From Squalus acanthias (lineage: Eukaryota): DNA of 64,000 nucleotides. The DNA lies in NCBI GenBank assembly GCA_030390025.1, contig CM059432.1, positions 56,298,001 through 56,362,000 on the forward strand, read 5' to 3'. Positions 1-64,000 of this stretch are shown in pieces (position 1 is the stretch's first letter; every line of letters begins with the position of its first letter). The notes beneath the pieces were generated by a model, which did no database searches, had not been told where the DNA came from, and saw nothing but the letters and a program-made list of their open reading frames with translations. Made by a program: the position numbers and the translations under genes.

Positions 1-3000
1 CCCCTCCCTCTTTCTCTCTCCCCCCTCCCTCTTTCTCTCTCTCCCCCTCCCTCTTTCTCTCTCTCCCCCTCCCTCTTTCTCTCTCTCTCCCCCTCCCTCT
101 TTATCTCTCTCTCCTCCCTCCCTCTTTCTCTCTCTCTCCTCCCTCTCTTTCTCTCTCTCTCTCCTCCCTCTCTTTCTCTCTCTCTCTCCTCCCTCCCTCT
201 TTCTCTCTCTCCTCCCTCCCTCTTTCTCTCTCTCCTCCCTCCCTCTTTCTCTCTCTCCTCCCTCCCTCTTTCTCTCTCCCTCCTCCCTCCTTCTCTCTCT
301 CCCTCCTCCCTCTTTCTCTCTCTCTCCCTCCTCCCTCTTTCTCTCTCTCCCTCCTCCCTCTTTCTCTCTCTCCCTCCTCCCTCTTTCTCTCTCTCCCTCC
401 TCCCTCTTTCTCTCTCTCTCCCCCTCCCTCTTTCTCTCTCTCTCCCCCACCCTCTTTCTCTCTCTCTCCCCCTCCCTCTTTCTCTCTCTCTCCCCCTCCC
501 TCTTTCTCTCTCTCTCCCCCTCCCTCTTTCTCTCTCTCCCCCTCCCTCTTTCTCTCTCTCCCCCTCCCTCTTTCTCTCTCTCTCTCCTCCCTCCCTCTTT
601 CTCTCTCTCTCCTCCCTCCCTCTTTCTCTCTCTCTCTCCTCCCTCCCTCTTTCTCTCTCTCCTCCCTCCCTCTTTCTCTCTCTCCTCCCTCCTTCTCTCT
701 CTCCCTCCTCCCTCCTTCTCTCTCTCCCTCCTCCCTCTTTCTCTCTCTCTCCCTCCTCCCTCTTTCTCTCTCTCCCTCCTCCCTCTTTCTCTCTCTCCCT
801 CCTCCCTCTTTCTCTCTCTCCCTCCTCCCTCTTTCTCTCTCTCTCCCCCTCCCTCTTTCTCTCTCTCTCCCCCTCCCTCTTTCTCTCTCTCTCCCCCCTC
901 CCTCTTTCTCTCTCTCTCCCCCTCCCTCTTCTCTCTCCCTCCCCCTCCCTCTTTCTCTCTCTCTCCCCCTCCCTCTTTCTCTCTCTCTCTCCTCCCTCCC
1001 TCTCTCTCTCCTCCCTCCCTCTTTCTCTCTCTCCTCCCTCCCTCTTTCTCTCTCTCCTCCCTCCCTCTTTCTCCCTCCTCCCTCCTTCTCTCTCTCCCTC
1101 CTCCCTCCTTCTCTCTCTCCCTCCTCCCTCTTTCTCTCTCTCCCTCCTCCCTCTTTCTCTCTCTCCCTCCTCCCTCTTTCTCTCTCTCCCTCCTCCCTCT
1201 TTCTCTCCCCCTCCCTCTTTCTCTCTCTCTCCCCCTCCCTCTTTCTCTCTCTCTCCCCCTCCCTCTTTCTCTCTCTCTCCCCTCCCTCTTTCTCTCTCTC
1301 TCCCCTCCCTCTTTCTCTCTCTCTCCCCCTCCCTCTTTCTCTCTCTCTCTCTCCCCCCCCTCTCTCTCTCCTCCCTCCCTCTTTCTCTCTCTCTCCTCCC
1401 TCCCTCTTTCTCTCTCTCTCCTCCCTCCCTCTTTCTCTCTCTCTCCTCCCTCCCTCTTTCTCTCTCTCCTCCCTCCCTCTTTCTCCCTCCTCCCTCTTTC
1501 TCCCTCCTCCCTCTTTCTCTCTCCCTCCTCCCTCTTTCTCTCTCCTCCTCCCTCTTTCTCTCTCCCCCTCCCTCTTTCTCTCTCTCCCCCTCCCTCTTTC
1601 TCTCTCTCCCCCTCCCTCTTTCACTCTCTCTCCCCCTCCCTCTTTCTCTCTCTCTCCCCCCTCCCTCTTTCTCTCTCTCTCCCCCTCCCTCTTTCTCTCT
1701 CTCTCCCCCTCCCTCTTTCTCTCTCTCTCCCCCTCCCTCTTTCTCTCTCTCTCCCCCTCCCTCTTTCTCTCTCTCTCCCCCTCCCTCTTTCTCTCTCTCT
1801 CCCCCTCCCTCTTTCTCTCTCTCTCTCCCCCTCCCTCTTTCTCTCTCTCTCTCCCCCTCCCTCTTTCTCTCTCTCTCTCCCCCTCCCTCTTTCTCTCTCT
1901 CTCTCCCCCTCCCTCTTTCTCTCTCTCTCTCCCCCTCCCTCTTTCTCTCTCTCTCTCCCCCTCCCTCTTTCTCTCTCTCTCTCTCCCCCTCCCTCTTTCT
2001 CTCTCTCTCTCCCCCTCCCTCTTTCTCTCTCTCTCTCCCCCTCCCTCTTTCTCTCTCTCTCTCCCCCTCCCTCTTTCTCTCTCTCTCTCCCCCTCCCTCT
2101 TTCTCTCTCTCTCTCTCCCCCTCCCTCTTTCTCTCTCTCTCTCCCCCTCCCTCTTTCTCTCTCTCTCCCCCTCCCTCTTTCTCTCTCTCTCCCCCCTCCC
2201 TCTTTCTCTCTCTCTCCCCCCTCCCTCTTTCTCTCTCTCTCCCCCCTCCCTCTTTCTCTCTCTCTCCCCCCTCCCTCTTTCTCTCTCTCTCCCCCTCCCT
2301 CTTTCTCTCTCTCTCCTCCCTCCCTCTTTCTCTCTCTCTCCTCCCTCCCTCTTTCTCTCTCTCTCCTCCCTCCTTCTCTCTCTCTCCCTCCTCCCTCTTT
2401 CTCTCTCTGTCTCTCTCTCCCTTCTCCCTTCCCCCCCTTCTCCCTTCCCCCCTTCTCCCTTCCCCCCCTTCTCCCTTCCCCCCCCCTTCTCCCTTCCCCC
2501 CCCTTCTCCCTCCCCCCCTTCTCCCTTCCCCCCCCTTCTCCCTCCCCCCCTTCTCCCTCCCCCCCTTCTCCCTCCCCCCCCTTCTCCCTCCCCCCCCTTC
2601 TCCCTCCCCCCCCTTCTCCCTCCCCCCCCATCTCCCTCCCCCCCTTCTCCCTCCCCCCCCTTCTCCCTCCCCCCCTTCTCCCTCCCCCCCTTCTCCTTCA
2701 CCCCCTTCTCCTTCACCCCCTTCTCCTTCACCCCCTTCCCCTTCACCCCCTTCTCCCTTCACCCCCTTCTCCCTTCACCCCCTTCTCCCTTCACCCCCTT
2801 CTCCCTTCACCCCCTTCTCCCTTCACCCCCTTCTCCCTTCACCCCCTTCTCCCTTCACCCCCTTCTCCCTTCACTCCCTTCACCCCCTTCTCCCTTCACC
2901 CCCTTCTCCCTTCACCCCCTTCTCCCTTCACCCCCTTCTCCCTTCACCCCCTTCTCCCTTCACCCCCTTCTCCCTTCACCCCCTTCTCCCTTCACCCCCT

Positions 3001-4580
3001 TCTCCCTTCACCCCCTTCTCCCTTCACCCCCTTCACTCCCTTCACCCCCTTCACCCCCCTTCTCCCTTCACCCCCTTCTCCCTTCCCCCCCCCTTCTCCC
3101 TTCCCCCCCCTTCTCCCTTCCCCCCCCCCTTCTCCCTTCCCCCCCCCCCTTCTCCCTTCCCCCCCTGCCCCCCTTCCCTCCCTCCCTCTTTCGCTCTCTC
3201 CCCCCCTTCTCCCTTCCTCTCCTTCCCCCCCCCTTCTCCCTCCCCCCCCCCTTCTCCCTTCCCCCCCCTTCTCCCTCCCCCCCCTTCTCCCCTCCCCCCC
3301 CCTTCTCCCTCCCCCCCTTCTCCCTCCCCCCCTCTCCCTCCCCCCTTCTCCCTTCTCCCTTCTCCCTTCCCCCCTTCTCCCCTTCTCCCCTTCTCCCCTT
3401 CTCCCCTTCTCCCCTTCTCCCCTTCTCCCCTTCTCCCCTTCTCCCCTTCTCCCCTTCTCCCCTTCTCCCCTTCTCCCCTTCCTCCCCTTCCTCCCCTTCC
3501 TCCCCTTCCTCCCCTTCACCCCCCCTTCTCCCTTCCCCCCCCCTTCTCCCTTCCCCCCCCTTCTCCCTTCCCCCCCCCCCTTCTCCTTCCCCCCCCCCCT
3601 TCTCCCTTCCCCCCCCTTCTCCCTTCCCCCCCTTCTCCCTTCCCCCCCTGCCCCCCTTCCCTCCCTCCCTCTTTCGCTCTCTCCCCCCCCTTCTCCCTTC
3701 CTCTCCCTTCCCCCCCCTTCTCCCTCCCCCCCCCCTTCTCCCTTCCCCCCCCTTCTCCCTTCCCCCCCCTTCTCCCCTTCTCCCCTTCTCCCCTTCTCCC
3801 CTTCTCCCCTTCTCCCCTTCTCCCCTTCCTCCCCTTCCTCCCCTTCCTCCCCTTCACCCCCCCTTCTCCCTTCCCCCCCCCTTCTCCCTTCCCCCCCCTT
3901 CTCCCTTCCCCCCCCCCTTCTCCCTTCCCCCCCCTTCTCCCTTCCCCCCCCTTCTCCCTTCCCCCCCTTCTCCCTTCCCCCCCTGCCCCCCTTCCCTCCC
4001 TCCCTCTTTCGCTCTCTCCCCCCCCTTCTCCCTTCCTCTCCCTTCCCCCCCCTTCTCCCTCCCCCCCCCCTTCTCCCTTCCCCCCCCTTCTCCCTTCCCC
4101 CCCCTTCTCCCTCCCCCCCCTTCTCCCTCCCCCCCTTCTCCCTCCCCCCCTTCTCCCTCCCCCCCTTCTCCCTCCCCCCCTTCTCCCTCCCCCCCTTCTC
4201 CCTCCCCCCCTTCTCCCTCCCCCCCTTCTCCCTCCCCCCCCTTCTCCCTCCCCCCCTTCTCCCTCCCCCCCTTCTCCCTCCCCCCCTTCTCCCTCCCCCC
4301 CTTCCCCTTCTCCCCTTCTCCCCTTCTCCCCTTCTCCCCTTCTCCCCTTCTCCCCTTCTCCCCTTCTCCCCTTCTCCCCTTCTCCCCTTCTCCCCTTCTC
4401 CCCTTCTCCCCTTCTCCCCTTCTCCCCTTCTCCCCTTCCTCCCCTTCCTCCCCTTCCTCCCCTTCCTCCCCTTCCTCCCCTTCCTCCCCTTCCTCCCCTT
4501 CCCCCCCCCTTTCCCCCCCCCCTTTCCCCCCCTTCCTCTCTTCCCCCCCCTTCTCCCTCCCCCCCCCCTCTCCCTCTCTT
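1..4580. repeat. Giant CT-rich low-complexity/minisatellite tract (polypyrimidine on +, polypurine on -), truncated by window start
   Basis: Almost exclusively C/T for 4.58 kb. Successive units CTCCCTCTTT(CT)n, CCCCCTTCTCCCT, CACCCCCTTCTCCCTT and CCCCTTCT. The G/E/R/K ORFs on - are artefacts of this. Confidence 0.97.
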
Positions 4581-4662
4581 TATTCTGACCTGCTGAGTAT
4601 TTCCAGCATTTTCTGTTTTTATTTCAGATATCCAGCATCCGCAGTATTTTGCTTTTGTATTA
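4581..4662 (+). mobile_element. Penelope-like pseudo-LTR 3' fragment
   Basis: ctgacctgctgagtatttccagcattttctgtttttatttcagatatccagcatccgcagtattttgc matches the reverse complement of the 3' ends of the Penelope copies at 30524 and 50729 and of 60686-60780. Confidence 0.75.
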
Positions 4663-5542
4663 ATAGCTCCAATTCCTTTTGGAGAACGGAGTCTTTGTGG
4701 GTTTGTACGCCCTATATTGAGCTAGGGATTCACAATCAGCTGCAGAAACATGATTTGTACTCAAGTGAATAGTAAAAGAATCTCCTGTAAAAAGACCAAC
4801 TACTCAAGTGAAATGCAGATCAAATAAGAATTAGAGTTTCTAAAACCAAGAAAGTGTCAGTGACTTATCTTGAAAGATGTTGATTGTACATGCCAGTACT
4901 CAAAAGTTGCACTCCTCCATAATTTGTATGAGTGTACAAACAATAAATAGATACAAGTAGTCGTTGACAGGGTCATCAAACTATTTATTTGAATGACAAT
5001 TAATTGACAGTTCCTTAACAAAATAAATAAGAGATTGTAAAGGAAATTCAGTAGTGTCACTGTAAATCAGCATTAATTGAATCGCTGATTGTTAAATTTT
5101 ATAGTTGCAATCAGTATCTGTGACAGAGATAAATTGGTCAGATTAATCTCGGATTAAACTCCTTAGTTTGCAACAGCACTAGATAGCCAGTCTATTGAAT
5201 AGATTAGAGTTTATGTGCTGGTGGTTAGCTATGTTTTCAGAGCTTAAACAACATTGTCTTATGAGTGGTTGAGTCGATCTTCCTTCCCTGAGGTGGTGGC
5301 ATTAGCTTCCAGAAGATAGAGTTCATGAGCCCCTAAGGTAATCTGTTCCACTTGGACCCTCTGTTCCGACTATACCCACCTTATGTGAGAGTGACTATAT
5401 TTGAACCAGCTGGCTTGGCTCTCACCTCCTTGATCTCAGACAACTTATACAATGAAGTGACATACTTAACTCTGCCTGTAAGGTACACATGCATTGTTCT
5501 CTATCTATATATGCTTTGTCGAGTCTGTATTTCTTTACTACT

Positions 5543-5584
5543 TCACCTGAGGAAGGGGTGATCGATAGCTCCGAAAGCTTGTGA
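5543..5584 (+). ncRNA. Minimal type I hammerhead ribozyme motif in a solo Penelope-type pLTR (second family)
   Basis: UCAC-CUGAGGA-A-[GGGGU..GCUCC stem II]-GAAA-GC-UU-GUGA: core CUGANGA/GAAA, stem I UCAC/GUGA, palindromic loopless stem III AGCU. Followed by AATAAA. Confidence 0.7.
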
Positions 5585-6049
5585 TTTCAAATAAAACTGT
5601 TGGACTATAACCTGGTGTTGTACGACCTCTCAATTTTAGCTAGCTGGTGCAGCTGTACAATCTGTCTTAAAAAACCTCTTGCTCTCTGTCTTGAATATAC
5701 TTGGTATTTATAACAGTACCCTTCTACATCTGTTGGGTCAAGATTACATCTTATCGTTGGTAACAAATGTTCTATTTAAGTAATCCTTCTAGGTTTTAAT
5801 TAGTTTTGATTTTCCTAGCCATTCCCCAGCATTCTGTTTAATTACTGACTATGCTTTATGTGGCCACCTTTATGCTGGAACTCCACTTTGAGAACACAAT
5901 TCAGCCAATTTACAAAACAAAATCAAAATTCAGTTTGTCTTTCTTTTGGCCTTATCTACTTGTGCTGCTGCCTTTCATGATTGGTGCAAGTGTACACCAA
6001 GGTTCCTCATGCTCCTCTACTCCATTTTAAAATATACCATTTAACAATC

Positions 6050-7358
6050 TATTATTAAGGACGTGGTGACAGGGCACTTGGAAGATCACTGATTAGGCAA
6101 AGTCAACCGGTTTTATGAAAGGGAAATCGTGTTTGACAAAACGGTTAGTTTTTTTTGAGCGTGTAACTAGCAGGGTAGATAAAGGGGGAACCAGTGGACG
6201 TAGTATATTTGGATTTTCAGAACGCATCCGATAAGGTGCCACACAAAGTTGTTACATAAGAATAGGGCTCATGGGATTGGGGGTAATGTTAGCATGGATT
6301 GACGATTGATTAACAGACAGAAAACAGAGTAGGAATAAATGGGTTATTTTCAGAATGGCAGGATGTAACTAGTGGAGTGCATCAAGGATCAGTGCTTGGG
6401 CCTCAGCTATTTACAATCTATATTAATGACTTCGATGAGGGACTGAGTGTAATATATCCAAGTTCGCTGATGATACAAAGCTAGGTGGGAAAGTAAGCTG
6501 TGAGGAGGAAGTAAAGAGGCTGCAAAGGGGTATAGGAGGTGGCAGATGGAGTATAATGTGGGGAAATATGAAATTAATCCACTTTGGTAGGAAGAATGGA
6601 AAAGCAGAATATATTTTACAAGTGAGACTCCAGTAAATGTTGGGATTCAGAGGGATTACGAACCACTGAAAGTTAACATGCAGGTACAGCAAGCAATTCG
6701 GAAGGCAGATGGTATGTTAGCCTTTCATTGTAAGGGGGTTGGAGTACAAGATTAAGAAAATCTTGCTGCAGTTATATAGAGCTTTGGTGAGACCACACCT
6801 GGAGTACTGTGTACAGTTTTGGTCTACTTACCTAAGGAAGGATATACTTGCCTTAGAGGGGGTGCCACGAAGGTTCACTAGATTGATTTCGTGGTGGGTT
6901 GAGAGGACTGTCATATGAGGAGAGATTGTGTAGAATGGGCCTATATTTGCTGGCGTTTAGAAGAATGAGAGGTGTTCTCATTGAAACACATAAAATTCTT
7001 AGAGGGCTTGACAGGGTAGATGCTGAGAGGCTGTTTCCCCTGGCTGAAGAGTCTAGAACCAGGGGTCCTAGTCTTGGGATAAGGGATTGGCTATTTAGGA
7101 CTGAGATGAGGAGGAATTTCTTCACTCGGAGGGTTGTGAATCTTTGGAATTCTCTACCCCAGGGGTCTGTGGATGCTCAGTCGTTGAGTATATTCAAGAC
7201 AGAGATCGATAGATTTTTAGACACAGAGAATCAAGGGATATGGGGACAGGGTGGGAAAGTGGAGTTGATGTAAAAGTTCAGGCATGATCTGATTGAATGG
7301 CGGAGCAGGCTCAAGGGGTCATATGGCCTACTCCTGCTCCTATTTCTTATGTTCTTAT
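6050..7358 (+). mobile_element. CR1 LINE, 5'-truncated, decayed RT and 3' UTR
   Basis: RT remnants ([26 protein letters not shown]), C-terminal RRNFFTRRVVNLWNSLP, tail ttcttatgttctt. Confidence 0.9.
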
Positions 7359-7442
7359 TTCCTTTCCCTAGTCTTAGTTCCACTACCTGTCATAATGATG
7401 GTCTTCTGTGTACAGTTATTCTGATTCTGATTTTAATTCTAA

Positions 7443-7637
<195 letters not shown>

Positions 7638-8314
7638 TAGTGTTTTGGGTGAAACGTTGCAGTATTGACTGTCTGACAAAACATGTCTAGTTTTGGCTTA
7701 TTGGACTATCCTTTAAATCTAGCTACAGCACATAAGGAGTTTAAAAGCCAGCTGCAGCCCTAATCTTGTACCAAGTTTAGCTAGATAGACATGTTTTAGT
7801 TTTGTTTGGTTGTCTCCAAAGCTTGAGTGAGGAGGTCATCTACTTTCAACCAGCCTATATGGTGACCAATTATTTTTGAATGGGTTTGACACTTGTTCAA
7901 CTCTGATGTCTTGCTAACTGTTTTCAGGGATATTTAAGGAGTTGTAGTTGTTTGAATCTTGGAGTTGGTTTGCAGTTCTCAAGAGAATAGTTTAAGCCAG
8001 CATCAGCTCCTGCAGTGATGAGAAATAAAAGAAACAAAACAGTGTGTATATAAAAATATTCTATCGAAGAATAATTTAACATTATTTTGTGACTTTTTAT
8101 TGTTTTCCTTACAATCAGTTAGATAGAAAGATTTCTATTGCAAATATATATGTATTAAATCAGGCAGTTATTACCTTGTTCATCTTGGGTAAAGCTAGAT
8201 ACCCGTAATAATTTACAGATATTACAGATGAACAGTAGTTTAAAAAGGAGCAGAACAAAGGGAATAGAGAGGGAAAAAAACGCATGCACAACACAGTTCA
8301 TCTGTAATGTACTG

Positions 8315-8445
8315 CAATTTTGGTGAGGGGTCCACTCCCAAAACATTAACTCATTTGTTCTCTCAGCAGATGCTGCTTGAGCTGCTGAGTGTTTCTAACA
8401 TTTTCTGTTTTTGTTCCATATTTTCAGTATCTGCAGTTTTTATTC
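8315..8445 (+). mobile_element. Degenerate Penelope pLTR with decayed hammerhead remnant
   Basis: ttggtgaggggtccactcccaaaacattaactc ... cagatgctgcttgagctgctgagtgtttctaacattttctgtttttg resembles the pLTR of the 30.5 kb and 50.7 kb elements. Confidence 0.55.
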
Positions 8446-9599
8446 CTTTTTGTCATAATTGGATAATAAGTAGAGGAGATTATTGATATGGAGAAGGAAT
8501 GGTGGGAAAGAACAGCGAGGAGGTACTAGAGTTATTGGAGAAAGAGCTAAGAGGACAAATGAATTTGAGTGGAAGCTAGATAGCCAGGAACGTAGTTTAG
8601 GTTGGGAAGCCATATCATTGTAACTAATTCAGAAGTTACAGCTAAGAAGTAGAAAGAAGACTAACCATTTAAATAACTGTAGGAAACTTCACAAGGAATT
8701 AATAATTTGGATATAATTTGCATGCATTGTTTTGCTGCATATCAAATAATTTTATTTTTAATCAGTTCTTAAGAAAATAGTCTTTTAGATTTTAATGTTC
8801 AATACATAGTAAACACTTTAATTCAAAGATAGGATCGCTGTTTCACTGTTGTACACTCGCATGTACTCCTATTCTGTCTTAACGAATAGGTTAAAACAGG
8901 CACCTGATGAGCCACATGTCTGAATCCTGTGAAGTAAGCGGCACTGCACTAATGTTAAGCAATCAATGAGTTGCAATAAAATAGACTTGCTGAATTTGTT
9001 TACATTTTCTGATGTAATGAATTACTATAGGCACCTCTGTCTCAGAGCTTTTAAGTCATGGATGTTCAGAAATCACATTTCAAGTTTTTGAAATGTTTTC
9101 GTATTAGTAAATTTGAAGGGCTCGAACCTTTAGAGGATGGTTAAACCTCAAGTCTTGCTAATCTCTTAAGCTGTATATATATTGGGAATTCGACTTTGAC
9201 TGATAGAATAATATGATGAATAGATTACAGTGGGAAGTTAATTTAAGAAATCTATGACGGTCATGCTTGGGTGAGTAATTCATTGTGTCTTGATGACCAT
9301 TATAAAAGTACATTGCTAGTGCTCAGTTGAAGTTACAGTATCTCTCCTGATTTTTGAGACAAAATAGTAGAAAAGTAGGTGTTGCGCTTTTTAAATTTGT
9401 TTTAACACTTGCACTATTTAGCTGTGTTTGTTTAGAAACTCCTTGTACGAGACTAAGTGAGGCTCTAACAAAATTTACTAGTTAGAGTGTGCCACCAAGT
9501 TTGAAAAGAATAGAAGAGAAGTAAGTTGGGAAGTTGTGATTAGCTGATGCCAGATTGGGTTTTAAAAGCTTATAGATTGTAAGTGGCTAGCAAGACTGT

Positions 9600-10760
9600 G
9601 GGAGGTATGGCGTTCCACACTTCAGAGATGTTGAGAAACAGACTGGGCTATGAGCCTTCATTTCAACACTGTAGGGATACAAGGAGGAGAAAGATTGTAT
9701 AGGATGGTGTATCTGTAACTTAGAAGGAACAAGGTAGAGATGTTCAGGTAAAGGTTGCCAATCAAATATTTTTGTGCTAGAAGAGCCTCCCCAGACAAAC
9801 TTGGCCTTTATAAATGAGTTGAGGGGAAAAGAAATGCTTGGCATGAAAGATAGAAATCAAGCTTTTGGAGGCCGCTTAAGCAATGGATCATGTGGGAGCA
9901 CTATTTCAGGTCAGATGACTATTGAGGCCAAGAATGCCAATAGGTGGAATACTCAGGTTGGAGCCATCAAAATTAATAGGTGACTTGCGGGCGACATGAA
10001 ACTGGGTCCATAAAGAACTGTAAGAAATGATTTTAATTTGCCCATTGAAGTGTATGGAGGAAGTTGAGATGTAGTTCTCGTGGGAGGACTGGAGATTGTG
10101 AGCACTGAAGATATTACCCAGAGGACGTTGATTGATATGGCGTGAATTCATGAGTGAAAGTGATCATGAGCAGAGGAGGAACAGAATGAGTAAAAGGACA
10201 GAGCCATTGGGAAGCCCTGTGAGAGGCAGAGAATAAGATGTCAATGACAACACCGATAATGTTATTGTGAAGAAACTAGATTGCTATCAACATCGTTTTG
10301 GTGGGAGGCCATATGATGGTAACTTGTTTAGAAGCACACTCTACATTAATCATTTCCAGACCCTGTGAAAGGCTTTGGAGTTATACAAAATAATGACTCC
10401 TGAATCACCAAAGAATTCTAAAGGTGTGTAATACAGACACAATCACCTGTAATATGGTAATGGTGAAAACTATACTGTCTATTTCAGTGAAGTATGAAAG
10501 CTTCCATGCCAGCTAAAATAATGTTACTAGTGCAGATAGATGATCTGAAGGGTGAAAACTGGGATTGGATCATGGAAAGAAAGCAAAGAATCATTGAAGA
10601 CTAAGTTGGCTGACATAATGCCAGAGAAGAAGGGAGTGGTTGACAGGGTGGAAGAGAATTTTTCAATTTTAATTAAAAAAGATAGACATTTCATGCTTTT
10701 GCATGAAACTAAGGATGTCCAATTCTTGGGACTAATGGCCCAGAACTACTAAAAAGTGGA
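9600..10760 (-). mobile_element. Highly decayed LINE RT relic (boundaries approximate)
   Basis: Reverse strand near 10180-10225 reads TGLPNGSVLLLILFL, a degenerate [13 protein letters not shown] motif. Confidence 0.35.
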
Positions 10761-10844
10761 CCATGTTTGATCAAATCACATTTGAGTCAGGTTGAAACAT
10801 AATTAAACATATGGTCCAATGCATTGCCACATCCCAGATGTATC

Positions 10845-11112
10845 TGTCTCAAACTCCCTGTTTGAGTTCCTCCAGTTCTCCCCTGTCCACAGTACCAAGG
10901 CAGTTCTGGCCAAAGTCACAAGCAGCATCTCTGGTCGTTTATCTCTTTTGTTCTGCTCGGCTTCTTAGCAGCGTTTGATATAGTGGACCACACCGTTAGT
11001 CTCCATCACCTCTCTTCAGTTGTCCAGGTTTGTGGGATTGCCATTGAGTGGTTCTGCTCTTATCTATCCAAACACAGTCAATGGATCTCCAGCAATGGTT
11101 TCTCTTCCCACC
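10845..11112 (+). mobile_element. L2 LINE RT fragment
   Basis: Degenerate HSTKAVLAKVT and SAAFDIVDH motifs; similar to other L2 pieces in the window. Confidence 0.6.
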
Positions 11113-11994
11113 CATGCAATGCGATCCAGATTGTGAAACCGTTGTGAGGTGAAAAGACTACAGAGTAGGGGGAAAAAGCCATAGAAGCAGGACGCAGAGC
11201 CAATTAGTTCAGGAAAAAGGCCACCGAAGCAGCTCAAAAGAACGATAAGAGCAGACCATGAAGTATCAGATAAAACCACTACAGCAGCAGTGGCAGGGAT
11301 CAAGTGGGGTCAGCAAACTTGCAATTTCTGCATATGCGGATGAATGTTTCCATGTTGCAAAGGAACATGCTTCAGAAATTGAGCTTTTTATGGACTGGCT
11401 TGTGTTGTGGTCCTTAATAACGGGCATTGCTGCCCTGCTTCCCAATGTTACGGAATTGCAACTCCGGCACTTGAAATACTAGATTTCAACATTGTAAAGT
11501 TTAATTTTAAATTTGCAATTTCACAATAAAATTGAATTTAACAGGATCTCTGGGTAGAACAGTTATTGGGCACGAAAGTCGCTGGCATGCTCAGTTTTGT
11601 TAAGAGGTGTCTAGAGTTACTCCAAGGTAGGTTTGCCAAACACTGACAGAAACTCTGCCCTTTTTCTGACACAAAGTTGCAGCTCAGCACAAAGCCACAG
11701 CTGAATTAAGTGAGTGCTGTGAATAACAAAATTGCCAGAGTGCAGTGATCTGACACTCGCAAGGAGGTGTGCTGCTCTTCTCTCCATTTGGAATTTACCT
11801 CAATAATTCAGAATATTGCGGGTCTTGATTGGGAGAGGGAGAGCACCACTCTTGGAAGTACTTCCTGCTAGTAGACCCACTGCATTCAAAGTGAAAGCTG
11901 GCAGTTCTATATTTTTTAATTTCCTACTGTCAGATCAACTTTTTCTGCTTGTGGGTATTTCATATTTCTTCAACCAGGAGCTGTTTAATTGTCT

Positions 11995-12700
11995 TTTTTA
12001 AAATTCATTTATGGGATGTGGGCGTCGCTGGCAAGGCCAGCATTTATTGCCCATCCCTAATTGCCTTCGAGAAGGTGGTGGTGAACCGCTGCAGTCCGTG
12101 TGGTGAAGGTACTCCCACAGTGCTGTGAGGGAGGGAGTTCCAGGATTTTGACCCAGCGACGATGAAGGATCGGCAATATACTTCTAAGTCAGGATGGTGT
12201 GTGACTTGGAGGTGGTGGTGTTCCCATGCGCCTGCTGCCCTTGTCCTTCTAGGTGGAAGAGGTCGCGGGTTTGGGAGGCGCTGCCGAAGAAGCCTTGACG
12301 AGTTGCTGCAGTGCATCTTGTAGATGGTACACACTGCAGCCACGGTACGCCAGTGGTGGAGGGAGTGAATGTTTAAGGTAGTGGATGGGGTGCCAATCAA
12401 GCGGGCTGCTTTGTCCTGGATGGTGTTGAGCTTCTTGAGTGTTGTTGGAGCTGCACTCATCCAGGCAAGTGAAAAGTATTCCATCACACTCCTGACTTGT
12501 GCCTTGTAGATGGTGGAAAGGCTTTGGGGAGTCAGGAGGTGAGACACTTGCCACAGAATACCTAGCCTCTGCCCTGCTCTTGTTGCCACAGTATTTATGT
12601 GGCTGGTCCAGTTAAGTTTCTGGTCAATGGTGACCCCCAGGATGTTGATGGTGGGGGATTTGGCGATGGTAATACCGTTGAATGTCAAGGGGAGGTGAAA
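11995..12700 (-). mobile_element. 3' fragment of a second LINE family (CR1/L2 group), same family as 20305-23430
   Basis: ORF 12044..12787 (ILGVTIDQKLNWTSHI, YKAQVRSVMEY, SWNSLP) is near-identical to the C-terminus of ORF 20368..21408; shared 3' end. Confidence 0.9.
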
Positions 12701-12934
12701 TTGGGAAGGGTTAATGGGAACTGAACACCCTTGTATGAAACCTTGGTTTTCTGCACAAACTACAACATTTGAAGGAGATGTCAGCAAGACTCATGCGCTT
12801 CTTAGAGGAAATATCAAAGGGCAAGCGAAACTACTCACCTCTTGCATATTGGGATAGGACAGATATCTTTCTCAACTCACTGCCACCAATGTGGTGTGAT
12901 TTAGGGTATTTTAAAGTTCCTTCTTTAACGGGCA

Positions 12935-14242
12935 CTTGGAGAGGTTTAAGCTAATTAAGGAGAGCCAACACGGATTTGTAAAAGGCAGATTGTGTTTGAC
13001 TAATCTAATTGAATTTTTTGATGAAGTAACAGGGAGGATTGATGAAGGGAATGCAATGGATGTTGTCTATATGGATTTTAGGAAGGCGTTTGGCAAAGTA
13101 CCACATAGAAGGGTGGTTAACAAAATTGAGGCTCATGGAATAGGTGGGTCAGTGGCAGCTTGGATAAGGAATTGTCTTAAGGACAGAAAACAGTGAGTTG
13201 TGGTAAATGGCTACTTTTCAGACTGGAGGATGGTAGACAGTGGTGTTCCCCAAGGGTCAGTGCTGGGGCCACTGCTTTTTTTGGTATATATGAATGACCT
13301 AGATATTGGAATACAGAGTAGAATTTCTAAATTTGCCGATGACACCAAACTTGGGGGCGTGGCAAACAGTGATGATATCGATCGACTGCAACATGACATA
13401 GAAAGGCTAGCAGAATGGGCAGACAAGTGGCAGATGGAATTTAATACAGAGAAGTATGAGGTGATGCATTTTGGCAGAAGGAACAGGGAGAGGCAATATA
13501 CACTTAATGGCACAGTTTTAAAGAGTGTTCAGGGGTAGAGGGACCTGGGAGTTAATGTGCATAGGTCCCTGAAGGTGGCAGGACATATTGAGAGAGTGGT
13601 TAGCAAAGCATATGGGATCTTGGGCTTCATAAATAGAGGTATTGAGTACAAAAGTAGAGAAGTTATGCTGAACCTTTATAAGGCGCTGGTTAGGCTACAA
13701 CTGGAGTATTGCGTCCAGTTTCTGGTCGCCACACTTTAGGAAGAATGTGAAAGCACTTGAGAGGGTGCAGAGGAGATTTACCAGAATGGTTCCGGGGATG
13801 GGGGATCTTAGCTACAAGGACAGGTTGGAGAAGCTGGATTTGTTTTCATTAGAGCAAAGGAGGTTGAGTGGTGCTTTGATAGAGGTGTACAAGATTATGA
13901 TGGGTTTGGATAGGCGAGGTGGGGAAAGGCTGTTCCCACTAGTTCATGGTCCATGGACTAGGACACAGATTTAAGGTTTTGGGCAAGAGATACAGGGTGG
14001 ATGTGAGGGAAAACCTTTTTACACAGTGAGTGATAACCTGGAACTCGCTGCTGACTGAAGTGGTGGAAGCGGACACACTCAATGTTTTCAAGGGGAGATT
14101 GGATAGGCACTTGAGGGAAATAAACTTGCAGGGCTATGGGGATAGAGCGGGTGAATGGCACTGACTGGATTGCTCTACAGAGAGCTGGCACGGACTCGAT
14201 GGGCTGAATGGCCTCCTTCTGTGCCTCTATGACTATGACTCT
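12935..14242 (+). mobile_element. CR1 LINE, 5'-truncated RT and 3' UTR
   Basis: [50 protein letters not shown], with stops and frameshifts; tail ctatgactatgact. Confidence 0.92.
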
Positions 14243-14539
14243 TGCACTTCCCTTGTGTCCCCCATGAACCAATTTGCTACAACCCTGTGATTTTCTGCCT
14301 CTGTGGAAATTTTGTACATATTAGGTCTCAAAATCCTTGAACACCAATGCCCTGACACTTTCTCTCCCAGGTAGTTTAGAGGACAGGATTATCAACACAT
14401 TGGAATCTGAGCCCAGCTCAAGTATAATCAAGCTAATATTTATTTACACAACTTAAGCAATTGGCACATGCATGTTTTTTACTTCTTCCATTTTCTCTCA
14501 TTTCCTCAGGCTTCCCACTTCCTTGGCTATTTACACTCA

Positions 14540-15230
14540 TATGAACATAAGAAAATGATGGACAGGAATATACCCAGTGGTCCATCTAGCCTGTCAAATA
14601 CAGTTGTGATGTCTTGTGCATGATGATACAGACACTCACTACCTACCTGGGCCATGCAATCTCCTGGGAGAGGCGAAAAAACAGATTTAAAAACCCAGGC
14701 CAACTAGGGAAAATTCCTCTCCGACCCCTTTTGGTGATCAAAACTAGTCAAAGAGATCACAATTGATCTAAATTACGAGGTGATCTCTGCCCCAGTCCCA
14801 AAAAAGTCCAGCTCTCTTGCGAAGGAATGCAGCTAATCAGCATTCACCAAATGAGCCGGCAACCTAGTCTACTATTCTGTGGAAAGAACCGCCTAACATT
14901 CAACCTAGTTCTACCCTTCCATAACTTGTAAGTGTGACCCTTGGTCCTCCTGAACCAGTCCAGTTGAAATAATTGGTCCACATAAACACAATCTGGTTCT
15001 GTAGTTATTTTATAAACCTTGATCAAATTACCTGAGTCATTGCTTTTCTGAAGTATTCAGATCCAGCTCTTTGAGCCTATCTGGGTAGTTAAAGGTACTT
15101 TAAATTGTGAATTAATCTTATGGCCCTCCTTTACACCCTTTCCAAAGCCTCAATGTGCTCCCAGCTTGTGAGGAGACCAAAACTGGACACTGTATCCTAA
15201 CTGAGGCCTAACCAAGGCCTTGCACAAAGG
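14540..15230 (-). mobile_element. Decayed CR1 3' fragment
   Basis: MIKVYKI..RTKGHTYKL..RLNVRRFF (CR1 C-terminus); aacataagaa tail at the left end. Confidence 0.7.
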
Positions 15231-15312
15231 AGAAAATTGTATGCTTTATTTTTAAGTATATATACATTTCCTTTTTCTGATTTGTGTTAATGCGGCTGTC
15301 TGCCTCTTGGGT

Positions 15313-15432
15313 TCCAGTTCTGCAGAAGGGTCTGCCCCTGAAACAAATTTGCCTGTTCTCTGCACAGGTGCTGATTGACCTGCTGTGTATTTCCAGCCTT
15401 GTGTTTTTGTTTCAAATTTCCAGTGTCTGCTG
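15313..15432 (+). mobile_element. Degenerate Penelope pLTR with hammerhead remnant
   Basis: ccagttctgcagaagggtctgcccctgaaac ... caggtgctgattgacctgctgtgtatttccagc; the CUGANGA core is mutated. Confidence 0.55.
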
Positions 15433-16277
15433 AACAGTTCTCAATGCATATAATCTCCAGCTCTTGTTTTCAGTTCCTTTTCACCCAGAGTCACCCTGTT
15501 TCCTAGCTTTTTGTGGTTTAGCTTTTCTCTTTCCCTTTGTCATTCACCTCTCCAGATGACATCTTTCTGGCTCATTTAATACATCAATACTATTTGGAAG
15601 CCCAAGATCAAGGCCACCTTCAGGAAACCAGACACTCTGGAGCCTGATGCCTAATTTAGCTATACACCAGTCTTCGCTTTTATATTGAGTAGGATGTATT
15701 AACTTCTATCAATGCACACAGCTAGATCTGCCTCTGTTTACCTGTATACAATGAATGCTAAGGAATTTGTGTCTCCCATCTTCTGGTCGACATTGCTCGA
15801 AGAAAAAAAAATTCTTACCCAAGATTTAATTAGTCTTGGAAACAATCGTTCAAATTCTGAATGCAGTCTATCCTCATAATTCAAAGTCATGTTTTGAGCT
15901 AAAATATTTGAATTATACAGTATTTCAAATTAAATATAAAAATTGAAACTGCCAAGTAGGAATTTAGGGGTAAAAATTCAGTTGGTTGTGCCTCCCGTTA
16001 GCGCCTTAAGAGGGCGCTAATGGGGCGCAAAGCCGCTAACGCCCGGGCGCAGCGATGTTTGCGCCGCTTGGGAACTTAACTAGAGATTGTGCGGCGGCGC
16101 TAAAACTTACCGCTGCGACCACCTGCGCGCGCAGATTGTGACGTCATTCCATGGTGCAACGCCCTTGTGGCGCCCCGGACCGGAAATTGAGTGGCGCCCC
16201 CTGCCTTACCGCCTGGCGCATCCAACGACCGGAAGACTGGAACGCTATCAATCGCTGTGGGGCTGGGGGGGGGGCGC

Positions 16278-16285
16278 TATTTAAA
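16278..16285 (+). promoter_or_regulatory. Candidate TATA box of the Harbinger transposase gene
   Basis: TATTTAAA downstream of a G-rich tract, about 190 nt upstream of ATG 16476. A similar CTTAAAG lies upstream of the Myb-like gene on - near 19850. Confidence 0.4.
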
Positions 16286-16555
16286 GGGGGCCTCTTCCTG
16301 TCTTTTTCTGTGGTCGACATTTTTGCACCACTCGTTCTGAGAGAGAGACATTCGGAGAGAGAGAAAGAGAGACTTCTACATTGACTCAACGCTTTGTGAG
16401 GTAGTTTTGCCTATTGATCCTAACTTCGCTGGTACTTTAGTTGCTGTCCTTCATTACTTTGCTTGCAAAGAGAATATGGGGGCTGCACTGATTGGGGGCG
16501 TCGTCCTGCTCCAGCTGAATTGGAGGATACAGAGACGCAGAGAGAGAGAGTGGCA

Positions 16556-17638
16556 ATGATGGCCAGACGGAGGAGGGCCATCAGGCGTATGTACAGGAGA
16601 GCTTACCCTCCCAGGGTATATCGTGAACAGCTCTCCTACATCCATATGTCTGAGGAGCTGTGTTTGCGAAGGCTGCGATTCAGCAAGGAGGTGGTCACTG
16701 AGCTCTGCCACCTGCTGCAGCCAGATCTGCAGCCTCAACTGAGGTCCAGGACGTCTCTGTCGGTGGCAGTGAAGGTCACAGTGGCTCTCAACTTTTACGC
16801 TACTGGCTCATTTCAAGCTGCTGCTGGGGACCTCGCCAATATCTCCCAGTTCGCGGTGCATTGCTGCATCCGGCAGGTCACAAATGCCCTCTTTAAAAGG
16901 AGACGAGAGTTCATCTCTTTCCCCATGACCCCAGACAAGCAGCGTGACCGCGCTCTGGGCTTTGCGAGGGTAGCGGGCTTCCCCATGGTGCAGGGCGCCA
17001 TTGACTGCACGCATGTGGCTTTGCGTGCTCCGCATGAGAATGCCGAGGAATTCCGGAACAGAAAGGGGTTCCATTCCTTGAATGTTCAGTTGGTCTGTGA
17101 CCACAGACAGCTGATACTCGCTGTCAATGCCCAGTATCCTGGCAGCTGCCACGATGCTTTTATCCTGCGCCAGACTACTGTGGCAGAACTTTTCGAGGCA
17201 CCGCATCAGCCAGTTGGTTGGCTTCTCGGGGACAAGGGGTATGCATTGAGCACCTGGCTGATGACACCGCTCCGTACGCCCAACACCCCTGCTGAGCTGC
17301 GGGACAATGAGAGCCATCAAGCTACCAGGAACATAATTGAGCGCACAATCGGCGTGCTGAAGCAACGGTTCCGCTGTCTCGACCATTCTGGAGGAGCCCT
17401 GCAGTACTCGCCTGAGCGAGTATCGAACTTCGTAGTCGTGTGCTGCATGTTGCATAACATGGCAATCCTCAGGACCCAGCCAATGCCACCAGGCCTTGGA
17501 GCACCACCAGAGGAGGAAGAGGAAGAGGAGGAAGAGGACGAGGAGGATGATCATCAGCAGCACCAAGGCGGGAGGGCGGCCCACAATGGTCAAACTGCAA
17601 GGGCCGTCCGTCAACGGCTAATAGCAAGCCGCTTCTAG
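16556..17638 (+). CDS. Harbinger DDE transposase (HARBI1-like, DDE_Tnp_4); 360 aa from ATG 16556, ancestral start probably ATG 16476
   Basis: Motifs RLRFSKE, ALNFYATGSFQ, ANISQFAVH (HTH), GAIDCTH, NRKGFHSLNVQLVCD, PGSCHDAFIL, LLGDKGY, RNIIERTIGVLKQRFRCL, CCMLHN; acidic C-terminal tail; no internal stop. Confidence 0.93.
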   Translation: MMARRRRAIRRMYRRAYPPRVYREQLSYIHMSEELCLRRLRFSKEVVTELCHLLQPDLQPQLRSRTSLSVAVKVTVALNFYATGSFQAAAGDLANISQFAVHCCIRQVTNALFKRRREFISFPMTPDKQRDRALGFARVAGFPMVQGAIDCTHVALRAPHENAEEFRNRKGFHSLNVQLVCDHRQLILAVNAQYPGSCHDAFILRQTTVAELFEAPHQPVGWLLGDKGYALSTWLMTPLRTPNTPAELRDNESHQATRNIIERTIGVLKQRFRCLDHSGGALQYSPERVSNFVVVCCMLHNMAILRTQPMPPGLGAPPEEEEEEEEEDEEDDHQQHQGGRAAHNGQTARAVRQRLIASRF

Positions 17639-17933
17639 GGCCCCTGCCATTGCTAACAACATTAATGAACCCAGCACGCAACCCCTAAGCCGGCCAAGGC
17701 ACCAATAATTCCAACCACCAACCATGTATATTTTGAATACAGAAACTTATTTATTTTACAAACTCTGTGTGTGTCAATTCCTCATGACAAACTCATAGAA
17801 ATAAACACAAAAAAACAGTCAATAACATAACTGGTTCTCACAACCTGGAGATAATGTCCAAAACACTAAACAAAAGTTGGACCATGAACCTCGACCTTTA
17901 ATAAAAAAAATGACCAGCATTTTGTCACACCTC

Positions 17934-18913
17934 CTACTTTTTGCCCTTCGAGGGTGATCTCCTTCCCTTGCGCACTTCCCCCCTTCTAACCCTACTGCTC
18001 CTCCGTAATGGGACCTCAGTGGCTGCAGCAAGGCTGGTGGAAGGCTGCTGCTCGTCAGACCCTGACACTGCAGATGCCCCTGAAGGACGGCCTCGACCAC
18101 TTCTGGGCCTGGAGGGCCCGGCTGCAGACTGCACCAACTCTGCATGGGCGGCAGCAGTCTGTCCTACAGGCGGTGGCAAGTGCAGTGGAGAAGTGACAGT
18201 GTTGGCAGCAGGAATGCTGTCATCGTGAGAGAGGACAGCAACTCCCTGCTCGCCCGACACACTGGCACTCCCACGGGGCAGCACTTCAGCATCCGGAGCA
18301 ATCTGCCGGAGAACAGATTGCTGGCCTGCTGCGGCGCGGTGAGAGCCCCGGGGACATGTGAACGAACCATCGAGGTTGGCAGCAGTCTGTGCTCGCGTGG
18401 CCTCAATCTGAGTCTGCATGAGAGCAGTCAGAGATGGGATCACGGCAGCCAGTGACTGAATTGCAGCACTAAGCGTTAGTGTGGCATCTGCCTGTGCTAC
18501 AGCGAAGTGCTCCACACTCCTTGCCAGTGACTCAATGCATTCGGGCACCCTTCCCACTGCACCCATGAGCTCAGTGTGCATGCCCACCGCCTGGGTGTTC
18601 ATTTCTGCGATCAGCCGCTCCTCCTCTGCGTCCATTGCAGTAGGAGTCTCTGGCATACTCTCCCTCTGGGGAGAAGGCCCCCGTTCTTCCCTACCACCCC
18701 CATGGCGTTGCTGCAGCCCGCTGGGTCCTGGAGCTTCACCCTCATCAGACCCTTCCCCCCTGCTCCCCTCCAGGGAAGGCGTGTTCCCAGTGTGGGCATG
18801 GGCTTCCTCGGGAGAGGGTGGCACTGATGCTCCGGCTTCCTCTTCCTCCTCGGCTGCAGCATCACTCCCAGTGGCAGCTTCAGGGCCCGTCTCCTCAGCT
18901 GGTGAATCACCAT
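17934..18913 (-). CDS. Harbinger Myb/SANT-like DNA-binding protein, exon 3 (980 nt, contains stop)
   Basis: Acceptor ttgtacctccctgctttcag|AT at 18914/18913. The phase-1 join reads in frame into ORF 17934..18824 (coiled-coil-like middle, basic NLS-like end RRGEVRKGRRSPSKGKK). Confidence 0.8.
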
Positions 18914-19072
18914 CTGAAAGCAGGGAGGTACAAGAGTGGCTTTAGCGTGAGGACAGGGTGGCAGTAAGGGAGGAATAAGTGCAGCGAGTTAGCAAGTTGG
19001 ATTGAAACTGTCAAAGGCTGGTGTTGTGAGGGACAAGTGGAAGGACAGAGGACAAAAAGGTGATGACCTTAC

Positions 19073-19235
19073 CATTGCTGTCCAGAACGGGGTCGGCGTC
19101 TCCAGTGGCGACGGGACCGATCACCTGGCTTGCCACAATCCTGTGGACGCGCTCCTCAAGATCGCTGTGGGGTTGCAGCTGAGGCCGCCCTCCACCTGTC
19201 CGTTGCTGCTGTCTCCGATTATGCGCCAGCTTGTC
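19073..19235 (-). CDS. Harbinger Myb/SANT-like protein, exon 2 (163 nt)
   Basis: tcctttttcttacag|GAC AAG ... AAT G|gtaagg; DKLAHNRRQQQRTGGGRP contains the TGGG motif typical after the Myb_DNA-bind_5 domain. Confidence 0.85.
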
Positions 19236-19266
19236 CTGTAAGAAAAAGGACAGCATCTGAGTAAAT

Positions 19267-19375
19267 ATACAGCCATGGTCTTGCCTGATGTGCCTCCCAT
19301 AGGTGAATAGCCCTTACTGTATATAGCCATGGTCTTGCCTGATGTGCCTCCCATAGGTGAATAGCCCTTACTGTA
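19267..19375. repeat. 54-bp tandem duplication in intron 1 of the Myb-like gene
   Basis: agccatggtcttgcctgatgtgcctcccataggtgaatagcccttactgtat starts at both 19271 and 19325. Confidence 0.9.
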
Positions 19376-19517
19376 TGCAAAGTGTGGAATGTGTGTGTGT
19401 TTGATGAAAGGGCCATAGGTGTTGGATGAGTGTTGTGCATTGGGGTTTTAAGACCCTCTGGCCATAGAGTGAGGTTGAGATGGAGGGATGGAGAGGTATT
19501 GAGAAAAAGCCACTCAC

Positions 19518-19754
19518 CCTGATGACCCGAGTGAGGTCGTTGAACTTTTTGCGGCATTGAGTATGGGTCCTGGGCACCATGCTCCTGGAGGAGACGCTCT
19601 GAGCCACCTCCCTCCACACTCTTCTGAACTCGCGTGGCAAAGGCCTCCTGCCACTCTCAGGGAAGAGCATACATCTTCTGCGCTCCACCGCGCCAACCAG
19701 AGCATCCAAGGCCCGCTCGGTGAAGCGATGAGCGCGTTCTTTCACCCTCTCCAT
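19518..19754 (-). CDS. Harbinger Myb/SANT-like protein, exon 1 (237 nt; trihelix/Myb DNA-binding domain)
   Basis: MERVKERAHRFTERALDALVGAVERRRCMLF..RRVWREVAQSVSSRSMVPRTHTQCRKKFNDL; donor AGG|gtgagt. Confidence 0.88.
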
Positions 19755-20304
19755 CCTTGGCAGCAAAATGGATTCACAGGTCTCTCCAGGCCGAGATTCA
19801 AGGCTGCAATGAGCAGGGTGTGGCTGGGGAGCAAGTTGGCCCCCCCCGCTTTAAGAAGTGGCCGGCGCCAGTGTGTCTGTGTTCCCTCGCTAACTGGCAG
19901 CAGCTGCGCTGCGCTCGCGCGCTGAGTTAGCGCCTCACTGCTCGGCCTTTGCGCCTTAAGACAGGTGTGCAGCGCCTGATTTAGCGCTCCACTCACCTCC
20001 CGGGGCGGTAAAAGTGAAGTTTCCAGTCAGTGCCGATAATTAGCGCCAGGCGCTAATATTTGCGTCCAGACGATATTTGCGCCCCAAATGGGGCGCGACC
20101 TAATTTTTACCCCTCAGTGTTTAAAATTTGAGTTGTCAGAATATTCAAATTGTGACTGAATTAAGAGAATAGACTGAATCAAAATGACCCAGCATTGCTA
20201 GCAAATTATTTGCCATACAATGTATTGCAATAGAATTTTTGTGTTAATAAAATGAGGATGCAAGTTTATGCTTGATCTCACAATTGCACTGAACAATTTG
20301 ACTT

Positions 20305-23300
20305 TTTAAAAATTTCTTTTATGGGATCTGGGCGTCACTGGCAAGGCCATCATTTATTGCCCATTCCCTAATTGCCCTCGAGAAGGTGGTGGTGAGCCGC
20401 CTTCTTGAACCGCTGCAGTCTGTGTGGTGAAGGTACTCCCACAGTGCTGTTCGGTAGGGAGTTCCAGGATTTTGACCCAGCGACGATGAAGGATCGGCGA
20501 TATACTTCGAAGTCAGGATGGTGTGTGACTTGGAGGGGAACTTGGAGGTGGTGGTGTTCCCATGCGCCTGCTGCCTTTGTCCTTCTAGGTGGAAGAGGTC
20601 GCGGGTTTGGGAGGTGCTGCCGAAGAAGCCTTGGCGAGTTGCTGGAGTGCATCTTGTAGATGGTACACACTGCAGCCACGGTACGCCGGTGGTGGAGGGA
20701 GTGCATGTTTAAGTTGGTGGATGGGGTGCCAATCAAGCGGGCTGCTTTGTCCTGGATGGTGTCGAGCTTCTTGAGTGTTGTTGGAGCTGCACTCATCCAG
20801 GCAACTGGAGAGTATTCCATCACACTTCTTACTTGTGCCTTGTAGATGGTAGAAAGGCTTTGGGGAGTCAGGAGGTGAAACGCTTGCTGCAGAATACCTA
20901 GCCTCTGCCCTGCTCTTGTTGCCACAGTATTTATGTGGCTGGTCCAGTTAAGTTTCTGGTCAATGGTGACCCCCAGGATGTTGATGGTGGGGGATTTGGC
21001 GATGGTAATGCCATTGAATGTCAAGGGGCGGTGGTTAGACTCTCGCTTGTTGGAGATAGTCATTGCCTGGCACTTCTGCGGCGTGAATTTTATCTGCCAC
21101 TTATCAGCCCAAGCCTGAACATCGTCCAGGTCTTGTTGCATGCGGGCATGGACTGCTTCATTATCTGAGGAGTTGTGAATGGCACTGAACACTGTGCAGT
21201 CATCAGCAAACATCCCCATTTCTGACCTTATGTTGGAGGGAAGGTCATTGATGAAGCAACTGAAGACGGTTGGGCCTAGGACACTGCCCTGAGGAACTCC
21301 TGCAGCGATGTCCTGGGGCTGTGAAGATTGACCTTCAATCACCATAACCATCTTCCTTTGTGCTAGGTATGACTCCAGCCAGTGGAGAGTTTTCTCCCCG
21401 ATTCTCATTGACTTCAGTTTTACTAGGGCTCCTTCATGCTACACTTGGTCAAATGCTGCCATGATGTCAAGGGCAGTCACTCTCACCTCACCTCTGGAAT
21501 TCAGCTCCTTTGTCCATGTTTGGACCAAGGCTGTAATGAGGTCGGGAGCCGAGTGGTCTTGGCGGAACCCAAACTGGGTATCATAGGTGAGTAAGTGCCG
21601 CTTGATAGCACTGTTGATGACACCTTCCATCACTTTGCTGATGATTGAGAGTAGACTGATGGAGCGGTAATTGGCCGGAATGGATTTGTCCTGTTTTTTG
21701 TGGACAGGACATACCTGGGCAGTCTTCCACATTGTCGGATAGATGCCAGTGTTGTAGCTGTACTGGAACAGCTTGGCTCGAGGCGTGGCTAGTTCTGGAG
21801 CACAAGTCTTCAGCACGATAGCCGGGATGTTGTCAGGACCCATAGCCTTTGCTGTATCCAGTGCGCTGAGCCGTTTCTTGATATCACGTGGAGTGAATCG
21901 AATTGGCTGAAGACTGGCTTCTGTGATGGTGGGGACCTCAGGAGGAGGCCGATATGGATCATCCCACTCTGCACTTCTGGCTGAAGATGGTTGCAAATGC
22001 TTCAGCCTTGTCTTTTGCACTCACGTGCTGGGCTCCACCATCATTGAGGATGGGGATATTCTTGGAGCCTCCTCCTCCCGTTAGTTGTTTAATGGTCCAC
22101 CACCATTCACGACTAGATGTGGCAGGACTGCAGAGCTTTGATCTGATCCGTTGATTGTGGGATCGCTTAGCCCTGTCTATAGCATGCTGCTTCTGCTTTT
22201 TAGCACACATGTAGTCCTGTGTTGCAGCTTCCCCAGGTTAGCACCTCATTTTTAGGTATGCCTGGTGCTGCTCCTGGCATGCTCTTCCACACTCCTTATT
22301 GAACCAGGGTTGGTCTCCTGGCTTGATGGTAATGGTAGAGTGAGGGATATGCCGGGCCATGAGGTTACAGATTGTGGTGGAATACAATTCTACTGCTGCT
22401 GATGGCCCACAGCGCCTTATGGATGCCCAGTTTTGAGCTGCAAGATCTGTTCTGAATCTATCCCATTTAACACGGTGGTAGTGCCACACAACACGATGGA
22501 GGGTGTCCTCAGTGTGAATACGGGACTTCGTCTCCACAAGGACTGTGCGGTGGTCACTGCTACCAATACTGTCATGGACAGATGCATCTGCGAGAGGTAG
22601 ATTGGTGAGGACAAGGTCAAGTAAGTTTTTCCCCTCGCGTTGGCTTCTCTCACCACCTGTCACAGGCCCAGACTGCCAGTTATGTCCTTCTGGGCTCGGT
22701 CAGTAGTGGTGCTACCAAGGCACTCTTGGTGATGGCCATTGAAGTCCCCCACCCAGAGTGCATTCTGGCCCTTGCTACTCTCAGTGCTTCTTCCAAGTGG
22801 TGTTCAACATGGCGGAGTGCTGATTCATCAGCTGAGGGAGGGCGTTAGGTGGTAATCAGCAGGAGCTTTCCTTGTCCATGCTTGACCTGAAGCCATGAGA
22901 CTTCATGGGGTCCGGAGTCAATGTTGAGGACTCCCAGGGCCACTCCTTCCCAACTGTATACCACTGTGCCGCCACCCCTGGTGGGTCTGTCCTGTCGGTT
23001 CTACAGGACATACCCAGGGATGGTGATGGAGGAGTTTGGGACACTGGCTGAAAGTTATGATTCTGTGAGTATGACTATGTCAGGCTGTTGCTTGACTAGT
23101 CTGTGGGACAGCTCTCCCAATTTTGGCACAAGTCCCCAGATGTTGGTGAGGAGTACTTTGCAGGATTGACTGGGCTGGGTGTGCCGTTGCCGTGTCGGTA
23201 GCCGGTGCCGAGGTCGATGCTGGGTGGTCCGTCCGGTTTCTTTCTTATGATTTTGTTTCGTAGTGGTTTGTTACAACTGAGTGGCTTGCTGGGCCATTTC

Positions 23301-23432
23301 TGAGGGCAGTTAAGAGTCAACCACATTGCTGTGGGTCTGGAGTCACATATAGGCCAGACCAGCTAAGGACGGCAGATTTCCTTCCCTAAAGGACATTACG
23401 ACAATCCGATAGTTTCATGGTTACCATTACTG
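20305..23432 (-). mobile_element. Near full-length single-ORF LINE (APE endonuclease + RT; CR1/L2 group), disrupted
   Basis: APE start LTNIWGLVPKLGELSHRLVKQQPDIVILTES near 23150, [51 protein letters not shown]. Several stops and frameshifts. Confidence 0.9.
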
Positions 23433-23613
23433 TGAACAGGCATTTTGAAGTGTGCTATTACTTTCAGCTGAAAAAAGAATTTTCTCGCCCTCCCACCCCA
23501 TAAATCCTTTTTGTGCAGCAGTGTAAATATAGAATGAGAGATAATTGCATTCTGAAGGCTTTTAAGAGTCTCTTGCTGTATAAGGTTAGGGTTAAAAGAA
23601 GGAAATGGGAAGG

Positions 23614-24272
23614 GTCACTTGATGTGCAGAAAATAATCAAAAAGGCTGATGGAAAGCTGGCCTTTATATCTAGAGGAGTAGAGTACAATGGGGTAGAAGT
23701 TATGCTGCAGTTGTACAAAACCCTAGTCAGACCACACCTGGAGCAGTTCTGGGCACCACACCTTAGGAATATTGGCACTGGAGAGAGTGCAGTGTAGGTT
23801 TACCAGAATGATACCCGGACTTCAAGGGTTAAGTTACGAGGAGAGATTACACAAATTAGGGTTGTAATCTCTAGAATTTAGAAGGTTAAGTGGTGATTTG
23901 ATCGAAGTTTTCAGGATATTAAGGGGAACAGATTGGGTAGATAGAGAAAAACTGTTTCCGCTGGTTGGGGATTCTCTGACTGACTAGGGGGCGTAGTCTA
24001 AAATTTAGAGCCAGACCTTTCAGGATTGAAATTGGGAAACACTTCTACACACACAGGTGGTAGAAGTTTGGAACTCTCTTCCGCAAACAGCAATTGATAC
24101 TAGAGCAATAATTAATTTTAAATCTGAGATTGATAACTTTTTGTTAACCAAAGGTATTAAGGGATATGGGCCAAAGGCGGGTATATGGAGTTAGGTCATA
24201 GATCAGCCATGATCTTATTGAATGGTGGAACAGTCTCGAGGGCTGAATGGCCTTCTCCTGTTCCTATGTATT
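23614..24272 (+). mobile_element. CR1 3' fragment
   Basis: IIKKADGKLAFISRG..LYKTLVRPHLE; 3' UTR gggctgaatggccttctcctgttcctatg. Confidence 0.85.
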
Positions 24273-24743
24273 GAGGCACCTTTTTAAGACGGATGCATTG
24301 ATGAACTAGTATTTTACATACCCAGCATTTCTTGTAGCTGAACTGTTGCTGATTCAAATGTACTTGGTTATAAGACTTCAAATGCCCTATTTCATTAACA
24401 TTACAAAGTTTGTTTGTCTTCAAATAATGTGGAAGTCCCAATACAGTGATTTCTTGATTGGACTGTTAGGAAGGTGCTGAGTGAAAGTTCGGTGCTTTCC
24501 TTCAGGAAGGAGTGGGGGAAGAAGTTGAAGTTTGCTACCTGGGATCTGCATCTCATAATGGACGTTTAGAGAGTGGTATAGGCAGATCTCATGGAGCAGT
24601 TTTCGCCATGGAATGGTGTGCTGTAATTACATGTACTCACTGTTCGGGAAAGTGATTATTTTTGTTAGAATTCAGGTTAAGGACATAAAATACTGTACTA
24701 TTGCAAACAGTTTTGACGCAGGCTACTGGAGAACTGAAGTAAT

Positions 24744-25483
24744 GGCCCTGAATTTGCGGTCGGAGGCTTCCCGCGGGGAAATGCCTCCGATCCGCAAATA
24801 AAATGCCCGCGTACCTGGTGGTCCGGGAGTTACGGATACTCGCGGTCCTGGGCCTCTCTGGGTACCCGCAGGTAGAGGCCCACGTATCCTAGGGGCGCAG
24901 GCACCCTGGGATCACATGGGCTGGCCCAACGAATGAAAGAAGGGAATTCCCATTCATACTTCTGGGGATTCCGTATGTATGGAAACCCCATAAGCATGAA
25001 TACTCCAAAAAACTCCATCTACACATCAAATAAATTTAAAAAACTTTTTTTTAAATGAATTAAAACGCCATTAAATTAAATATTTAAAACAAAAATTTAT
25101 TTATTTGAAAAATAAATTTGAATGTTTTAAAGGGGCTAAAAGTGAACTTCTTATTTCACGGGTTTTTAAATGTATAAATGATTGATAAAATATTTATGTT
25201 TTTTAAACTCTTACGCTGGTAAAAGCAGGCCTTGTGCCTGCTTTTACCAGGCGTAAGAATTTCACTGGCATTCGCTGGGCAGAAGTTGGGCAAATAGCCC
25301 AACTCTCCACCCGCGGATGCCCTTTTCCTGGGGATGCATTGCATCTGTCAAGATTCTTCTTGACGGATCGTAAGTTCCGGGTTTTCACGCATGTGCTTCG
25401 CATGCCTAAACCTGGAACTTGCACGGCCCTTACGGGTGCGTGCGCACCTCGTACTCACCCGTAGGGGCCGCAAATTACGGCCC
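24744..25483. mobile_element. Non-autonomous DNA transposon/MITE (GGCC TIR family, Harbinger-like)
   Basis: Imperfect TIR GGCCCTGAATTTGCGG / CCGCAAATTACGGCCC; GC-rich ends, AT-rich core; flanks AAT/ATT; related copies at 43.6, 46.8 and 60.8 kb. Confidence 0.75.
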
Positions 25484-25652
25484 ATTGTGGCAGAAATTGA
25501 GGTGCATCACTTAAGTTTACATTCCATTTTCCACACATTGTCGATTTCATTAATTTCCATGGGTGCACTCTGACCAAGATCTCATAATTTGGAACTCCTG
25601 TTCATTGAAAAGCCAGTGATCTAATGTTTCTATTTATGGTACTGTTTTGCAG

Positions 25653-25779
25653 AGAAGAAGGAAGTTTCTCAGAGTTTAGAAAACTACACAGCAAAATGTC
25701 CTGGTACTATGGAGATTGTCGCACTTCCTGATGGGGTGAAATTACCTCCAGTCCCTCTTACTAAACTTCCGATAGTCAG
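25653..25779 (+). CDS. TRAPPC9: TRAPPC9 internal coding exon, 127 nt, phase 1-2
   Basis: tgttttgcag|AG AAG ... GTC AG|gtaaga; (E)[41 protein letters not shown](R); joins the previous exon in frame. Confidence 0.95.
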
Positions 25780-26439
25780 GTAAGACTGCTTTATACTGTC
25801 AAGAATAGAAGCTCACTATATCACATCACTGATTGTTAATGGTGTCTGTATGCCATCTTTTACAATGTAAGCATTTTTGTTACTTTTTTGTTATAAAATC
25901 GGTTGTTGGTTTTATCTCTTGCCTTCCTACCTTCTTATGCCCATACTGATTACCTACAGCTAGGAGGTCGAGAAGCTCTGGCTGCAAACTTGCCCAAAGC
26001 ACCCAAAAGTATATATGTTGGCTGACTTGAGTGAGCTTGTAGCACAGGATAGGTCTTTCAGCTAATGTCAGTTTTTCAAATTTGCTTCTTCCAAAGATGG
26101 ACTAGTCTTCAATATCGCGAGATATTTACGAATGAGGAAGACCAGTTGCCCCATCTTAATTCATCCTCCAGAAGTCCCACGTTGCGACATTCAATTGATA
26201 CCTAAATTATTCCAGGGTTTTTACCTCCACTACTCTATCTGGAAGTCTGTTCTATATGTTGATCACTCTGAAGAAAAATTTCCTAATATCAATCCTAAAC
26301 TAATTATTACCAGTTTGAACTTCTTTCCTCTTCCTGGCCTCCATGCCTAGCTGGCATTGTAAATGTTTCTTGTCAGGTATTGTCTCTGTCGCTTTCAAAA
26401 TGGTCATCATTACCGCCCCCCCCCCCCCCCCACCCACCC

Positions 26440-28778
26440 TTCTCAAAGAATTCACCCTCGACTCCTCTGTCCTTGCAAACTGACTCCCTTTCATCTCCAG
26501 CCTCCCTTTTATCTCAAGTCCTTGAACGCATTGTCACTTCCCAAATCCATGCCCATCTTTCCTGCAACTCCATGTTTGAATCTCTCCCAGCAGGTTTCCG
26601 TCCCTGCCACATCACTGAAATGGCTCAAACCAAAATCACAAATGACATCCTCTGACTGTGGTGCATTATCCCTCCTCATCCTCCTTGATCTCTCCACAGC
26701 CTTTCACATGATCAACCAGACCAGTCTCCTCTCATGCCTTACCTCCATGTCCACCTCCGTGGGATTGCCCTCGCTTCGTTCCACTCTTAACTTTCTAATC
26801 ATAACTGGAGCATCTCCATCAATGGTTTCTCTTCCTACCCTCAAGGATTTGCCCTTTGGCACCCTCTTCTTTCTCATCTACAGGCTGCTCCTTGGCGACA
26901 TCATCCGAAGACATGGGGTCAGCTTCCACATGTACGCTGCTTACCACTCCGCCACACCTCTCGACCCCTCCAGCACTTCTCTGTTGTCCAACTTAAATCT
27001 TTAATTAAAGATACTATTACTACATTAGTAAGAGACAACATAGGTAAGGGAATGCAATCAGTGCAGACTCTATGGTTACAATTGAGAAATAAGCAAGGAC
27101 TTAAAACTGTAATCGGAGTTGTCTACAGACCTCCTGATAGCAACAATTAAGTGGCAGAATGTATTATTTCAGAGATTAGAGAGGCTTGTAGTAAAAGCAG
27201 AGTTGTTTTAATGGGAGAATTTAATTTTCATATAGACTGGGAAGAACAGAGTAGTTCAAGTCAGAAAGGTAGTGAATTTCTTGAGTGCATTCAAGATAGT
27301 TTTCTGGAGCAATATACTCTAGAACCAACAAGAGGACAGGCCATACTAAATTTAGTCATGAGCAATGAGCCAGACTTAGTTAATCTAACAGTAAGGGAAC
27401 ATTAACATAATATGATCGAATTCATTGTTACGTTTCTCCTTTTCAAAACTTAACAGTCACTAAGATTCTAGATTTTGGTAAGGCTAACTTTAACAGGATG
27501 AGACAGAGACTGACGACAGCAAACTGTTCAAAACTGTTATTGGGTAAAACTACAGATGAACAGTAGGAGGTTTTCAAATAATTTAGCTTAATAACGGACC
27601 AGTATATACCCCTAAGGGGGCAAGAGCTCTACTTACCAAATAAAACAGCTGTGGTCGACAATAGAGGTGAGAGATAACACAAAGTCATGATATCATTGAA
27701 TGGCAGAACAGGTTCACGGGGCTGAATGGCCTACTCCTGGAATACAGGAATAAAGGAAAAGAATACAGGAGTAGGCCATTCAGCCCCTTGAGCCTGTTCT
27801 GCCATTCAATTCGATCATGACTTTGTGTTATCTCTCACCTCTATTGACCACGGCTGTTTTATTTGGTAAGTAGAGCTCTTGCCCCTTAGGGGTATATACT
27901 GGTCCTTTTAATTAAGCTGAACTATTTTTTGAACACCTCTGACTGTTCATCTGTAGTTTTACCCGATATTCATTTTCAGATGAGCCGCCAGTTAAACATT
28001 TGGAAGACTGAAGCCATCGTCTTGGGCCCCCGTCTCAAATTTGATACCCTTGCCACTGATTCCAGCTCTCTCCCTGGCCACTGTCTCAGGCTGAACCAGA
28101 TTGTTCACAATCTCGCCATCCTATTTGATGCTGAGCTGAACTTCTGACCCTATATCATCTCCATCACAAAGACCACCACTTCCACTTCTGTAACATCTCC
28201 TGTCTCCACTCCTGCCTCAGCCCATCAGCTCCTGAAACCCTCATTCATGCCTTTGTCGGTTCTGGACTCGACTATTCCAATGGTCTTCTGGCTTACCTCA
28301 TCCTCTACCCTCCAAAACTTCAGCTTATCCAAAACTCAGCTGCCTGTATCCTATCCTGCATTAAGTCCCTCTCTCCCATCACTTCTATTCTTGCTGACCT
28401 ACATTGGTTCCTGGTGCCCCAACAGCCCAAAATTAAAGTTCTCATCCATTGTTTAAATTTCTTCATCGCCTTTGCCTTCCCTAACCAGTCCCACAATCCT
28501 CCGAAAATATTGCATTCCTCCAACTCTGGCTTCTGGTGCACCCCCCACACTCTTCACCTACCATTGGCGGCCCCATGCTCTAGAAATCCCTCCCTAAACC
28601 CGTCTGACTCCTCCTTTAAGGCCTTCCATAAAACAGAACCTCTTGACCAAATGTTTGGTGACCCCTTCTAATATCTCCTCCTTTGGCTCGATGCCCATTT
28701 TCTCTGACTCCTCTGTGAAGCGTCTTTGATATGTTTTTCTATGTTAAAGGCATTATATAAATCCAAATCGTTATTGTT
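26440..28778 (+). mobile_element. L2 LINE fragment interrupted by a rearranged CR1 piece (~27000-27968)
   Basis: LSLLILLDLSTAF, SFHMYA, LNIWKTEAIV; L2-type tail tgtgaagcg..taaaggcattatataaat..gttattgtt at 28714-28778. Confidence 0.8.
27010..27968 (+). mobile_element. CR1 endonuclease fragment fused to a CR1 3' UTR, followed by an inverted duplication
   Basis: GVVYRPP, MGEFNFHIDW, EPTRGQAILNLV. 27538-27739 is repeated in inverted orientation at 27766-27968. Confidence 0.8.
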
Positions 28779-29199
28779 CAAGCTTGAGTAGATCCATTGA
28801 GTGGTGTGGGAATAATTGTTTTGGATTAGCCAAAGGCTAATTTGTAAGTGCATGAGCTAAGAAAAGCTAGTATGCAATGGAACCTGGCCAGTACTAGCTT
28901 TTTCTGACTCCAGCACATTTTATTAATCTATATTGCCTGTTTGCAATACCATTTAAAGGGAAATTGATGAGCGTTGCCCATCAAAATTGGCTGACCGGCT
29001 GGTCTGAACCACCAATGTAAGAAAACCAAGTTGCTCTGGGGCATTATCAGAGTTGTTAGTATACAGACAGAATGAAATATAATTGGCATTCGGAATTCAG
29101 ATCAGGTTTGGTGATGACCTGTTGCAGGAGAACACATCCATCTGAAAAGATTGTGCACATAATTATGACCAGAAGATGTGTTGCTAGATTTAGGGAGGG

Positions 29200-29945
29200 G
29201 TCATAGGAAATGGAGTAGGCCATTTAGCTCCTCAAACCTCTTCCACCATTCAATTAGATCATGGCTGATCTGTACCTCAACTCCATTTACCTGCCTTTGA
29301 CCATAACCCTTGATAGCCAACCTTACAAAAATCTATTGATCTCACTCTTGAAAGCTCCAATTGTCTGAGCATCCAGCCTTTTAGGGAAGAGGGCTCCAGA
29401 TTTCCACTACCCTTTGTGTGATAAAGTGCTTCCTGATTTCACCTCCAAATGGCCTAGCTCTAATTTTAAGATTATGCCCTCTTGTTCTGAATTCCCGCAC
29501 TAGAGGTAATAATTTCTCTGTATTAACCCTATTGCATCCCTTTATCATGTTAAAGACCTTGATTAGATCACCCCTCAATCTACCAAACTCCAGGGAATAC
29601 AAACCAAGTTTTTGCAACGTGTTCTCATAATTTAACCCCTCAATCCTTCATATCATTCTGATAAATCTGCACTGCACCCTTTTCAAGGCCAGTACATCTT
29701 TTGTGAGGTTTGGTGCCCACAACTGAACGGAGTACTCCAGATGGAGTCTGACCAAGGCTCTGTACAACTGAAGCATCGCTTCCTCCTCTTTGTATTCCAA
29801 CCCTCTTGAGGTAAAGGTCAACATTCTATTAGCCTTTTAGATTACTTTTGTACTGTGCATTAGCATTTCGTGATTTGTGTACATGGACATCTAAATTCCT
29901 TTGCTTCTCCACAGATGCTGGTGTCTCACCATTCAGAAAATATTC
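29200..29945 (-). mobile_element. CR1 3' fragment
   Basis: LGLYSLEFGRLRGDLIKVF..RTRGHNLKI..HFITQRVVEIW; CR1 3' UTR at the left end. Confidence 0.88.
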
Positions 29946-30582
29946 AAATTACTAAATGGCGATAGTATAGAAAGTGTAAGATAAAATCGTGGCATGACCG
30001 TACATGTTTAAAGCGCTCACTTTGATCGCATGTAGCATGCCTTTTTGTTTGAAATAATGAAGTCAGCCATTGATGCTGTGCATTATGTCCAGTGATGGCC
30101 AATAATAGGAGCAGTGTTCTTGTTCAGGGAAAAAAAAGGCTGATGTACCTTACCCTACAAAATATTTTCTGTTAATCAATTATTTTGTTGGCAACTGAAT
30201 TATTCTGGGCCAAACTTTCCTTTGTGAATGAAGGACATTGTGGCAGAGAGAATTAAAATAAAAATGTCACAAGGAAAAATGTTTGGGGTCAAAGGGTTAA
30301 TGCTCACTGCATTTTCCGATGTGAGCAAGAAGTGATTGTTGCTACTTTTTAATGTGTATTTTCTTACACCAGTGAAGTCTGCACAGCCTGAAAACTGTAG
30401 GCACTTGTGTATCAACCAGAGTGCATCAACCAATCAGCAACGAGCTCAAGTTCCTTTTTTACTTGCTACTATTTGAGAATTACTTTTCAGTTCTTGATTT
30501 GGGGCAACATATAGTTACTTATATAACAGAAAACGCTGGAAAAACTCAGCAGGCCAGGCAGCATCCGTGGAGAGAGAAACAG

Positions 30583-30620
30583 AGTTAACGTTTCAGGTCG
30601 AAGACCTTTCGTCAGAACTG
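30583..30620 (-). ncRNA. Minimal type I hammerhead ribozyme motif in Penelope pLTR
   Basis: Minus strand CAGUU-CUGACGA-A-AGGUC-UUC-GACCU-GAAA-CGUU-AACU: core intact, 5-bp stem II, loopless ACGU stem III, stem I AGUU/AACU. Confidence 0.8.
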
Positions 30621-30893
30621 GAAAAAAGCAGGCAATGAAATAGATTTTAAAGCAAGTATAATGCTGGGAAAAGGGGGAGGGGATGAAAGAACAAAAGGGA
30701 AGGTCAGTGGTAGGATAGAAAGCAGGAGAGATTAAGAGACATTAAGAGATATTCAAGGCAAGAGGAGGTGGTAATGTGACAGGTTGAGGAACAAAGGATG
30801 GCTCGAGATGAAGTGTGAAATGCGCTGGCAGAATGGAGGACAGCTGCCAGCTTCTGGGAGGGAAGAAAAAAAAGGCCAAACAAAAGGGTGGAT

Positions 30894-30921
30894 AAAAAAA
30901 AAAAATATATATTATATTATT

Positions 30922-30952
<31 letters not shown>

Positions 30953-30975
30953 GTATATATATATATATGTATGTG
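30894..30975. repeat. A-run and (TA)n microsatellite in the Penelope 3' region
   Basis: aaaaaaaaaaaatatatattatattatttatatatatat...; absent from the sister copy near 51075. Confidence 0.9.
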
Positions 30976-32549
30976 ATGGGGGCTGGGGTTATGATCTGAA
31001 ATTGTTGAACTCTATGTTGAGTCCAGAGGGCTGTAGAGTGCCTAAACGAAAGATGAGGTGCTGTTCCTCGAGCTTACGCTGAGCTTCCGTGGAACAATGC
31101 AAGAGGCCGAGGTCAGAGTTGGAGTGGAGCGGAGAATTAAAGTGACAGGCCACCGGGAGCTCGGGGTCCCCCTTAGGGACTGAACGGAGGTGTTCCGCAA
31201 AGCGGTCACCCAATCTGCGTTTGGTCTCGCCAATGTAGAGGAGACCACATCGTGAGCAGCGAATACAGTATACTAAATTGCAGGAAGTACAAGTAAATCG
31301 CTGTTTCACCTGGAAGGGGTGTTTGGGGCCCTGGACAGTGGGAAGGGCGGAGGTATAAGGGCATATGTTGCATTTCCTGCGCTTGCACGGGAAGGTGCCA
31401 GGGGAAGGGGTGCTGGGGGTGGTGGAGGAGTGGACTTGGGTGTCACGGAGGGAGCGGTCCCTGCGGAATGCTGAAAGGGGAGGTGAGGGGGAGATGCGTT
31501 TGGTGGTGGGATCACGCTGGAGGTGGCAGAAATGGCGGAGGATGATCCGTTGAATGTGGAGGCTGGTGGGGTGAAAGGTGAGGACAAGGGGAACTCTATC
31601 GTGGTTCCGGGAGGGAGGGGCAGGGGTGAGGGCAGAAGTGCGGGAGATAGAACGGACATGGTCGAGGGCCGTGTTAACCACAGTAGAGGGGAATCCTCGG
31701 TTGAGGAAAAAGGAAGACATGTCGGAAGCACTGGTATGGAAGGTGGCATCGTCAGAGCAGATGCGGCGGAGATGGAGAAACTGGGAGAATGGAATAGAGT
31801 CCTTACAGGAGGCGGGGTGGGAGGAAGTGTAGTCCAGGTAGCTGTGGGAGTCAGTGGGCTTGTAGTGAATGTTTGTCAATAACCTATCCCCAGAGATGGA
31901 GACGGAGAAGTCGAGGAAGGGAAGGGAAGAGTCGGAGATGGACCATGTGAAGGTGAGGGAAGGGTGGAAATTGGAAGCAAAGTGAATGAAATTTTCTAGT
32001 TCAGGGCGAGAGCAGGAGACGGCACCGATAGTCATCCGCAGTATTTTGCTATCATATAGTTACTTATAATAGTTGGAAGGAAACTGGCATTTTTTATCTG
32101 GTACCAGTTTACTTCCATTCATCATGGAACAGTATAAGAAATTTTGGGAGGAGACTAGCCCATTATGCACCTCGTGCCACAGACCATGTACAATCTTCTA
32201 TATCATAAACTCTACCCAATCTGCTTACTTCACTGAGATAAGGTTCTGGTAAGTTTCTTCTCCCTCTCAAAAAATCTATCTTTGTTTCTAATGTTTAATT
32301 TTGCAGGAAATATTTTTTTTCTGTTCATTAGTGATGGAAGTTAGAAGTCCTAGAAGATTCTATTTTTAGCTGGTAAAAGTTATTCTATGGGGAAAATTAC
32401 CAAAACATTTATCAGGTGAAATAGGATGGGATGGGAAGAGTGTTTGTCAACATGTTTTGTTCGAATCATAGCTACTTATTTTAATTTTCAAAGATGTTGA
32501 AAGTTCAGAATAATGGAAACTTTGGGTGGGAGAAGGGGGAACTATCCAC

Positions 32550-32870
32550 TTGAACAGTTAGTAATTGCCTTGACTTCTGTGGAACTGAGCCACGCAGACC
32601 ATGAAAGATTTGATCTCTGGACTGTTCTAAACTAGTTGATCTGAGGTGGGATCCTGGTGCAGGTGCTTCAATTGGCCTCAGCCCCACATGATTGGGTAAG
32701 GAATAAAACTCAGTCATCTACTTTCCCACTTGAGACTACTGCTAGAAAATGCATGTATGTGGGTACCAGATGTGGATAGGTTCAGGCAAGGCTGTGGCAA
32801 GTCTCCTGATGTTCATTGTCGATCATGAAGACTGGCTATTTGAATCAGGTGTTGAATGGCAGAGGACATT
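32550..32870 (+). mobile_element. Old SINE resembling AmnSINE2 (family name tentative)
   Basis: actgagccacgcagacca..ctagttgatctgag..caattggcctcag..gctagaaaatgcatgtatgtgg..catgaagactggc resembles my recollection of the AmnSINE2 consensus; related copy at 57970-58195. Confidence 0.45.
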
Positions 32871-33571
32871 CATTGAACGGCATTCTGGCATGAGCCAGTC
32901 GCATTAGGACCTCTGTTCTGCTGTTTTGTGATGCAATGTAAATGTTACAGTAATGCATCATAGACATCTGAAATTTTCATGCAGTCATCTGTTGCCCCAT
33001 TCAGTTTCAGTAAACCAAAGTGGTGAGGTATGAAATTTTTGCAACACGTCCACTTGAAATATGGAAATGCCCAGAAGCAGAATCTGATTTGTTCACAAAT
33101 TTAGGATCATGCCTGGGATATAAGAAGTAGTAACAGTTACAAATCTGTCATTTGAGGTGGCAATGTTGTGAGCAATTTAGGTAACTAAGAGCATCATAGA
33201 AGGAGTGATTTGGCTTATTGATTCCAATGTGCCAAATTGGCCGAGTGACGATACTGAGCATATTGGAGTATTAATATTCTTGTATTGTCATTTAGCCCTT
33301 TTATTATCCACTTAAAACTGATGATTATTGTTTTTTAAAAATTGAGGTAATGGATTCTACCTTTGCTGTTGAGCTGTGTTCTGATTTTTAACTATTTGAA
33401 AAATGTATATCCATTTCGATTAGTTTTCCTATTGGTTATCTCTAATTTCTTGCATGGAAGAAATGGTCTAAAATATTTATAGTTTATGTGCATTTTTATG
33501 ATGAGGTATGGTTCCAAAATGTAGACTAAGTTTTAATATTTTTAACTTTTCTTTCTCCTTGTTCCCATTAG

Positions 33572-33717
33572 GTCTGTAAAACTCTTGAATCTTCCACCTA
33601 ACCTCCGTCCACTAAAAATAAAAAACACACTCAGTCAGAACATGTCCTCCAAGAGCCCTTTCATTTACTCTCCGATTATTGCACACCACCGTGGTGAAGA
33701 AAGAAGCAAAAAAATAG
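33572..33717 (+). CDS. TRAPPC9: TRAPPC9 internal coding exon, 146 nt, phase 2-1
   Basis: ctttctccttgttcccattag|G TCT ... ATA G|gtgagg; [48 protein letters not shown](D). Confidence 0.95.
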
Positions 33718-34532
33718 GTGAGGACTTTTAATTTAAATAAAGCTTTCATATCAATTTCCACAATGACTGGTAATCTGGTGTCCACATTGTTTCTTCATCT
33801 GCATGCTGTATATGATGTGAGATTATTTATTTTTGATGGAAAACCAAGCTTTTCTAAAATGATACCCCTTAATGGTGGGGGCAGAGCAGTTCTGGAAATT
33901 GAAGTTGCAAGAACATTTAATTGAGGGGGACAAATAATGTTACCTTTGAGAATGAAGCTTCAAAAGTTATTTATTATTTGACCTAGAACAGAACATTTTT
34001 TTATTGTAACCATCCCGCATGAACCTGTTTTATTAAAGTATGCAGTACTATTTTTAATTGTTAAAATCTTTTCTGTTGTTGTTTGGAGGGTTTATTTCCT
34101 CTTTGTCAACTGCCTTGACCAATATTGACCTCAGTTGATGTACAATGAAATGCTTACTGCAGGATTAAGTTTTGTGATGTAATCACCAAGAAATTAAAAA
34201 ATTGAGTGCAGATTTAAAAAGAATTCTCTCCAGCAGATGAAAACATGGCGTGGAACATAAGATGGATTATTGACCTGGTGCACAGTTTTGGAAATATCTT
34301 GGAAGGGGGAAGACTTTTACTTGGTGCAGATAATTAGTATGAATCTGAAAGATGTACAAATTAGCTGAATTTTATCTGGCATTGTAGTCAGAGCAGATAA
34401 AGAGAACACTCAGAGAGCTGGAAAAGGAAGAATGAAAGAAATTCACTGAAGTGAGCAGAATTGGTGGTTGAGTGCAGAGGTACAGAGTGAAAATGTGATG
34501 GGCATGTACTAGATAGAAATTATCTGTTGAAA

Positions 34533-36945
34533 TAAGAACATAAGAACATAAGAAATAGGAGCAGGAGTAGGCCAATCGGCCCTTCGAGCCTGCTCCGCCA
34601 TTCAATAAGATCATGGCTGATCTGATCCTCACCTCAAATCTAAAGAACACAAGAAGTAGGAGCAGGACCCGGCCACTCAGCCCCTGGGCCCGCTATGCCA
34701 CCCACAGGGCCTCTACCGATCCGAATTCAGCCTCATGTCCAATTTCCTGCCCGCTCCCCGTAACCCCTAATTCCCTTTACTTCTAGGAAACTGTCTATTT
34801 CTGTTTTAAATTTATTTAATGATGTAGCTTCCACAGCTTCCTGGGGCAGCAAATTCCACAGACCTACTACCCTCTGAGTGAAGAAGTTTCTCCTCATCTC
34901 AGTTTTGAAAGAGCAGCCCCTTATTCTAAGATTATGTCCCCTAGTTCTAGTTTCACCCATCCTTGGGAACATCCTTACCGCATCCACCCGATCAAGCCCC
35001 TTCACAATCTTATATGTTTCAATAAGATCGCCTCTCATTCTTCTGAACTCCAATGAGTAGAGTCCCAATCTACTCAACCTCTCCTCGTATGTCCACCCCC
35101 TCATCCCGGGGATTAACCGAGTGAACCTTCTTTGTACTGCCTCGAGAGCAAGTATGTCTTTTCTTAAGTATGGACACCAAAACTGTATGCAGTATTCCAG
35201 ATGCGGTCTCACCTTATATAACTGTAGCAATACCTCCCTGTTTTTATAATCTATCCCCCTAGCAATAAAAGCCAACATTCCGTTGGCCTTCTTGATCACC
35301 TGTTGCACCTGCATACTAACTTTTTGATTTTCTTGCACCAGGACCCCCAGATCCCTTTGTACTGCAGTACTTTCCAGTTTCTCGCCATTAAGATAATAAC
35401 TTGCTCTCTGATTTTTCCTGCCAAAGTGCATAACCTCACATTTTCCAATATTGTATTGCATCTGCCAAATCTCTGCCCACTCACCCAGCTTGTCTATATC
35501 CCCTTGTAGGTTTTTTATGTCCTCCTCACTTTCTACTTTCCCTCCCATCTTTGTATCATCTGCAAACTTTGATATGTTACACTCGGTCCCCTCCTCCAAA
35601 TCGTTAATATAGATTGTAAAGAGTTGGGGACCCAGCAGCGACCCCTGCGGAACACCACTGGCTACTGGTTGCCAGTCCGAGAATGAACCATTTATCCCAA
35701 CTCTCTGCTTCCTGTTAGATAACCAATCCTCCACCCATGCCAGAATATTCCCCCCAATCCAGTGATTTTTTATCTTGAGCAATAATCTTTTATGTGGCAC
35801 CTTGTCGAATGCCTTCTGGAAGTCTAAATACACTACGTCCATTGGTTCCCCTTTATCCACCCTGTACGTTATGTCCTCAAAGAACTCAAGCAAATTTGTC
35901 AGACATGATTTCCCCTTCATAAAGCCATGCTGACTTTGTCCTATCAAATTATGTTTATCTAAATGTTCCGTTACTGTCTCCTTAATAATAGACTCCAAAA
36001 TTTTACCCACCACAGATGTTAGACTAACTGGTCTATAATTTCCAGCTTTCTGCCTACTACCCTTTTTAAATAAGGGTGTTACATTAGCAGTTTTCCAATC
36101 TGCCGGGACCTTTGCTGAGTCCAGGGAATTTTGGAAAATTATTACCAAAGCATCCACAATCCCTATTGCCACTTCCCTCAAGACCCTAGGATGTCAGCCA
36201 TCAGGTCCAGGGGATTTATCCGCCTTGAGTCCCATTATTTTACTGAGTACCAATTCCTTAGTGATTTTAATCGTATTTAGCTCCTCCCCCCCCTAGAGCC
36301 CCCTGTTTGTCCAGTGTTGGGATATTCTTAGTGTCCTCTACCGTAAAGACTGAAACAAAATATTTGTTCAGCATTTTTGCCATCTCCATGTTTCCCACCA
36401 TTAATTTTCCGGTCTCATCCTCTAAGGGACCTATGTTTGCCTTAGCCACCCTTTTTCTTTTTATATAACTATAGAAACTCTTGCTATCTGTTTTTATATT
36501 TTTTGCTAATTTATTTTCATAATCTATCTTCCCTTTCTTAATCAATCCTTTAGTTACTTTTTGCTGTCTTTTGAAGACTTCCCAATCTTCTATCCTCCCA
36601 CTAAGTTTGGCTACCTTATATGTCCTTGTTTTTAGTTGGATACTATCCTTAATTTCTTTACTTAGCCACGGATGGCTGTCATTTCTTTTACACCCTTTTT
36701 TCCTCAGTGGAATATATATTGTTTGAAAGTTGTAAAATAACTCCTTAAATGAACACCACTGCTCATGTACCGTCTTACCCTTTAATCTATTTTCCCAGTC
36801 CACTTTAATCAATTCCGCTCTCATACCATCATAGTCTCCTTTATTCAAGCTCAGTACGCTTGTCTGAGAACCAACCTTCTCACCCTCTAATTGGATATGG
36901 AATTCAACCATGTTATGGTCACTCATTCCAAGGGGATCCTTAACT
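34533..36945 (-). mobile_element. CR1 LINE, relatively young, 5'-truncated ORF2
   Basis: ORFs 36267..36926 and 34733..36181 (482 aa RT region: [30 protein letters not shown]); (TTCTTATG)n tail. Confidence 0.95.
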
Positions 36946-37707
36946 TAGACAAATGGAAGCAGTTTTTTCATATTTATCTTGGCACTACCCACATAATTTT
37001 GAAACCTAACTTTCAGATCTCTTGGCTTCTTTGCTCCAGTGGAAAGAGCAGCTGTCAGTTGAGAAGTTTTGGGGCACATGCAGTGGCACTGGAAAATATT
37101 CAAGCAACGACATGTATAAAGATATTCGTAATTAGCTCCTAAAAGTTTCATACTGTTAGACAAATCAACTGTGCCATTTGTGGTTACTGCAGGACATGCC
37201 ATTTATTGTGCTAACCTTGTTTGCTCTAGTTTTATTTAATGCTAGTTGCTTGGTTGCTGAAAAAATTCAAGTTAGGCAGCATAAGGACATAATTGCTGTG
37301 TTAATTTCAAACATGTACCCCTTTCTGGCTGTTAAATTTCCTGAGTAATGTTTCGTTTATAATTACTTAAACAGTCTTGCATCTAATTTTTAAAAATAAA
37401 TTAGTCAGATGAATGGCCTTGGCATAAGTGTGCACAGTTGAAAATTGATTTTTAACAGTCAAAATGGTTGAACAAAGGAATCATCAGTCGTCAACGTTGA
37501 TGTTTTCTGGATTAATTGGATAGCAATTGAGTGGTGGTATAACTGAATTGGTTCTATATCTGGGATCACTGCAGTGAAATTCTACTGTACTTTCAATCCA
37601 TTAACAAAATATGGTCGGCAAAGATGGTGTATGTATTTGTGAATAATTTCACTAAAATAAGTTGCATCAATTTGTATACATGATAATTCAGGTACTATAC
37701 TTGATAT

Positions 37708-37847
37708 CAACGTTCCCTCTAATTTTTTTGAGTGCGCAGTCCCTTTAAATTTGCTGCAGCAACCGCGCATGCACGGTATCTTTTCCAGCGGCAACAGCGG
37801 CCTGGGCGGGACCTCGCAAGCAGCCGCGCACTTTAGGGGAAATGTTG
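37708..37847. mobile_element. hAT-type MITE, 140 bp
   Basis: TIR CAACGTTCCCTCTAA / TTAGGGGAAATGTTG; perfect 8-bp TSD CTTGATAT at 37700-37707 and 37848-37855. Confidence 0.85.
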
Positions 37848-39149
37848 CTTGATATGCTGTTTCATTTTGCTGTTTAATAGTTGCTTGTAGTGCATGTATT
37901 TACCTGAAAGTGGCTGGTTGTATGGCAGGGATAAAATAAGACAAACGTAATATAAGACAAAGGCAATTCTTTCCTCTCTAAGTGTAGAAAGTGACTCAAA
38001 AAAACACTCCTTGTACAAATAGAAAATACCACTTATTACATTAATTTGTTTAGTACAGAAATGCAGATGTCTTGGTGGTAGTAGTATCTCGTGCTGGACA
38101 ACTTCAGTAGTTAACTTTTCCATCATACATATTTACATAGGGGAATATTGATGTATTTGTGTCAGGAATGCTTAATCCTTATGGACCTATGTAATGTTAA
38201 ATGTGTGCTCATGTAGGTCTGGTACTTGTGGAAGAAACCATATTTAAATAAAGATCCACTGCTGTTTTTGCCTCTGCTATGATGCTAGGGCATCAGTCGC
38301 ACAGATACTAATTTTGTGCTAAATTCATGGTAGTAGTAGCATGAAAAATCTAGTGCAGAGCCGCTGAATTGTATTAAGCTTTGGATGCTTTATGTCTGAT
38401 CAACCAAGTAGGACATCTGATGGTTGGGTTCTTTAAATCATCAGAAAGTACTCTGTTCATTTTGAGGTGCTGTCCATGATTCTGCTTGGATCATCTGGAG
38501 GATTCCTGGCTGACGGTGATGGTGGCCCTGCTAATAGTGTGGGTTACATGGCATAACACCCTTATTATTATAGCATTATTCCCTGATCCATCATGAGTAA
38601 ATAACTGCTTCCCCTGTGAGAAATGCACAAATGTAATTATTTAACTATGTTATGAGGGGTCAACAAATTTTATTTATTCAGTCTATTAATTTGAAGTTGC
38701 TTCATTTGAATTGCTGGTAAATTAAATTGAAATCTTGCAAAAATGCATTGAAAAATTGTTGCTTAGTTCTTGGCTCTTCATTTGAATTACTGGTTAATGG
38801 GTCCTGATATGTGCTGCTTAATTTGAATTGATCCTGTGATCAACATTTGATGCGTGGATGTGACTGCCTTTCCCCCACCTGAGTGCAGATTGAGAGCAGT
38901 TTCTGGAACATGGCTACTCTGATGTATAAGACATAAAATACAAGATCATCAAATATGTGGAGGAGCACCATGAAGAAATAAAGTTGTGGAACATTTCTTG
39001 AACACCCTTACCAACACCCTCTCTTCCTACCTCACAAACAAGATGAGAAGCATTGCTGATTACTGGCAGTTTTTGCAGCCAAAGGAAGAGGTTGTGCACC
39101 TTAGTCTTTCCTGTAGTAAAGCTGTTTAAAGAAACTAGAGCAGCTAACT

Positions 39150-40960
39150 TTCCTAGGCTATCCAACCTTGTCTTCCTGCAAAAGGAAAATTAACTTGCTG
39201 CTGAATTTAGATCTGATCCTACTGATTCATCGTGCATCAAAAACCACCACGCCATCAACTCCAGGTCTACACAGAGACACAAGCAACATTTCCACAAAGT
39301 GTTGACAGCTGGGTGTGTGATAACATTTCTGAAAATTTATCTCATCGTAACTTTGGAGACATCTTGCATGCTGATGAAACTGGCCTTTTTTATAAATTGC
39401 ACCCAAGCAAAGTGCAAGCGTTTATTAAGGACGTGGTAACAGGGCAGTTAGAAAATAATAATAGGATTGGGCAGAGTCAACACGGATTTATGAAAGGGAA
39501 ATCATTTTTGACATCTGTTCATTTTTTGAGGTTGTAACTAGCAGAATAGATAAGGGGGAACCAGTGGATGTGGTGTATTTGGATTGTCAGAAGGCATTCG
39601 ATAAGATGCCACACAAGAGGTTATTAAACAAAAATAGGGCTCATGGGATTGGGGGCAATATACGAGCATGGATTGAGGTTTGGTTAACGGACAGAATACA
39701 GAGAGTAGGAATAAACGGATCATTTTCGGGTTGGCAGGCTGTAACTAGTGGGGTACCGCAAGGATCAGTGCTTGGGCCTCAGCTATTCACAATCTATATC
39801 AATGATTTGGATGAGGGGTCCAAATGTAATATATCCAAGTACAAGAGTAAAGGCGTCTTACTGCAATTATATAGGGCCCTGGTGAGACCACACCTGGAGT
39901 ACCTAAGGAAGGATATACTTGCCATAGAGGGAGTGCAACAAGGATATACTTGCCATAGAGGGAGTGCAACGAAGGTTCACCAGACTGGTTCCTGGGATGG
40001 GGGGATTGTCCTATGAGGACAGATTGAGTAGACTAGGCCTATATTTTCTAGAGTTTAGAAGAATGAGAGGTGATCTCATTTAAACATACAAAATTCTGAC
40101 AGGGCTTGACAGGGTTGATGCAGGGAGGATGTTTCCCCTGGCTGGGGAGTCTAGAGCCAGGGGTCACAGTCTCAGAATAAGGGGTCGGCCATTTAGGACT
40201 GAGATGAGGAGAAATTTCTTCACTGAGGGTGGTGAATCTTTGGAATGCTCTACCCCAGAGGGCTGTGGAGGCTGAGTCATTGAGTATATTCAAGACAGAG
40301 ATCGATAGATTTTTGGATATTAAGGGAATCGAGGGATATGAGGATAGTGCAGGAAAGTGGAGATGAGGTAGAAGACCAGCCATGATCTTATTGAATGGCG
40401 GAGCAGGCTCGATGGGCCGAATAGCCTACGCCTGCTCCTATTTCTTATGTTCTTATGTTATGTTCTTTCATCAAGGAAAAATGTTCAGGGGAAAAAACAA
40501 GCCAAGTAGTGAATTACTGAAAGAAAAATAGCTGGTGATTGGGAATTGCAACTGCTTCCTCCTGATCTTTTTATGATGTCGATACGCTGCCTGTAGCTTA
40601 CAGAAATAAAGATGACGGATGCTCCTTTTGAAGAATGGCTGTGTCATTTTGATAAAAGCATGATATTGCAAGGCACAAATGTCACCATAATAGTTGGCGA
40701 CTGTGGGGCTCACAGGAAGTGCTTGCATCTAAATGTGATGGACCTAATATTTTTACCAATTATTACATCCCTGATCTAGTGAATGCATGCAGGTGTGTTT
40801 TATGCTATAAAACAGGACAACAAGAAATATTTGGTGCAAAATGATTGCTGCATTTGATTCCAGACATTTTTGTTAGATTTTCTGTAGTCATCCGCATGAT
40901 CCATTCATTATGGGAGGACCTGAAAGTAAAATCTACTGTCAATTGCTTTCAGTATTGTAA
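39150..40960 (+). mobile_element. Decayed pogo/Tigger-like transposase relic split by a CR1 insertion (boundaries approximate)
   Basis: DILHADETGLFYKLHPSK at ~39358-39410. After the CR1: LVIG, FEEWL, IVGDCGAH and FLP remnants typical of the pogo/CENP-B DDE_1 domain. Confidence 0.55.
39421..40465 (+). mobile_element. CR1 fragment with internal deletions and a 31-bp tandem duplication
   Basis: RT motifs; deletion at ~39838; aaggatatacttgccatagagggagtgcaac at 39909-39939 and 39940-39970; ttcttatg tail. Confidence 0.9.
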
Positions 40961-41149
40961 ATTTATCCCAACATCAGAGGAAGGCAGCTCCATTTGACAG
41001 TCGAGGGTCCTACACCGGCATCAATGGCAGAAACAGCGAACCTCTTCGAACACATTTGTTCTCTATTGACACTGCCAGCAGATGTGAGTTTTGAATCCAT
41101 TGTTGGTGCTGATGAGCAAATCCGGCTGTCGCGATTGTTGACCAACATG

Positions 41150-42925
41150 CAAATTGTTGACACTGTGCTGGAGGATGGTGCTGTTTGTGTCAATGAGGGT
41201 GGTGAACTTCTTGAGTGTTGTTGCAGCAACTCCCATCCAGGCAATTTGAGAATATTCCATCACACTCCTGACTTGTGCCTTGCAGGTGGTGGAAAGGCTC
41301 TGGGGAGTTGGGAGGTGACCATAGAATACTGAGCCTCTGATCTGCTCCAGTAGCCATGGCATTTATGTGGCTGGTCCAGTTGAGTTTCTGGTCAGTGGTT
41401 ACCCACAGGATGGTGATAGTGGGGGAGTTGGCGATGGTATTGCCATTAAATGTCCATGAACGGGGGTTAGACTCTCTCTTGTTGGAGTTGGTCATTGCCA
41501 GGCACTTGTATGGCACGAATGCTACTTGTCACTTATTAGCCCAAGCCTGGATGTTGCCTAGGTCTTTCTGCATGTGGACATGAACTGTTTCATTATCTGA
41601 AGAATTGCGAATGGAGCTGAACGCTGAGCAATCGTCAGCAAACTGACCAGATGATGGAGGGAAGATCATTGAAGTAGCTGAAGATAGTTGGGCTTAGGAC
41701 ACTGCCCTGAAGAACTCCTGCAATAATGTTATTGCTCCAAGATGATTGGGTTTCAACAACCACAGCCATCTTCCTTTGTACCAGCCACTGGAGGGTCTTC
41801 CCCCTGACCCCATTGACTTCAGTTTTATTAGAGCTCCTAGGTGCCGCACTTTGTCAAGGACAATCACTCTTGCCTCTAGAATTCAGCTCTTATGTCCATG
41901 TTTGAACCAAAGCTGTAATGAGGTCTGAAGCCGAGTGGTTCTGACGTAACCCAAACTGAGTATTGGTGAGCAGATTATTGGTAAGTGCTGCTTGAAAGCA
42001 CTGTTGATGACTCCTTGCATCACTTTGCTGATTTTTGAGAGTAGGCTGATAGGGTGGTAATTGGCCAGGTTTGATTTATTCTGCGTTTTGTAGACAGGAC
42101 TTCGCTAACTCAGTTAATAGTGGTACTATCGAGCCACTCTTGGTGATGGACATTGAAGTCCCCACCCAGAGTACACTGTGTGCCCTTGCTAACCTCGGTA
42201 CTTCCTCCAAGAGCTGTTCAACATGGAGGAGTACTGATTCATAGCTGCAGGAGGGCTGTAGGTGTTAATCAATAGGAGGTTTCCTTGTTTGTTTGACCAT
42301 AAGCCTTGAGACTTCATTGGTTCTGGAGTTAAAGTTGAGGACTCCCAGGTACACTCCCCCCTGACTGTATACCACTGTTCCCCCACCTCTGAGGCAGAGT
42401 CTGGGACATTGGCTGATAGTCATACTCCTAGAATCATATCTATGTCAGGCTCTCCCACGTTTGGCACCAGTTTCCAGATGTTGGTGAGGAGGATTTTGCA
42501 GGGGCAACTGGGCTGGGTGTGCCATTGTCATGTCCTGATTCAATGCCTAGGTCGCAGCTGAGTGGCCCGTCCGATTCTATTCTTGTGTTTCTTTCTTGCA
42601 GTTTGATACAATTGAGTGGCTTGATTGGGTACTTCAGAGGGCTGTTAAATCAATCATGTTGGTGTGGAATTGAAGTCACATAGAGCTTAGACCGGGTAAG
42701 GACAGTAGGTTTCCCTCCCTTAAAGACATTTGTGAACTAGTTAGGTTTTATTACAATCTGCCAGCTTCATGGTCATTTTACTGGTATCAGTTTTTTATTT
42801 CCAGGTTAGTTTTGGAATTCAAATTTTCAAACTGCCACGGTGGTATTTGAACTCAGTCTCTGGATTATTAGCCCAGACCCCTGAGTTATTTGTCCTGTAA
42901 TGTAACCAGTGCACGACTATACCCG
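41150..42925 (-). mobile_element. Older, internally deleted copy of the single-ORF LINE family, retaining a tRNA-like 5' head
   Basis: Collinear with 20660-23430 (RT, APE and 5' region); extends further 5' to tRNA-like A/B boxes at 42840-42925. Confidence 0.8.
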
Positions 42926-42959
42926 TGGTTCCATGTCAAAATTTATTGCTCCAAGGTTT

Positions 42960-44448
42960 ACTGTTCTCCAGCCACTGACTCCATCCCTCTCCCTGGTCAC
43001 TGCCTGGGGCTGAAGCAGATGGTTTGCAATTTTGGCATCCTATTTGACCCTGAAATGAGCTTTTGACTACATATGTGCTCCATCACCAAGACCGCCGACA
43101 TCCATCTCCTGAACATCGCCTGCCTCCGCAGCTGCCTCAACTCATTTGCTGCTGAAAGCCTCATCTGTGCCTTTTTTACCTCTAGACTTGACGATTTCAA
43201 TGCTCTCCTGGCCGGCTTCCCATCCTCCACCCTCCATAAACTTGAGCTCATCCAAAACTCTGCTGCCCGTATCCTAACTCGTACTAGTCCCATTCACCCA
43301 CCATCCCTGTGCTCACTGACCTAAATTGGCTCCCAATCCGGCAATGCCTTGATTTTAAAATTCTCATCCTTGTCAAATCCTTCCCCTATCTCTGTAACTG
43401 TCTCCAGCCCTGTAACTCTCTGAGATCTCTGCGATCTCTGCACTCCTGCACATCCCCGCTCCACCACTGATGGCCGTGCAATCAGCTGCCTGGGCCCCAA
43501 GCTCTGGACTTCCCTCCCGAAACCTCTCCACCTCTCTACTGCTCTCTCCTCCTTTTAAGATGCTCCTTAAAACCTACCTCTTTAACCAAGCTTTTGGTCA
43601 CCTGTTCTAATGGTCTAGATATTGCGATCGGAGGTGTACCTCTGGAGTACGCCTCCAACCTGCGAAATATTTACGAAATTACCTGCTGGCACCCAGGCTG
43701 TGAAGATTTGCGGTCTCTGGCCTCAAGGCGGAGGGTATCTTAATGGCCCACAGATCCCAGGGATGCAGGCGGTTTGTAAGTGTACCTGGGCTCATGTGGG
43801 CCCGGTCCTCCAATGATAAAGGAGAATTCCATTGCATTCATTTGCGAAGGGAATCCCCTAATGATGTGCAATAGAATCCCTAATAATTATACAATGTGCA
43901 GAATGATAATTTTATTCATAAGTTCCTTCATTGCAGCAACCTCAATAAAAATTGAATTTTTTGATAATTTTAAACATAATTAAAACTGTAATCCGGGCCA
44001 ATATTTGCATAAACTCATTTGATAAAGTGCGTGTGCATAATTTTGAATTTTTAAATGTTTTATTTAAGCCTTAGATATCCCCTTATGCTGATGCAAGCAG
44101 GTCCTATGCCTGCTTGCATCAACCGTAAGACTTGCATGGGCAATTGCTGGCCAGTCGCTGGGCAAATAGCCCAACCCTGCGCCAGAAATACTCAGTTTTC
44201 GGGCGGTTCGGATGATCTGTCAAGGTGTACCTTGATAGATCGCAAGTTCCGGATATTGCGCGTGCAGAAATTCGGAACTTCCGGGGCATTTCAAAGGGAA
44301 TATGACTGTGTACTCTGAGTATGCCGTCGCAGGCACCGCAATTTCAGGGTCATTATCTCCTTACGTGGCTCAGTGTTTGATAACGCTCTTCTGAAGAGCA
44401 GTGGGGACGTTTTACTACGTTAAACGTGCTATATAAATGTATGTGTTG
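42960..44448 (+). mobile_element. L2 3' fragment interrupted by a MITE
   Basis: AESLICAFFTSRLDDFNALLAG..LELIQNSAARIL; L2 tail gggacgttttactacgttaaacgtgctatataaatg at ~44404-44440. Confidence 0.85.
43612..44351. mobile_element. MITE of the GGCC-TIR family inserted in L2
   Basis: Degenerate TIRs GGTCTAGATATTGCG / CGCAATTTCAGGGTC; internal similarity to 24744-25483; L2 resumes after 3 extra bases. Confidence 0.7.
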
Positions 44449-45135
44449 GCCTTCATCTTCTCGTCTTCGGCGTTCTCGTTCTTCTGCTCCTTTTCCTTCT
44501 CCACCACCACATATTTAAAAAGAGCAATTCTATGTGTAAGATGCAGTGGACTTGTGGCAAAGGAACATTATTCTGCCGAGCGGAAAGATGCGTTTTTAGT
44601 GGTTTATTGGGCTTCAGTTTATTCTTTTTAGAGACGGCATCAAGATTGTGTTATATCATTGGGATCTTGTATAATATGGTTTGCATTTTATCTTGTATTT
44701 GGTTGTACAGCATGTTTCATACAGTGACTATCAGGAGTAAGATGAGGCAGCTGGAATGATGCATGTCTTCAGAGAAAACAATTTACATGTTTCAATTTTT
44801 TTGATAAATCCTTTTTCTCAAGTAATGCAACACAATTATAATTAGCAAAGCAAAATAAAGTGCAATCCATTTAATTTAGAGTGCTACATGCTGGAGTGAC
44901 CTAGTTTTAGCTTTGTTTTAGGCAATTACAATTGTATAAGACATTTTAATGTCAACTTTAAAATGAGGAAAAATTGAACAATACGGAGTTGACATTTTCA
45001 CTGTAAAATGTAAGACTCAATTTAATTTGCTTTTGGATTCATTCCAACTTGGAAGTTCTTAAACTTGACATTATTCACTAAAATATGAAATTTTGGAAGT
45101 ATAGCCTTAGAAATATCATAGTAGGAAACTATGTA

Positions 45136-45697
45136 CAGGAAACTCTTGTTTAACCGGCTCCTAAATATCCGGAATTCTCTCTTAACCGGCAAAAATCATA
45201 CTCTGAAAACTCCTCTCAAATAACCGGCAATGTTGCCGAGTCCGAGTCTCCCGCGAACGCTGAGTACTCCGAAAACTCCTCTCAAATAACCGGCAATGTT
45301 GCCGAGTCCGAGTCCGAGTCTCCCTCGAACGCCGAGTTAGTCAGTGGGGGTAGTTCTCCAAAGTGCCACTACTCGGCCTCCTGGCGCTGTCGGAAGTCCG
45401 AACACTGCAGTAACAGGAGTCTGATTCTCCCGCGCTGCCGGGAGTCTCACTTACTGTTAAGTAATTAAAGAGTTATGGATTACCCTCAACTGGCAGTACT
45501 GTACTTAATCAAGCATCTTCCACCATCCATTTAACACAACATTCTGTAGGTGAGTAACCAAATACTGTATACTGCACATTTCTTGATTTTTTTATGTTAA
45601 AAATAGCCTCGGTAGATATAACTCTCCGTTATCCGGAACTTTCGATCAACCGGCACCACGCCGGTCCCGTCGGTGCCGGATACCAAAGAGTTTCCTG
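45136..45697. mobile_element. Tc1/mariner-superfamily (Tigger/pogo-like) MITE
   Basis: TIR CAGGAAACTCTT(gtttaa)CCGGC / GCCGG(atacca)AAGAGTTTCCTG; TA TSD on both sides; internal direct repeat gaaaactcctctcaaataaccggcaatgttgccgagtccgagtc at 45205 and 45271. Confidence 0.85.
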
Positions 45698-46781
45698 TAC
45701 GATGTTAAAATACCCTTTTTGCATTGAAAATGAATGTTTGCATTTTTTGCCTAATTTGAAGTTTCCTTCTGTATTATGCAAACTGTTGAAGAAAGCATCG
45801 TATATAGTCTGCTATTGTAAGTGGCGGAAGACTTGGTAGCAACCAGAAGTGCTCTAGTCATTGAGTTAAAAGGAGTCTCTGGATAAAAACACGTAGTGGT
45901 AGCTTTTTCCTCGATTTTGGGGTTAGTGAATAAATTGAACAAAAATTGTGTTAAACCTTATTAATTTGTGATTTCTTGTGACTGAGGCATTACACTTTTT
46001 TAAATGTGAAAATTTTAAATACTAGAACACTACTAAAATCAATTTCCCTACATCACATTCCAGCTACAATTAGAATAGCTATTTCTCTGATTTGATGTAA
46101 GGAAAAAAAAAATCTCTCATGTCTCTGAGCTCGTTCAGTTGAACAGTTTCCAGAAATAGCAGGAAGACTTGTGTTTATTTAAATAGAATATAAAGGGTGA
46201 ACAATTTTTCTAATAAAAACCCAATTCCCTTCCCAAATTATTTGTAAGTGCTTCACCTAGTTTGTGGAACTGTTGTTCCATCCTTGTGGAACTAGGAATA
46301 TTGTGAAGTGCTGCTTTTGATATCCCTTCTACAGTAATAAAAGGTTATTCTGTGACCATGCATTTAGAAACTGTTACATACTGAATATTGTCTGAGGTTG
46401 TTAGCTAAGGAAAATGATCAAAAGATGCTCTCTGTGCACTTCCAGCTGGAAAACATAGTTCAGAGGAAATATGAATTTGCACAGGTGTAGTTTGTGCAAA
46501 ATTCAGCATATATGCCTTGTTTCTTGGGTGTGATTTCCCCTTCAGTTACAAAATTGACTTGTAAGCAAGAGGTAAAACATCACCATTTTAAAAAGCTTAG
46601 CCTATTGCACATCAAATAAATACTTCAAAATGAGTGTAATTTTAAATGATTGTAATTTTTAAAAAACACAGACAAATGTGTTTCTAGAAAATGAAGCGCA
46701 CCAGGTAAGTGAATTTCAGACAGCCTGATGGTTACTTTGGATTTCAGGATCCCAATAATTTTTATCCCCTGTCGAAATATA

Positions 46782-47529
46782 GGCCCGGAATTTGCGGTCA
46801 GCTGCGAAGTGAAGGTGTTTGCCGCTGGCCCAGAAGTATGCTTTGCACAAGGATCTTGCGATCCCTGTGTCGAGAACTTCGGGTTTTCTGATCTTCAATT
46901 CAAATCAACGAAGTATAGTGGGGATCCCCTCGTGCGAACTGCTGTGACATCAACAAGCTGTCTAAGTAGCCAATCAAAATGCAGAATTCTCAGACCGCGA
47001 ACAAGGAAGTGAGTAAGCTTTATTTTAAATGTTCGAGAGCGCAAAACAAAGATTAGGGCTATCACATCGGGAAAAGGCAAACCTGAAATAAAGATGGACA
47101 AACTTAAAAAAAAAAATACATTTCTTTTTTGGAAAAGTTTCTTAATTTTAAATTTTTATTAAAATGGACAAATTTCACACTGCACAAAATTAAAATTAGT
47201 TTTACAGGCCCTTAACATTTGTTTAGCAGTAATAACTCTGTTAAAACCCCAGTTACACCTAATCCCTTTGGGTCTAACTTTTAGTGGGGAATTTAATTAC
47301 CATGGAAGAGTCGAAGTTTTCATCAGTTTCCTTCATTTGGCTGATTACACATTGCTGGTTCTGTGGGGGTAGGGGGGTGCACTGCGCAGCCTGTGTCGTA
47401 GCTGTCAATGATAGACTGTAACTTCAGGATTTCCGCACGCGCCAAATCCAAAAGTTATGGTCAGTTTCAAAGGCGAAATGACGGTGAATGCTGCTAATTC
47501 GGCATCATCCCAACCGCAAATTCCGGGCC
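46782..47529. mobile_element. MITE with perfect 17-bp TIR (GGCC family)
   Basis: GGCCCGGAATTTGCGGT ... ACCGCAAATTCCGGGCC; flanks ATA/ATT. Confidence 0.85.
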
Positions 47530-47929
47530 ATTGGGCTACAATGTCATTTAATATTTATCATAAAATTGATCTAACAAAAGAATAATATCCACATACTGCG
47601 TAGGAATCTTGAATATGTATGGTTTTTGTACTAATAATCCTTATTAGTTTTTGCTAGTGGCTGCTTTTTCTGCTGTTTTATATTGTAACATTGAAAAATA
47701 TAATTAATGTTATAGAATTCTTTTCAAACATCAACTTGGAAACTCAGTTCCCACAGAGCACCAACTAATATTCACTAGATTATTTCCTGCCACACTACAT
47801 AATTCTGTTTTTTAAATTGAGGTTTTAAAATAAACAATTCTACAAAGAACCATTTTATCCTTAGTTGGAAAGAAGACAACATGTTGAGTCAATAACTGTG
47901 TATGGCTTTACAAATGATGAGACTGACAG

Positions 47930-48365
47930 ACTTGGCAAGCCTAACACAACACAGGCTGTGATACTTAACCTGAACAGGTCATTGGTTTGTCTTTGTCTGG
48001 AGTGCGGTGTATGTAGTTCTGGTTGACATTACAGGAAGGCCATCATGGAAAAGGTGCAGCAAAGGGCTACAAGGAGACATGACAGGTGTCAAGTTTGCAC
48101 TAGAGAAGATTGAGGGAGGATCTTATTGAGATATTCAAGATCTTTTAAGGTATCAACAAGTTGAAACCTGAAAAGCTGTTTACCAAGGCCCTGGGATTGT
48201 TAAAGTTCGGGCTTACACTTCAGAAGATGAACTGACAAATCAAATATAACTACTTCATACACACAGTTGTGAATATTTGGAATGGACTGCCCAGAGAAGT
48301 GATTGAGGCTGAGAGCAACAGTAATTTTAAGAGGGAATTTCATTGGCATGTTTCTAAACATTAAG
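47930..48365 (+). mobile_element. Highly decayed CR1 3' fragment
   Basis: ctggagtgcggtgtatgtagttctgg, gagaagattgagggaggatcttattgag and gttgtgaatatttggaatggactgcc are remnants of the CR1 ORF2 C-terminus. Confidence 0.55.
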
Positions 48366-50728
48366 CATGTGGGTCTGAATTTATTATTTTACTAGTGGAT
48401 TTCCGTGACATTGCTCAGAGTAAGTCACAGGATACATGCTCTGTCTTAAATGTCTGTTGTCGTTGTGTTGCTGATTTGTTCATGATCTTACACTTTCTTC
48501 TATTCCTCTTTGTCTCTATCTCTTCTCTTTTCCCTTTTGGAAGGGGTGAGATCTGGTGGGTAGTGTGTTTTTTTCAGGCAGCAGTGACTGGAGAATGGGA
48601 CAGGTCAATCCTGGGGGCTGACTTATCAGGTAGTGGGTATGGGGCGCTAGCCAGTGGAGGGATGCAGTGAGGATGAGAAGCAATCATGCCAGGGGAAACA
48701 AAGCAGCAGGATAGGGCCATAGCCAAGTAACTTCTGGGATGACTGAAAAGTAAATACAGTACAAGTATATGAAAGATTTAAACTTATTCAGATTAAACCT
48801 AATACTCAAGTGTGATAGAACTAGAGATCTATGACCACCTTGAAAGCACAGGAAGTGTGTTCTACATAAGAAGCTTTTAGCATGTTACTAGTGGTTCGCC
48901 TATGGTTTTGCTCACAGTAAGTCAGAGGATGTTTTTTTTTTGACCTGTCTTTTTGTTCTTGTATTTTTTCTTGCGCGCTCTCTCTCTCTCCTCTTCTGCT
49001 TGTGTCTCTCTTTCACTTCTCAACTTTGCATTTCTGTTCTTGTTCTCTCTGCTTCTGTTTTCTTTCCTTTCAGATGGGAGGTGGAGGTTGGTGTGGCAGG
49101 GAAGGGGAGCTGCTGGGTCTAAAGGTTGCATTTTCTGTATGACTCAATCCTTGTTGCTTTTCCCATCCCCTCACTCCCATGTGCTTGTGCTGCTTCATAA
49201 ACCTACCAACACCCTCTCCAAACAAACCCCTTTCCTACCCACTACCCCTTTACTCCTATTGTATGCCTGATCCCATTTTCCTCGGCTCAATCCCCATACC
49301 TTATGGCTTTCCTCTTGCTCACCCTTCATCACCTACTCACTAACCTTCACTCATTTGCCTGTGGCCTCTCGATCCTCTGCTCTCACCATCTCTCACATTC
49401 CCAACCATCTTCCCCACTATAATCCATCTATTCTCCCCTCCTTTAAAGTTCCCCATTAACTACTATTCCCGTTCCCTTCCCCACCTTGCCTATTCCCTTA
49501 CCTGATCAGTCAACAACAACAACTTGTATTTATATAGCACCTTTAATGTAGTAAAACGTCCCAAGGCGCTTCATAGTAGCAATATTAAAATTTGACACAG
49601 AGCCATATATGCAGATATTAGGGCAGATGACGAGTTAGGTTTTAAGGAGTGTCTTGAAGGAGGAAAGAGGGGTGGAGAGGTTTAGGGAGGAAATTCCAGA
49701 GCTTAGGCCCTAGGCAGCTGAAGGCTTGGCCACCAATGGTGGAGCAATTAAAATCAGGGACGCTCAAGAGGCCAGAATTAGAGGAGCGTAGATATCTCTG
49801 ATGGTTGTGGGGCTGGAGGAGATTACAGAGATGGGGAGGGTGAGGCCACAGAGGTATTTGAAAACAAGGATGAGAATTTTAAAATCAAGACGTTGCTTAA
49901 CCGGGAACCACTGAAGGTCAGCGAGCACAGGGGTGATGGCTGAACGGGACTTGGTGCGAGTTAGGACATGGGCAGCGGAGTTTTACATGACCTCAAGTTT
50001 ACGGAGGATAGAACGTGGGAGGCTGGCCAGGAGTGCGTTGGAATAGTCAAGTCTAGAGGTAACATAGGCATGGATGAGGGTTTCAGCAGCAGATGAGCTG
50101 AGGTAGGGTCGGAGTCGGTCAATGCTCCGGAGGTGGAACTAGACGGTCTTCGTGATGGCACGGATATGTGGTCGGTAGCTCATTTTGGGGTCAAATATGA
50201 CACCAAGGTTGTGAACAGTCTGGCTCAGCCTCAGATGGATGCCATGGAGAGGGATATGGAGTCAGTGGCTAGGGAATGGAGTTTGTGGTGGGGACCGAAG
50301 ACAATGGCCTCCGTCTTCCCAATATTTAGTTGGAGGAAATTTATACTCATCCAGTACTGGATTAGAGACCGTGGAGGGGTCGAGAGACGTGGTGGTGAGG
50401 TAGAGCTGTGTGTCGTCAGCGTACATGTGGAAATTGATACCGTGTTTTTGCATGATGTCGCCAAAGGGCAGCATGCAGATGAGAAATAGGAAGGGGCCAA
50501 GGATAGATCCTTGGGGGACACCAGAGGCAACGGTGCGGGAGCAGGAAGAGAAGCCATTGCAGGTGATTCTCTGACTATGATTAGATAGATAAGAATGGAA
50601 CCAGGCGGGTGCAGTCCCACCCAGCTGGACGATGGTGTGGTTAACCATGTCAAAGGCTGCAGGTAAGTAGAGAAGGATGAGGAGGGATAGTTTACCTTTG
50701 GCACAGGCACATAAGGTGTAATTTGTGA

Positions 50729-52847
50729 AATAACAACAGAAAACGCTGGAAAAACTCAGCAGGCCAGGCAGCATCCGTGGCGAGAGAAACAGAGTTAACG
50801 TTTCAGGTCGAAAACCTTTCGTCAGAACTGGAAAAAAGCAGGAAATGAAATAGATATAAAGCAAGTATAAAGCTGGGAAAAGGGGGAGGGGATGAAAGAA
50901 CAAAAGGAGAGATTAAGGGGCATTGAGAGACATTAAGAGATAATCAAGGCAAACGGAGGTGTTAATGTGACAGGTTGAGGCTAAAGGAAGTGTGAAATGC
51001 ACTGGCAGAATGAAGGACAGCTGCCAGCTTCTGGGAGGGAAAAAAAAGGGGGGGCCAAACAAAAGGGTGGGTGAAAAAATAAACTTTAAATGTGATAGGG
51101 GCCGAGGTTATGATCTAAAATTGTTGAACTCGATGTTGAGTCCAGAAGGCCTAAACGAAAGATGAGGTGCTGTTCCTCGAGCTTACGCTGAGCTTCCGTG
51201 GAACAGTATAATAGGCCAAGGACGGTGAGGTCCGACTGGGAGTGGAGCGGAGAATTAAAGTGACAGGCCACCGGGAGCTCGGGGTCCCCCTTACGGACTG
51301 AACGGAGGTGTTCCGCAAAGCGGTCACCCAATCTGTGTTTGGTCTCGCCAATGTAGAGGAGACCACATCGTGAGCAGCGAATACAGTATACTGAATTGCA
51401 GGAAGTACAAGTAAATCGCTGTTTCACCTGGAAGGGGTGTTTGGGGGCCCTGGACAGTGGGAAGAGGGGAGGTATAAGGGCATGTGTTGCATCTCCTGCG
51501 CTTGCACGGGAAGGTGCCGGGCGAAGGGGAAGGGGTGCTGGGGGTGGTAGAGGAGTGGACCAGGGTGTCGCGGAGGGAGCGGGCCCTGCGGAATGCTGAA
51601 AGGGGAGGTGAGGGGAAGATGCGTTTGGTGGTGGGATCACGCTGGAGGTGGCGGAAATGGCGGAGGATGATCCGTTGAATGTGGAGGCTGGTGGGGTGAA
51701 AGGTGAGGACAAGGGGAACTCTATTGTGCTTCCGGGAGGGAGGGGCAGGGGTGAGGGCAGAAGTGCGGGAGATAGAACGGACACGGTCGAGAGCTGTGTC
51801 AACCACAGTAGAGGGGAATCCTCGGTTGAGGAAAAAGGAAGACATGTCGGAAGCACTGGTATGGAAGGTGGCATCGTCAGAGCAGATGCGGCGGAGATGG
51901 AGAAACTGGGAGAATGGAATAGAGTCCTTACAGGAGGCGGGGTGGGAGGAAGTGTAGTCCAGGTAGCTGTGGGAGTCAGTGGGCTTGTAGTGAATGTTCG
52001 TCAATAACCTATCCCCAGAGATGGAGATGGAGAAGTCGAGGAAGGGGAGGGAAGAGTCGGAGATGGACCATGTGAAGGTGAGGGAAGGGTGGAAATTGGA
52101 AGCATAGTGAATGAAATGTTCTAGTTCAGGTTGAGAGCAGGAGACTGCACCGATACAGTCATCAATGTACCGGAAAAAGAGGGAGGGGACCTGGGTAGGA
52201 CTGGAACAAAAAGTGTTCCACATATCCCACGAGAAGGCAGGCATAGCTAGGACCCATGCGGGTACCCATAGCAACACCTTTGATTTGGAGGAAATGGGTG
52301 GAGTCAAAGGAGAAGTTGTTCAATGTGAGAACAAGTTCAGCCAGGCGGAGGAGGGTGGTGGTGGATGGGGACTGGTTGGGCCTCTGTTCAAGGAAGAAGC
52401 AGAGCGCCCTCAGGCCATTCTGGTGGGGAATGGAGGTGCAGAGGGATTGTATGTCCATAGTGAAAAGGAGGCGGTTGGGGCCGGGAAACTGGAAACTGTT
52501 AAAGTGGCGGATGGCGTCGGAAGAGTCGCGGATGTAGGTGGGAAGAGACTGGACAAGGGGAGAAAAAATAGAGTCGAGGTAGGAAGAGATAAGTTCTGTG
52601 GGGCAAGAACAGGCTGAAACGATGGGTCTACCGGGGCAGTCCTGATTGTGGATCTTGGGAAGGAGGTAGAAGTGCGGGGTTGGGGAACTATGAGGTTGGC
52701 GGCCGTGGGGGGAAGGTCTCCAGAGGAGATGAGGTCAGTGACGGTCTTGGAAATGGTGGCTTGATGTTCGGTAGTGGGGTCATGGTCCAGGTGGAATTAG
52801 GAGGAGGTGTTGGAGAGTTGGCGTTCAGCTTCCGCTAGGTAGAGGTC
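50729..52847 (-). mobile_element. Penelope-like retroelement (RT + GIY-YIG + pLTR), 5'-truncated, 11-bp TSD
   Basis: MDIQSLCTSIPH, QIKGVAMGTRMGPSYA, RYIDD, GIY-YIG; frameshifted. TSD GTAATTTGTGA at 50718-50728 and 52848-52858. Confidence 0.93.
50793..50830 (-). ncRNA. Minimal type I hammerhead ribozyme motif in Penelope pLTR
   Basis: CAGUU-CUGACGA-A-AGGUUUUCGACCU-GAAA-CGUU-AACU; differs from the 30.6 kb copy by one stem II C>U that still pairs as U-G. Confidence 0.78.
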
Positions 52848-54584
52848 GTAATTTGTGACTTTGATAAGAGCCGTTTCGGTACTGTCGCCGGGGTGGAAAC
52901 CTGATTGGAGGGATTCAAACATGGAGTTCCGGGAAAGATGGACACAGATTTGGGAGGCGATGTTCAAGGACTTTGGAGAGGAAAGGGAGGTTGGAGTTGG
53001 GGCAGTAGTTTGCAAGGACGGAGGGGGTCAGAGGTTGTTTTTTTTTTGAGGAGAGGGGTGATGACGGCAGATTTGAAGGAGAGGGGGACAGCACCCGAGG
53101 AGAGAGAACAGTTAACAATATCGGCTAACATGGGAGCCATAGAAGGAAGTTGCGTGGTCAGCAGTTTAGTGGAATAGGGTTGAGTGAGCAGGAACTGGGT
53201 CTCGTGGACAAGTTGAGCACGGAACGGACATGAGGGGAGATCGGAGAGAAACTGGAGAAAGATGCGAGTTCAGGGCTAGGGCAGAGGGGAACTTTGGGGG
53301 AAGTTTGGCCAGGTGGGCTAGGGGAAGGGATGGAAGTGGCAGAGGCAGCTGATCAGATGGTCTCAATCTTAATGACAAAGAAGTCCATGAGCTCCTCGCA
53401 CTTGTTGGAGGTGAGGATGGAGGAGACAGGGGAGAGGGGTTTAAGATGATGGTTTTCAGCGTTCCAGAATGATCCTAGAATAGTGAGCAGTTTTGGCAGA
53501 CGAGAGCAGGACCCGATAGTACTTTATGTGGTCCAGCCAGATCTGGCGGTGAATGGCTAAACCAGTTGTCGCCATATCCATTCAAGTCTGCGTCCCTTGC
53601 ACTTAAGGGAGCGGAGATGAGGGCCGTACCAGGGGCAACGGCCAAGGGTGAGAGAGAGGGTAATAGTTTTAATGGGGACTAGGGCATTTAAGGTGGTGGT
53701 GAGGGTGTGGTTGAGCAGATCAGTCACTGCAGAAATGTCATGGCGAATGGAGGGTCAGAGGCTCGACTGTTGGGATTTTGAAAGTGCAGTTGTAAGTGAA
53801 TTGGGAGAGAGTGTTTTTTGCAGGGGTCCCATCCCTTCTGCTCCACAAACCTAATGCAAAATCTCTATTGCCTGTCTTTCCACCTCCTTTCCCACTAGGT
53901 TCCCCGATAGCCTCTTTGTCCGTTTCCTGGCACTGAAATAAGTCTTAGATCTATAGTGTGGCCTCCTTGTGTTGTTTTTTTATGCTGGGAAAACATACCT
54001 TGTAGAAGTTCTTATTGCTAAGAATGGGAATGTGATGCCTTGTAAGTATCTAAATTCCAAATAGGTTTCAAATCCAGTTCACAAGTTTTAAATATTAAAA
54101 ATATAATTTGTACATGGAGAAAAAACTTATCTGGGAAGAATAGCACATTTCAGAGGCCAGATAAGATGTATAAAATGTTTGACCTTTGTTTTCAGTTTAT
54201 TTGGTTTTGTAAATCTTCAGTTGTGTTGCTGTTTATTTTATTCGTTTTGTGTATAATTGCTTCAATACCGGTTACAGCCATATCACGAGACTGAGAAAAA
54301 AAAATCCTGCTCTCGATAATGTGATAATTACCACTTGGCAGTAGTTCCATTGGTTTCAAATAAGTCAATTTAAGAAAAAAAAAGAAATGCTTACAGACAT
54401 GGAAACTCGGGTTGGTTTTGTATACCGAGTAAAATTAAAAATTTCAGGCCATTGAGACAATTGCTGAAATGTTGGTGTATGAATCAGAAATTTTCATATT
54501 TTATTCCAAAGAATTTAAAATGCACTCAGATATGATAAACTTGGACTTTCTGAATTTTCCTTCTTTTTGCTACAGTTTTTCTTA

Positions 54585-57462
54585 AAGGCTCGGTGTAGAA
54601 GCTTTTGAATTAAATGCACGTAGTATTCGCAACAAGATGGATGAATTAATGGCGCTAATAGAAGTAAATGGGTATGATGTAATTGCCATTACAGAGACAT
54701 GGTTGCAGGGTAACCAAAGCTGGGAACTGAATGTTCCAGGGTACTCAACATTTAGGAAGGACAGACAAAAAGGAAAAGGCGGTGGCGTCGCGCTGTTAAT
54801 AAGGGATGAGATCGGTACGGTAGAGATGAAAGATCTTAGCTTGGCAGATCGTGATGTAGAACTGGAATCAGTTTGGGTGGAGCTAAGAAACAGCAAAGGG
54901 TGGAAAACATTGGTGGGAGTTGTGTATAGGCCACCAAACAGTAGTGGTAATGTAGGGCACAGTATCAATCAAGAGATTAGAAGTGCATGTAACAAGGGTA
55001 ATACGGTAATCATGGGGGACTTCAATCTACATATTGACTGGGCAAATCAAATTACCACTAATGGTGTGGCGGATGAATTCTTGGAATGCATGCGAGATGG
55101 TTTCCTGGATCAGTTTGTGGAGGAACCAACCAGGGAACAGGCTATTCTGGATCTGGTACTGTGTAATGAGAAAGGGTTAATCAATAATCTTGTGGTAAAG
55201 GGGCCTTTAGGGACAAGTGACCATAATATGATTGAATTTTACATTAAGTTTGAGAGTGATGTAGTCCAACCTGAAACTAAGGTCTTCAATCTAAACAAAG
55301 GAAACTACAAGGATATGAGGAACAAGTTGGCCATGGTAGATTGGGAGACTACACTAAAAGGTATGAAGGTGGACATTCAATGGCTAACATTCAAGGAAAT
55401 AATGCATAATTTGCAACAAACATATATTCCTCTAGGGCATAAAAACCCAAAAGGAAAAGTGATCCAACCATGGCTAACAAAAGAAATTAAAGCTAATATT
55501 AAGTCAAAGGAGGAAGCTTCTAAAGTTGCCAGAAAAAGCAGTCAGCTTGAGGATTGGGATCTTTTTAGAAACCAGCAAAGGGGGACCAAGAAATTGATAA
55601 GGAAAGGGAAAATGGAATATGAGCACAAACTAGAGAAAAATATAAAAATGGATTGTAAAAGCTTCGATAGGTATGTGAAAAGGAAAAGACTGGCGAATGT
55701 AAATGTAGGTCCTTTACAGTCAGAGACGGGAGAATTTATAATGGGGAATGAGGAAATGGCAGAGAAATTAAATAAATACTTTGTTTCTGTCTTCACGGAG
55801 GAAGACACAAAAACCTCCCAGAAATATGAGAAAACCAAGGGTGTGGGGAGCATGAGGAACTTAAAGAAATTATTATTAGTGAAAAAACAGTACTCACAAA
55901 ATTAATGGGACTAAAAGTCGATAAATCCGAAGGCGCGGATGACCTACATCCTAGCGTTTTGAAAGAGGTGACCATTGGGATAGTGGACGCATTGGTTGTC
56001 ATCTTCCAAAATTCTATAGATTCTGGAATGGTTCCTGCAGATTGGAGGATAGCAAATGTAACCCTGCTATTTAAGAAAGGAGAGCGAGAGAAAACGGGGA
56101 ACTACAGACCTGTTAGCCTCACATCAGTAGTTGGGAAAATGCAGGAATCTATTATAAAGGATGCAATAACTGGGCACTTAGAAACTAATAGTAAGATTGG
56201 GCAGAGTCAACATGGATTTATGAAAGGGAAATCCTGTTTAACAAACCTATTGGAGTTCTTTGAGGATGTAAGTAGTGAAGTAGACAAAGGGGAACCGGTA
56301 GATGTAGTGCATTTGGATTTTCAGAAGGCCTTCGATAAGGTCCCACACAAGAGGTTGGTGAACAAAATTAGGGCACATGGAATTGGGGGTAATATACTAG
56401 CATGGATTGAGAATTGGTTAACAGACAGAAAACAAAGAGTAGTGATAAACTGGTCTTTTTCAGGATGGCAGGCTGTGACTAGTGGGGTACCGCAAGGATC
56501 GGTGCTTGGGCCCCAGTTATTCACAATCTATATCAATGATTTGGATGAGGGGACTAAATGTAACATTTCCAAATTTGCTGATACAAAGCTAGGTGGCAGT
56601 GTCAGTTGTGAAGAGGATGTGAAGAGGCTTCAAGGGGATCACGACAGGCTCAGTGAGTGGGCGAGAACATGGTAGATGGAATATAATGTGGATAAATGTA
56701 AAGTTATTCACTTTGGTAGAAAAAACAGAAAGGCAGAGTATTTCCTAAATGCTGAAAGATTGTCCTTGTACATGAGTCACTGAAAGTGAATGTGCAGGTC
56801 CAGCAAGCCATTAGGAAGGTAGATGGTATGCTGGCCTTCATTACAAGAGGATTTGAGTACAGGAGTAAAGAAGTCTTACTCCAATTATATCGGGCCTTGG
56901 TGAGACCACACCTGGAGTACTGTGTACAATTTTGGTCTCCTTACCTAAGGAAGGATATACTTGCCATAGAGGGAGTGCAACGAAGGTTCACGAGATTGGT
57001 TCCTGGGATGGTGGGACTGTCGTATGAGAAGAGATTGAGTAAACTAGGCCTGTATTCTCTTGAATTCAGAAGAATGAGAGGGGATCTTATTGAAGCATAC
57101 AAAATTATTACAGGGCTTGATAGGGTGGATGCTGGGAGAATGTTTCGCTTGTCTGGTGAGTCTAGAACCAGGGGCCGCAGCCTCAAGATAAAGGGTAGGC
57201 CATTCAGGACTGAGATGAGAAGAAATTTCTTCACACACGGTGGTCAATCTTTGGAATTCTCTACCCCAGAGGGCTGTGGAGGCCAGTCATTGGGTATATT
57301 CAAAACAGAAGTCGATAGATTTCTGACTAGTAAGGGCATCAAGGGATATGGCGATAAGGGCCGGTGAATGGAGTTGAGGCAGAAGGTCAGCCATCATCTC
57401 ATTGAATGGAGGAGCAGGCTTGAAGGGCTGAATGGCCTACTCCTGCTCCTATTTCGTATGTT
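54585..57462 (+). mobile_element. CR1 LINE with nearly complete ORF2 (APE + RT), frameshifted
   Basis: LNARSIRNK, IAITETW, GGGVALL, YRPP, GDFN, SDHN (APE); RT motifs in 55905..56675 and 56786..57367; CR1 3' UTR. Confidence 0.95.
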
Positions 57463-57723
57463 AACAAGCTAGTAATGAAGTATTGGATTTAAACAATACC
57501 AGTTAAGTGCCAAAGTGATGAAGTACAATATTTATTTTCGATGTGATTTTTCCTGAAGTAATGCATAAATATTACATCAATCAATCAGGGTTGTCACAGC
57601 AACATTTTTGGAGTTTAATTTCTAAGCTTCTGTCACATTAAATATTTGGTTAGTCATATAGTTCTGGAATTGATTAAATCCTCCTCATGTTGATAACTGA
57701 TCTTTTATTTTCTGTCCCAACAG

Positions 57724-57809
57724 ATTTCCAGTGGGTGCAGGGAGATGTGTGTGAAGTTCAGCTGATGGTCTATAATCCTATGCCTTTTGAACTGAGAGTA
57801 GAAAATATG
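57724..57809 (+). CDS. TRAPPC9: TRAPPC9 internal coding exon, 86 nt, phase 1-0
   Basis: ttttctgtcccaacag|AT TTC ... AAT ATG|gtttgt; (D)FQWVQGDVCEVQLMVYNPMPFELRVENM. Confidence 0.96.
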
Positions 57810-57969
57810 GTTTGTATTGCATTTTCCATACATTGTCAATTTATTAAGTCTGATTTTAGGATTTCTGCAATAACAGGGTATACGTCCATTTTTCTTGCTT
57901 TTTTGGTCATAATTTCTGATAAAGCATGTAAATTTGTATTAGAAATTAGTAGCGGAGATGCATAGAATA

Positions 57970-58195
57970 GGGGCTAACTGATGTTAGTTGGGGCTGTAGG
58001 GGTGTTACTATTGGCCCTAGTGCCTCTGGCTGGGAGTGGAAAATAAGTTAGTTGCTCTTTATATAATCCATTGACCCCTAATGGAAAATGCGGATGTTGG
58101 ATGAAAGGTGTCAGTTTCGGTTGTGTGGTCTTCCCTGGTCTAATAGCCTGCAGAGACTTTCTATCTAGGTTTATACATGATGAATGAACACTGCT
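57970..58195 (+). mobile_element. Old SINE body resembling AmnSINE2 (tentative), second copy
   Basis: gctaactgatgttag..ctattggccctagtgcctctggctgggag..atccattgacccct..taatagcctgc..tctaggtttatacatgatgaatg. Confidence 0.45.
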
Positions 58196-59899
58196 TGTAG
58201 AACAGCAGGATTTATATCACTGAGATTGCAACAAGTTCCTAATTGTTGCTGCATCATTCTTGGTGGTACAAACATTTCCTCATAGGGAATGAGTGATGAC
58301 TACAACATGCTAAAAAAAATGAGGGCTACTTTTGCGTACCTCTTCGTCGGTCAAATTCAAAGTGACATTGAAAATATCCTGAAAAAAATTGCTGCTCCCT
58401 CCCCTTTTCTTAGATGCAGAATGCATGGAATGGAGAGAGACTGAAAGATGGGAAAGGCTGGAAACAAATTTGGTAGTATCATCACAGAAATTTTTCTGAG
58501 CAGGACAGTGAAATATATTTTATATAACTGTCCTGCAAAGACAAATTTCTCTATTTTACCATGTTCTGATTTTCCAGTTTTCTTTTTGAAGTGTACAGGT
58601 GGCACTGACGAGATGCATGCAAGTCAATGCATGATGTCATAAGTTGGATTTTCCATCATGTCCATCCATTTAATGGTATTTTATTCAGCTGTCGATATAA
58701 ATTGTACATTCATTGTTGTTGGGTGCTGGGATGCAAACATAAATCAGTTTTAAAAGGCCAGTAGTGACAGTGAAGCTGTCAGCTGAATCTTTTTTTATTA
58801 TTCATTGCTCGTTGCCACTGAAGTCTTCCAAGAACCTTTGTGGTAATTGCTGTGTTAGTACCTTTTTTCTACTCTTTCTGCCATTGTACAACAATGGGTT
58901 TTCCACTGTGCATTCCCCAATATTTTGAAAGAAGAGGAGGATCATGAGAGGGATCCAGACAGATCCGGCTGTACCTGACATGCTCTGCAACCACTCATCG
59001 GTAAATCCTCAACAGAATGTACAGGTAGAGGCACACATACTTTTATTTGCCCAAGGAGCAGTGTCTGTGGATTCACCAAGAATGTTGTCATGGAATTATG
59101 CCACCAACTGGAAGCAGACCTGCAGCCAAGCTGTACTTTTAGCACATCACTGCCAATGGCTGTTGCCCTTTCTTCGCCTATCATCTTACCTTATCCTTTA
59201 GAAACTGCATGAGTTATCTTGTATGCTTAATGAGCATTTTCTGTGTCACATGGCAAAGTAAATGCTTCATTAGTTTTATGGCCTGATAATGAGAATCAAA
59301 TACAAAGTTAAGTCATTTTTATAAATCTTGTGATTTTTGTTTGGTTTACTTGCCTGATTTTAGGAAACTGGACATATGGGCATTTCCCGTCATATTTTGG
59401 AAAGCAATCCAAGTCTGAGAGCATATGCTAGAGAATGGTCAAAATCTGATGAGGGATTTGTAAATTATTGATTTAATAATTTATTGTTCAAGAATAAATG
59501 GAAGTGACCATAATATGAATTTCAATCTGCACGCAAAAACCTAAGTGTAGCATCATGTAGGCTAGAATTTAATTAAGGATGTGATGCAACTGTTTTGGTT
59601 TGTTGGTATAAATATGTATCCTTTTTTATGTTGAACAAAATTAATGCCTTTTCACATTTATAAAGTGGAAAATGATTTCCACTTGCTTACATTTAACAGT
59701 ATGAAACTTTAAATTTTGCATCTCAAGTGGTTTTACTCTGATTCTGCAACTCCAACTAGTGGTGTGTGAATTCTGTTTTGTGCATTGTTCATCAATGAAC
59801 ACTGTCACTTCAATAGCTTTCTAAAATATTCTTAAACAGCAGAGCTGGTAATTGTCATTGTATACCCTATGGTGCTCCTGCATACACTTGTCACTGAAA

Positions 59900-60680
59900 T
59901 AAGTATAGATGAGGGAGGCCATTTGGCCCATCTAGCACATTCTTCTGCAGAAATTTATGATCTTATCACTCTCTAACTGTCCCTTGAATGACTGATTCCA
60001 GAGATTTTTCTCTCACTATCTTACTGGTGGTAATCACTGTGTGTGAAGGAGTGCTTCCTGACATCAGACCTAGCTTGCCTTTTACCAGTTTGCACCAAAG
60101 TCCTGCAGTTGTGATGTAACCAAGTGCTTAGGTTTAGCCGTTCCTATTCTATTTAGTATCTTATACTGCCCTCTCATTTACCAGTTTTCAAGATTGAAGA
60201 GTCCATTTTTTACTAGCCTTTCCTTGTAATTCAGACCTCTAACCTATGGATCAGCTTGATACCTCTTCTCTGCAATGTTTCCAGGGATTGAATGTATCCC
60301 TTGCACTTCTGACTAGAACTGATACATATTTCAAGGTGTGGCCTAAACAGAATTCAATCTTCAGCACAAAGACCTCAGACTTGCATTCTATTGATTTGGC
60401 ACCAGAGCTCAACATTTGGTTTGCTTCGTTAATTGCAACTCAGCAATGATTAGATGTGGTCAGTGTTGAATCTTTCGTTGCCAGAGTCTTTCCCCTAGAT
60501 AGTTTGACACCATTAACTACTTGCTCAATTTTTTTGTCAATGTGCAGGATTTGTACTTACTAATACTGAATTTTATCAATCACTTGCAAATGTTGTCCGA
60601 GTTCTGTTATTCCTTCGCTGCTTCGTTAGATTCTACCCTCCCCAAGTTGAGTATCGTTGCCAAATTTGACCAACTTATTG
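59900..60680 (-). mobile_element. Decayed CR1 RT/3' fragment
   Basis: NKLVKFGNDTQLG (degenerate KFADDTKLG); CR1-like 3' end gaggccatttggcccatctag. Confidence 0.6.
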
Positions 60681-60685
60681 TGAGA

Positions 60686-61735
60686 CCAAAAGCAAAATAC
60701 TGCGGATGCTTGGAATCTGAAATAAAAACAGAAAATGCTGGAAATACTCTGCAGGTCAGGCAGCATCTGTGGAGAGAGAACGAGTAATACCGCCTTTGAA
60801 ATTGACCGCAAGTTCAGGATTTCCGCATGCGCTTGCACTAAATCCCGGACTTGCGATCTGTCAAGTTCCGACTCCACATCGGCTTCGCTGCACGTTTCAC
60901 CTACCCATTTAAATCAATGTGCTGGCGAAAAGTTGGGCTAATTGCCCACCAACTGCTCATTAATTACCCTGAAAACTTTTACGTCTGGTGCAAACAGGGG
61001 CAGAAGCCTGTTGCACAGTAAGGGGAAGGGGGGGAATGAGAAAATTGTATTAGTTTATGCTACAGTGAGGCACTAGTTCGTGTCTGAGTGGATACAAACT
61101 TTGAAAGAAACTTTAATTTGTTCGAGTTTGAAAACAGGACTTTTTTATGTCCAAAAGCCTTTTGTAGTTTCAATTTAATTATTTCCCAACTTCTATTTAG
61201 ATTGGATTTAATTCACTTTCATGATTTCCTCATGTTATCAGACATTTAAACTCTCGATTTTAGATTATTTAAATTAATCAAAAGTTAGTTAGTCTAATCG
61301 AGGAGAAACTAATTCGATAGGACTATAAGACTGTAATTATAGGTTTGTGTATTAGAATCTTGGTTTGTGTATTAAATACTATTGCAGTGATCGTAATTTA
61401 TTAATAAAACATTTCTGGCTGCTAAATTATTTAAAATGAGTTGTGGGCAAATCAGCAATCTCCTTCTGTTTCCTGATTGGTTAAGGGTCAGGAAGTGAAA
61501 GGAGCACCGCCCCATGTGATCCTAGGTTCGCATATGCACAACGGTGCGCCCCTGGGATCTGTGGGCCACTATGCTGCGCACAACTCTGCAGCATTTGAAA
61601 GCAACTTTTTGAAGAGGGGTTTGCACGAGATAAGTGCGGATTTCGTTCGGATATCAGCGGCGTACTGCTAAGCTATGCCGCCGACCGCGAAATCAGGGCC
61701 AACGTTTCAGAACGATGACCTATCATCAGAATCGA
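60686..61735 (-). mobile_element. Penelope pLTR split by a GGCC-family MITE (~60785-61700)
   Basis: pLTR ...cagcatctgtggagagagaa stops at 60780 and resumes as aacgtttcagaacgatgacctatcatcagaa at 61701. MITE right TIR ccgaccgcgaaatcagggcc present; left TIR apparently lost. Confidence 0.72.
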
Positions 61736-62489
61736 GAATCCAGACTGGTTATGTAGATCAGAAGCAGTGGGGCCTCAGCACCAATTTCTATGATACTCTA
61801 TTCAGTGCATCTCTCCAGCTGGACACGACTCCTTTAACTGGTACCTGCTGCTTTCTCTCTTTGAACAAATTCTTTATGCAGCTCCAAATTTTACCTTGCG
61901 TACCCCACTATTGTTGTAGCCTTTCCGATGGAGCTTTCGATTTTCATGTAGGATGCAAGTTACTCAAAAAAGAAACGAGGCAGACTTTGCCTTTTTTTTA
62001 AAAAAAAAAAAAATTAATTAATTGGCTGCCATATGCTGGGTTATTTTCATATAGGTAGTCTTCAACTTTGTTTGTAGTGTTGCCTTTATATTGCTAGTTA
62101 TTGATGTCAAACTATAATAGTTTTGTCGTTACTCGGTTTATTTTAATACTTCTATTGAAAATGGGTACCATGTTAGCTTGTTTCCAATCCAGTGGGACCT
62201 CTCGTGTTCACTGAGTCCCTCATGATGATCACCAGCATTTTGTCAATTTTGTCTTGAATGACTCTTAGCACCCCTGGTATAAAGTGTCTACCCCGGCACT
62301 TTATTGATTTTGAGAGCTCTATATCTGTCTGCAACATTCATGCAAGTGATTACAAAATCATTAAGTTTAGTCATGTAACCTCTTGTGATGGGTGGTATGT
62401 TGCTAGTATCTTCTCTATTCATGACTTTTAGGAAATAATCACTTAATATGTTGATTATTTTTTGAACATATATATATATTTTATTTATA

Positions 62490-62710
62490 TATAACGACTT
62501 GTACTTTTATAGCAGTTGTAATATAACAAAAGCTTTTCACAGAGGTGAAAAAAACAATTGGGCAGTGTTGGGAGAAGGTTTAAGGACGGTCACTGAAGGT
62601 AAGGTCAGAGAGATCGGTTTTAAGGGAAGTTTTGAAAGTGGGGTGATATGTAGCAAGGTAATGGGGTTGAGAAAGACGATTCCAGTGTGGATCGGAGAAG
62701 GCTGACTGCT
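62490..62710 (-). mobile_element. Decayed L2 3' end
   Basis: aacgacttgtacttttatagc..ttcacagagg, followed by reverse-strand FKTSLKTDL similar to the L2 C-terminus. Confidence 0.5.
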
Positions 62711-63415
62711 TTAATTCACAATAGCATTTGTGTTTCTGTGCAATTTTTTCTTCTCGTGGTATTTCCACTGAGACCTGAAATTTCCAGCAACTTTTTCAGC
62801 GAATCTACAGGGCAACTTTTGTAAGCATAACTCATTTTTCTAATTTGTTAAAAAATAACTTGGTATACGAGGCAGTTAAATACTGGTTTAGAGAGCACAG
62901 GTCAGTTTAAAGATCAAGCTTCTGCAGCTTTTCATTGTTATGAGCTTTCAAAACTTTGATATGTTGTCTGCAGTTGATGGTGTTGTAGTATTTAATGCGA
63001 TTACAAATTGACAGCTGAAGCATTCAGGTTATGTAATGTGCATGCCAAAATTCTTGATTCTTGCTGATGGTGTAAAATGGTATGTTCTGCTGTTATCCTT
63101 CTTTGAGAACCCAATTTACTTTTTACGCTGATAGTCTCAACTGAAATCAATGCCACATTGAATTTGTATTTGTAATGTACTCATCCGTTCCACATTCACA
63201 TTAGTTAAAAAATTTGGTTATGGTAGTAACATTTTAGTAATTAATTAGAATTGAATATGATTTTTCCTTCAGTAGTTGAACATTTGTGTTTTCAGTTTGT
63301 TGCCTTAAGTAATATTTTAACAAAATTGTACAATATAATGCAATAGTACATACAATTAGACCTTTAATTATACTGTCTGTCTTTGCTTAAAAACTGTAGC
63401 AGTAGTTAGAGTCAC

Positions 63416-63916
63416 GGGGAAAAATTCAGTATCGCCCCATTTGGGGCGCAATTATCGGCCGGGCGCAAAGATTATTGCTTTGCGCTAATTATTCCCTCCG
63501 ACTTCAAACTTGGCTTTTATCGCCCCTGGAGGTGATTGGAGCGCTAAATCAGGCGCTTCACACCTGTCTTAAGGCGCAAAGGCCGAGGAGCGAGGCACTA
63601 CCTCAGAGCGCTGGCGAAGCTCGTGATGTCAGTCAGCAATGGAACAGAGACACAATGGCCCCGGCCAGTTCTTAAAGGGGAGGGTTGATCTTGCTCTCCA
63701 TCCACATCCTGCTCATTGCAGCCTTGAATCTTGGCCTGGAGAGACCTGAACATCAAATCTGCTGGAAAGAACAATGGAGAGAACCAGGGAAAGAGCTCAG
63801 AGTGCAGCCCCCACAGTCTCTTCTAAATAGATGCAAGGAAGGGCAAATCAAAATGAACCTGCAAAGTGCTGCTCAGTACCCAAAACCCCTTCACACAGTG
63901 TTGAATCTCTCCAGAA

Positions 63917-63959
<43 letters not shown>

Positions 63960-64000
63960 AATGCGTGGTGCAAAAATGTCACCAACAAAAAAAGGCAGGA
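63416..64000 (-). mobile_element. Non-autonomous internal-deletion derivative of the Harbinger element (inverted, runs off the window)
   Basis: Starts GGGGAAAAAATT. 63416-63800 matches the reverse complement of 20113-19730; 63801-64000 matches the reverse complement of ~16489-16295. Confidence 0.88.

What the first reader, a model, noticed from the sequence alone, without database searches (positions are those of the whole stretch)
15967..20113. Structurally complete two-gene Harbinger transposon with a hidden spliced 459-aa Myb/SANT partner
Seen: perfect 12-bp TIRs and an uninterrupted DDE ORF with the GAID, HD, GD and IER acidic motifs. Three - strand exons (19754-19518, 19235-19073, 18913-17934; 237+163+980 = 1380 nt) join through GT-AG introns in matching phases into one stop-free 459-aa protein, which the ORF track shows only as fragments. 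Known: PIF/Harbinger transposition requires both a transposase and a Myb-like DNA-binding protein. Inference: a young, possibly recently active family (CpG-rich, both frames open, unlike the surrounding decayed LINEs) and a candidate for reconstruction as a tool. Caveat: the usual RYN motif reads RDN here.
Basis: partly seen in the sequence, partly recalled or inferred. Interest (0 to 1): 0.8.

Follow-up and report, generated by a model that had tools for sequence, protein, structure and literature searches.

The report
Abundant two-gene shark Harbinger transposon family
This is one copy of a two-gene cut-and-paste transposon of a known kind (Harbinger), with an estimated 5,700 two-gene copies in a likely shark genome, about four in ten of those sampled still unbroken, and a predicted conserved RNA double hairpin inside its partner gene.

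Summary
Anatomy confirmed: 12-bp TIRs, a 360-aa DDE transposase and a three-exon 459-aa Myb/SANT partner. Intron 2 is skipped at its exact GT-AG ends in 3 of 4 laid runs. Intron 1 rests on homology only. This is not a rare survivor. Probe counts imply about 5,700 two-gene copies, plus 893-bp MITEs and older sister lineages. Of 53 unselected copies, 22 keep both frames, all splice sites and the catalytic residues. Transposase variants shared among copies are under purifying selection (omega 0.19); private ones are neutral (0.95). The RDN oddity is a mutation of this copy; the family reads RYN or RYQ. The target is a palindrome like that of Harbinger3_DR, but with a relaxed centre (TWA in 15 of 72 sites). 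The best relatives are all sharks and rays, with no sign of horizontal transfer. 'Young' needs care: at a measured shark mutation rate, the median copy is millions of generations old, and current activity is untested. Verdict: new member of a known kind, moderately interesting.

The parts
15964..15966 (.). left target-site triplet (TTA)
   Evidence: 3-bp TSDs perfect in 24 of 28, 52 of 69 and 30 of 38 other copies
15967..15978 (+). left 12-bp TIR
   Evidence: 13,427 exact matches of the left-end 22-mer in the genome
15979..16340 (.). left subterminal region, CpG o/e about 1.0, with a repeated GCGCTAA-type word (candidate Myb sites, inferred, not tested against chance); retained in MITEs
16556..17638 (+). 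DDE transposase, 360 aa; this copy carries a private Y-to-D change in the RYN motif
   Evidence: omega 0.19 for shared variants, 0.27 against the older lineage
17639..17933 (.). spacer between the convergent genes, with polyadenylation-signal-like hexamers on both strands (inferred 3' UTRs)
17934..18913 (-). Myb partner exon 3 (acidic, helical and basic C-terminal stretches); frame held open, no synonymous excess
18192..18263 (-). predicted hairpin 2 inside exon 3
18282..18336 (-). predicted hairpin 1 inside exon 3
18914..19072 (-). intron 2, 159 nt, GT-AG
   Evidence: joint 18913-19073 in 3 of 4 laid runs, two studies
19073..19235 (-). Myb partner exon 2
19236..19517 (-). intron 1, 282 nt, GT-AG, with a 54-bp tandem duplication (19266-19376) whose copy number varies among copies
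   Evidence: junction supported by homology, not listed in runs
19518..19754 (-). Myb partner exon 1, Myb/SANT-like domain
   Evidence: omega 0.25 against the older lineage; 6,141 exact probe matches
19755..20101 (.). right subterminal region, retained in MITEs
20102..20113 (-). right 12-bp TIR
20114..20116 (.). right target-site triplet (TCA; one mismatch to the left one)

Best explanation
This is one of thousands of dispersed copies of a two-gene PIF/Harbinger DNA transposon that likely has been inherited vertically in a shark lineage and likely moved by the Harbinger two-protein cut-and-paste route. Shown: ends, genes, 3-bp TSDs at different flanks, a palindromic target preference, purifying selection on shared variants of the transposase and Myb domain, non-autonomous derivatives, and a graded series of older lineages. 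Inferred from Harbinger3_DR and mPing: the Myb protein binds repeated subterminal words and carries the transposase into the nucleus; the transposase cuts at the ends and inserts at a roughly 15-19 bp palindrome, duplicating its central 3 bp; the same proteins, or those of a sister lineage, move the MITEs in trans. So many copies likely stay unbroken because the host mutates slowly, not because they inserted in the last few generations. The double hairpin in exon 3 is likely a cis-element of the partner mRNA (about 40%; role untested).
For: Anatomy. 28 full-length copies with distinct flanks except one duplicated pair, 24 with perfect TSDs. Probe counts of 13,427, 12,084 and 6,141, with reversed controls at 0. 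47 of 51 Myb probes have a transposase probe in register. 22 of 53 unselected copies are intact. Transposase singletons 70 N / 26 S against shared 20 N / 36 S, Fisher p=8e-6. Target logo from 72 sites agrees with the published Harbinger3_DR palindrome at all 12 outer positions. The query nests among 34 shark and ray proteins, support 0.99. Older lineages at 66-95% identity, several with the same exon order. Intron 2 joint. Gap-free alignment across junction 1.
Against: The intron 1 joint is not listed in 4 of 4 laid runs, and contigs also cover both introns unspliced. The laid runs are only guessed to be RNA, and no DNA run was laid as control. Exon 3 has omega 0.94, no database homolog and no significant match to the ray Myb-like protein (E=0.055). 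TIRs (12 bp) are shorter than the 14-25 or 25-50 bp quoted for Harbingers. 21 of 97 copies have mismatched TSDs, more than neutral decay should give. The hairpins show no double-sided compensatory change. The mutation rate comes from another species. Copy samples come from the first 41 Mb of one contig.
Confidence: 0.88

Rival explanations
1. The family is transposing now, and the open frames reflect very recent insertions.
For: A subfamily with RYQ, many of its copies carrying an in-frame 87-bp duplication, has independent insertions only 0.35-0.47% apart. MITE pairs differ by 0.11-0.34%. Spliced intron 2 is seen in runs. Roughly 2,300 copies are estimated to be intact.
Against: No identical independent pair among 43 and 39 aligned copies. 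The closest pairs (0.05% and 0.26%) are neighbours with the same TSDs, likely segmental duplicates. Private substitutions are neutral, so they accumulated after insertion. The RDN marker of this copy shows no daughter copy. The samples are about 1% of the family and could miss a small active branch.
Confidence: 0.35
2. The functional partner is mainly exons 1-2; the exon 3 tail is a tolerated disordered extension whose sequence is constrained as RNA or DNA, not as protein.
For: In the C-terminal half of exon 3 the three codon positions differ equally from 70% lineages (0.27/0.29/0.32), against 0.26/0.18/0.48 in the transposase and 0.36/0.29/0.62 in exon 1. Omega is 0.6-1.6 across its parts.
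Against: The predicted frame is the only one of six with no stop in all four exon 3 comparisons, though only about 2 stops were expected per comparison. The indels shared among copies in exon 3 are multiples of 3. Intron 2 splices into it in frame.
Confidence: 0.3
3. The hairpin signal is a by-product: recombination among copies homogenised this segment, and a chance inverted repeat was inherited.
For: Copies are mosaics (incompatibility rises with distance, permutation p=0.001). Covariation is not above shuffles, and 0 of 40 pairs change on both sides. The segment was picked after a scan, and the copies are related.
Against: Third positions are slowed about twofold at two depths of divergence. 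Stem columns vary less than others (5 of 68 against 43 of 123, partly circular), and all 5 stem variants shared by 3 or more copies keep pairing. Median z is -5.1 in 13 older copies, against -1.3 to +0.7 in 7 control windows.
Confidence: 0.45
4. The family entered the genome recently by horizontal transfer, as Harbinger-Snek did in sea kraits.
For: Low divergence and a massive expansion. Runs under 7 coded organism labels hold about half of its words (labels not interpretable).
Against: The best 75 protein hits that carry a species name are all sharks or rays, at up to 67% identity; named non-chondrichthyan hits reach 44-51%. The same genome holds relatives from 95% down to 66%.
Confidence: 0.06
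5. A domesticated HARBI1/NAIF1-like gene pair.
For: Database relatives are named 'putative nuclease HARBI1'.
Against: Intact TIRs and TSDs, thousands of dispersed copies, neutral private mutations.
Confidence: 0.01

Closest known systems
Harbinger3_DR (zebrafish; Sinzelle 2008, not held, known here through passages of PMC2836001, PMC3016246, PMC9710019)
   Same: Transposase plus Myb-like protein; 3-bp TSD; palindromic target whose 12 outer positions fit the logo found here.
   Different: Its centre is CWG. Here the centre is relaxed: W in the middle in 70 of 72 sites, CWG in 1, TWA in 15. It had to be rebuilt from a consensus, whereas about 40% of copies here look intact. Sequence identity to it was not tested.
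Harbinger-Snek (sea kraits, PMC8437027, passages)
   Same: Large vertebrate Harbinger expansion with full-length and non-autonomous forms.
   Different: It was horizontally acquired and has 269 intact copies in its richer host. Here descent looks vertical and the estimate is about 2,300 intact copies (criteria differ).
Shark and ray proteins named 'putative nuclease HARBI1' (P0001-P0120)
   Same: Same transposase clade, up to 67% identity.
   Different: Annotated as genes, not as elements. None is close enough to be this family.
Ping/Pong with mPing (rice; PMC2836001, PMC4561436, passages)
   Same: Two-protein autonomous elements that move MITEs; 3-bp TSD; extended target preference.
   Different: TTA/TAA centre, 9-bp preference, MITEs under 500 bp. 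Here the MITEs are about 893 and 740 bp.

Membership tests
PIF/Harbinger superfamily | DDE transposase of the DDE_Tnp_4 type with catalytic acidic residues | tested here: met
   PF13359 E=2.4e-39; D, D, D, E present in this copy and in 38 of 38 sampled copies
PIF/Harbinger superfamily | Second gene for a Myb/SANT-like protein inside the element | tested here: met
   PF13873 E=8.7e-9; omega 0.25 for exon 1
PIF/Harbinger superfamily | Terminal inverted repeats | tested here: met
   12 bp perfect; shorter than the ranges quoted
PIF/Harbinger superfamily | 3-bp target site duplication | tested here: met
   106 of 135 copies perfect; this copy has one mismatch
PIF/Harbinger superfamily | Extended palindromic target preference | tested here: met
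   72 unique sites, pooled over full-length copies and MITEs; both halves visible before symmetrising
PIF/Harbinger superfamily | Both proteins are needed for transposition and interact | not testable with these tools
   needs a cell assay
TWA-type Harbingers / Tourist | TSD is TTA or TAA (typical, not universal: Harbinger3_DR uses CWG) | tested here: not met
   15 of 72 sites
Harbinger3_DR family | CWG centre in the target palindrome | tested here: not met
   1 of 72 sites
Domesticated HARBI1/NAIF1 | Single copy, without TIRs or TSD | tested here: not met
Any named Repbase/Dfam family | Sequence match to a deposited consensus | not testable with these tools
   no repeat library on hand
Any Rfam family (for the hairpins) | Covariance-model match | tested here: not met
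   only a 24-bit hit (cut-off 73) elsewhere in the element

The most novel reading that the evidence does not exclude
A shark genome carries about 2,000 structurally intact autonomous Harbinger copies, still mobile at a low rate, and the family limits or times itself through a conserved double hairpin overprinted on the partner's coding exon: a cis-regulatory RNA element that my searches did not find described in any Harbinger. Its relaxed-centre palindromic target would also separate outer-arm recognition from TSD identity.
Probability: 0.2. Interest if true: 0.68.

Novelty: new member of a known kind. Interest (0 to 1): 0.45.

Why it matters
A 2022 survey found no Harbinger in elephant shark and asked for other cartilaginous fish to be tested (PMC9179366). 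A 2025 shark assembly lists Tourist/Harbinger as its commonest DNA transposons (PMC12498223), so presence is known in bulk. This adds an anatomy, a target logo and a copy census. It shows that the outer arms of the Harbinger3_DR target are kept while the centre is free. It also gives a case where open frames and 1-4% divergence can mislead on age in a slow-mutating host. Natural intact copies could be assayed without reconstruction. The hairpin segment is a concrete, testable lead on how a two-component transposon is regulated.

Tried and rejected
Sequencing runs: no RNA holder listed on record; 9 of 15 runs are guessed RNA. The intron 1 junction was not listed in the 4 runs laid. This copy has private changes 1 and 5 nt from that junction, which may hide it. 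A second laying on a closer copy gave no result, so the RNA test of intron 1 and a DNA control stay open. Complex prediction of the transposase with the helical part of exon 3: no verdict, score 0.00, partner fold uncertain. PDB sequence search: 0 hits. Exon 3 homolog search: none. Rfam: nothing credible. An overlapping frame as the cause of slow third positions was rejected: the other five frames have stops. Donor-triplet carry-over as the cause of mismatched TSDs is not supported as the sole cause: several odd triplets have C or G in the middle, which is rare among matched TSDs. Flank swapping is not the sole cause either: 6 of 21 mismatched sites are bridged by empty-site paralogues, against 29 of 76 matched. 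The second RDN hit is not a daughter copy (91% identity). Earlier findings of this scan: none. Paper searches found no description of this family or of a hairpin in a Harbinger Myb-like gene; the library lacks most subscription journals and Repbase Reports. Sinzelle 2008 is not held. Supplements were not read; those of PMC12498223 may list shark Harbinger families. The tree left out 61 of 120 proteins outside 340-450 aa.
Full report
Observation. The element runs 15967-20113 between perfect 12-bp TIRs, with flanking triplets TTA and TCA. The + strand holds a 360-aa transposase (ATG 16556, stop 17638; DDE_Tnp_4 E=2.4e-39). The - strand holds three exons that join through GT-AG introns into 459 codons, with a Myb/SANT-like domain in exon 1 (E=8.7e-9).

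Splicing. Four runs from two studies, guessed to be RNA and kept as contigs, were laid on the window. The joint 18913-19073, skipping 159 nt with CT..AC ends, stands in 3 of 4. The intron 1 joint is not listed. One run shows a weak joint from exon 2 to about 19996, a possible upstream exon. Contigs also cover both introns unspliced. No DNA run was laid, but none of 43 aligned genomic copies has an indel in intron 2. For intron 1, the spliced exons 1+2 align without a gap over 112 aa (42%) to a sawshark gene model, whereas the unspliced read-through stops matching at residue 79. Splice sites are present in 28 of 28 top copies and mostly in lineages at 77-91% identity.

Family size. The first search scored only 40 of 7,866 candidates. 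Of its 30 loci, 28 were full length, 24 with perfect TSDs and 21 with both frames open. Exact probes gave 13,427 left ends, 12,084 transposase sites (older lineages included) and 6,141 Myb exon 1 sites in 3.71 Gb; reversed controls gave 0. On contig C1, 47 of 51 Myb probes have a transposase probe in register, giving about 5,700 two-gene copies (4,980-6,010), roughly 0.6% of the genome. The first 73 left ends on C1 were 15 full-length, 3 long without a right end in the stretch, 52 MITEs of about 893 bp with ends 85-88% identical, and 3 deletion derivatives of about 740 bp. Of 40 further Myb-probe sites, 38 were complete. Pooled, 24 of 53 unselected copies have both frames open, and 22 of 53 (42%, CI 28-56%) also keep the four splice sites and catalytic residues. 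That extrapolates to about 2,300 copies (roughly 1,500-3,200), from one contig only.

Selection and age. In the transposase, singleton variants are neutral (70 N / 26 S, omega 0.95) and shared ones are purged (omega 0.19-0.21; Fisher p=8e-6). This is the expected signature of copies made by functional masters that then decay. RDN is such a private change. Median private divergence is 0.32% and 0.24% in two samples. At 7e-10 per generation (epaulette shark, PMC10587355, passages), 0.24% is 3.4 million generations (1.7-17 million over its CI). The host is inferred to be a shark or ray from protein hits and the tree; the rate is from another species. The youngest independent insertions sampled differ by 0.35-0.47%, and MITE pairs by 0.11-0.34%. 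Twenty transposase-only probe sites proved to be relatives at 66-95% identity, several with the same exon order, which fits long vertical persistence. Copies are mosaics.

Target. From 72 unique sites the preference is T-W-A-R-A-S-W-C, then a triplet, then the mirror image. The strongest positions are C at -2, A at -5 and A at -7 (0.74, 0.84, 0.68). The Harbinger3_DR consensus as printed in PMC3016246 (passage) fits all 12 outer positions. The centre differs: middle W in 70 of 72, TWA 15, CWG 1. Recurrent hits fall in LINE-tail-like repeats (11 of 70) and at one site near the start of a LINE ORF2 (4 of 70) (the CR1/LINE labels are recalled, not from a call).

Exon 3. Against the 85% lineage, the transposase and exon 1 have omega 0.27 and 0.25, and exon 3 has 0.94. 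In its C-terminal half all codon positions diverge alike, and third positions about half as fast as elsewhere, at two depths, while the frame stays stop-free. A scan found strong folding at 18190-18380 (z -4.55, 0 of 200 shuffles). It holds in 21 of 21 homologous segments (z -2.3 to -8.2). In older copies the median z is -5.1, against -1.3 to +0.7 in 7 control windows. The consensus is two hairpins with near-invariant stems, but 0 of 40 pairs show a double-sided change and covariation does not beat shuffles. All 5 stem variants shared by 3 or more copies keep pairing; 2 variants seen in two copies each break it. There is no Rfam match. The signal was chosen after the scan, the copies are related, and the structure does not cover the whole slowed region. 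I put a functional RNA element at about 40%.

Mechanism. By analogy with Harbinger3_DR and mPing (passages of PMC2836001, PMC9710019, PMC4561436), the Myb protein would bind subterminal repeats and import the transposase, which excises the element and inserts it at the palindrome. The basic C-terminus of the partner and the repeated subterminal word fit this, but are untested.

Comparison and verdict. Every testable defining feature of PIF/Harbinger is met. It is not Harbinger3_DR, not a TWA-restricted type and not a domesticated gene. Identity with a deposited repeat family could not be tested. Harbingers are reported in bulk in a shark (PMC12498223, passage), absent from elephant shark (PMC9179366, passages and section 3.1), and massively expanded in sea kraits with 269 intact copies (PMC8437027, passages). 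PMC3014272 was read in passages for TIR and TSD norms only. This is a new member of a known kind. It stands out by the number of intact copies, the relaxed target centre and the candidate hairpin element. Interest 0.45.

Noticed in passing
L039, L040, L070, L087, L091, L107 and others: 21 of 97 copies have mismatched TSD triplets; 6 of these have continuous flanks by empty-site paralogues, mostly with one triplet matching the empty site. Neither neutral decay, flank swapping nor donor carry-over alone explains it.
   Followed up: partly
L032-L110 (52 loci): 893-bp MITE family with ends 85-88% identical to this element; mean pairwise difference 2.4%, closest 0.11%. Its own autonomous partner was not identified.
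   Followed up: partly
L035, L047, L107: About 740-bp deletion derivative joining 16424 to 19834; the same joint appears in run X2.
   Followed up: partly
L053, L143, L156, L157, L165, L167: Subfamily with RYQ and an in-frame 87-bp tandem duplication in exon 3; the least diverged group sampled.
   Followed up: partly
window 19234-19996: Weak joint with CT..AC ends in one run: a possible non-coding upstream exon spliced straight to exon 2, skipping the Myb exon.
   Followed up: no
window 63416-64000: A MITE-like relative of this family on the - strand, 72-81% identical, cut by the window end.
   Followed up: no
window 1-4580: 4.6-kb pure pyrimidine (CT-rich) array with periods 16, 32 and 46-48.
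   Followed up: no
window 20371-21438, 30992-32059, 34736-36193, 51327-52319, 54586-56672: LINE-like pieces with open frames of 281-486 codons; the first has an RVT_1 hit.
   Followed up: no
window 15861-15883 and 20157-20179: 23-nt inverted repeat (87%) in the host flanks on either side of the insertion.
   Followed up: no
L006/L011, L041/L043, L080/L081, L132/L133, L151/L152: Neighbouring copy pairs with the same target site, likely segmental duplications; flanks were compared over 100 bp only for L006/L011.
   Followed up: partly
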